Source of the DNA: Escherichia phage T7
Sequence record: PV223882
Reading direction: 5' to 3' (one strand)
DNA: 38,432 nt
How positions within the stretch are numbered: position 1 is the stretch's first letter; every line of letters begins with the position of its first letter. The notes under the pieces are model-generated. The model ran no database searches. It saw only the letters and a program-made list of their open reading frames with translations, and had not been told where the DNA came from. This document shows, piece by piece, positions 1-38,432 of this stretch. Made by a program: the position numbers and the translations under genes.

Positions 1-10869: not shown

Positions 10870-12984
10870 ATGATCGTTTCTGACATCGAAGCTAACGCCC
10901 TCTTAGAGAGCGTCACTAAGTTCCACTGCGGGGTTATCTACGACTACTCCACCGCTGAGTACGTAAGCTACCGTCCGAGTGACTTCGGTGCGTATCTGGA
11001 TGCGCTGGAAGCCGAGGTTGCACGAGGCGGTCTTATTGTGTTCCACAACGGTCACAAGTATGACGTTCCTGCATTGACCAAACTGGCAAAGTTGCAATTG
11101 AACCGAGAGTTCCACCTTCCTCGTGAGAACTGTATTGACACCCTTGTGTTGTCACGTTTGATTCATTCCAACCTCAAGGACACCGATATGGGTCTTCTGC
11201 GTTCCGGCAAGTTGCCCGGAAAACGCTTTGGGTCTCACGCTTTGGAGGCGTGGGGTTATCGCTTAGGCGAGATGAAGGGTGAATACAAAGACGACTTTAA
11301 GCGTATGCTTGAAGAGCAGGGTGAAGAATACGTTGACGGAATGGAGTGGTGGAACTTCAACGAAGAGATGATGGACTATAACGTTCAGGACGTTGTGGTA
11401 ACTAAAGCTCTCCTTGAGAAGCTACTCTCTGACAAACATTACTTCCCTCCTGAGATTAACTTTACGGACGTAGGATACACTACGTTCTGGTCAGAATCCC
11501 TTGAGGCCGTTGACATTGAACATCGTGCTGCATGGCTGCTCGCTAAACAAGAGCGCAACGGGTTCCCGTTTGACACAAAAGCAATCGAAGAGTTGTACGT
11601 AGAGTTAGCTGCTCGCCGCTCTGAGTTGCTCCGTAAATTGACCGAAACGTTCGGCTCGTGGTATCAGCCTAAAGGTGGCACTGAGATGTTCTGCCATCCG
11701 CGAACAGGTAAGCCACTACCTAAATACCCTCGCATTAAGACACCTAAAGTTGGTGGTATCTTTAAGAAGCCTAAGAACAAGGCACAGCGAGAAGGCCGTG
11801 AGCCTTGCGAACTTGATACCCGCGAGTACGTTGCTGGTGCTCCTTACACCCCAGTTGAACATGTTGTGTTTAACCCTTCGTCTCGTGACCACATTCAGAA
11901 GAAACTCCAAGAGGCTGGGTGGGTCCCGACCAAGTACACCGATAAGGGTGCTCCTGTGGTGGACGATGAGGTACTCGAAGGAGTACGTGTAGATGACCCT
12001 GAGAAGCAAGCCGCTATCGACCTCATTAAAGAGTACTTGATGATTCAGAAGCGAATCGGACAGTCTGCTGAGGGAGACAAAGCATGGCTTCGTTATGTTG
12101 CTGAGGATGGTAAGATTCATGGTTCTGTTAACCCTAATGGAGCAGTTACGGGTCGTGCGACCCATGCGTTCCCAAACCTTGCGCAAATTCCGGGTGTACG
12201 TTCTCCTTATGGAGAGCAGTGTCGCGCTGCTTTTGGCGCTGAGCACCATTTGGATGGGATAACTGGTAAGCCTTGGGTTCAGGCTGGCATCGACGCATCC
12301 GGTCTTGAGCTACGCTGCTTGGCTCACTTCATGGCTCGCTTTGATAACGGCGAGTACGCTCACGAGATTCTTAACGGCGACATCCACACTAAGAACCAGA
12401 TAGCTGCTGAACTACCTACCCGAGATAACGCTAAGACGTTCATCTATGGGTTCCTCTATGGTGCTGGTGATGAGAAGATTGGACAGATTGTTGGTGCTGG
12501 TAAAGAGCGCGGTAAGGAACTCAAGAAGAAATTCCTTGAGAACACCCCCGCGATTGCAGCACTCCGCGAGTCTATCCAACAGACACTTGTCGAGTCCTCT
12601 CAATGGGTAGCTGGTGAGCAACAAGTCAAGTGGAAACGCCGCTGGATTAAAGGTCTGGATGGTCGTAAGGTACACGTTCGTAGTCCTCACGCTGCCTTGA
12701 ATACCCTACTGCAATCTGCTGGTGCTCTCATCTGCAAACTGTGGATTATCAAGACCGAAGAGATGCTCGTAGAGAAAGGCTTGAAGCATGGCTGGGATGG
12801 GGACTTTGCGTACATGGCATGGGTACATGATGAAATCCAAGTAGGCTGCCGTACCGAAGAGATTGCTCAGGTGGTCATTGAGACCGCACAAGAAGCGATG
12901 CGCTGGGTTGGAGACCACTGGAACTTCCGGTGTCTTCTGGATACCGAAGGTAAGATGGGTCCTAATTGGGCGATTTGCCACTGA
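10870..12984 (+). CDS. 5: DNA polymerase gp5
   Basis: 704-aa [29 protein letters not shown]... with family A polymerase motifs. Confidence 0.97.
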
Positions 12985-13029
12985 TACAGGAGGCTACTCA
13001 AAAGGCATAAAACTATAGGAGAAATTATT

Positions 13030-13329
13030 ATGGCTATGACAAAGAAATTTAAAGTGTCCTTCGACGTTACCGCAAAGATGTCGTCTGACGTTCAGGCAAT
13101 CTTAGAGAAAGATATGCTGCATCTATGTAAGCAGGTCGGCTCAGGTGCGATTGTCCCCAATGGTAAACAGAAGGAAATGATTGTCCAGTTCCTGACACAC
13201 GGTATGGAAGGATTGATGACATTCGTAGTACGTACATCATTTCGTGAGGCCATTAAGGACATGCACGAAGAGTATGCAGATAAGGACTCTTTCAAACAAT
13301 CTCCTGCAACAGTACGGGAGGTGTTCTGA
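13030..13329 (+). CDS. 5.5: Gp5.5 (H-NS binding protein)
   Basis: 99-aa ORF MAMTKKFKVSFDVTAKMSSDVQAILEKDMLHLCKQV... Confidence 0.9.
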   Translation: MAMTKKFKVSFDVTAKMSSDVQAILEKDMLHLCKQVGSGAIVPNGKQKEMIVQFLTHGMEGLMTFVVRTSFREAIKDMHEEYADKDSFKQSPATVREVF

Positions 13330-13538
13330 TGTCTGACTACCTGAAAGTGCTGCAAGCAATCAAAAGTTGCCCTAAGACTTTCCAGTCCAACTATGTACGG
13401 AACAATGCGAGCCTCGTAGCGGAGGCCGCTTCCCGTGGTCACATCTCGTGCCTGACTACTAGTGGACGTAACGGTGGCGCTTGGGAAATCACTGCTTCCG
13501 GTACTCGCTTTCTGAAACGAATGGGAGGATGTGTCTAA
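13329..13538 (+). CDS. 5.7: Gp5.7
   Basis: 69-aa ORF overlapping 5.5 stop (TGATG). Confidence 0.88.
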   Translation: MSDYLKVLQAIKSCPKTFQSNYVRNNASLVAEAASRGHISCLTTSGRNGGAWEITASGTRFLKRMGGCV

Positions 13539-13696
13539 TGTCTCGTGACCTTGTGACTATTCCACGCGATGTGTGGAACGATATACAGGGCTACATCGAC
13601 TCTCTGGAACGTGAGAACGATAGCCTTAAGAATCAACTAATGGAAGCTGACGAATACGTAGCGGAACTAGAGGAGAAACTTAATGGCACTTCTTGA
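13538..13696 (+). CDS. 5.9: Gp5.9 RecBCD inhibitor
   Basis: 52-aa ORF MSRDLVTIPRDVWNDIQGYIDSLERENDSLKNQLMEADEYVAELEEKLNGTS. Confidence 0.85.
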   Translation: MSRDLVTIPRDVWNDIQGYIDSLERENDSLKNQLMEADEYVAELEEKLNGTS

Positions 13697-14585
13697 CCTT
13701 AAACAATTCTATGAGTTACGTGAAGGCTGCGACGACAAGGGTATCCTTGTGATGGACGGCGACTGGCTGGTCTTCCAAGCTATGAGTGCTGCTGAGTTTG
13801 ATGCCTCTTGGGAGGAAGAGATTTGGCACCGATGCTGTGACCACGCTAAGGCCCGTCAGATTCTTGAGGATTCCATTAAGTCCTACGAGACCCGTAAGAA
13901 GGCTTGGGCAGGTGCTCCAATTGTCCTTGCGTTCACCGATAGTGTTAACTGGCGTAAAGAACTGGTTGACCCGAACTATAAGGCTAACCGTAAGGCCGTG
14001 AAGAAACCTGTAGGGTACTTTGAGTTCCTTGATGCTCTCTTTGAGCGCGAAGAGTTCTATTGCATCCGTGAGCCTATGCTTGAGGGTGATGACGTTATGG
14101 GAGTTATTGCTTCCAATCCGTCTGCCTTCGGTGCTCGTAAGGCTGTAATCATCTCTTGCGATAAGGACTTTAAGACCATCCCTAACTGTGACTTCCTGTG
14201 GTGTACCACTGGTAACATCCTGACTCAGACCGAAGAGTCCGCTGACTGGTGGCACCTCTTCCAGACCATCAAGGGTGACATCACTGATGGTTACTCAGGG
14301 ATTGCTGGATGGGGTGATACCGCCGAGGACTTCTTGAATAACCCGTTCATAACCGAGCCTAAAACGTCTGTGCTTAAGTCCGGTAAGAACAAAGGCCAAG
14401 AGGTTACTAAATGGGTTAAACGCGACCCTGAGCCTCATGAGACGCTTTGGGACTGCATTAAGTCCATTGGCGCGAAGGCTGGTATGACCGAAGAGGATAT
14501 TATCAAGCAGGGCCAAATGGCTCGAATCCTACGGTTCAACGAGTACAACTTTATTGACAAGGAGATTTACCTGTGGAGACCGTAG
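13683..14585 (+). CDS. 6: 5'-3' exonuclease gp6
   Basis: 300-aa ORF MALLDLKQFYELREGCDDKGILVMDGDWLVFQAMSA... Confidence 0.96.
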   Translation: MALLDLKQFYELREGCDDKGILVMDGDWLVFQAMSAAEFDASWEEEIWHRCCDHAKARQILEDSIKSYETRKKAWAGAPIVLAFTDSVNWRKELVDPNYKANRKAVKKPVGYFEFLDALFEREEFYCIREPMLEGDDVMGVIASNPSAFGARKAVIISCDKDFKTIPNCDFLWCTTGNILTQTEESADWWHLFQTIKGDITDGYSGIAGWGDTAEDFLNNPFITEPKTSVLKSGKNKGQEVTKWVKRDPEPHETLWDCIKSIGAKAGMTEEDIIKQGQMARILRFNEYNFIDKEIYLWRP

Positions 14586-14686
14586 CGTATATTGGTCTGG
14601 GTCTTTGTGTTCTCGGAGTGTGCCTCATTTCGTGGGGCCTTTGGGACTTAGCCAGAATAATCAAGTCGTTACACGACACTAAGTGA
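14573..14686 (+). CDS. 6.3: Gp6.3 small membrane-like protein (GTG start)
   Basis: 37-codon ORF overlapping the gene 6 end; hydrophobic AYIGLGLCVLGVCLISWGLW. Confidence 0.7.
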   Translation: METVAYIGLGLCVLGVCLISWGLWDLARIIKSLHDTK

Positions 14687-14706
14687 TAAACTCAAGGTCC
14701 CTAAAT

Positions 14707-14729
14707 TAATACGACTCACTATAGGGAGA
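14707..14729 (+). promoter_or_regulatory. T7 class III promoter phi6.5
   Basis: taatacgactcactatagggaga exact consensus. Confidence 0.9.
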
Positions 14730-14783
14730 TAGGGGCCTTTACGATTATTACTTTAAGATTTAACTCTAAGAGGAATCTTTATT

Positions 14784-15038
14784 ATGTTAACACCTATTAA
14801 CCAATTACTTAAGAACCCTAACGATATTCCAGATGTACCTCGTGCAACCGCTGAGTATCTACAGGTTCGATTCAACTATGCGTACCTCGAAGCGTCTGGT
14901 CATATAGGACTTATGCGTGCTAATGGTTGTAGTGAGGCCCACATCTTGGGTTTCATTCAGGGCCTACAGTATGCCTCTAACGTCATTGACGAGATTGAGT
15001 TACGCAAGGAACAACTAAGAGATGATGGGGAGGATTGA
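14784..15038 (+). CDS. 6.5: Gp6.5
   Basis: 84-aa [30 protein letters not shown]... Confidence 0.9.
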
Positions 15039-15042
15039 CACT

Positions 15043-15309
15043 ATGTGTTTCTCACCGAAAATTAAAACTCCGAAGATGGATACCAATCAGATTCGAGCCG
15101 TTGAGCCAGCGCCTCTGACCCAAGAAGTGTCAAGCGTGGAGTTCGGTGGGTCTTCTGATGAGACGGATACCGAGGGCACCGAAGTGTCTGGACGCAAAGG
15201 CCTCAAGGTCGAACGTGATGATTCCGTAGCGAAGTCTAAAGCCAGCGGCAATGGCTCCGCTCGTATGAAATCTTCCATCCGTAAGTCCGCATTTGGAGGT
15301 AAGAAGTGA
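15043..15309 (+). CDS. 6.7: Gp6.7 virion protein
   Basis: 88-aa ORF MCFSPKIKTPKMDTNQIRAV... Confidence 0.88.
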   Translation: MCFSPKIKTPKMDTNQIRAVEPAPLTQEVSSVEFGGSSDETDTEGTEVSGRKGLKVERDDSVAKSKASGNGSARMKSSIRKSAFGGKK

Positions 15310-15710
15310 TGTCTGAGTTCACATGTGTGGAGGCTAAGAGTCGCTTCCGTGCAATCCGGTGGACTGTGGAACACCTTGGGTTGCCTAAAGGATTCGAAGG
15401 ACACTTTGTGGGCTACAGCCTCTACGTAGACGAAGTGATGGACATGTCTGGTTGCCGTGAAGAGTACATTCTGGACTCTACCGGAAAACATGTAGCGTAC
15501 TTCGCGTGGTGCGTAAGCTGTGACATTCACCACAAAGGAGACATTCTGGATGTAACGTCCGTTGTCATTAATCCTGAGGCAGACTCTAAGGGCTTACAGC
15601 GATTCCTAGCGAAACGCTTTAAGTACCTTGCGGAACTCCACGATTGCGATTGGGTGTCTCGTTGTAAGCATGAAGGCGAGACAATGCGTGTATACTTTAA
15701 GGAGGTATAA
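15309..15710 (+). CDS. 7: Gp7 (host-range / virion assembly)
   Basis: 133-aa ORF MSEFTCVEAKSRFRAIRWTVEHLG... Confidence 0.9.
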   Translation: MSEFTCVEAKSRFRAIRWTVEHLGLPKGFEGHFVGYSLYVDEVMDMSGCREEYILDSTGKHVAYFAWCVSCDIHHKGDILDVTSVVINPEADSKGLQRFLAKRFKYLAELHDCDWVSRCKHEGETMRVYFKEV

Positions 15711-15713
15711 GTT

Positions 15714-16013
15714 ATGGGTAAGAAAGTTAAGAAGGCCGTGAAGAAAGTCACCAAGTCCGTTAAGAAAGTCGTTAAGGAAGGGGCTCGTCCGGTTAAACAG
15801 GTTGCTGGCGGTCTAGCTGGTCTGGCTGGTGGTACTGGTGAAGCACAGATGGTGGAAGCACCACAAGCTGCCGCACAGATTGTTGACGTACCTGAGAAAG
15901 AGGTTTCCACTGAGGACGAAGCACAGACAGAAAGCGGACGCAAGAAAGCTCGTGCTGGCGGTAAGAAATCCTTGAGTGTAGCCCGTAGCTCCGGTGGCGG
16001 TATCAACATTTAA
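15714..16013 (+). CDS. 7.3: Gp7.3 tail-associated protein
   Basis: 99-aa lysine-rich ORF MGKKVKKAVKKVTKSVKKVVKEGARP... Confidence 0.92.
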   Translation: MGKKVKKAVKKVTKSVKKVVKEGARPVKQVAGGLAGLAGGTGEAQMVEAPQAAAQIVDVPEKEVSTEDEAQTESGRKKARAGGKKSLSVARSSGGGINI

Positions 16014-16026
16014 TCAGGAGGTTATC

Positions 16027-16290
16027 GTGGAAGACTGCATTGAATGGACCGGAGGTGTCAACTCTAAGGGTTATGGTCGTAAGTGGGTTAATGGTAAACT
16101 TGTGACTCCACATAGGCACATCTATGAGGAGACATATGGTCCAGTTCCAACAGGAATTGTGGTGATGCATATCTGCGATAACCCTAGGTGCTATAACATA
16201 AAGCACCTTACGCTTGGAACTCCAAAGGATAATTCCGAGGACATGGTTACCAAAGGTAGACAGGCTAAAGGAGAGGAACTAAGCAAGTAA
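16027..16290 (+). pseudogene. 7.7: Gene 7.7 (HNH endonuclease-like), truncated by the LysK cassette insertion
   Basis: GTG-start ORF with HNH motif HICDNPRCYNIKHL ends at ...GEELSK; the stop codon is supplied by the first TAA of the inserted promoter. Confidence 0.8.
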
Positions 16291-16310
16291 TACGACTCAC
16301 TATAGGCCTC
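16288..16310 (+). promoter_or_regulatory. Inserted T7 promoter (pET-style, lac operator absent) driving the LysK cassette
   Basis: taatacgactcactatagg followed by cctctagaaataattttgtttaactttaagaaggagatatacatATG; leader and RBS identical to the native gene 10 leader. Confidence 0.9.
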
Positions 16311-16350
16311 TAGAAATAATTTTGTTTAACTTTAAGAAGGAGATATACAT

Positions 16351-17874
16351 ATGGGCAGCAGCCATCATCATCATCATCACAGCAGCGGCGCTAAGACTCA
16401 AGCAGAAATAAATAAACGTTTAGACGCTTATGCAAAAGGTACAGTAGACAGTCCTTATAGAATTAAAAAAGCTACAAGCTATGACCCATCGTTTGGTGTA
16501 ATGGAAGCAGGAGCAATTGACGCAGATGGTTACTATCATGCACAGTGCCAAGACTTAATTACTGATTATGTATTATGGTTAACAGATAATAAAGTTAGAA
16601 CTTGGGGTAATGCTAAAGACCAAATCAAACAAAGTTATGGTACTGGATTTAAAATACATGAAAATAAACCTTCTACAGTACCTAAAAAAGGATGGATTGC
16701 TGTATTTACATCCGGTAGTTATCAGCAATGGGGTCACATAGGTATTGTATATGATGGAGGTAATACTTCTACATTTACTATTTTAGAGCAAAACTGGAAC
16801 GGTTACGCTAATAAAAAACCTACAAAACGTGTAGATAATTATTACGGATTAACTCATTTTATTGAGATACCTGTAAAAGCAGGAACTACTGTTAAAAAAG
16901 AAACAGCTAAGAAAAGTGCAAGTAAAACACCTGCACCTAAAAAGAAAGCAACACTAAAAGTTTCTAAGAACCATATTAACTATACAATGGATAAACGTGG
17001 TAAGAAACCTGAAGGAATGGTAATACACAACGATGCAGGTCGTTCTTCAGGGCAACAATACGAGAATTCATTAGCTAACGCAGGTTATGCTAGATATGCT
17101 AATGGTATTGCTCATTACTATGGCTCTGAAGGTTATGTATGGGAAGCAATAGATGCTAAGAATCAAATTGCTTGGCACACAGGAGATGGAACAGGAGCAA
17201 ACTCAGGTAACTTTAGATTTGCAGGTATTGAAGTCTGTCAATCAATGAGTGCTAGTGATGCTCAATTCCTTAAAAACGAACAAGCAGTATTCCAATTTAC
17301 TGCAGAGAAATTTAAAGAATGGGGTCTTACTCCTAATCGTAAAACTGTAAGATTGCATATGGAATTTGTTCCAACAGCTTGTCCTCATCGTTCTATGGTT
17401 CTTCATACAGGATTTAATCCAGTAACACAAGGAAGACCATCTCAAGCAATAATGAATAAACTAAAAGATTATTTCATTAAACAAATTAAAAACTACATGG
17501 ATAAAGGAACTTCAAGTTCTACAGTAGTTAAAGACGGTAAAACAAGTAGCGCAAGTACACCGGCAACTAGACCAGTAACAGGCTCTTGGAAAAAGAACCA
17601 GTACGGAACTTGGTACAAACCGGAAAATGCAACATTTGTTAATGGTAACCAACCTATAGTAACTAGAATAGGTTCTCCATTCTTAAATGCTCCAGTAGGA
17701 GGTAACTTACCGGCAGGAGCTACAATTGTATATGACGAAGTTTGTATCCAAGCAGGTCACATTTGGATAGGTTACAATGCTTACAATGGTGACAGAGTAT
17801 ATTGCCCTGTTAGAACTTGTCAAGGAGTTCCACCTAATCATATACCTGGGGTTGCCTGGGGAGTATTCAAATAG
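16351..17874 (+). CDS. lysK: Heterologous N-terminally His6-tagged staphylococcal phage endolysin (LysK of phage K; CHAP, amidase_2 and SH3b domains)
   Basis: [13 protein letters not shown] tag then [33 protein letters not shown]... recognised as LysK; CHAP Cys in ...YHAQCQDL; AT-rich native codons. Confidence 0.88.
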
Positions 17875-17905
17875 TACTACAGCGTAAGACATGGAGACAC
17901 ATTTA

Positions 17906-19516
17906 ATGGCTGAGAAACGAACAGGACTTGCGGAGGATGGCGCAAAGTCTGTCTATGAGCGTTTAAAGAACGACCGTGCTCCCTATGAGACACGCGCTCA
18001 GAATTGCGCTCAATATACCATCCCATCATTGTTCCCTAAGGACTCCGATAACGCCTCTACAGATTATCAAACTCCGTGGCAAGCCGTGGGCGCTCGTGGT
18101 CTGAACAATCTAGCCTCTAAGCTCATGCTGGCTCTATTCCCTATGCAGACTTGGATGCGACTTACTATATCTGAATATGAAGCAAAGCAGTTACTGAGCG
18201 ACCCCGATGGACTCGCTAAGGTCGATGAGGGCCTCTCGATGGTAGAGCGTATCATCATGAACTACATTGAGTCTAACAGTTACCGCGTGACTCTCTTTGA
18301 GGCTCTCAAACAGTTAGTCGTAGCTGGTAACGTCCTGCTGTACCTACCGGAACCGGAAGGGTCAAACTATAATCCCATGAAGCTGTACCGATTGTCTTCT
18401 TATGTGGTCCAACGAGACGCATTCGGCAACGTTCTGCAAATGGTGACTCGTGACCAGATAGCTTTTGGTGCTCTCCCTGAGGACATCCGTAAGGCTGTAG
18501 AAGGTCAAGGTGGTGAGAAGAAAGCTGATGAGACAATCGACGTGTACACTCACATCTATCTGGATGAGGACTCAGGTGAATACCTCCGATACGAAGAGGT
18601 CGAGGGTATGGAAGTCCAAGGCTCCGATGGGACTTATCCTAAAGAGGCTTGCCCATACATCCCGATTCGGATGGTCAGACTAGATGGTGAATCCTACGGT
18701 CGTTCGTACATTGAGGAATACTTAGGTGACTTACGGTCCCTTGAAAATCTCCAAGAGGCTATCGTCAAGATGTCCATGATTAGCTCTAAGGTTATCGGCT
18801 TAGTGAATCCTGCTGGTATCACCCAGCCACGCCGACTGACCAAAGCTCAGACTGGTGACTTCGTTACTGGTCGTCCAGAAGACATCTCGTTCCTCCAACT
18901 GGAGAAGCAAGCAGACTTTACTGTAGCTAAAGCCGTAAGTGACGCTATCGAGGCTCGCCTTTCGTTTGCCTTTATGTTGAACTCTGCGGTTCAGCGTACA
19001 GGTGAACGTGTGACCGCCGAAGAGATTCGGTATGTAGCTTCTGAACTTGAAGATACTTTAGGTGGTGTCTACTCTATCCTTTCTCAAGAATTACAATTGC
19101 CTCTGGTACGAGTGCTCTTGAAGCAACTACAAGCCACGCAACAGATTCCTGAGTTACCTAAGGAAGCCGTAGAGCCAACCATTAGTACAGGTCTGGAAGC
19201 AATTGGTCGAGGACAAGACCTTGATAAGCTGGAGCGGTGTGTCACTGCGTGGGCTGCACTGGCACCTATGCGGGACGACCCTGATATTAACCTTGCGATG
19301 ATTAAGTTACGTATTGCCAACGCTATCGGTATTGACACTTCTGGTATTCTACTCACCGAAGAACAGAAGCAACAGAAGATGGCCCAACAGTCTATGCAAA
19401 TGGGTATGGATAATGGTGCTGCTGCGCTGGCTCAAGGTATGGCTGCACAAGCTACAGCTTCACCTGAGGCTATGGCTGCTGCCGCTGATTCCGTAGGTTT
19501 ACAGCCGGGAATTTAA
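17906..19516 (+). CDS. 8: Head-tail connector (portal) protein gp8
   Basis: 536-aa ORF MAEKRTGLAEDGAKSVYERL...; native upstream sequence retained. Confidence 0.97.
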   Translation: MAEKRTGLAEDGAKSVYERLKNDRAPYETRAQNCAQYTIPSLFPKDSDNASTDYQTPWQAVGARGLNNLASKLMLALFPMQTWMRLTISEYEAKQLLSDPDGLAKVDEGLSMVERIIMNYIESNSYRVTLFEALKQLVVAGNVLLYLPEPEGSNYNPMKLYRLSSYVVQRDAFGNVLQMVTRDQIAFGALPEDIRKAVEGQGGEKKADETIDVYTHIYLDEDSGEYLRYEEVEGMEVQGSDGTYPKEACPYIPIRMVRLDGESYGRSYIEEYLGDLRSLENLQEAIVKMSMISSKVIGLVNPAGITQPRRLTKAQTGDFVTGRPEDISFLQLEKQADFTVAKAVSDAIEARLSFAFMLNSAVQRTGERVTAEEIRYVASELEDTLGGVYSILSQELQLPLVRVLLKQLQATQQIPELPKEAVEPTISTGLEAIGRGQDLDKLERCVTAWAALAPMRDDPDINLAMIKLRIANAIGIDTSGILLTEEQKQQKMAQQSMQMGMDNGAAALAQGMAAQATASPEAMAAAADSVGLQPGI

Positions 19517-19536
19517 TACGACTCACTATAGGGAGA
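19514..19536 (+). promoter_or_regulatory. T7 class III promoter phi9
   Basis: taatacgactcactatagggaga. Confidence 0.9.
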
Positions 19537-19615
19537 CCTCATCTTTGAAATGAGCGATGACAAGAGGTTGGAGTCCTCGGTCTTCCTGTAGTTCAACTTT
19601 AAGGAGACAATAATA

Positions 19616-20539
19616 ATGGCTGAATCTAATGCAGACGTATATGCATCTTTTGGCGTGAACTCCGCTGTGATGTCTGGTGGTTCCGTTGAGGAACATGAGC
19701 AGAACATGCTGGCTCTTGATGTTGCTGCCCGTGATGGCGATGATGCAATCGAGTTAGCGTCAGACGAAGTGGAAACAGAACGTGACCTGTATGACAACTC
19801 TGACCCGTTCGGTCAAGAGGATGACGAAGGCCGCATTCAGGTTCGTATCGGTGATGGCTCTGAGCCGACCGATGTGGACACTGGAGAAGAAGGCGTTGAG
19901 GGCACCGAAGGTTCCGAAGAGTTTACCCCACTGGGCGAGACTCCAGAAGAACTGGTAGCTGCCTCTGAGCAACTTGGTGAGCACGAAGAGGGCTTCCAAG
20001 AGATGATTAACATTGCTGCTGAGCGTGGCATGAGTGTCGAGACCATTGAGGCTATCCAGCGTGAGTACGAGGAGAACGAAGAGTTGTCCGCCGAGTCCTA
20101 CGCTAAGCTGGCTGAAATTGGCTACACGAAGGCTTTCATTGACTCGTATATCCGTGGTCAAGAAGCTCTGGTGGAGCAGTACGTAAACAGTGTCATTGAG
20201 TACGCTGGTGGTCGTGAACGTTTTGATGCACTGTATAACCACCTTGAGACGCACAACCCTGAGGCTGCACAGTCGCTGGATAATGCGTTGACCAATCGTG
20301 ACTTAGCGACCGTTAAGGCTATCATCAACTTGGCTGGTGAGTCTCGCGCTAAGGCGTTCGGTCGTAAGCCAACTCGTAGTGTGACTAATCGTGCTATTCC
20401 GGCTAAACCTCAGGCTACCAAGCGTGAAGGCTTTGCGGACAGTAGCGAGATGATTAAAGCTATGAGTGACCCTCGGTATCGCACAGATGCCAACTATCGT
20501 CGTCAAGTCGAACAGAAAGTAATCGATTCGAACTTCTGA
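19616..20539 (+). CDS. 9: Capsid assembly (scaffolding) protein gp9
   Basis: 307-aa acidic ORF MAESNADVYASFGVNSAVMSGG... Confidence 0.96.
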   Translation: MAESNADVYASFGVNSAVMSGGSVEEHEQNMLALDVAARDGDDAIELASDEVETERDLYDNSDPFGQEDDEGRIQVRIGDGSEPTDVDTGEEGVEGTEGSEEFTPLGETPEELVAASEQLGEHEEGFQEMINIAAERGMSVETIEAIQREYEENEELSAESYAKLAEIGYTKAFIDSYIRGQEALVEQYVNSVIEYAGGRERFDALYNHLETHNPEAAQSLDNALTNRDLATVKAIINLAGESRAKAFGRKPTRSVTNRAIPAKPQATKREGFADSSEMIKAMSDPRYRTDANYRRQVEQKVIDSNF

Positions 20540-20552
20540 TAGACTTCGAAAT

Positions 20553-20575
20553 TAATACGACTCACTATAGGGAGA
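20553..20575 (+). promoter_or_regulatory. T7 class III promoter phi10 with native gene 10 leader
   Basis: taatacgactcactatagggagaccacaacggtttccctctagaaataattttgtttaactttaagaaggagatatacatATG. Confidence 0.95.
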
Positions 20576-20632
20576 CCACAACGGTTTCCCTCTAGAAATA
20601 ATTTTGTTTAACTTTAAGAAGGAGATATACAT

Positions 20633-21670
20633 ATGGCTAGCATGACTGGTGGACAGCAAATGGGTACTAACCAAGGTAAAGGTGTAGTTGCTGCTGGAGA
20701 TAAACTGGCGTTGTTCTTGAAGGTATTTGGCGGTGAAGTCCTGACTGCGTTCGCTCGTACCTCCGTGACCACTTCTCGCCACATGGTACGTTCCATCTCC
20801 AGCGGTAAATCCGCTCAGTTCCCTGTTCTGGGTCGCACTCAGGCAGCGTATCTGGCTCCGGGCGAGAACCTCGACGATAAACGTAAGGACATCAAACACA
20901 CCGAGAAGGTAATCACCATTGACGGTCTCCTGACGGCTGACGTTCTGATTTATGATATTGAGGACGCGATGAACCACTACGACGTTCGCTCTGAGTATAC
21001 CTCTCAGTTGGGTGAATCTCTGGCGATGGCTGCGGATGGTGCGGTTCTGGCTGAGATTGCCGGTCTGTGTAACGTGGAAAGCAAATATAATGAGAACATC
21101 GAGGGCTTAGGTACTGCTACCGTAATTGAGACCACTCAGAACAAGGCCGCACTTACCGACCAAGTTGCGCTGGGTAAGGAGATTATTGCGGCTCTGACTA
21201 AGGCTCGTGCGGCTCTGACCAAGAACTATGTTCCGGCTGCTGACCGTGTGTTCTACTGTGACCCAGATAGCTACTCTGCGATTCTGGCAGCACTGATGCC
21301 GAACGCAGCAAACTACGCTGCTCTGATTGACCCTGAGAAGGGTTCTATCCGCAACGTTATGGGCTTTGAGGTTGTAGAAGTTCCGCACCTCACCGCTGGT
21401 GGTGCTGGTACCGCTCGTGAGGGCACTACTGGTCAGAAGCACGTCTTCCCTGCCAATAAAGGTGAGGGTAATGTCAAGGTTGCTAAGGACAACGTTATCG
21501 GCCTGTTCATGCACCGCTCTGCGGTAGGTACTGTTAAGCTGCGTGACTTGGCTCTGGAGCGCGCTCGCCGTGCTAACTTCCAAGCGGACCAGATTATCGC
21601 TAAGTACGCAATGGGCCACGGTGGTCTTCGCCCAGAAGCTGCTGGTGCAGTGGTTTTCAAAGTGGAGTAA
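20633..21670 (+). CDS. 10A: Major capsid protein gp10A
   Basis: 345-aa ORF MASMTGGQQMG... (T7-tag N-terminus) ending ...AVVFKVE*. Confidence 0.98.
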   Translation: MASMTGGQQMGTNQGKGVVAAGDKLALFLKVFGGEVLTAFARTSVTTSRHMVRSISSGKSAQFPVLGRTQAAYLAPGENLDDKRKDIKHTEKVITIDGLLTADVLIYDIEDAMNHYDVRSEYTSQLGESLAMAADGAVLAEIAGLCNVESKYNENIEGLGTATVIETTQNKAALTDQVALGKEIIAALTKARAALTKNYVPAADRVFYCDPDSYSAILAALMPNAANYAALIDPEKGSIRNVMGFEVVEVPHLTAGGAGTAREGTTGQKHVFPANKGEGNVKVAKDNVIGLFMHRSAVGTVKLRDLALERARRANFQADQIIAKYAMGHGGLRPEAAGAVVFKVE

Positions 21671-21693
21671 TAATACGACTCACTATAGGCCTC
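21671..21693 (+). promoter_or_regulatory. Inserted T7 promoter (pET-style, no lac operator) driving the second lysin cassette
   Basis: Identical to the 16288 element: taatacgactcactataggcctctagaaataattttgtttaactttaagaaggagatatacat. Confidence 0.9.
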
Positions 21694-21733
21694 TAGAAAT
21701 AATTTTGTTTAACTTTAAGAAGGAGATATACAT

Positions 21734-22498
21734 ATGACAACAGTAAATGAAGCATTAAATAATGTAAGAGCTCAGGTTGGGTCCGGTGTGTCTGTTGGCA
21801 ACGGCGAATGCTACGCTTTGGCTAGTTGGTACGAGCGCATGATTAGTCCGGATGCAACTGTCGGACTTGGCGCTGGTGTGGGCTGGGTCAGCGGTGCAAT
21901 CGGCGATACAATCTCTGCCAAAAACATCGGCTCATCATACAACTGGCAAGCTAACGGCTGGACAGTTTCCACATCTGGTCCATTTAAAGCAGGTCAGATT
22001 GTGACGCTTGGGGCAACACCAGGAAACCCTTACGGACATGTGGTAATCGTCGAAGCAGTGGACGGCGATAGATTGACTATTTTGGAGCAAAACTACGGCG
22101 GGAAACGTTATCCCGTCCGTAATTATTACAGCGCTGCAAGCTATCGTCAACAGGTCGTGCATTACATCACACCGCCTGGCACGGTCGCACAGTCAGCACC
22201 CAACCTTGCAGGCTCTCGTTCCTATCGCGAGACGGGCACTATGACTGTCACGGTCGATGCTCTCAATGTTCGCAGGGCGCCAAATACTTCAGGCGAGATT
22301 GTAGCAGTATACAAGCGTGGTGAATCATTTGACTATGATACTGTCATCATCGATGTCAATGGCTATGTCTGGGTGTCTTACATAGGCGGCAGCGGCAAAC
22401 GTAACTACGTTGCGACGGGCGCTACCAAAGACGGTAAGCGTTTCGGCAATGCTTGGGGTACATTTAAAGGCAGCAGCCATCATCATCATCATCACTAG
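21734..22498 (+). CDS. plySs2: Heterologous C-terminally His6-tagged CHAP-SH3b streptococcal lysin (PlySs2-like)
   Basis: MTTVNEALNNVRAQVGSGVSVGNGECYALASWYERMISPD... recognised as PlySs2 from S. suis; ends ...[13 protein letters not shown]. Confidence 0.8.
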   Translation: MTTVNEALNNVRAQVGSGVSVGNGECYALASWYERMISPDATVGLGAGVGWVSGAIGDTISAKNIGSSYNWQANGWTVSTSGPFKAGQIVTLGATPGNPYGHVVIVEAVDGDRLTILEQNYGGKRYPVRNYYSAASYRQQVVHYITPPGTVAQSAPNLAGSRSYRETGTMTVTVDALNVRRAPNTSGEIVAVYKRGESFDYDTVIIDVNGYVWVSYIGGSGKRNYVATGATKDGKRFGNAWGTFKGSSHHHHHH

Positions 22499-22656
22499 CT
22501 GCTGGGGGTGGCCTCAACGGTCGCTGCTAGTCCCGAAGAGGCGAGTGTTACTTCAACAGAAGAAACCTTAACGCCAGCACAGAAGGCCGCACGCACCCGC
22601 GCTGCTAACAAAGCCCGAAAGGAAGCTGAGTTGACTGCTGCCACCGCTGAGCAATA
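22499..22656 (+). other. Untranslated remnant of the gene 10B C-terminal extension region
   Basis: Sequence that in wild-type T7 encodes the frameshift-dependent 10B tail now lies downstream of the cassette stop. Confidence 0.75.
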
Positions 22657-22704
22657 ACTAGCATAACCCCTTGGGGCCTCTAAACGGGTCTTGAGGGGTT
22701 TTTT
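22657..22704 (+). terminator. T7 RNAP terminator Tphi
   Basis: ctagcataaccccttggggcctctaaacgggtcttgaggggttttttg. Confidence 0.95.
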
Positions 22705-22722
22705 GCTGAAAGGAGGAACTAT

Positions 22723-23313
22723 ATGCGCTCATGCGATATGAACGTTGAGACTGCCGCTGAGTTATCAGCTGTGAACGACATTCTGGCGTCTATCGGTGAA
22801 CCTCCGGTATCAACGCTGGAAGGTGACGCTAACGCAGATGTAGCGAACGCTCGGCGTATTCTCAACAAGATTAACCGACAGATTCAATCTCGTGGATGGA
22901 CGTTCAACATTGAGGAAGGCATAACGCTACTACCTGATGTTTACTCCAACCTGATTGTATACAGTGACGACTATTTATCCCTAATGTCTACTTCCGGTCA
23001 ATCCATCTACGTTAACCGAGGTGGCTATGTGTATGACCGAACGAGTCAATCAGACCGCTTTGACTCTGGTATTACTGTGAACATTATTCGTCTCCGCGAC
23101 TACGATGAGATGCCTGAGTGCTTCCGTTACTGGATTGTCACCAAGGCTTCCCGTCAGTTCAACAACCGATTCTTTGGGGCACCGGAAGTAGAGGGTGTAC
23201 TCCAAGAAGAGGAAGATGAGGCTAGACGTCTCTGCATGGAGTATGAGATGGACTACGGTGGGTACAATATGCTGGATGGAGATGCGTTCACTTCTGGTCT
23301 ACTGACTCGCTAA
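22723..23313 (+). CDS. 11: Tail tubular protein A gp11
   Basis: 196-aa ORF in T7 order after Tphi. Confidence 0.95.
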
Positions 23314-23336
23314 CATTAATAAATAAGGAGGCTCTA

Positions 23337-25721
23337 ATGGCACTCATTAGCCAATCAATCAAGAACTTGAAGGGTGGTATCAGCCAACAGCCTGACATCC
23401 TTCGTTATCCAGACCAAGGGTCACGCCAAGTTAACGGTTGGTCTTCGGAGACCGAGGGCCTCCAAAAGCGTCCACCTCTTGTTTTCTTAAATACACTTGG
23501 AGACAACGGTGCGTTAGGTCAAGCTCCGTACATCCACCTGATTAACCGAGATGAGCACGAACAGTATTACGCTGTGTTCACTGGTAGCGGAATCCGAGTG
23601 TTCGACCTTTCTGGTAACGAGAAGCAAGTTAGGTATCCTAACGGTTCCAACTACATCAAGACCGCTAATCCACGTAACGACCTGCGAATGGTTACTGTAG
23701 CAGACTATACGTTCATCGTTAACCGTAACGTTGTTGCACAGAAGAACACAAAGTCTGTCAACTTACCGAATTACAACCCTAATCAAGACGGATTGATTAA
23801 CGTTCGTGGTGGTCAGTATGGTAGGGAACTAATTGTACACATTAACGGTAAAGACGTTGCGAAGTATAAGATACCAGATGGTAGTCAACCTGAACACGTA
23901 AACAATACGGATGCCCAATGGTTAGCTGAAGAGTTAGCCAAGCAGATGCGCACTAACTTGTCTGATTGGACTGTAAATGTAGGGCAAGGGTTCATCCATG
24001 TGACCGCACCTAGTGGTCAACAGATTGACTCCTTCACGACTAAAGATGGCTACGCAGACCAGTTGATTAACCCTGTGACCCACTACGCTCAGTCGTTCTC
24101 TAAGCTGCCACCTAATGCTCCTAACGGCTACATGGTGAAAATCGTAGGGGACGCCTCTAAGTCTGCCGACCAGTATTACGTTCGGTATGACGCTGAGCGG
24201 AAAGTTTGGACTGAGACTTTAGGTTGGAACACTGAGGACCAAGTTCTATGGGAAACCATGCCACACGCTCTTGTGCGAGCCGCTGACGGTAATTTCGACT
24301 TCAAGTGGCTTGAGTGGTCTCCTAAGTCTTGTGGTGACGTTGACACCAACCCTTGGCCTTCTTTTGTTGGTTCAAGTATTAACGATGTGTTCTTCTTCCG
24401 TAACCGCTTAGGATTCCTTAGTGGGGAGAACATCATATTGAGTCGTACAGCCAAATACTTCAACTTCTACCCTGCGTCCATTGCGAACCTTAGTGATGAC
24501 GACCCTATAGACGTAGCTGTGAGTACCAACCGAATAGCAATCCTTAAGTACGCCGTTCCGTTCTCAGAAGAGTTACTCATCTGGTCCGATGAAGCACAAT
24601 TCGTCCTGACTGCCTCGGGTACTCTCACATCTAAGTCGGTTGAGTTGAACCTAACGACCCAGTTTGACGTACAGGACCGAGCGAGACCTTTTGGGATTGG
24701 GCGTAATGTCTACTTTGCTAGTCCGAGGTCCAGCTTCACGTCCATCCACAGGTACTACGCTGTGCAGGATGTCAGTTCCGTTAAGAATGCTGAGGACATT
24801 ACATCACACGTTCCTAACTACATCCCTAATGGTGTGTTCAGTATTTGCGGAAGTGGTACGGAAAACTTCTGTTCGGTACTATCTCACGGGGACCCTAGTA
24901 AAATCTTCATGTACAAATTCCTGTACCTGAACGAAGAGTTAAGGCAACAGTCGTGGTCTCATTGGGACTTTGGGGAAAACGTACAGGTTCTAGCTTGTCA
25001 GAGTATCAGCTCAGATATGTATGTGATTCTTCGCAATGAGTTCAATACGTTCCTAGCTAGAATCTCTTTCACTAAGAACGCCATTGACTTACAGGGAGAA
25101 CCCTATCGTGCCTTTATGGACATGAAGATTCGATACACGATTCCTAGTGGAACATACAACGATGACACATTCACTACCTCTATTCATATTCCAACAATTT
25201 ATGGTGCAAACTTCGGGAGGGGCAAAATCACTGTATTGGAGCCTGATGGTAAGATAACCGTGTTTGAGCAACCTACGGCTGGGTGGAATAGCGACCCTTG
25301 GCTGAGACTCAGCGGTAACTTGGAGGGACGCATGGTGTACATTGGGTTCAACATTAACTTCGTATATGAGTTCTCTAAGTTCCTCATCAAGCAGACTGCC
25401 GACGACGGGTCTACCTCCACGGAAGACATTGGGCGCTTACAGTTACGCCGAGCGTGGGTTAACTACGAGAACTCTGGTACGTTTGACATTTATGTTGAGA
25501 ACCAATCGTCTAACTGGAAGTACACAATGACTGGTGCCCGATTAGGCTCTAACACTCTGAGGGCTGGGAGACTGAACTTAGGGACCGGACAATATCGATT
25601 CCCTGTGGTTGGTAACGCCAAGTTCAACACTGTATACATCTTGTCAGATGAGACTACCCCTCTGAACATCATTGGGTGTGGCTGGGAAGGTAACTACTTA
25701 CGGAGAAGTTCCGGTATTTAA
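23337..25721 (+). CDS. 12: Tail tubular protein B gp12
   Basis: 794-aa ORF MALISQSIKNLKGGISQQPDILRYPDQG... Confidence 0.96.
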   Translation: MALISQSIKNLKGGISQQPDILRYPDQGSRQVNGWSSETEGLQKRPPLVFLNTLGDNGALGQAPYIHLINRDEHEQYYAVFTGSGIRVFDLSGNEKQVRYPNGSNYIKTANPRNDLRMVTVADYTFIVNRNVVAQKNTKSVNLPNYNPNQDGLINVRGGQYGRELIVHINGKDVAKYKIPDGSQPEHVNNTDAQWLAEELAKQMRTNLSDWTVNVGQGFIHVTAPSGQQIDSFTTKDGYADQLINPVTHYAQSFSKLPPNAPNGYMVKIVGDASKSADQYYVRYDAERKVWTETLGWNTEDQVLWETMPHALVRAADGNFDFKWLEWSPKSCGDVDTNPWPSFVGSSINDVFFFRNRLGFLSGENIILSRTAKYFNFYPASIANLSDDDPIDVAVSTNRIAILKYAVPFSEELLIWSDEAQFVLTASGTLTSKSVELNLTTQFDVQDRARPFGIGRNVYFASPRSSFTSIHRYYAVQDVSSVKNAEDITSHVPNYIPNGVFSICGSGTENFCSVLSHGDPSKIFMYKFLYLNEELRQQSWSHWDFGENVQVLACQSISSDMYVILRNEFNTFLARISFTKNAIDLQGEPYRAFMDMKIRYTIPSGTYNDDTFTTSIHIPTIYGANFGRGKITVLEPDGKITVFEQPTAGWNSDPWLRLSGNLEGRMVYIGFNINFVYEFSKFLIKQTADDGSTSTEDIGRLQLRRAWVNYENSGTFDIYVENQSSNWKYTMTGARLGSNTLRAGRLNLGTGQYRFPVVGNAKFNTVYILSDETTPLNIIGCGWEGNYLRRSSGI

Positions 25722-25751
25722 TTAAATATTCTCCCTGTGGTGGCTCGAAAT

Positions 25752-25774
25752 TAATACGACTCACTATAGGGAGA
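25752..25774 (+). promoter_or_regulatory. T7 class III promoter phi13
   Basis: taatacgactcactatagggagaac. Confidence 0.9.
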
Positions 25775-25801
25775 ACAATACGACTACGGGAGGGTTTTCT
25801 T

Positions 25802-26218
25802 ATGATGACTATAAGACCTACTAAAAGTACAGACTTTGAGGTATTCACTCCGGCTCACCATGACATTCTTGAAGCTAAGGCTGCTGGTATTGAGCCGAGT
25901 TTCCCTGATGCTTCCGAGTGTGTCACGTTGAGCCTCTATGGGTTCCCTCTAGCTATCGGTGGTAACTGCGGGGACCAGTGCTGGTTCGTTACGAGCGACC
26001 AAGTGTGGCGACTTAGTGGAAAGGCTAAGCGAAAGTTCCGTAAGTTAATCATGGAGTATCGCGATAAGATGCTTGAGAAGTATGATACTCTTTGGAATTA
26101 CGTATGGGTAGGCAATACGTCCCACATTCGTTTCCTCAAGACTATCGGTGCGGTATTCCATGAAGAGTACACACGAGATGGTCAATTTCAGTTATTTACA
26201 ATCACGAAAGGAGGATAA
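25802..26218 (+). CDS. 13: Internal virion protein A gp13
   Basis: 138-aa ORF MMTIRPTKSTDFEVFTPAHHD... Confidence 0.93.
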   Translation: MMTIRPTKSTDFEVFTPAHHDILEAKAAGIEPSFPDASECVTLSLYGFPLAIGGNCGDQCWFVTSDQVWRLSGKAKRKFRKLIMEYRDKMLEKYDTLWNYVWVGNTSHIRFLKTIGAVFHEEYTRDGQFQLFTITKGG

Positions 26219-26222
26219 CCAT

Positions 26223-26813
26223 ATGTGTTGGGCAGCCGCAATACCTATCGCTATATCTGGCGCTCAGGCTATCAGTGATCAGAACGCTCAGGCCAAAATG
26301 ATTGCCGCTCAGACCGCTGCTGGTCGTCGTCAAGCTATGGAAATCATGAGGCAGACGAACATCCAGAATGCTGACCTATCGTTGTCAGCTCGAAGTAAAC
26401 TTGAGGAAGCGTCCGCCGAGTTGACCTCACAGAACATGCAGAAGGTCCAAGCTATTGGGTCTATCCGAGCGGCTATCGGAGAGAGTATGCTTGAAGGTTC
26501 CTCAATGGACCGCATTAAGCGAGTCACAGAAGGACAGTTCATTCGGGAAGCCAATATGGTAACTGAGAACTATCGCCGTGACTACCAAGCAATCTTCGCA
26601 CAGCAACTTGGTGGTACTCAAAGTGCTGCAAGTCAGATTGACGAAATCTATAAGAGCGAACAGAAACAGAAGAGTAAGCTACAGATGGTTCTGGACCCAC
26701 TGGCTATCATGGGGTCTTCCGCTGCGAGTGCTTACGCATCCGGTGCGTTCGACTCTAAGTCCACAACTAAGGCACCTATTGTTGCCGCTAAAGGAACCAA
26801 GACGGGGAGGTAA
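26223..26813 (+). CDS. 14: Internal core protein gp14
   Basis: 196-aa ORF MCWAAAIPIAISGAQAISDQNAQ...; internal start of the listed ORF. Confidence 0.92.
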   Translation: MCWAAAIPIAISGAQAISDQNAQAKMIAAQTAAGRRQAMEIMRQTNIQNADLSLSARSKLEEASAELTSQNMQKVQAIGSIRAAIGESMLEGSSMDRIKRVTEGQFIREANMVTENYRRDYQAIFAQQLGGTQSAASQIDEIYKSEQKQKSKLQMVLDPLAIMGSSAASAYASGAFDSKSTTKAPIVAAKGTKTGR

Positions 26814-26819
26814 TGAGCT

Positions 26820-29063
26820 ATGAGTAAAATTGAATCTGCCCTTCAAGCGGCACAACCGGGACTCTCTCGGTTACGTGGTGGTGCTGGAGGTATGGGCTAT
26901 CGTGCAGCAACCACTCAGGCCGAACAGCCAAGGTCAAGCCTATTGGACACCATTGGTCGGTTCGCTAAGGCTGGTGCCGATATGTATACCGCTAAGGAAC
27001 AACGAGCACGAGACCTAGCTGATGAACGCTCTAACGAGATTATCCGTAAGCTGACCCCTGAGCAACGTCGAGAAGCTCTCAACAACGGGACCCTTCTGTA
27101 TCAGGATGACCCATACGCTATGGAAGCACTCCGAGTCAAGACTGGTCGTAACGCTGCGTATCTTGTGGACGATGACGTTATGCAGAAGATAAAAGAGGGT
27201 GTCTTCCGTACTCGCGAAGAGATGGAAGAGTATCGCCATAGTCGCCTTCAAGAGGGCGCTAAGGTATACGCTGAGCAGTTCGGCATCGACCCTGAGGACG
27301 TTGATTATCAGCGTGGTTTCAACGGGGACATTACCGAGCGTAACATCTCGCTGTATGGTGCGCATGATAACTTCTTGAGCCAGCAAGCTCAGAAGGGCGC
27401 TATCATGAACAGCCGAGTGGAACTCAACGGTGTCCTTCAAGACCCTGATATGCTGCGTCGTCCAGACTCTGCTGACTTCTTTGAGAAGTATATCGACAAC
27501 GGTCTGGTTACTGGCGCAATCCCATCTGATGCTCAAGCCACACAGCTTATAAGCCAAGCGTTCAGTGACGCTTCTAGCCGTGCTGGTGGTGCTGACTTCC
27601 TGATGCGAGTCGGTGACAAGAAGGTAACACTTAACGGAGCCACTACGACTTACCGAGAGTTGATTGGTGAGGAACAGTGGAACGCTCTCATGGTCACAGC
27701 ACAACGTTCTCAGTTTGAGACTGACGCGAAGCTGAACGAGCAGTATCGCTTGGAGATTAACTCTGCGCTGAACCAAGAGGACCCAAGGACAGCTTGGGAG
27801 ATGCTTCAAGGTATCAAGGCTGAACTAGATAAGGTCCAACCTGATGAGCAGATGACACCACAACGTGAGTGGCTAATCTCCGCACAGGAACAAGTTCAGA
27901 ATCAGATGAACGCATGGACGAAAGCTCAGGCCAAGGCTCTGGACGATTCCATGAAGTCAATGAACAAACTTGACGTAATCGACAAGCAATTCCAGAAGCG
28001 AATCAACGGTGAGTGGGTCTCAACGGATTTTAAGGATATGCCAGTCAACGAGAACACTGGTGAGTTCAAGCATAGCGATATGGTTAACTACGCCAATAAG
28101 AAGCTCGCTGAGATTGACAGTATGGACATTCCAGACGGTGCCAAGGATGCTATGAAGTTGAAGTACCTTCAAGCGGACTCTAAGGACGGAGCATTCCGTA
28201 CAGCCATCGGAACCATGGTCACTGACGCTGGTCAAGAGTGGTCTGCCGCTGTGATTAACGGTAAGTTACCAGAACGAACCCCAGCTATGGATGCTCTGCG
28301 CAGAATCCGCAATGCTGACCCTCAGTTGATTGCTGCGCTATACCCAGACCAAGCTGAGCTATTCCTGACGATGGACATGATGGACAAGCAGGGTATTGAC
28401 CCTCAGGTTATTCTTGATGCCGACCGACTGACTGTTAAGCGGTCCAAAGAGCAACGCTTTGAGGATGATAAAGCATTCGAGTCTGCACTGAATGCATCTA
28501 AGGCTCCTGAGATTGCCCGTATGCCAGCGTCACTGCGCGAATCTGCACGTAAGATTTATGACTCCGTTAAGTATCGCTCGGGGAACGAAAGCATGGCTAT
28601 GGAGCAGATGACCAAGTTCCTTAAGGAATCTACCTACACGTTCACTGGTGATGATGTTGACGGTGATACCGTTGGTGTGATTCCTAAGAATATGATGCAG
28701 GTTAACTCTGACCCGAAATCATGGGAGCAAGGTCGGGATATTCTGGAGGAAGCACGTAAGGGAATCATTGCGAGCAACCCTTGGATAACCAATAAGCAAC
28801 TGACCATGTATTCTCAAGGTGACTCCATTTACCTTATGGACACCACAGGTCAAGTCAGAGTCCGATACGACAAAGAGTTACTCTCGAAGGTCTGGAGTGA
28901 GAACCAGAAGAAACTCGAAGAGAAAGCTCGTGAGAAGGCTCTGGCTGATGTGAACAAGCGAGCACCTATAGTTGCCGCTACGAAGGCCCGTGAAGCTGCT
29001 GCTAAACGAGTCCGAGAGAAACGTAAACAGACTCCTAAGTTCATCTACGGACGTAAGGAGTAA
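26820..29063 (+). CDS. 15: Internal core protein gp15
   Basis: 747-aa ORF MSKIESALQAAQPGLSRLRGG... Confidence 0.96.
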   Translation: MSKIESALQAAQPGLSRLRGGAGGMGYRAATTQAEQPRSSLLDTIGRFAKAGADMYTAKEQRARDLADERSNEIIRKLTPEQRREALNNGTLLYQDDPYAMEALRVKTGRNAAYLVDDDVMQKIKEGVFRTREEMEEYRHSRLQEGAKVYAEQFGIDPEDVDYQRGFNGDITERNISLYGAHDNFLSQQAQKGAIMNSRVELNGVLQDPDMLRRPDSADFFEKYIDNGLVTGAIPSDAQATQLISQAFSDASSRAGGADFLMRVGDKKVTLNGATTTYRELIGEEQWNALMVTAQRSQFETDAKLNEQYRLEINSALNQEDPRTAWEMLQGIKAELDKVQPDEQMTPQREWLISAQEQVQNQMNAWTKAQAKALDDSMKSMNKLDVIDKQFQKRINGEWVSTDFKDMPVNENTGEFKHSDMVNYANKKLAEIDSMDIPDGAKDAMKLKYLQADSKDGAFRTAIGTMVTDAGQEWSAAVINGKLPERTPAMDALRRIRNADPQLIAALYPDQAELFLTMDMMDKQGIDPQVILDADRLTVKRSKEQRFEDDKAFESALNASKAPEIARMPASLRESARKIYDSVKYRSGNESMAMEQMTKFLKESTYTFTGDDVDGDTVGVIPKNMMQVNSDPKSWEQGRDILEEARKGIIASNPWITNKQLTMYSQGDSIYLMDTTGQVRVRYDKELLSKVWSENQKKLEEKAREKALADVNKRAPIVAATKAREAAAKRVREKRKQTPKFIYGRKE

Positions 29064-29089
29064 CTAAAGGCTACATAAGGAGGCCCTAA

Positions 29090-32000
29090 ATGGATAAGTA
29101 CGATAAGAACGTACCAAGTGATTATGATGGTCTGTTCCAAAAGGCTGCTGATGCCAACGGGGTCTCTTATGACCTTTTACGTAAAGTCGCTTGGACAGAA
29201 TCACGATTTGTGCCTACAGCAAAATCTAAGACTGGACCATTAGGCATGATGCAATTTACCAAGGCAACCGCTAAGGCCCTCGGTCTGCGAGTTACCGATG
29301 GTCCAGACGACGACCGACTGAACCCTGAGTTAGCTATTAATGCTGCCGCTAAGCAACTTGCAGGTCTGGTAGGGAAGTTTGATGGCGATGAACTCAAAGC
29401 TGCCCTTGCGTACAACCAAGGCGAGGGACGCTTGGGTAATCCACAACTTGAGGCGTACTCTAAGGGAGACTTCGCATCAATCTCTGAGGAGGGACGTAAC
29501 TACATGCGTAACCTTCTGGATGTTGCTAAGTCACCTATGGCTGGACAGTTGGAAACTTTTGGTGGCATAACCCCAAAGGGTAAAGGCATTCCGGCTGAGG
29601 TAGGATTGGCTGGAATTGGTCACAAGCAGAAAGTAACACAGGAACTTCCTGAGTCCACAAGTTTTGACGTTAAGGGTATCGAACAGGAGGCTACGGCGAA
29701 ACCATTCGCCAAGGACTTTTGGGAGACCCACGGAGAAACACTTGACGAGTACAACAGTCGTTCAACCTTCTTCGGATTCAAAAATGCTGCCGAAGCTGAA
29801 CTCTCCAACTCAGTCGCTGGGATGGCTTTCCGTGCTGGTCGTCTCGATAATGGTTTTGATGTGTTTAAAGACACCATTACGCCGACTCGCTGGAACTCTC
29901 ACATCTGGACTCCAGAGGAGTTAGAGAAGATTCGAACAGAGGTTAAGAACCCTGCGTACATCAACGTTGTAACTGGTGGTTCCCCTGAGAACCTCGATGA
30001 CCTCATTAAATTGGCTAACGAGAACTTTGAGAATGACTCCCGCGCTGCCGAGGCTGGCCTAGGTGCCAAACTGAGTGCTGGTATTATTGGTGCTGGTGTG
30101 GACCCGCTTAGCTATGTTCCTATGGTCGGTGTCACTGGTAAGGGCTTTAAGTTAATCAATAAGGCTCTTGTAGTTGGTGCCGAAAGTGCTGCTCTGAACG
30201 TTGCATCCGAAGGTCTCCGTACCTCCGTAGCTGGTGGTGACGCAGACTATGCGGGTGCTGCCTTAGGTGGCTTTGTGTTTGGCGCTGGCATGTCTGCAAT
30301 CAGTGACGCTGTAGCTGCTGGACTGAAACGCAGTAAACCAGAAGCTGAGTTCGACAATGAGTTCATCGGTCCTATGATGCGATTGGAAGCCCGTGAGACA
30401 GCACGAAACGCCAACTCTGCGGACCTCTCTCGGATGAACACTGAGAACATGAAGTTTGAAGGTGAACATAATGGTGTCCCTTATGAGGACTTACCAACAG
30501 AGAGAGGTGCCGTGGTGTTACATGATGGCTCCGTTCTAAGTGCAAGCAACCCAATCAACCCTAAGACTCTAAAAGAGTTCTCCGAGGTTGACCCTGAGAA
30601 GGCTGCGCGAGGAATCAAACTGGCTGGGTTCACCGAGATTGGCTTGAAGACCTTGGGGTCTGACGATGCTGACATCCGTAGAGTGGCTATCGACCTCGTT
30701 CGCTCTCCTACTGGTATGCAGTCTGGTGCCTCAGGTAAGTTCGGTGCAACAGCTTCTGACATCCATGAGAGACTTCATGGTACTGACCAGCGTACTTATA
30801 ATGACTTGTACAAAGCAATGTCTGACGCTATGAAAGACCCTGAGTTCTCTACTGGCGGCGCTAAGATGTCCCGTGAAGAAACTCGATACACTATCTACCG
30901 TAGAGCGGCACTAGCTATTGAGCGTCCAGAACTACAGAAGGCACTCACTCCGTCTGAGAGAATCGTTATGGACATCATTAAGCGTCACTTTGACACCAAG
31001 CGTGAACTTATGGAAAACCCAGCAATATTCGGTAACACAAAGGCTGTGAGTATCTTCCCTGAGAGTCGCCACAAAGGTACTTACGTTCCTCACGTATATG
31101 ACCGTCATGCCAAGGCGCTGATGATTCAACGCTACGGTGCCGAAGGTTTGCAGGAAGGGATTGCCCGCTCATGGATGAACAGCTACGTCTCCAGACCTGA
31201 GGTCAAGGCCAGAGTCGATGAGATGCTTAAGGAATTACACGGGGTGAAGGAAGTAACACCAGAGATGGTAGAGAAGTACGCTATGGATAAGGCTTATGGT
31301 ATCTCCCACTCAGACCAGTTCACCAACAGTTCCATAATAGAAGAGAACATTGAGGGCTTAGTAGGTATCGAGAATAACTCATTCCTTGAGGCACGTAACT
31401 TGTTTGATTCGGACCTATCCATCACTATGCCAGACGGACAGCAATTCTCAGTGAATGACCTAAGGGACTTCGATATGTTCCGCATCATGCCAGCGTATGA
31501 CCGCCGTGTCAATGGTGACATCGCCATCATGGGGTCTACTGGTAAAACCACTAAGGAACTTAAGGATGAGATTTTGGCTCTCAAAGCGAAAGCTGAGGGA
31601 GACGGTAAGAAGACTGGCGAGGTACATGCTTTAATGGATACCGTTAAGATTCTTACTGGTCGTGCTAGACGCAATCAGGACACTGTGTGGGAAACCTCAC
31701 TGCGTGCCATCAATGACCTAGGGTTCTTCGCTAAGAACGCCTACATGGGTGCTCAGAACATTACGGAGATTGCTGGGATGATTGTCACTGGTAACGTTCG
31801 TGCTCTAGGGCATGGTATCCCAATTCTGCGTGATACACTCTACAAGTCTAAACCAGTTTCAGCTAAGGAACTCAAGGAACTCCATGCGTCTCTGTTCGGG
31901 AAGGAGGTGGACCAGTTGATTCGGCCTAAACGTGCTGACATTGTGCAGCGCCTAAGGGAAGCAACTGATACCGGACCTGCCGTGGCGAACATCGTAGGGA

Positions 32001-33046
32001 CCTTGAAGTATTCAACACAGGAACTGGCTGCTCGCTCTCCGTGGACTAAGCTACTGAACGGAACCACTAACTACCTTCTGGATGCTGCGCGTCAAGGTAT
32101 GCTTGGGGATGTTATTAGTGCCACCCTAACAGGTAAGACTACCCGCTGGGAGAAAGAAGGCTTCCTTCGTGGTGCCTCCGTAACTCCTGAGCAGATGGCT
32201 GGCATCAAGTCTCTCATCAAGGAACATATGGTACGCGGTGAGGACGGGAAGTTTACCGTTAAGGACAAGCAAGCGTTCTCTATGGACCCACGGGCTATGG
32301 ACTTATGGAGACTGGCTGACAAGGTAGCTGATGAGGCAATGCTGCGTCCACATAAGGTGTCCTTACAGGATTCCCATGCGTTCGGAGCACTAGGTAAGAT
32401 GGTTATGCAGTTTAAGTCTTTCACTATCAAGTCCCTTAACTCTAAGTTCCTGCGAACCTTCTATGATGGATACAAGAACAACCGAGCGATTGACGCTGCG
32501 CTGAGCATCATCACCTCTATGGGTCTCGCTGGTGGTTTCTATGCTATGGCTGCACACGTCAAAGCATACGCTCTGCCTAAGGAGAAACGTAAGGAGTACT
32601 TGGAGCGTGCACTGGACCCAACCATGATTGCCCACGCTGCGTTATCTCGTAGTTCTCAATTGGGTGCTCCTTTGGCTATGGTTGACCTAGTTGGTGGTGT
32701 TTTAGGGTTCGAGTCCTCCAAGATGGCTCGCTCTACGATTCTACCTAAGGACACCGTGAAGGAACGTGACCCAAACAAACCGTACACCTCTAGAGAGGTA
32801 ATGGGCGCTATGGGTTCAAACCTTCTGGAACAGATGCCTTCGGCTGGCTTTGTGGCTAACGTAGGGGCTACCTTAATGAATGCTGCTGGCGTGGTCAACT
32901 CACCTAATAAAGCAACCGAGCAGGACTTCATGACTGGTCTTATGAACTCCACAAAAGAGTTAGTACCGAACGACCCATTGACTCAACAGCTTGTGTTGAA
33001 GATTTATGAGGCGAACGGTGTTAACTTGAGGGAGCGTAGGAAATAA
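29090..33046 (+). CDS. 16: Internal core protein gp16 with N-terminal lytic transglycosylase domain
   Basis: 1318-aa ORF; N-terminus contains an SLT-like segment (...VAWTESRF...GLMQF...). Confidence 0.96.
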   Translation: MDKYDKNVPSDYDGLFQKAADANGVSYDLLRKVAWTESRFVPTAKSKTGPLGMMQFTKATAKALGLRVTDGPDDDRLNPELAINAAAKQLAGLVGKFDGDELKAALAYNQGEGRLGNPQLEAYSKGDFASISEEGRNYMRNLLDVAKSPMAGQLETFGGITPKGKGIPAEVGLAGIGHKQKVTQELPESTSFDVKGIEQEATAKPFAKDFWETHGETLDEYNSRSTFFGFKNAAEAELSNSVAGMAFRAGRLDNGFDVFKDTITPTRWNSHIWTPEELEKIRTEVKNPAYINVVTGGSPENLDDLIKLANENFENDSRAAEAGLGAKLSAGIIGAGVDPLSYVPMVGVTGKGFKLINKALVVGAESAALNVASEGLRTSVAGGDADYAGAALGGFVFGAGMSAISDAVAAGLKRSKPEAEFDNEFIGPMMRLEARETARNANSADLSRMNTENMKFEGEHNGVPYEDLPTERGAVVLHDGSVLSASNPINPKTLKEFSEVDPEKAARGIKLAGFTEIGLKTLGSDDADIRRVAIDLVRSPTGMQSGASGKFGATASDIHERLHGTDQRTYNDLYKAMSDAMKDPEFSTGGAKMSREETRYTIYRRAALAIERPELQKALTPSERIVMDIIKRHFDTKRELMENPAIFGNTKAVSIFPESRHKGTYVPHVYDRHAKALMIQRYGAEGLQEGIARSWMNSYVSRPEVKARVDEMLKELHGVKEVTPEMVEKYAMDKAYGISHSDQFTNSSIIEENIEGLVGIENNSFLEARNLFDSDLSITMPDGQQFSVNDLRDFDMFRIMPAYDRRVNGDIAIMGSTGKTTKELKDEILALKAKAEGDGKKTGEVHALMDTVKILTGRARRNQDTVWETSLRAINDLGFFAKNAYMGAQNITEIAGMIVTGNVRALGHGIPILRDTLYKSKPVSAKELKELHASLFGKEVDQLIRPKRADIVQRLREATDTGPAVANIVGTLKYSTQELAARSPWTKLLNGTTNYLLDAARQGMLGDVISATLTGKTTRWEKEGFLRGASVTPEQMAGIKSLIKEHMVRGEDGKFTVKDKQAFSMDPRAMDLWRLADKVADEAMLRPHKVSLQDSHAFGALGKMVMQFKSFTIKSLNSKFLRTFYDGYKNNRAIDAALSIITSMGLAGGFYAMAAHVKAYALPKEKRKEYLERALDPTMIAHAALSRSSQLGAPLAMVDLVGGVLGFESSKMARSTILPKDTVKERDPNKPYTSREVMGAMGSNLLEQMPSAGFVANVGATLMNAAGVVNSPNKATEQDFMTGLMNSTKELVPNDPLTQQLVLKIYEANGVNLRERRK

Positions 33047-33066
33047 TACGACTCACTATAGGGAGA
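33044..33066 (+). promoter_or_regulatory. T7 class III promoter phi17
   Basis: taatacgactcactatagggagagg. Confidence 0.9.
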
Positions 33067-33118
33067 GGCGAAATAATCTTCTCCCTGTAGTCTCTTAGAT
33101 TTACTTTAAGGAGGTCAA

Positions 33119-34780
33119 ATGGCTAACGTAATTAAAACCGTTTTGACTTACCAGTTAGATGGCTCCAATCGTGATTTTAATATCCCGTTTGAGTATCTAG
33201 CCCGTAAGTTCGTAGTGGTAACTCTTATTGGTGTAGACCGAAAGGTCCTTACGATTAATACAGACTATCGCTTTGCTACACGTACTACTATCTCTCTGAC
33301 AAAGGCTTGGGGTCCAGCCGATGGCTACACGACCATCGAGTTACGTCGAGTAACCTCCACTACCGACCGATTGGTTGACTTTACGGATGGTTCAATCCTC
33401 CGCGCGTATGACCTTAACGTCGCTCAGATTCAAACGATGCACGTAGCGGAAGAGGCCCGTGACCTCACTGCGGATACTATCGGTGTCAATAACGATGGTC
33501 ACTTGGATGCTCGTGGTCGTCGAATTGTGAACCTAGCGAACGCCGTGGATGACCGCGATGCTGTTCCGTTTGGTCAACTAAAGACCATGAACCAGAACTC
33601 ATGGCAAGCACGTAATGAAGCCTTACAGTTCCGTAATGAGGCTGAGACTTTCAGAAACCAAGCGGAGGGCTTTAAGAACGAGTCCAGTACCAACGCTACG
33701 AACACAAAGCAGTGGCGCGATGAGACCAAGGGTTTCCGAGACGAAGCCGAGCAGTTCAAGAATACGGCTGGTCAATACGCTACATCTGCTGGGAACTCTG
33801 CTTCCGCTGCGCATCAATCTGAGGTAAACGCTGAGAACTCTGCCACAGCATCCGCTAACTCTGCTCATTTGGCAGAACAGCAAGCAGACCGTGCGGAACG
33901 TGAGGCAGACAAGCTGGAAAATTACAATGGATTGGCTGGTGCAATTGATAAGGTAGATGGAACCAATGTGTACTGGAAAGGAAATATTCACGCTAACGGG
34001 CGCCTTTACATGACCACAAACGGTTTTGACTGTGGCCAGTATCAACAGTTCTTTGGTGGTGTCACTAATCGTTACTCTGTCATGGAGTGGGGAGATGAGA
34101 ACGGATGGCTGATGTATGTTCAACGTAGAGAGTGGACAACAGCGATAGGCGGTAACATCCAGTTAGTAGTAAACGGACAGATCATCACCCAAGGTGGAGC
34201 CATGACCGGTCAGCTAAAATTGCAGAATGGGCATGTTCTTCAATTAGAGTCCGCATCCGACAAGGCGCACTATATTCTATCTAAAGATGGTAACAGGAAT
34301 AACTGGTACATTGGTAGAGGGTCAGATAACAACAATGACTGTACCTTCCACTCCTATGTACATGGTACGACCTTAACACTCAAGCAGGACTATGCAGTAG
34401 TTAACAAACACTTCCACGTAGGTCAGGCCGTTGTGGCCACTGATGGTAATATTCAAGGTACTAAGTGGGGAGGTAAATGGCTGGATGCTTACCTACGTGA
34501 CAGCTTCGTTGCGAAGTCCAAGGCGTGGACTCAGGTGTGGTCTGGTAGTGCTGGCGGTGGGGTAAGTGTGACTGTTTCACAGGATCTCCGCTTCCGCAAT
34601 ATCTGGATTAAGTGTGCCAACAACTCTTGGAACTTCTTCCGTACTGGCCCCGATGGAATCTACTTCATAGCCTCTGATGGTGGATGGTTACGATTCCAAA
34701 TACACTCCAACGGTCTCGGATTCAAGAATATTGCAGACAGTCGTTCAGTACCTAATGCAATCATGGTGGAGAACGAGTAA
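33119..34780 (+). CDS. 17: Tail fiber protein gp17
   Basis: 553-aa ORF MANVIKTVLTYQLDGSNRDFNIPFEYLARKFVVVTLIG... Confidence 0.97.
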   Translation: MANVIKTVLTYQLDGSNRDFNIPFEYLARKFVVVTLIGVDRKVLTINTDYRFATRTTISLTKAWGPADGYTTIELRRVTSTTDRLVDFTDGSILRAYDLNVAQIQTMHVAEEARDLTADTIGVNNDGHLDARGRRIVNLANAVDDRDAVPFGQLKTMNQNSWQARNEALQFRNEAETFRNQAEGFKNESSTNATNTKQWRDETKGFRDEAEQFKNTAGQYATSAGNSASAAHQSEVNAENSATASANSAHLAEQQADRAEREADKLENYNGLAGAIDKVDGTNVYWKGNIHANGRLYMTTNGFDCGQYQQFFGGVTNRYSVMEWGDENGWLMYVQRREWTTAIGGNIQLVVNGQIITQGGAMTGQLKLQNGHVLQLESASDKAHYILSKDGNRNNWYIGRGSDNNNDCTFHSYVHGTTLTLKQDYAVVNKHFHVGQAVVATDGNIQGTKWGGKWLDAYLRDSFVAKSKAWTQVWSGSAGGGVSVTVSQDLRFRNIWIKCANNSWNFFRTGPDGIYFIASDGGWLRFQIHSNGLGFKNIADSRSVPNAIMVENE

Positions 34781-34838
34781 TTGGTAAATCACAAGGAAAG
34801 ACGTGTAGTCCACGGATGGACTCTCAAGGAGGTACAAG

Positions 34839-35042
34839 GTGCTATCATTAGACTTTAACAACGAATTGATTAAGGCTGCTCCAATTGTTGGGACGGGTGT
34901 AGCAGATGTTAGTGCTCGACTGTTCTTTGGGTTAAGCCTTAACGAATGGTTCTACGTTGCTGCTATCGCCTACACAGTGGTTCAGATTGGTGCCAAGGTA
35001 GTCGATAAGATGATTGACTGGAAGAAAGCCAATAAGGAGTGA
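34839..35042 (+). CDS. 17.5: Holin gp17.5
   Basis: 67-aa ORF with a hydrophobic segment (FFGLSLNEWFYVAAIAYTVVQIGA). Confidence 0.9.
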   Translation: MLSLDFNNELIKAAPIVGTGVADVSARLFFGLSLNEWFYVAAIAYTVVQIGAKVVDKMIDWKKANKE

Positions 35043-35047
35043 TATGT

Positions 35048-35317
35048 ATGGAAAAGGATAAGAGCCTTATTACATTCTTAGAGATGTTGGACACTGCGAT
35101 GGCTCAGCGTATGCTTGCGGACCTTTCGGACCATGAGCGTCGCTCTCCGCAACTCTATAATGCTATTAACAAACTGTTAGACCGCCACAAGTTCCAGATT
35201 GGTAAGTTGCAGCCGGATGTTCACATCTTAGGTGGCCTTGCTGGTGCTCTTGAAGAGTACAAAGAGAAAGTCGGTGATAACGGTCTTACGGATGATGATA
35301 TTTACACATTACAGTGA
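35048..35317 (+). CDS. 18: Terminase small subunit (DNA maturation protein A) gp18
   Basis: 89-aa ORF MEKDKSLITFLEMLDTAMAQRMLADL... Confidence 0.93.
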   Translation: MEKDKSLITFLEMLDTAMAQRMLADLSDHERRSPQLYNAINKLLDRHKFQIGKLQPDVHILGGLAGALEEYKEKVGDNGLTDDDIYTLQ

Positions 35318-35355
35318 TATACTCAAGGCCACTACAGATAGTGGTCTTTATGGAT
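35317..35355 (+). promoter_or_regulatory. Probable RNase III site R18.5
   Basis: actcaaggccactacagatagtggtctttatgga hairpin with the shared motif. Confidence 0.55.
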
Positions 35356-35411
35356 GTCATTGTCTATACGAGATGCTCCTACGTGAAATCTGAAAGTTAA
35401 CGGGAGGCATT

Positions 35412-35843
35412 ATGCTAGAATTTTTACGTAAGCTAATCCCTTGGGTTCTCGCTGGGATGCTATTCGGGTTAGGATGGCATCTAGGGTCAGACTCAATGGA
35501 CGCTAAATGGAAACAGGAGGTACACAATGAGTACGTTAAGAGAGTTGAGGCTGCGAAGAGCACTCAAAGAGCAATCGATGCGGTATCTGCTAAGTATCAA
35601 GAAGACCTTGCCGCGCTGGAAGGGAGCACTGATAGGATTATTTCTGATTTGCGTAGCGACAATAAGCGGTTGCGCGTCAGAGTCAAAACTACCGGAACCT
35701 CCGATGGTCAGTGTGGATTCGAGCCTGATGGTCGAGCCGAACTTGACGACCGAGATGCTAAACGTATTCTCGCAGTGACCCAGAAGGGTGACGCATGGAT
35801 TCGTGCGTTACAGGATACTATTCGTGAACTGCAACGTAAGTAG
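35412..35843 (+). CDS. 18.5: Rz-like i-spanin gp18.5
   Basis: 143-aa ORF with N-terminal TM segment and coiled-coil region. Confidence 0.92.
   Translation: MLEFLRKLIPWVLAGMLFGLGWHLGSDSMDAKWKQEVHNEYVKRVEAAKSTQRAIDAVSAKYQEDLAALEGSTDRIISDLRSDNKRLRVRVKTTGTSDGQCGFEPDGRAELDDRDAKRILAVTQKGDAWIRALQDTIRELQRK
35527..35778 (+). CDS. 18.7: Rz1-like o-spanin gp18.7, embedded in 18.5 in another frame
   Basis: 83-aa ORF with lipobox-like LICVATISGC and Pro-rich tail. Confidence 0.85.
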   Translation: MSTLRELRLRRALKEQSMRYLLSIKKTLPRWKGALIGLFLICVATISGCASESKLPEPPMVSVDSSLMVEPNLTTEMLNVFSQ

Positions 35844-35864
35844 GAAATCAAGTAAGGAGGCAAT

Positions 35865-37625
35865 GTGTCTACTCAATCCAATCGTAATGCGCTCGTAGTG
35901 GCGAAACTGAAAGGAGACTTCGTGGCGTTCCTATTCGTCTTATGGAAGGCGCTAAACCTACCGGTGCCCACTAAGTGTCAGATTGACATGGCTAAGGTGC
36001 TGGCGAATGGAGACAACAAGAAGTTCATCTTACAGGCTTTCCGTGGTATCGGTAAGTCGTTCATCACATGTGCGTTCGTTGTGTGGTCCTTATGGAGAGA
36101 CCCTCAGTTGAAGATACTTATCGTATCAGCCTCTAAGGAGCGTGCAGACGCTAACTCCATCTTTATTAAGAACATCATTGACCTGCTGCCATTCCTATCT
36201 GAGTTAAAGCCAAGACCCGGACAGCGTGACTCGGTAATCAGCTTTGATGTAGGCCCAGCCAATCCTGACCACTCTCCTAGTGTGAAATCAGTAGGTATCA
36301 CTGGTCAGTTAACTGGTAGCCGTGCTGACATTATCATTGCGGATGACGTTGAGATTCCGTCTAACAGCGCAACTATGGGTGCCCGTGAGAAGCTATGGAC
36401 TCTGGTTCAGGAGTTCGCTGCGTTACTTAAACCGCTGCCTTCCTCTCGCGTTATCTACCTTGGTACACCTCAGACAGAGATGACTCTCTATAAGGAACTT
36501 GAGGATAACCGTGGGTACACAACCATTATCTGGCCTGCTCTGTACCCAAGGACACGTGAAGAGAACCTCTATTACTCACAGCGTCTTGCTCCTATGTTAC
36601 GCGCTGAGTACGATGAGAACCCTGAGGCACTTGCTGGGACTCCAACAGACCCAGTGCGCTTTGACCGTGATGACCTGCGCGAGCGTGAGTTGGAATACGG
36701 TAAGGCTGGCTTTACGCTACAGTTCATGCTTAACCCTAACCTTAGTGATGCCGAGAAGTACCCGCTGAGGCTTCGTGACGCTATCGTAGCGGCCTTAGAC
36801 TTAGAGAAGGCCCCAATGCATTACCAGTGGCTTCCGAACCGTCAGAACATCATTGAGGACCTTCCTAACGTTGGCCTTAAGGGTGATGACCTGCATACGT
36901 ACCACGATTGTTCCAACAACTCAGGTCAGTACCAACAGAAGATTCTGGTCATTGACCCTAGTGGTCGCGGTAAGGACGAAACAGGTTACGCTGTGCTGTA
37001 CACACTGAACGGTTACATCTACCTTATGGAAGCTGGAGGTTTCCGTGATGGCTACTCCGATAAGACCCTTGAGTTACTCGCTAAGAAGGCAAAGCAATGG
37101 GGAGTCCAGACGGTTGTCTACGAGAGTAACTTCGGTGACGGTATGTTCGGTAAGGTATTCAGTCCTATCCTTCTTAAACACCACAACTGTGCGATGGAAG
37201 AGATTCGTGCCCGTGGTATGAAAGAGATGCGTATTTGCGATACCCTTGAGCCAGTCATGCAGACTCACCGCCTTGTAATTCGTGATGAGGTCATTAGGGC
37301 CGACTACCAGTCCGCTCGTGACGTAGACGGTAAGCATGACGTTAAGTACTCGTTGTTCTACCAGATGACCCGTATCACTCGTGAGAAAGGCGCTCTGGCT
37401 CATGATGACCGATTGGATGCCCTTGCGTTAGGCATTGAGTATCTCCGTGAGTCCATGCAGTTGGATTCCGTTAAGGTCGAGGGTGAAGTACTTGCTGACT
37501 TCCTTGAGGAACACATGATGCGTCCTACGGTTGCTGCTACGCATATCATTGAGATGTCTGTGGGAGGAGTTGATGTGTACTCTGAGGACGATGAGGGTTA
37601 CGGTACGTCTTTCATTGAGTGGTGA
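35865..37625 (+). CDS. 19: Terminase large subunit (DNA maturation protein B) gp19, GTG start
   Basis: 586-aa [22 protein letters not shown]... preceded by an AAGGAGG RBS. Confidence 0.96.
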
Positions 37626-37706
37626 TTTATGCATTAGGACTGCATAGGGATGCACTATAGACCACGGATGGTCAGTTCTTTAAGTTACTGAAAAGACACG
37701 ATAAAT

Positions 37707-37729
37707 TAATACGACTCACTATAGGGAGA
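37707..37729 (+). promoter_or_regulatory. T7 promoter phiOR (right-end replication promoter)
   Basis: taatacgactcactatagggagagg. Confidence 0.9.
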
Positions 37730-37883
37730 GGAGGGACGAAAGGTTACTATATAGATACTGAATGAATACTTATAGAGTGCATAAAGTATGCATAATGGTG
37801 TACCTAGAGTGACCTCTAAGAATGGTGATTATATTGTATTAGTATCACCTTAACTTAAGGACCAACATAAAGGGAGGAGACTC

Positions 37884-38033
37884 ATGTTCCGCTTATTGTT
37901 GAACCTACTGCGGCATAGAGTCACCTACCGATTTCTTGTGGTACTTTGTGCTGCCCTTGGGTACGCATCTCTTACTGGAGACCTCAGTTCACTGGAGTCT
38001 GTCGTTTGCTCTATACTCACTTGTAGCGATTAG
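37884..38033 (+). CDS. 19.5: Gp19.5 small protein
   Basis: 49-aa ORF MFRLLLNLLRHRVTYRFLVVLCAALGYASLTGDLSSLESVVCSILTCSD after a GGGAGGAG RBS. Confidence 0.85.
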   Translation: MFRLLLNLLRHRVTYRFLVVLCAALGYASLTGDLSSLESVVCSILTCSD

Positions 38034-38099
38034 GGTCTTCCTGACCGACTGATGGCTCACCGAGGGATTCAGCGGTATGATTGCATCACACCACTTCAT

Positions 38100-38265
38100 C
38101 CCTATAGAGTCAAGTCCTAAGGTATACCCATAAAGAGCCTCTAATGGTCTATCCTAAGGTCTATACCTAAAGATAGGCCATCCTATCAGTGTCACCTAAA
38201 GAGGGTCTTAGAGAGGGCCTATGGAGTTCCTATAGGGTCCTTTAAAATATACCATAAAAATCTGA
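38100..38265 (+). repeat. Array of short cctaaag/cctaagg-type repeats next to the right terminal repeat
   Basis: Visible degenerate repeats mirroring the left-end array. Confidence 0.65.
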
Positions 38266-38272
38266 GTGACTA

Positions 38273-38432
38273 TCTCACAGTGTACGGACCTAAAGTTCCC
38301 CCATAGGGGGTACCTAAAGCCCAGCCAATCACCTAAAGTCAACCTTCGGTTGACCTTGAGGGTTCCCTAAGGGTTGGGGATGACCCTTGGGTTTGTCTTT
38401 GGGTGTTACCTTGAGTGTCTCTCTGTGTCCCT
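38273..38432 (+). repeat. Right terminal direct repeat (160 bp), identical to 1..160
   Basis: Exact match to the first 160 bases of the window. Confidence 0.95.

Follow-up and report, generated by a model that had tools for sequence, protein, structure and literature searches.

The described phages closest to the DNA analysed here are the synthetic T7-B series of Zhang et al. (mBio 2025). For these phages, the T7 genome was divided and cloned in BACs, segment by segment, for editing, and the edited segments were joined by ExoCET assembly and then rebooted as phage (PMC12153263). The stated criterion for removal was that the T7 genes were nonessential and had been 'previously systematically identified', with a citation of Yuan et al. 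2022 (PMC12153263), and the stated aim was 'releasing 3.9 kb' for payloads (PMC12153263, section 7). T7-B-GJ, with both lysin cassettes, is described in section 10 of the same paper, and PV223882 is given in its Table S1 (PMC12153263). The source of the list of nonessential genes, Yuan et al. (NAR 2022; PMC9825161), has gp5.3 as a worked example; its CRISPR-reduced T7 mutants (CiPGr mutants) are evolved populations, not a rebuilt genome.

For gp5.3, the product of the gene at issue here, the nearest described system is I-Ssp6803I (PDB 2OST), the founding PD-(D/E)xK homing endonuclease, the fold of which is closest to the archaeal Hjc resolvase and PvuII-type enzymes and the family of which has been described as mainly cyanobacterial (PMC3384342). 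I-Ssp6803I is an intron-encoded enzyme, from a cyanobacterial tRNA gene; the gene for gp5.3 stands alone beside a phage polymerase gene. The HNH_3 genes of T7-like phages (3.8, 7.7 and 2.8 of T7, and those of phages PGX1 and AV103) are, like gene 5.3, small, dispensable and scattered among replication genes, but HNH_3 endonucleases have a beta-beta-alpha-metal finger whereas the gp5.3 family would have the restriction-enzyme fold, and there is no sequence similarity between them.

We compared the window (the whole 38,432-nucleotide stretch of PV223882) base by base with wild-type (WT) T7 (V01146). This alignment, the check that the initial annotation had proposed, maps seven deletions totalling 3,921 bp, among them the expected loss of gene 5.3, together with insertions totalling 2,416 bp and 19 scattered substitutions. 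The earlier estimate of about 3.8 kb deleted and 2.3 kb inserted was thus slightly low on both counts, and right about the resulting genome size. The deletions are as follows.

Junction 1258..1259, + strand: deletion from the end of gene 0.3 through most of 0.7 (WT 1259-2739, 1,481 bp); the last 6 codons of gene 0.3 are also lost.
Junction 6127..6128, + strand: deletion of gene 1.4 (WT 7609-7764, 156 bp).
Junction 6561..6562, + strand: deletion of gene 1.7 (WT 8199-8734, 536 bp).
Junction 9095/9096, + strand: deletion in gene 3.8 (WT 11269-11559, 291 bp of 366).
Junction 10814..10815, + strand: deletion of genes 4.3-4.7 (WT 13279-14297, 1,019 bp).
Junction 13000..13001, + strand: deletion of gene 5.3 (WT 16484-16821, 338 bp).
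Gene 7.7: deletion of WT 20109-20208 (100 bp), replaced by a 1,587-bp payload.

All seven sizes equal those in Table S2 of Zhang et al., and four of the seven deletions have identical coordinates there, including gp5.3 at 16,484-16,821; the ranges for gp0.4-0.7, gp1.7 and gp3.8 are 1-2 bases off and are equivalent given the short repeats at these junctions (PMC12153263). A megablast search with positions 10500-15500 matched three records titled 'Mutant Escherichia phage T7 clone recombinant', with 100% identity and at the same coordinates. One of the related records, PV223881 (recombinant T7-B-G), is 100% identical to positions 1-21671 and 22500-38432 of the window. Another, PV223880, is T7-B, the empty chassis of 36,016 bp; it contains all six of the 60-mers that span the non-payload junctions of the window, and its length plus 1,587 and 829 gives 38,432. 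From the siblings PV223880, PV223881 and PV223883 and from the paper, we infer that the window is almost certainly the synthetic phage T7-B-GJ and that the 45 bp between genes 5 and 5.5 are what a designed, seamless removal of gene 5.3 left behind. In its junctions, its cassettes and all other bases the window is the same as the T7-B series (T7-B, T7-B-G and PV223883, T7-B-J), with no detectable difference, and its composition is exactly that described for T7-B-GJ.

The two insertions are expression cassettes for lysins.

16288..17874, + strand: payload 1, a T7 promoter, a pET-type leader and ribosome-binding site, and His6-LysGH15 (CHAP, Amidase_2 and SH3_5 domains); 1,587 bp, replacing WT 20109-20208.
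21672..22499, + strand: payload 2, a T7 promoter, a leader and LyJDSS3-His6 (CHAP and SH3_5 domains); roughly 829 bp, directly after the gene 10A stop codon.

They correspond to the payloads given for T7-B-GJ, PT7-His-LysGH15 at the gp7.7 locus and PT7-LyJDSS3-His after gene 10 (PMC12153263), and in the T7-B-J record the second lysin, at the identical site, bears the annotation LyJDSS3. The packaging room freed by the deletions is given over here to 2,416 bp carrying two T7-promoter-driven genes for Gram-positive lysins.

At the gene 5.3 locus itself, the initial annotation had counted 45 bp between gene 5 and gene 5.5 and concluded that gene 5.3 is missing, and this is what the alignment shows.

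10870..12984, + strand: gene 5 (T7 DNA polymerase), intact, 704 codons and a stop codon in the list of open reading frames; the same coordinates as gp5.0 in PV223881.
12985..13029, + strand: the 45-bp spacer left between gene 5 and gene 5.5 where gene 5.3 was deleted; WT 16468-16483 fused to WT 16822-16850.
12988..12993, + strand: orphaned gene 5.3 Shine–Dalgarno sequence, AGGAGG; the ATG that followed it now reads AAA, so that the start codon is destroyed.
13000..13001, + strand: deletion junction, WT 16483 joined to WT 16822.
13001..13018, + strand: retained tail of gene 5.3, its last 18 nt (KGIKL and TAG), overlapping the ribosome-binding site of gene 5.5.
13030..13329, + strand: gene 5.5 (H-NS-binding protein), intact.

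Gene 5 differs from WT 14353-16467 by one substitution in the alignment to V01146; its stop codon, TGA, occupies 12982-12984, and the ATG of gene 5.5 is at 13030. The spacer reads tacaggaggctactca up to the junction and aaaggcataaaactataggagaaattatt after it. Its left part (12985-13000) is WT 16468-16483, which holds the Shine–Dalgarno sequence of gene 5.3 and the A of its ATG, and from 13001 on the window follows WT 16822 onward. Gene 5.3 has 357 bp, and the bases absent in between, WT 16484-16821, are 338 of them; the frame of gene 5.3 has no start codon left and no open reading frame across the scar. Chance is no issue for this loss, as it shows directly against a reference to which the rest is more than 99.9% identical. 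The ribosome-binding site of gene 5.5, AGGAG, lies at 13017-13021, 8 nt before the ATG; the 18-nt tail of gene 5.3 was presumably kept owing to its overlap with this site, and translation of the downstream gene would therefore be undisturbed.

The published procedure accounts for this scar. An amp-ccdB cassette was put at gene 5.3 first, and in a second round Red recombineering with an 80-nt single-stranded oligonucleotide of two 40-nt arms swapped the cassette out (PMC12153263). The repair oligonucleotide for this locus is listed in Table S7.

12961..13040, + strand: footprint of the 80-nt repair oligonucleotide HA-gp5.3, with arms 12961-13000 and 13001-13040.

The machine-read text of HA-gp5.3 has 78 letters, which align to 12961-13040 without a mismatch, the two missing letters falling in homopolymer runs; its 40-nt left arm, also found in the amp-ccdB primer, is exactly 12961-13000, and the junction at 13000/13001 is the exact midpoint of the oligonucleotide. 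Two further oligonucleotides agree in the same way, HA-gp4.3 being identical to 10775-10854 of the window and HA-gp7.7 having an exact match in T7-B. The removal of gene 5.3 was deliberate and made for capacity, as the initial annotation had supposed and as Zhang et al. describe (PMC12153263), and the deletion was already known: its coordinates, purpose and oligonucleotide are all published.

Natural or spontaneous loss, either in a variant or relative of T7 that never had gene 5.3 or through recombination between short repeats, has next to no probability here. It could draw on the existence of relatives in which the slot is empty, Pantoea phage F5M1C and Escherichia phage AV103, in each of which the polymerase gene and gene 5.5 are 19 bp apart, and on the distribution of gp5.3 homologues, which occur in 107 phage records whereas the flanking polymerase and gene 5.5 DNA is matched by 832-1,132 records. 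The flanks in the window, however, are 100% T7 and not those of a relative; the direct repeat at the junction is a single A only; the junction is the centre of a published synthetic oligonucleotide; and the same molecule carries six more scars of designed deletions along with two cassettes for the expression of His-tagged proteins.

Physical descent from the evolved CRISPR-reduced mutants of Yuan et al. (MZ3752xx) is also extremely unlikely. One of them, MZ375251 (T7_100L), and many of its siblings align in one piece over 10500-15500 with 99.9% identity, and such isolates share the design of the gene 5.3 and gene 4.3-4.7 deletions and the 45-bp spacing between genes 5 and 5.5. The scar of MZ375251, however, has C at the junction base where the window and T7-B have A, none of the six junction 60-mers of the window occurs in it, its other deletions differ, and it retains genes 0.7, 1.7, 3.8 and 7.7. 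Zhang et al. also rebuilt their deletions from wild-type segments (PMC12153263). We reject descent from these isolates on the one-base difference at the junction and the different deletion set; together with the rebuild from wild type, these indicate that the design of Yuan et al. was copied and not their DNA.

The initial annotation had named genes 3.8, 5.3 and 7.7 as the HNH homing-endonuclease-like genes of T7 and took their loss as the removal of selfish genes. In the domain search that it proposed, gp3.8 and gp7.7 are HNH proteins and gp5.3 is not. The only Pfam match of gp5.3 is PF11645, PDDEXK_5, with a score of 42.1 bits where 26.1 is the cut-off, and no HNH family matches it at E<=0.01. 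BLASTP of gp5.3 against gp2.8, gp3.8 and gp7.7 found no similarity at E<=10, NCBIfam gave no matches for any of these four proteins, and in PHROGs gp5.3 falls into an unnamed family that is not an HNH one. A search of the PDB with the single gp5.3 sequence gave a weak match to 2OST (E=0.013). With a profile of seven sequences, T7 gp5.3 and homologues from six other phages with 32-75% identity, 2OST (I-Ssp6803I) is the sole PDB match, at E=1.1e-7 over residues 7-104. The homologues match PDDEXK_5 as well (KP32, 46.0 bits; phiIBB-PAA2, 49.9 bits; Kvp1, 43.7 bits). E12, D37 and Q50-V51-K52 are invariant in all seven, and D37 and QVK align with 'YDLV...KVQVK' of 2OST, an alignment that suggests a catalytic role for the conserved residues. 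With this profile match and the shared D...QVK motif, gp5.3 is a putative nuclease of the PD-(D/E)XK type, I-Ssp6803I-like and not HNH. The label 'homing-endonuclease-like' survives for it in a broad sense; the label HNH does not. The initial annotation had named a non-HNH protein among these three as grounds for refutation, and this applies to gp5.3.

The HNH set of T7 consists of genes 2.8, 3.8 and 7.7, with gene 5.3 outside it. In the window they stand as follows.

7684..8103, + strand: gene 2.8, full length, with one substitution relative to V01146 (V33A).
9052..9126, + strand: gene 3.8 remnant, codons 1-14 fused in frame to the last 10; 24 amino acids.
16027..16290, + strand: gene 7.7 remnant, 87 native codons and a stop codon, TAA, that the inserted T7 promoter supplies as its first three bases.

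Wild-type gp3.8 matches HNH_3 (PF13392) at 56.0 bits, against a cut-off of 24.8, over residues 14-56, and the HNH families of PHROGs at E=3e-61; the 24-residue remnant is without the HNH_3 motif, and the start of gene 4A at 9101 is preserved. Wild-type gp7.7 matches HNH_3 at 49.8 bits against the same 24.8 over residues 29-70, and PHROGs agrees. Both genes are shortened, as had been noted, and the motif is lost from 3.8 only: the 87-residue gp7.7 remnant keeps the complete HNH_3 motif (50.6 bits). What gp7.7 loses is its C-terminal 43 residues, to which thirteen HTH families match, all below threshold, and loss of site-specific activity in the remnant is plausible. Gene 2.8, described in the initial annotation as similar and intact, is so: gp2.8 is a paralogue of gp7.7 (49% identity over 128 amino acids, E=1e-35) with a marginal HNH_3 match (26.1 bits against 24.8) and PHROG HNH families at E=1e-30.

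These assignments bear on the idea that the engineers set out to clear T7 of a whole class of genes, HNH genes or selfish homing-endonuclease genes, which is very unlikely. T7 has four small nuclease-like genes, of which three are affected (3.8, 5.3 and 7.7, not 2.8), a nominal enrichment with a hypergeometric P=0.028 for 12 affected of about 56 genes, and gp3.8 and gp7.7 do belong to HNH_3. With the 36 targeted genes as background, however, P=0.10, and with the 28 that Yuan et al. list as removable P=0.20, which is nothing unusual. Gene 5.3 encodes a PD-(D/E)XK-type protein, the HNH gene 2.8 was kept, and gene 7.7 lost 100 bp only and its HNH motif stays. Nine genes without a sign of a nuclease were removed too (0.4, 0.5, 0.6, 0.7, 1.4, 1.7, 4.3, 4.5 and 4.7; Pfam was run for gp1.7 and gp4.7 only). 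The criterion stated by the authors is 'nonessential', Table S3 of Zhang et al. has gp5.3 and gp7.7 as 'hypothetical protein' only (PMC12153263), and the words 'HNH' and 'homing' have zero occurrences in PMC12153263 and PMC9825161. The genes were therefore chosen as nonessential and not, as the initial annotation had it, as selfish nucleases.

What gp5.3 does in nature is a separate matter. Gene 5.3 immediately follows a family A DNA polymerase gene in T7, KP32, YZ1, ST35, Kvp1, MN05 and phiIBB-PAA2. These phages represent six genera, and MN05 and phiIBB-PAA2 are the more distant carriers. F5M1C and AV103 have nothing in this slot, and the polymerase gene of AV103 is interrupted by an HNH_3 open reading frame; in Escherichia phage PGX1 an unrelated HNH_3 gene sits in the slot of T7 gene 5.3. 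Sporadic presence and replacement by another nuclease fold are typical of free-standing homing endonuclease cassettes, circumstantial signs that point to such a cassette here. On these comparisons the most likely identity of gp5.3 is that of a homing-type endonuclease whose free-standing gene stays attached to the 3' end of the DNA polymerase gene. The literature search for 'gene 5.3' with homing endonuclease found no characterisation of gp5.3, and the PhageMaP preprint (PMC11482910) makes no mention of gene 5.3.

A non-homing function, as a structure-specific (Hjc-like) nuclease or another accessory factor of replication or recombination, is rather unlikely. The relation of the I-Ssp6803I fold to Hjc and PvuII-type enzymes is in keeping with it, as is the constant position of gene 5.3 among replication genes. 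Against it, the gene is sporadic among close relatives, and in other T7-like phages its slot is empty or holds an unrelated HNH_3 gene. The junction resolvase of T7 is endonuclease I, the product of gene 3, so that this activity is already provided. Gene 5.3 is also dispensable, and in serial transfer a gp5.3-disrupted mutant became dominant (Yuan et al.; PMC9825161). For the homing-type reading we would go one step further, tentatively and with less than even confidence: gp5.3 and its relatives may form an uncharacterised phage branch of the I-Ssp6803I family of PD-(D/E)XK homing endonucleases. As a free-standing cassette, this branch would keep to the 3' end of family A polymerase genes, in six phage genera or more, and would compete with HNH_3 cassettes for the slot.

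The window is a laboratory construct, and its odd gene content should not be taken as biology; as a published engineered scar, the gap between genes 5 and 5.5 carries little weight as a discovery. What changes is the family assignment, T7 gene 5.3 being of the PD-(D/E)XK type and not HNH. A view of the chassis as 'endonuclease-free' would be mistaken, as the gp7.7 remnant encodes an intact HNH motif and the HNH gene 2.8 remains. If gp5.3 does belong to a phage branch of the I-Ssp6803I family, the scar in T7-B would be an 'empty allele', and homing would be directly testable in T7.

The 45-bp scar that replaces gene 5.3 in the window (12985-13029) has a close counterpart in T7_100L, the isolate of Yuan et al. 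(MZ375251, 14729-14775), with which it agrees at every position but one. At that position MZ375251 has C, whereas the window retains an A from the gene 5.3 ATG. This single-base difference shows that the two scars were made independently, to one design.

Further features of the engineered sites are as follows (window coordinates).

925-1320: altered gene 0.3 (Ocr) ORF, deletion junction 1258/1259
6124-6150: phi1.5 region with the gene 1.4 deletion junction, 6127/6128
10815: 4.3-4.7 deletion, lacking wild-type positions 13279-14297
16027-16290: gene 7.7 remnant
21652-21700: LyJDSS3 cassette insertion site, immediately 3' of the gene 10A stop codon

Only 100 bp are missing in what was published as the 'gp7.7 deletion', and the 87 native residues that the remnant still encodes span the whole HNH_3 motif (50.6 bits). 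In the window the remnant stops at a TAA supplied by the inserted TAATACGACTCACTATAGG promoter, whereas in T7-B, the empty chassis, its reading frame extends by 12 frameshifted residues.

The left end of the 'gp0.4-0.7' deletion falls within gene 0.3. The resulting ORF encodes 131 amino acids, comprising wild-type Ocr residues 1-111 and 20 out-of-frame residues that derive from the residual 3' portion of gene 0.7 and stand in place of the acidic tail YEEDEE. An imperfect direct repeat, GGAAGTCGAGGA(G/A)GT, lies at this gene 0.3/0.7 junction. None of the sibling records (PV223880, PV223881 and PV223883) carries any gene 0.3 annotation.

T7 promoters are also touched. The gene 1.4 deletion reaches four bases into phi1.5, changing positions -17 to -14 from TAAT to TTTA and leaving the remaining promoter bases as in wild-type T7 (V01146); this class II promoter may be weaker as a result. 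The gp1.4 locus was reported to give the lowest reporter expression (PMC12153263). With the 4.3-4.7 deletion, phi4.3 (wild-type position 13341) and phi4.7 (13915) are lost, so that transcription of gene 5 must come from phi4c or from promoters farther upstream. The overlapping gene 4.2 loses its final 48 nt as well.

The LyJDSS3 cassette interrupts the -1 frameshift extension that encodes the minor capsid protein 10B. The wild-type 10B-specific tail (GFQSGVMLGV...AEQ) runs for 58 residues past the slip site, and in the window this tail reads GFQSGVIIRLTIGL-stop. The 3' coding sequence of 10B, now orphaned, is still present at 22500-22656.

Outside the engineered junctions, comparison of the whole window with V01146 identified 19 single-base substitutions, 14 of them in the right 16 kb (from the gene 10B tail to gene 19) and one producing V33A in gp2.8. 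All 19 also occur in PV223881, and they are presumably differences between laboratory stocks. As printed in Table S7 of PMC12153263, oligonucleotide HA-gp1.4 contains the left homology arm twice and lacks the right arm; the gene 1.4 junction in the window, unlike the printed oligonucleotide, has the expected left and right arms. The printed sequence is probably a typing error.

Among natural relatives, the content of the slot between the polymerase gene and gene 5.5 differs, as does the state of the polymerase gene itself.

L006 (Pantoea phage F5M1C), 1835-1855: slot empty, 19 bp
L007 (Escherichia phage PGX1), 1846-2151: slot occupied by an HNH_3 gene
L008 (Escherichia phage AV103), 1703-2455: polymerase gene split, with an HNH_3 ORF between the parts
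L010 (Kayfunavirus YZ1), 1201-1515: gp5.3 homologue
L011 (Kayfunavirus ST35), 1201-1512: gp5.3 homologue

The homologues in YZ1 and ST35 are clear (44-46% identity) and lie immediately 3' of the polymerase gene. Neither has an obvious ATG start; that of YZ1 is unannotated and that of ST35 only partially annotated. In AV103, the split polymerase gene and the ORF within it look like an intron-like arrangement.

Follow-up and report, generated by a model that had tools for sequence, protein, structure and literature searches.

A reduced-genome T7 coliphage carrying two His-tagged endolysin genes, apparently built to release them against Gram-positive bystanders at lysis

The window, that is, the whole 38,432-bp stretch of DNA analysed here, carries two foreign blocks in a T7 background. 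The first (16288-17874; 1,587 bp) comprises a T7 promoter, a pET/gene-10 leader, and a gene for His6-LysGH15 placed in a truncated gene 7.7. The second (21671-22499; 829 bp) has the same promoter and leader followed by a gene for "LyJDSS3"-His6, and is located between the gene 10A stop codon and the Tphi terminator. No foreign DNA beyond these two blocks was found in the whole window by comparison with T7 and the sister records, and the span between the cassettes (17875-21670) is ordinary T7 sequence with genes 8, 9, and 10A and the promoters phi9 and phi10. The features on which the following account depends are:

1-38432, + strand: apparently the complete genome of phage T7-B-GJ, chassis plus two inserts (identity with sister records; Table S1 of PMC12153263)
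1690-4341, + strand: gene 1, T7 RNA polymerase, which would read the inserted promoters; amino-acid-identical to V01146
8533-8988, + strand: gene 3.5, T7 lysozyme (amidase); identical to V01146
16027-16290, + strand: truncated gene 7.7, 87 codons, ending at a new TAA stop that the inserted promoter provides with its initial three bases
16288-16306, + strand: first inserted T7 promoter, -17 to +2, with +1 at 16305; 19/23 matches to the class III consensus
16307-16350, + strand: 5' leader of pET/gene-10 type with an XbaI site and the Shine-Dalgarno AAGGAG at 16337-16342, 8 nt before the ATG
16351-17874, + strand: His6-LysGH15 coding sequence, 507 codons (Pfam domains, nucleotide and protein identity)
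17875-17905, + strand: retained 3' end of gene 7.7, including the ribosome-binding region native to gene 8; lysGH15 and gene 8 are not separated by a terminator
17906-21670, + strand: native genes 8 (17906-19516), 9 (19616-20539), and 10A (20633-21670), with promoters phi9 at 19514 and phi10 at 20553
21671-21689, + strand: second inserted T7 promoter, with the sequence of the first, abutting the stop codon of gene 10A
21690-21733, + strand: second copy of the leader, Shine-Dalgarno AAGGAG at 21720-21725
21734-22498, + strand: "LyJDSS3"-His6 coding sequence, assigned to PlySs2, 254 codons (Pfam, nucleotide and protein identity)
22500-22657, + strand: displaced 3' remnant specific to gene 10B, unjoined from gene 10
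22665-22706, + strand: T7 terminator Tphi, a 15-bp stem and U run (-25.1 kcal/mol, z = -3.4), matching in position the Tphi annotated in V01146
34839-35042, + strand: gene 17.5, holin; identical to V01146
35412-35843, + strand: gene 18.5 with gene 18.7 embedded in it at 35527-35778, encoding Rz/Rz1-like spanins; identical to V01146

Comparison with database records indicates that the window appears to be the complete genome of the synthetic coliphage T7-B-GJ, which is listed as PV223882 in Table S1 of Zhang et al. (mBio 2025; PMC12153263). That the bases agree with those of PV223882 was inferred from two sister records with one insert each, which together match every base of the window: PV223881 (T7-B-G), which is 100% identical to positions 1-21671 and 22500-38432, and PV223883 (T7-B-J), which is 100% identical to positions 17873-25087. 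The lengths agree as well, with the T7-B chassis of 36,016 bp and the inserts of 1,587 bp and 829 bp adding up to 38,432 bp, or 96.2% of the wild-type T7 length. Apart from the inserts, the window and PV223880 agree at every base, the one apparent mismatch falling where the alignment enters the first insert by a few bases. Alignment with V01146 by BLAST gave seven gaps corresponding to the seven chassis deletions, at genes 0.4-0.7, 1.4, 1.7, 3.8, 4.3-4.7, 5.3, and part of 7.7, and this pattern fits the T7-B description (PMC12153263); gene 19.5 is retained and intact. Of the 57 coding sequences listed, 31 are identical to wild type and 12 carry point substitutions only, and all replication and structural genes outside the intended deletions are full length. 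The chassis was reported to be viable with a burst size of 197, and T7-B-GJ was shown to be stable across 10 passages (PMC12153263).

The first cassette replaces part of gene 7.7, from which the chassis deletion removed wild-type positions 20109-20208. Over 47 nt its leader repeats the native gene 10 leader (20589-20635) without a mismatch. Position 16351 is the A of the ATG of the lysin reading frame; the N-terminal His tag region (16351-16389) is followed by LysGH15 residues 2-495. The protein contains CHAP, Amidase_2, and SH3_5 domains, all above the Pfam gathering cut-offs, and matches exactly ADG26756.1 / YP_007002194.1, named 'Endolysin LysGH15', for which domain structures are available (PDB 4olk, 4ols, and 2mk5). 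At the DNA level, 1485 of 1485 nucleotides are identical to HM015284 and to phage G15 (JQ686190). By these matches the origin of the gene is the staphylococcal phage GH15, and the architecture together with the identity to LysGH15 places the first payload among LysK/LysGH15-type endolysins. The codons are native and AT-rich (GC 37%, GC3 20%), and 8% of them are rare in E. coli, including 10 AGA and 11 ATA; this staphylococcal codon usage could limit the yield.

In the second cassette, the reading frame encodes a 245-aa lysin followed by GSSHHHHHH (22469-22495) and a TAG codon whose last base is position 22498. The interval 16351-22498, to which the preliminary description had assigned its interpretation, thus runs exactly from the first lysin's ATG to the end of the second lysin's TAG, with the first inserted promoter (16288-16306) lying just outside its start. 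The "LyJDSS3" protein has CHAP and SH3_5 domains and is about 92% identical to PDB 5d74. An exact-sequence look-up returned AGF87539.1, 'PlySs2 family phage lysin [Streptococcus suis]', a record that has been equated with PlySs2 (PMC7558826), and the CHAP + SH3b architecture is that of the PlySs2 family. Moreover, the gene matches the lysin gene of the S. suis 89/1591 prophage phi891591 (KC348602) at 735 of 735 nucleotides, which makes it essentially certain, on alignment, that "LyJDSS3" is PlySs2 of an S. suis prophage, base for base. The GenBank note on PV223883 gives a Streptococcus agalactiae phage as the source, but no S. agalactiae phage match was found in the phage collection searched; all matches of at least 90% identity came from S. 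suis hosts, and the named members of the 90% cluster are all S. suis. In the paper, S. agalactiae is the assay target and not a demonstrable lysin source (PMC12153263). The PlySs2 identity sets right the origin named in that note. The GC content of the gene (51%) is near that of T7 and had raised the suspicion of codon optimization, which is ruled out by the 735/735 identity to the S. suis prophage gene. PlySs2 is also called CF-301 and is the clinical candidate exebacase. This identity alone would explain the reported cross-killing of S. aureus by T7-B-J, and it accounts for activity on both S. agalactiae and S. aureus.

Both lysin genes are preceded by a common 63-nt element consisting of TAATACGACTCACTATAGG (T7 promoter, -17 to +2) and CCTCTAGAAATAATTTTGTTTAACTTTAAGAAGGAGATATACAT, followed by ATG, so that the element and the start codon form a 66-nt direct repeat. 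The exact 19-mer promoter occurs at 16288 and 21671, with zero matches in 100 shuffled sequences, and gene 1 is wild-type; these observations bear out the earlier reading of T7 RNA polymerase promoters in front of the lysin genes. Compared with the 23-bp class III consensus TAATACGACTCACTATAGGGAGA (-17 to +6), both inserted promoters match at 19 of 23 positions, being exact from -17 to +2 and having CCTC instead of GAGA at +3 to +6. The recognition and melting region is complete and the initially transcribed sequence is non-consensus, and the inserted promoters may be weaker than the native late promoters. The added promoters would not be the sole source of transcription, native class III promoters also lying upstream of both genes (phi6.5 for lysGH15, phi9 and phi10 for the second lysin). 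With such a departure at +3 to +6, read-through may be as important as transcription from the added promoters; the relative share of added and native promoters in lysin transcription is something that we infer. Scans of positions 15500-23500 revealed nothing beyond chance among sigma-70 promoter-like sites (11 versus 10.5 expected) and, except for Tphi, among intrinsic terminators (7 versus 5.7 expected). Tphi, which is downstream of the second lysin only, closes the phi9/phi10/inserted-promoter transcription unit, in which the second lysin is now included. Within this region, genes 8 and 10A show no change from wild type; gene 9 carries R276S.

Neither lysin contains a signal-peptide-like or transmembrane stretch by Kyte-Doolittle hydropathy. 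The maximum 19-residue means were 0.89 (LysGH15) and 1.05 ("LyJDSS3"), and the maximum 10-residue means in the first 50 residues were -0.17 and 1.04, respectively, with no hydrophobic N-terminus in either protein. The expectation that the lysins lack signal peptides therefore holds, on hydropathy and knowledge of canonical holin-dependent endolysins, which we take both proteins to be, rather than on a dedicated predictor. The native lysis machinery invoked in the preliminary description was likewise found in place, genes 3.5, 17.5, 18.5, and 18.7 all being identical to V01146. The anatomy of the construct, the identity of each part, and the intactness of the lysis and polymerase genes can be regarded as established from the sequence.

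Based on these features, the following course of events is proposed. After infection of E. coli, the gene 1 polymerase would transcribe the late region, including lysGH15, served by its added promoter (16288) as well as read-through from phi6.5, and the PlySs2 gene, served within the gene 10-Tphi unit by its added promoter (21671) together with read-through from phi9 and phi10. Both lysin messages would carry the strong gene-10 ribosome-binding site, and, because there is no export signal, both lysins would accumulate in the cytoplasm before lysis. The unaltered T7 holin, lysozyme, and spanins would then burst the cell and release the lysins; outside, the SH3b domains would bind exposed staphylococcal or streptococcal peptidoglycan, and the CHAP and amidase domains would cut it, resulting in lysis of bystander bacteria. 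The His tags would permit Ni-affinity recovery and detection.

The published work is in agreement with this proposal. Zhang et al. state the same design intent as the preliminary description, in almost identical terms, so that its proposal of a two-lysin coliphage is supported, and they present the construct as a model of how polymicrobial communities can be targeted (PMC12153263). They placed a 1.6-kb PT7-lysGH15 cassette at gp7.7 and a 0.8-kb PT7-lyJDSS3 cassette at gp10, tagging LysGH15 at the N terminus and LyJDSS3 at the C terminus; both His tags are read directly in the window. These two loci were selected to receive the lysins, and a PT7-driven luciferase reporter gave its highest signal at gp10 (PMC12153263). 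The loci, tags, and promoters fit the window, with no difference from the published construct detected against the sister records and the description in the paper. Lysin expression was demonstrated by Ni-IDA purification from cleared lysate, which gave His-tagged bands at the expected sizes on SDS-PAGE; the chassis control lacked these bands (PMC12153263). This agrees with the suggested use of the tags for purification or detection. Co-culture turbidity assays demonstrated that S. aureus ATCC 25923 and S. agalactiae ATCC 13813 were both cleared (PMC12153263), as anticipated for attack on staphylococci and streptococci; turbidity alone cannot separate growth inhibition from killing. Each lysin was also active on the target species of the other, indicating that the target specificity is loose (PMC12153263). 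We found no contradicting evidence in the analysis, and we consider it almost certain that T7-B-GJ is a replication-competent reduced-genome T7 armed with two His-tagged endolysins that stay cytoplasmic and originate from Gram-positive phages. Both the observation and the design reading are already known, all of it having been described in the publication, and none of it is new.

The phage might instead be mainly a self-lysing vehicle for expression and purification, or a payload demonstration of the SMART method and the T7-B chassis, and not an antibacterial in itself. Both lysins are His-tagged and were purified from cleared lysate on Ni-IDA, the main subject of the paper is a genome-engineering method and the capacity of the chassis (PMC12153263), and the GenBank records name BL21(DE3) as the host. 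In contrast, the authors explicitly aim the construct at polymicrobial communities, and co-culture killing is their stated endpoint (PMC12153263). We consider this alternative improbable; it survives only as a matter of emphasis and complements the release of lysins against Gram-positive bystanders more than it competes with it.

Replacement or enhancement of host lysis by the foreign lysins is very unlikely. Both are peptidoglycan hydrolases expressed late in infection, and the MurNAc-L-Ala bond cut by Amidase_2 exists in E. coli peptidoglycan too, a point in favor of such a role. However, both contain SH3_5 wall-binding domains typical of staphylococcal and streptococcal wall targeting, and the paper tests them on Gram-positive bystanders (PMC12153263). 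Replacement of the T7 lysis system is ruled out by its four intact genes, which leave no T7 lysis function in need of replacement, and it is plausible, as expected earlier, that the lysins would be inactive on the producing E. coli cell from inside. The position of the second lysin directly after gene 10A, at a site used for 10B fusions (a use mentioned in PMC12153263), suggested T7Select-type capsid display. This has a negligible probability, and an in-frame fusion to gene 10 is refuted by the reading frames, since gene 10A ends in TAA, stops occur in all three frames between it and the lysin ATG, the -1 frame of 10B stops after 12 codons (QSGVIIRLTIGL*) in the inserted promoter/leader, and the lysin has its own promoter, Shine-Dalgarno, and ATG. 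Natural horizontal acquisition of the lysins is excluded by the His tags, the duplicated pET-type leader with its XbaI site, the engineered deletions with their seamless junctions, and the records in GenBank and the paper. The window is a man-made, published construct and not a natural phage with captured lysins of Gram-positive phages, and it is no evidence of natural gene transfer between coliphages and phages of Gram-positive bacteria.

Among the closest counterparts of T7-B-GJ are the heterologous effector phage therapeutics (HEPTs) of Du et al. (Nat Commun 2023; PMC10359290), of which the E. coli phage CM001::ec300 releases an Enterococcus-specific cell wall hydrolase. Like this phage, T7-B-GJ is a lytic coliphage in which a hydrolase directed at Gram-positive bacteria is made during infection and released at lysis. 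Bystanders are killed in co-culture by the HEPT (PMC10359290), and a fall in co-culture turbidity is reported for T7-B-GJ (PMC12153263). T7-B-GJ fits the HEPT-type design in having a lytic scaffold that can replicate and keeps its native lysis genes unaltered, heterologous effectors with a T7 promoter core and the gene-10 ribosome-binding site (seen as bands in PMC12153263), and effectors released by lysis rather than secreted, as indicated indirectly by hydropathy and by recovery from the lysate (PMC12153263). HEPT payloads are codon-optimized and rely on the phage late promoter only, with an added ribosome-binding site (PMC10359290), whereas those of T7-B-GJ have native codons and an added T7 promoter each; T7-B-GJ further differs in its two payloads at two loci, its His tags, and its deliberately genome-reduced chassis. 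The concept of a lytic phage that releases a lysin active on another genus was earlier established by the HEPTs in 2023. Apart from the tags, the payloads are 100% identical to recombinant LysK/LysGH15 and PlySs2 (CF-301, exebacase), but recombinant lysins are usually plasmid-made and applied purified, whereas those of T7-B-GJ are made in place by the infecting coliphage. The enzyme-armed, dispersin B-expressing T7 of Lu and Collins from 2007 is reportedly among the T7 phages with inserts between genes 10 and 11. This interval is the usual T7 reporter site (PMC12153263). Such phages share with T7-B-GJ a payload downstream of gene 10, expression by T7 RNA polymerase, and release at lysis; T7-B-GJ differs in carrying lysins for other phyla rather than a biofilm-degrading enzyme or reporter, and in using gene 7.7 as a second locus.

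Several unannotated by-products of the build were also observed. In the chassis, the Ocr protein (gp0.3) has acquired a C-terminal fusion and the phi1.5 promoter is clipped. At the second insertion site, 10B is shortened, the -1 frameshift tail of gene 10 being now 12 codons long and ending after QSGVIIRLTIGL, inside the inserted promoter/leader. Such collateral effects of the build are not taken up in the paper (PMC12153263). The Ocr fusion, the clipped phi1.5, and the shortened 10B might contribute to the reduced burst size of the chassis, although a measurable phenotypic consequence of any of these changes seems rather doubtful. For users of these records the practical point is that unannotated by-products of the deletions could affect the behavior of the chassis.

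By megablast against the phage collection, the window was 100% identical to PV223880, PV223881, and PV223883, which GenBank describes as "Mutant Escherichia phage T7 clone recombinant" and which originate from Zhang et al. (mBio 2025; PMC12153263). These records hold the chassis T7-B, a T7 with seven deletions, and its two single-insert derivatives.

Sister records and their matches to the window (local BLAST)
PV223880: T7-B, 36,016 bp
PV223881: T7-B-G, 37,603 bp; 100% match to window 1-21671 and 22500-38432
PV223883: T7-B-J, 36,845 bp; 100% match to window 17873-25087, second insert included

These matches, together with a window length equal to that of the chassis plus two inserts (36,016 + 1,587 + 829 bp), place both inserts on the T7-B chassis, and the 160-bp terminal repeat at each end means that the window is the whole genome. 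In the comparison with wild-type T7 (V01146), only 16288-17874 and 21671-22499 lacked a T7 counterpart. By way of PV223881 and PV223883, we infer that the window corresponds to the double construct T7-B-GJ, listed as PV223882 in Table S1 of the source paper (PMC12153263); it is a deposited engineered construct with a documented purpose, and as such is already known. In PV223881 and PV223880, the 160-bp terminal direct repeats are mislabelled 'cohesive-end site' and the 345-aa gene 10A product is mislabelled gp10B, and gene 18 of PV223880 is annotated as 'gp1.8'.

Features around the two inserts
14707: native late promoter phi6.5, upstream of insert 1
16351-17874: lysGH15 gene
19514 and 20553: native late promoters phi9 and phi10, upstream of insert 2
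21734-22498: LyJDSS3 coding sequence
22665-22700: stem-loop of the terminator Tphi
16288-16380, 20589-20635, 21671-21736, and 22469-22495: copies of direct repeats created by the build

The two tagged lysins noticed in the preliminary description were confirmed. Insert 1 lies in gene 7.7 at a 100-bp deletion and encodes a 13-residue His6 tag followed by LysGH15 residues 2-495, with CHAP, Amidase_2, and SH3_5 domains (Pfam), all three of which have solved structures (4olk, 4ols, 2mk5). Its DNA agrees with lysGH15 from staphylococcal phage G15/GH15 at 1485/1485 positions, and the protein minus the tag is an exact database entry, Endolysin LysGH15. Codon usage is staphylococcal (GC 37%, GC3 20%), with 8% E. 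coli-rare codons and counts of 10 AGA, 11 ATA, and 18 GGA; along the composition profile the gene stands out as a marked dip in GC (0.33-0.37 vs ~0.48-0.51 in the flanks). The stop codon of truncated gene 7.7 is a TAA supplied by the inserted promoter, the native 31 nt 5' of gene 8 are kept, and a terminator scan found none between lysGH15 and gene 8.

Insert 2, encoding a 245-aa CHAP + SH3_5 protein (Pfam) followed by GSSHHHHHH, sits directly 3' of the gene 10A stop and 5' of Tphi, and the second lysin is therefore within the phi9/phi10-to-Tphi unit, which is transcribed more heavily than any other in T7. This placement fits the finding that luciferase under PT7 was expressed most highly at the gp10 locus (PMC12153263). 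The gene 10B extension is severed by the insert (21646-21710; 22500-22657), such that the -1 frameshift product of gene 10 would end in QSGVIIRLTIGL; the wild-type tail has 53 residues. The former 10B 3' region (22500-22657) is a non-coding remnant ahead of Tphi, differing from V01146 at 22583 and 22634.

According to the GenBank note on PV223883, LyJDSS3 is "from a Streptococcus agalactiae phage". However, its coding sequence matches at 735/735 positions the lysin gene of phi891591, a prophage of S. suis 89/1591 (KC348602), and the protein has an exact database counterpart in AGF87539.1 ("PlySs2 family phage lysin [Streptococcus suis]"). Its close relatives in the collections searched are all from S. 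suis, with no S. agalactiae phage among the close matches. AGF87539.1 is PlySs2, with S. agalactiae listed among its known targets (PMC7558826), and is also called CF-301 (PMC3982849). These identities point to S. suis PlySs2 as the source, and the GenBank attribution needs correction accordingly. Inhibition of S. aureus by T7-B-J as well can be explained by this identity, since PlySs2 is known to have a broad spectrum that includes MRSA (Gilmer et al. 2013, cited in PMC7558826).

At the head of each foreign segment stands the 19-mer TAATACGACTCACTATAGG, which reproduces positions -17 to +2 of a T7 promoter exactly and had 14 matches in the window at ≤3 mismatches and 0 in 100 shuffles. The claim that T7 promoters drive the lysins was borne out as regards the promoters, with two qualifications: the added copies match the class III consensus at 19/23 positions (departures at +3 to +6), and both lysin genes have native late promoters upstream of them, so that read-through must contribute. 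The share of expression owed to the added promoters is one that we infer. The gene 1 product has the wild-type amino-acid sequence. In both inserts the promoter is followed by CCTCTAGAAATAATTTTGTTTAACTTTAAGAAGGAGATATACAT, a gene-10/pET leader in shortened form whose AAGGAG lies 8 nt upstream of the ATG. This promoter-leader-ATG unit is an exact 66-nt direct repeat in two copies, its last 47 nt also matching the native gene 10 leader; the two lysin genes further share 27 nt of His-tag sequence, GGCAGCAGCCATCATCATCATCATCAC, as a direct repeat. An essential gene (8, 9, or 10A) lies in every interval between copies, and therefore loss of a lysin by repeat recombination should be lethal, in agreement with the reported stability over 10 transfers (PMC12153263).

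The proposed purpose, a coliphage releasing Gram-positive lysins, is supported by the sequence checks and by experiments reported in PMC12153263. The first 50 residues of both proteins lack a hydrophobic stretch, consistent with the claimed lack of signal peptides (by hydropathy as a surrogate for a predictor run), and by the same measure no transmembrane-grade segment occurs anywhere in either. The lysins would thus build up in the cytoplasm before lysis, presumably leaving the producer cell unaffected. As anticipated, the native lysis system is retained, the products of genes 3.5, 17.5, 18.5, and 18.7 having the wild-type protein sequence. Expression and anti-Gram-positive activity, on which the interpretation could have failed, are both reported with favourable outcomes: Ni-affinity recovery gave SDS-PAGE bands of both proteins from T7-B-GJ lysate and none from T7-B, both Gram-positive species, S. 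aureus and S. agalactiae, were cleared in eight-hour co-culture turbidity assays, and each lysin also acts on the other species (PMC12153263). The authors state that the His tags serve purification or detection (PMC12153263). Viewing the phage as a vehicle for production or purification, or as a demonstration of the method, agrees with lysin release, the distinction being a matter of emphasis. Display of the second lysin on the capsid is excluded, as all three frames meet stops after gene 10A and before the ATG of the lysin, with the 10B frame closing after 12 codons. Replacement of T7 lysis by the foreign lysins is likewise excluded by the intact T7 lysis genes.

Lysin release by a coliphage predates T7-B-GJ as the concept of heterologous effector phage therapeutics, exemplified by an E. 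coli phage that, in co-culture, releases EC300, a hydrolase specific for Enterococcus (PMC10359290). T7-B-GJ differs in construction details: it carries two payloads, each at its own locus and with an added T7 promoter, keeps native codons where the earlier work optimised them, and has His tags and a genome-reduced chassis.

The chassis deletions left several by-products. The gene 0.3 (Ocr anti-restriction) ORF (925-1320) is altered by a ~1.48-kb deletion across genes 0.4 to 0.7, with its junction within a short GGAAGTCGAGGA microhomology; the final 6 residues (YEEDEE) are swapped for 20 out-of-frame residues of the gene 0.7 3' part, giving a 131-aa ORF, and PV223880 and PV223881 carry no annotated gp0.3 CDS. 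Promoter phi1.5 (6124-6146) lost its first four bases (-17 to -14) with the gene 1.4 deletion (wild-type 7609-7764) and is now mismatched at three positions, -16 to -14 (TTTAACGACTCACTAAAGGAGGT in the window vs TAATACGACTCACTAAAGGAGGT in wild type). The 4.3-4.7 deletion also takes phi4.3 and phi4.7, and 14 of the 17 wild-type T7 promoters are intact in the window. Beyond the engineered sites, substitutions relative to V01146 were found in genes 1.2 (Y59H), 2.8 (V33A), 5 (D197N), 7.3 (V49A), 9 (R276S), 12 (A732T), 14 (G19D/Q55S), 15 (K312E), 17 (T118A/K211E/R212Q), and 19 (Q14K), and gene 11 has one change within its first 30 nt. Since the T7-B chassis record has them too, these scattered substitutions stem from the laboratory stock rather than from the inserts.

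Follow-up and report, generated by a model that had tools for sequence, protein, structure and literature searches.

A lysin cassette behind gene 10A of an engineered T7 phage abolishes native capsid protein 10B and leaves a short predicted frameshift tail

Introduction

A known counterpart of the locus examined here is gene 10 of wild-type bacteriophage T7, where some ribosomes change frame near the end of the gene for the major capsid protein, 10A, and produce the longer protein 10B. The site at which this takes place is the heptamer G_GUU_UUC (PMC5009743, PMC1635266), classified in a 2016 review on recoding as a G_GU variant of the X_XXY_YYZ motif (PMC5009743). According to the same review, gene 10 frameshifting involves a CCCC that belongs to the terminator and lies over 200 nt 3' of the site, a long-range effect which the review terms unexplained. 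A case in which foreign DNA follows the site is provided by p10-EYFP, a helper plasmid in which shifting occurred at less than 1%, compared to the approximately 10% of wild-type 10B, with the shifted product still being taken into infectious particles (Slootweg et al., NAR 2006; PMC1635266). Concerning the requirement for 10B, a genome-wide T7 knockout study showed that loss of g10B spares viability if g10A is present, with fitness scores in agreement (PMC11482910).

Gene 10 has also served as an insertion locus for payloads. In a study on SMART genome engineering (mBio 2025; PMC12153263), a T7 chassis with a reduced genome, T7-B, was provided with PT7-lysGH15 at the gp7.7 locus and with a 0.8-kb PT7-lyJDSS3 insert at the "gp10 locus", and T7-B-GJ is the phage that carries both. 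Insertions at the gp10 locus gave viable phages, a phage with a 3-kb insert was similar to the chassis in infection efficiency, and T7-B-J and T7-B-GJ were stable through 10 transfers. The SDS-PAGE analyses in that study concern His-purified lysins only. The word "frameshift" does not occur in its text, and neither the paper nor the GenBank records mention a loss of 10B or an artificial tail. Here we describe the gene 10 locus in a stretch of DNA of 38,432 nt, which as a whole is referred to as the window. Our analysis followed up a reading of the letters alone (the sequence-only reading), which had proposed that an insertion behind 10A abolishes 10B or replaces its extension with an artificial tail.

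Results

Identity of the window and its parent construct

Judged by two related GenBank records taken together with the published description, the whole window is the synthetic phage T7-B-GJ (PMC12153263). The region from 1 to 20000 was 100% identical to the record of T7-B-G (PV223881.1, 37,603 bp), with the coordinates of 10A agreeing in both, and the junction behind 10A together with the inserted cassette was 100% identical over 2301 bases to the record of the recombinant T7-B-J (PV223883.1). The length of T7-B-G plus that of the cassette (37,603 and 829) gives 38,432, the length of the window. The window thus corresponds, in coordinates and in length, to T7-B-G plus the lyJDSS3 cassette, and at the gene 10 locus it does not differ from the design of T7-B-J and T7-B-GJ. 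Both features that define the payload design of T7-B-GJ are present, the lysin cassette at the gp10 locus and a His6-lysGH15 cassette at the gp7.7 locus. The latter, a second engineered cassette at 16288..17874, consists of a consensus T7 promoter (16288..16306) and an open reading frame for a His6-tagged LysGH15, an anti-staphylococcal lysin of 507 aa (16351..17874), in agreement with the published PT7-lysGH15 insert at gp7.7 (PMC12153263).

The window was also compared with the wild-type T7 genome (V01146). Positions 20500..21670 matched V01146 22834..24004 with zero mismatches, and positions 22500..23100 differed from V01146 24005..24605 by four substitutions. Two are found in the remnant of the 10B tail, at 22583 (G>A, Glu>Lys) and 22634 (G>A, Ala>Thr), and two in gene 11, at 22733 (A>G, Tyr4>Cys) and 22841 (C>T). 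As all four are common to the T7-B-G and T7-B-J records, they point to the parental T7 lineage of the laboratory and are not specific to the construct.

Concerning the annotation of the locus, a gp10.0 ending at 23,989 would presumably fit the end of the first part of the 10B join in the GenBank reference. This is the end point listed in the supplementary gene table of the original study, where gp10.0 spans 22,967-23,989 (PMC12153263). In PV223881.1 and PV223883.1, the CDS of the 345-aa 10A carries the note "gp10B", and no 10B CDS is annotated over the locus, even in T7-B-G with its intact 10B frame.

Organization of the gene 10 locus

The genetic elements of the locus, all of which lie on the + strand, begin with the native phi10 promoter, the full s10 leader and the ribosome-binding site at 20553..20632, a region identical to V01146. 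The promoter (TAATACGACTCACTATAGGGAGA) is an exact match to the consensus at 20553..20571 and corresponds to the phi10 annotated in V01146. Gene 10A follows at 20633..21670, with a TAA stop codon at 21668..21670, and encodes the major capsid protein of 345 aa (Pfam Gp10A-like, E = 6.5e-115); it has no mismatches to V01146 22967..24004. The -1 shift heptamer (GGTTTTC, G_GUU_UUC) was found intact at 21652..21658, as judged by position and phase, with its initial G in the third position of the codon before Val341 (GTT, 21653..21655), which is followed by Phe342 (TTC, 21656..21658). The 13 bases 3' of the heptamer (AAAGTGGAGTAAT, 21659..21671) are also the same as in wild type. When the frame of 10A was scanned for other perfect X_XXY_YYZ heptamers, none was found, and a scan of 10A for the canonical +1 motif gave none either.

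Gapped alignment to V01146 and T7-B-G placed an 829-bp PT7-lyJDSS3-His6 cassette at 21671..22499, between wild-type T7 positions 24004 and 24005. As the sequence-only reading had stated, the cassette begins directly after the 10A stop codon, at the first base after the TAA. This point is 12 bases past the end of G_GUU_UUC and inside the 10B-specific reading frame. The left homology arm of the primers listed in the supplement of PMC12153263 ends in GTGGTTTTCAAAGTGGAGTA (...GTGGAGTA), which is the junction observed in the window. The junction is a designed one, for which chance is not at issue, and it matches PV223883.1 at 100% over the 2301 bases compared.

The control region of the cassette (21671..21733) was delineated by direct repeats and a promoter match. 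It comprises a truncated T7 promoter of which the 19-nt core is present (21671..21689), and a copy of the s10 leader with ribosome-binding site (21690..21733) which does not contain 17 nt of the native leader, GAGACCACAACGGTTTC. Because these 17 nt are missing, the cassette transcript would begin with GGCCUC, not GGGAGA, and would not have the native 5' leader segment. The lysin gene, lyJDSS3-His6 (21734..22498, TAG stop codon), encodes 254 aa ending in HHHHHH, with CHAP (2.3e-11) and SH3_5 (5e-8) domains in Pfam, and the corresponding gene in PV223883.1 is annotated as endolysin LyJDSS3. Gene 10A is flanked by direct repeats at 20553..20635 and 21671..21736, one of 19 nt (promoter core, spacing 1118) and one of 47 nt (leader, ribosome-binding site and ATG, spacing 1101). 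If these repeats recombined, 10A would be lost, so that such events should be selected against. Inside the lysin gene, at 22097..22117, a hairpin weakly resembling a terminator (GGCGGGAAACGTTATCCCGTC, with few T residues in the tail behind it) is most likely a chance match to the consensus.

Product predicted for the -1 frame

The sequence-only reading had set beforehand that its proposal depended on a shift site upstream of 21670, and the heptamer at 21652..21658 does lie upstream of that position. We then followed the -1 frame out of the heptamer. It runs past the 10A stop codon and through the inserted promoter, and closes at a TAG (21694..21696) that falls within an XbaI site in the leader copy. 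The tail that can be encoded, at 21658..21696, has the codons CAA AGT GGA GTA ATA ATA CGA CTC ACT ATA GGC CTC TAG and reads …VVF-QSGVIIRLTIGL-stop, or GFQSGVIIRLTIGL-stop when read more widely. Of the 12 residues that follow Phe342, the first four (QSGV) are those of native 10B, and the remaining eight (IIRLTIGL) are new, their codons being formed by the region of the 10A stop codon, by the promoter core of the cassette and by the start of its leader copy.

The shift was simulated on both the window and the wild-type locus by translating in the zero frame up to Phe342 and then stepping back by one base. For wild type, the simulation gave a 10B of 398 aa ending in …AAATAEQ. The annotation of 10B, a join of two pieces spanning 22967..24162, implies the same length, and this agreement supports the shift model. 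It also bears out, together with the V01146 annotation, the starting point of the sequence-only reading, that ribosomes of wild-type T7 infections slip by -1 close to the 10A terminus and so produce a 10B with 53 additional residues (398 vs 345 aa). 10A has a computed mass of 36,545 Da, and wild-type 10B one of 41,830 Da. In the window, the simulated -1 product was 354 aa and 37,440 Da (37.4 kDa), ending in FQSGVIIRLTIGL, and is thus only 9 aa and about 0.9 kDa larger than 10A. The C-terminal peptides predicted for this product are …AAGAVVFQSGVIIR and LTIGL, and the corresponding tail peptide of wild-type 10B is …AAGAVVFQSGVMLGVASTVAAS….

Expected frequency of the shift

How often the 354-aa product would be made is likely to depend on the sequences 3' of the heptamer, and here the window departs from wild type at two scales. 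In wild type, the end of the heptamer is separated from the first CCCC of the terminator T-phi by about 180 nt, and in the window by about 1,009 nt, the cassette having widened the gap between site and stimulator by about 830 nt. T-phi itself is intact, with its CCCC (stem-loop at 22665..22700, terminator scan). On the local scale, the heptamer and the next 60 nt (67 nt in total) gave folding energies of -20.2 kcal/mol in wild type and -7.5 kcal/mol in the window, values that are minimum-free-energy predictions and do not amount to demonstration of a stimulator. In wild type a GC-rich hairpin is predicted directly 3' of the site, and its place in the window is taken by the AU-rich promoter and leader. 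As both 3' contexts are lost, the local GC-rich hairpin and the proximity of T-phi, we infer a lower shift rate. The -1 product is probably made far less often than the approximately 10% of wild type, and probably accounts for about 1% of gp10 or less, which would correspond to a few copies or fewer per capsid of 415 subunits.

We considered the possibility that shifting stays close to the wild-type level of about 10%, in which case QSGVIIRLTIGL would be present on some 40 of the 415 subunits of a capsid. The heptamer and the 13 bases that follow are unchanged and T-phi is on the same transcript, where it could retain some effect; the long-range effect, being unexplained (PMC5009743), may also tolerate distance. 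On the other hand, the increase in stimulator distance and the loss of the local hairpin speak against an unchanged rate, as does the precedent in which some 0.7 kb of foreign sequence lay behind the site and the 10A stop codon and shifting was below 1% (PMC1635266). We therefore regard a near-wild-type rate as unlikely. If it were true, it would mean that a terminator-borne stimulator of gene 10 frameshifting works over about 1 kb. We are a little more sceptical still of the composite proposal that the site continues to shift appreciably, that T7-B-GJ virions display the hydrophobic QSGVIIRLTIGL on a noticeable fraction of the capsid, and that a trace of a -2 product is conceivable. The sequence-only reading had expected capsids to contain a minor species with a new tail, which is probably overstated, with T-phi about 830 nt farther away and a precedent below 1%.

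Fate of the native 10B tail and other reading frames

The native 10B-specific tail (…LGVASTVAAS…AEQ, stop) was found at 22500..22657, where it aligns to V01146 24005..24162 with 2 substitutions. It has been moved about 0.83 kb downstream and is out of reach from 10A. The sequence-only reading was correct in describing this tail as no longer translated from 10A, and its position for the tail, 22499..22656, was one base off. Gene 11 begins farther downstream, at 22723. A separate start of translation for the orphaned tail, at a GTG at 22508, was considered as a candidate and rejected, as no plausible ribosome-binding site is present at a workable spacing.

The orphaned tail shares its frame with the lysin gene and lies behind the lysin TAG, with only this single stop codon in between (…HHHHHH, stop, LLGVASTVAAS…AEQ). 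Read-through of the TAG would therefore attach the 10B tail to the C terminus of the lysin, in a predicted product of 307 aa and about 32.5 kDa, and in an amber-suppressor host this lysin-10B-tail fusion would be formed. We consider its formation in the described setting highly improbable. BL21(DE3) is a non-suppressor strain, so that read-through should be negligible, and the product would in any case be a lysin fusion rather than a capsid protein; the simplest account of the shared frame is chance, given an insert length of 3n+1. BL21(DE3) is the host named in PMC12153263 and in related GenBank records.

The sequence-only reading had taken the tail of the -1 product from an open reading frame at 21543..21737, and this part of it did not hold. 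The frame is real, does terminate in the peptide given by that reading and overlaps the end of 10A, but the notion that a -1-shifted ribosome reads it and yields a 10B-like protein with that tail is the least probable of those considered, and can hardly be correct: it is a mechanical reading frame in +1 (21543-20633 = 910 = 3n+1) and the documented T7 event is -1, the -1 simulation reproduces the annotated length of 10B, a -2 shift would place UGG in the P site with no re-pairing by tRNA-Val, 10A offers neither of the alternative motifs scanned for, and all that can be proposed on paper is a slip of tRNA-Phe by two bases along the U-run, from UUC to UUU (21654..21656), to give a product of 368 aa. 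The 26-residue tail was consequently rejected as a -1 product, since it needs a -2/+1 shift without P-site re-pairing support; the tail in the -1 frame is the 12-residue one. The -2 re-pairing of tRNA-Phe is the only route to the tail of this reading frame, with products of 368 aa in the window and 356 aa in wild type. We found no evidence for a -2 event at G_GUU_UUC in E. coli. G_GUU_UUC closely resembles G_GUU_UUU, the -2/-1 frameshift site of arteriviruses.

Discussion

The results are best explained, and we hold this with high confidence, by regarding the artificial tail and the loss of 10B as a by-product of deliberate engineering, the slipped product being a probably rare protein of 354 aa for which no phenotype is expected. 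As the sequence shows, PT7-lyJDSS3-His6 was recombined in directly behind the 10A stop codon, and gene 10 mRNAs starting from phi10 and upstream promoters keep the shift site and extend through the cassette. A ribosome slipping by -1 at Val341-Phe342 would read QSGV and then IIRLTIGL, and would terminate at the TAG at 21694..21696. The outcome is a 354-aa variant of 10A, and the full-length 10B of 398 aa can no longer be made. A phenotype is not expected, since T7 can do without 10B and its capsid accepts additions to the C-termini of 10A/10B. The dispensability of 10B, which the sequence-only reading had also stated, is in accordance with the knockout study (PMC11482910).

Native 10B is abolished in the window, and this is a real but ordinary side effect of engineering, in a phage that has already been published. 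Its biological weight is small, taking into account that 10B is dispensable and that the variant is a short C-terminal one that is probably rare. For those who use such phages for therapy-oriented work, for display or for virion proteomics, it is relevant that 10B is lost and a capsid tail gained unintentionally whenever a payload is placed at the gp10 locus. Users of the chassis may expect the predicted peptide …AAGAVVFQSGVIIR/LTIGL. The construct also represents an unplanned natural test of the reach of the T-phi stimulator, at about 1 kb.

Among known systems, wild-type T7 (V01146 22967..24162) has an identical 10A, the same G_GUU_UUC and the same first four shifted codons (QSGV), and T-phi is on the mRNA in both. 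In wild type the -1 frame stays open for 56 codons after Phe342, so that 10B is 10A with 53 additional residues, whereas in the window it closes after 12, giving 354 instead of 398 aa, and the 829-bp insert has pushed both the 10B tail and T-phi downstream. Of the features that define 10A/10B recoding in T7, the window retains the heptamer, does not have the open 10B frame, and has T-phi at about 1,009 nt instead of about 200 nt from the site. The p10-EYFP construct (PMC1635266) resembles the window in having the same 10A end, GGTTTTCAAAGTGGAGTAA, with foreign DNA directly after it, and thus tested the site in isolation by experiment. There, the foreign open reading frame was purposely placed in the -1 frame as a fusion, while the -1 frame of the window is accidental and closed after 12 codons; p10-EYFP was, in addition, expressed from a plasmid and not during infection, unlike the phage. 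In T7Select (Novagen), as in the window, altered C-termini of 10A/10B are present, and these and altered 10A:10B ratios are tolerated by capsids. The T7Select design removes the frameshift and fixes 10B in frame, truncated at residue 348. The window differs in keeping the site intact, and in that its tail is unplanned. Altered C-termini of gene 10 are thus long established in T7 display, with p10-EYFP and T7Select as examples.

Follow-up and report, generated by a model that had tools for sequence, protein, structure and literature searches.

The window, the whole 38,432-bp stretch of DNA that was analysed, carries an 829-bp insert (21671..22499) directly behind gene 10A. The insert, the genes and elements that flank it and the sister cassette described below all lie on the + strand. 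Alignment with NC_001604 and with the engineered phage T7-B-J shows a seamless insertion at wild-type T7 position 24004/24005, base 24004 being the final base of the 10A stop codon. Of the four parts of the insert, a T7 promoter comes first, followed by a shortened gene-10/pET leader and a 245-codon lysin ORF; the last is a GSS-His6 tag with its TAG stop and a single additional C. A sequence-only reading had proposed a synthetic cassette of T7 promoter and gene 10 leader at 21671-22498, inserted immediately after the 10A stop and ahead of the retained 10B tail and Tphi terminator. Its synthetic character is confirmed by the match of leader and tag to pET-28a and to deposited engineered records, and its placement by the alignment with NC_001604; the start is exact, and the end moves by one base to the extra C at 22499.

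Insert boundaries and expression elements

Gene 10A (20633..21670), encoding the 345-aa major capsid protein, is identical to the wild type at the DNA level. It ends in AAAGTGGAGTAA, with its TAA stop (21668..21670) abutting the insert. The native phi10 promoter and gene-10 leader (20553..20635; annotated as phi10 in NC_001604) precede and drive 10A, and the final 47 nt of this leader (20589..20635) recur in both lysin cassettes of the window.

The inserted T7 RNA polymerase promoter, TAATACGACTCACTATAGG (21671..21689; +1 G at 21688), is followed by the gene-10/pET leader CCTCTAGAAATAATTTTGTTTAACTTTAAGAAGGAGATATACAT (21690..21733), which comprises an XbaI site, the TTAACTTTA enhancer and the Shine-Dalgarno sequence AAGGAG (21720..21725). 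This order, a T7 class III promoter core followed by gene-10 leader and Shine-Dalgarno, is that of a pET-type cassette. Apart from the ATG context, the 47-nt cassette leader is the same as that of native phi10 and of pET-28a. Both inserted promoters initiate with GGCCTC, the class III consensus being GGGAGA, so that positions +3 to +6 are non-consensus. Both are also without the native phi10 5' stem-loop (GGGAGACCACAACGGTTTCCC). Judged from these two features, promoter strength and mRNA stability may be lower than for phi10.

Comparison with the T7lac region of pET-28a reveals a common T7 promoter core, XbaI/gene-10 leader, Shine-Dalgarno and GGCAGCAGCCATCATCATCATCATCAC tag DNA. The cassette differs from the vector in four respects: the 25-nt lac operator (GGAATTGTGAGCGGATAACAATTCC) is absent, the NcoI CCATGG has become an NdeI-type CATATG, the tag is shifted to the C-terminus, and the vector T7 terminator is missing, its role being served by native Tphi. 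The cassette derives from the pET design but does not amount to a complete pET unit. The pET-28a reference used was the pET-28a sequence in PLSDB, where it is present as a contaminant 'plasmid'. Small PLSDB 'plasmids' assigned to Mucilaginibacter, Ruficoccus and Aeromonas match the cassette leader and tag; the segment inspected (CP014772.1, 1614..1855, Mucilaginibacter) is a pET-28a T7lac/His-tag/T7-tag multiple cloning site, and those records look like laboratory vector contamination of assemblies.

At the distal end, the GSS-His6 tag (22469..22495) is closed by a TAG stop (22496..22498). Its 27 nt of DNA are identical to the N-terminal tag DNA of the sister cassette (16354..16380) and to pET-28a. 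The extra C (22499..22499), the last base of the 829-bp insert, brings the orphaned 10B C-terminal tail (22500..22657; T7 24005..24162) into the reading frame of the lysin, past its amber codon. This tail, which has two substitutions relative to NC_001604 (22583 and 22634), now serves the lysin mRNA as a 3' UTR. In an amber-suppressor host, and only there, some of the lysin molecules would be 54 residues longer, the addition being the suppressor-inserted residue and 53 aa (codons 22499..22657) that begin LLGVAS and end in the 10B tail. The native Tphi hairpin and T-run (22665..22706; annotated as Tphi in NC_001604) form the sole terminator downstream of the cassette. The insert itself holds no terminator, and no strong terminator lies between phi10 and the cassette.

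The insertion also alters the second reading frame of the capsid gene. The heptamer GGTTTTC at 21652, the established 10A/10B -1 frameshift site of T7, now opens a short -1 frame (21652..21696) that reads GFQSGVIIRLTIGL and halts after 14 codons at a TAG (21694..21696) in the cassette XbaI site. As predicted from these frames, the insertion abolishes the 398-aa minor capsid protein 10B, which cannot be made because the -1 frame stops at this TAG. 10B is dispensable in T7, which fits the viability of the phage. It is annotated in NC_001604 as a joined CDS. The depositors label the 345-aa 10A CDS 'gp10B' in PV223880 and PV223883; a true 10B requires the frameshift plus the tail, and in this phage the cassette separates the two.

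The 10A/10B junction is the classical T7 display site, and 10B display is mentioned in the source paper of the construct (PMC12153263), both of which would suit a T7Select-type design with the lysin fused to 10A/10B on the virion. Against such capsid display, the 10A TAA stop is kept, the -1 frame meets its TAG within the cassette leader, the junction contains no in-frame 10A or 10B fusion, and the lysin possesses its own promoter, Shine-Dalgarno and ATG. Free His-tagged protein was, moreover, purified from lysate (PMC12153263). We reject capsid display on the retained stop, the -1 frame TAG and the independent expression signals, and consider it extremely improbable.

Identity and origin of the lysin

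The lysin ORF (21734..22498) encodes 254 aa and ends in GGCAGCAGC(CAT/CAC)x6 TAG, which translates as GSSHHHHHH and the stop. Its first 245 codons (21734..22468) constitute the PlySs2 (CF-301) coding sequence in native S. suis codons, not codon-optimised, and over all 735 nt this DNA matches the lysin gene of Streptococcus phage phi891591 (S. suis 89/1591; KC348602) at 100% identity. Exact-sequence lookup identified residues 1-245 as AGF87539.1 / WP_002937838.1, named 'PlySs2 family phage lysin', and PlySs2 is reported to be phi891591 AGF87539.1 (PMC7558826). Among 50,697 phage records, the 8-9 other natural matches show 78-98% identity, and every one of them is an S. suis prophage. The protein cluster has 183 members, of which the named members read are all S. 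suis.

CF-301 is PlySs2, with an N-terminal CHAP and a C-terminal SH3b domain (PMC3982849), and this architecture is recovered in the window. Pfam CHAP scores 44.5 bits (gathering cutoff 26; 2.3e-11) at about aa 21-120 (nt 21794..22093), and Pfam SH3_5 scores 33.3 bits (gathering cutoff 22; 5e-8) over a core at aa 179-227 (nt 22268..22414). The solved SH3b construct spans aa 147-245, across which PDB 9kz1 is identical to the lysin; the SH3b domains of lysostaphin and ALE-1 also match. The active site of CF-301 consists of Cys26, His102, Glu118 and Asn120 (PMC3982849), and C26, H102, E118 and N120 are all present in the lysin translation. The NCBIfam scan of the lysin returned sub-threshold matches only (ScrM, 57.7 bits versus a cutoff of 400); NCBIfam is without a 'PlySs2 family' HMM, and the name must therefore stem from an identity rule. 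The PlySs2 literature drawn on comprises PMC7558826, PMC3982849 and PMC5207509.

The sequence-only reading had described a C-terminally His6-tagged CHAP-SH3b lysin of 254 aa with catalytic Cys and His motifs, PlySs2-like and derived from an S. suis prophage. The ORF end and the two Pfam domains bear out the former description, and the motifs are in place at Cys 26 and His 102. The assignment to PlySs2 proves stronger than had been claimed: judged by its sequence, the ORF is PlySs2 itself plus GSSHHHHHH, not a mere relative.

This identity bears on the provenance given by the depositors. The annotation of PV223883 reads 'endolysin; LyJDSS3; from a Streptococcus agalactiae phage', and PMC12153263 likewise calls the gene LyJDSS3 and ascribes it to an S. 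agalactiae phage. On that wording, 'LyJDSS3' could have been recovered independently from an S. agalactiae phage and coincide with PlySs2, which, if true, would imply a very recent exchange of prophage lysis modules between S. suis and S. agalactiae. Such an origin is very unlikely, since the S. suis 89/1591 prophage matches the gene at all 735 nt and the other natural matches and the named cluster members read are confined to S. suis; in none of the S. agalactiae phages among the 50,697 phage records was a copy of the gene detected. Further points against it are that the name 'LyJDSS3' or 'JDSS3' appears, in the literature searched, in PMC12153263 alone, that the reference cited there for both lysins is the LysGH15 paper and covers LysGH15 only, and that the gene was chemically synthesized (PMC12153263).

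By sequence comparison, the depositors' provenance is in conflict with the databases, in which the close relatives are all S. suis prophages, and the GenBank provenance note is probably wrong. On the simplest reading, 'S. agalactiae' denotes the intended target or is an error, and the synthesized sequence is S. suis PlySs2. T7-B-J kills co-cultured S. agalactiae (ATCC 13813) and also inhibits S. aureus (ATCC 25923), a cross-activity that its authors describe as a lack of exclusive specificity (PMC12153263); inhibition of S. aureus is to be expected because the payload is PlySs2/CF-301. By its sequence, the payload deposited as 'LyJDSS3' is PlySs2/CF-301, a clinical-stage lysin of S. suis origin.

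A published genome-reduced T7 with two lysin cassettes

The insert is almost certainly the 'PT7-lyJDSS3' payload of T7-B-GJ, a synthetic phage already described (GenBank PV223882; mBio 2025;16(6):e03582-24, PMC12153263), and no observation speaks against this. Table S1 of that paper lists the double construct T7-B-GJ as PV223882. Megablast retrieved the GenBank series 'Mutant Escherichia phage T7 clone recombinant', which includes T7-B (PV223880, 36016 bp), T7-B-G (PV223881, 37603 bp) and T7-B-J (PV223883, 36845 bp). Once 16288..17874 and 21671..22499 are removed, the window equals T7-B base for base, and the lengths of T7-B and the two inserts account for the whole (36016 + 1587 + 829 = 38432 bp). 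T7-B-J contains the PlySs2 cassette at 100% identity throughout. The cassette is not a product of chance, because it matches deposited engineered sequences exactly.

The source paper introduces the SMART method and, as chassis, a T7-B genome reduced by 9.8%, in which a 1.6-kb PT7-lysGH15 cassette was placed in the gp7.7 locus and a 0.8-kb PT7-lyJDSS3 cassette in the gp10 locus, the site of highest reporter expression (PMC12153263). Both lysin genes were synthesized commercially; the His tag is N-terminal on the lysGH15 product and C-terminal (6xHis) on the lyJDSS3 product, and the inserts were stable across 10 transfers (PMC12153263).

The sister cassette (16288..17874) contains the same 63-bp promoter/leader, an N-terminal tag and lysGH15. 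Positions 21671..21733 are identical to 16288..16350, a match that extends to 66 bp when the ATG is counted. The earlier claim that the same element precedes LysK holds for the element and fails for the gene, which is lysGH15 (100% DNA identity to HM015284 and JQ686190); LysGH15 is a close LysK-type relative, not LysK. The accompanying statement that this coliphage carries two Gram-positive lysins is upheld, the pair being PlySs2 and LysGH15. The sister cassette replaces T7 20109..20208 in gene 7.7 (HNH endonuclease), where the chassis deletion amounts to only 100 bp. An 87-aa N-terminal gp7.7 remnant is still encoded (window 16027..16290) and ends at the TAA that opens the inserted T7 promoter.

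Direct repeats arise from the two cassettes: a 66-nt sequence and the 27 nt of tag DNA are each present twice, and 47 nt also occur in the phi10 leader. All deletions mediated by these repeats would remove gene 8, 9 or 10A, a cost that probably contributes to the reported stability of the inserts.

Natural horizontal transfer, in which T7 or a T7-like coliphage gained a streptococcal prophage lysin as a 'moron', would account for the native S. suis codons and the 100% identity to a natural prophage gene. It is contradicted by the His6 tag DNA identical to pET-28a, by a duplicated 66-bp promoter/leader from which the lac operator is precisely excised, by the seamless junctions, by the presence of a second tagged lysin cassette, and by a backbone that exactly matches both the deposited 'recombinant' T7 series and the published construction (PMC12153263). 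Tag, vector sequence and construction record together refute natural transfer and leave it a vanishingly small probability. The PlySs2 cassette in T7 is man-made and was already published in 2025; it holds no new biology, and in genome scans the window should be flagged as synthetic and left out of discovery statistics.

Several further features of the chassis were noted. The deletion named 'gp0.4-gp0.7' (T7 ~1259..2739) removes 1481 bp, which is not divisible by three, and starts inside gene 0.3. In the window (925..1320, junction near 1258/1259), the six C-terminal residues of Ocr (YEEDEE) are replaced by 20 aa read in a shifted frame, giving an ORF of 131 aa versus 117; gene 0.3 is not annotated in the T7-B GenBank record. 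This junction adjoins a 12-nt natural repeat (GGAAGTCGAGGA) common to genes 0.3 and 0.7. The deletion junctions at genes 1.7, 3.8 and 4.3-4.7 (6553..6561, 9088..9095 and 10788..10814) sit in short stretches of 9, 8 and 27 nt, respectively, each of which occurs twice in wild-type T7, and the exact end-points of these deletions are ambiguous for that reason. Point differences from NC_001604, all inherited from T7-B, occur at 20441, 22583, 22634, 22733 and 22841 and at ten further positions, to 35904. The chassis substitutions comprise R276S in gp9, E>K and A>T in the 10B tail, Y4C and A40V in gp11, and about ten more in genes 12-19. These differences probably reflect the laboratory's T7 stock.

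Proposed mode of action and known systems

Comparison with wild-type T7 shows that genes 1 (RNA polymerase), 8 and 10A and the lysis genes 3.5, 17.5, 18.5 and 18.7 are unchanged. During infection of E. coli, the phage-encoded T7 RNA polymerase would transcribe the lysin ORF, with transcripts starting at the inserted promoter (+1 21688) and probably also reading through from phi10, phi9 and other upstream late promoters. From the anatomy of the locus, these transcripts are expected to end at native Tphi. The gene-10 leader and Shine-Dalgarno would support strong translation, and PlySs2 (CF-301) carrying GSS-His6 at its C-terminus is the predicted product. Having no signal peptide, the lysin would accumulate in the cytoplasm until the T7 holin, lysozyme and spanins, the genes of which are intact, lyse the cell and release it. 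The SH3b domain would then bind Gram-positive walls and the CHAP domain, through its four catalytic residues (C26, H102, E118 and N120), would cleave peptidoglycan, so that the freed lysin could kill bystanders outside the host range of T7, namely streptococci and staphylococci.

The product, release and killing steps have been shown experimentally: lysin was produced, His-tagged lysin was purified out of infected-culture lysate and resolved as protein bands by SDS-PAGE, and killing was observed in co-culture (PMC12153263). The published construct demonstrates that bystander bacteria can be killed by Gram-positive lysins delivered from a T7 of reduced genome size.

The closest known systems are the engineered phages T7-B-J (PV223883) and T7-B-GJ (PV223882, its sequence as reconstructed from PV223880, PV223881 and PV223883), which have the same cassette, insertion site and backbone as the window, with no difference detected. 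At the level of the protein, PlySs2/CF-301 (exebacase; AGF87539.1) is identical to the payload in residues 1-245, DNA, CHAP-SH3b architecture and catalytic residues, and its reported spectrum covers S. aureus, S. pyogenes and S. agalactiae (PMC3982849). The payload differs from it in that GSSHHHHHH is added at the C-terminus and in that no plasmid is used for expression, the gene being carried by a lytic coliphage and expressed while the phage infects its host. A full-length homologue of solved structure, with the same CHAP-SH3b fold, is the Ly7917-type S. suis lysin (PDB 5d74). It aligns to payload aa 1-245 with E = 6.5e-150, and the phage gene is ~82% identical at the DNA level. It represents a distinct allele that is reported to be active on streptococci only, not on staphylococci.

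In its design, the window corresponds to an engineered payload ('heterologous effector') phage, with an intact lytic backbone and an effector gene directly behind 10A. The report on heterologous-effector phage therapeutics (HEPTs; Nat Commun 2023, PMC10359290) presents the same concept, a lytic phage with a payload behind the major capsid gene, the effector being a bacteriocin or cell-wall hydrolase that is freed at host lysis and kills bystanders. Compared with these HEPTs, the phage in the window has a genome-reduced T7 as its chassis, carries two Gram-positive lysins, and provides each payload with its own T7 promoter.
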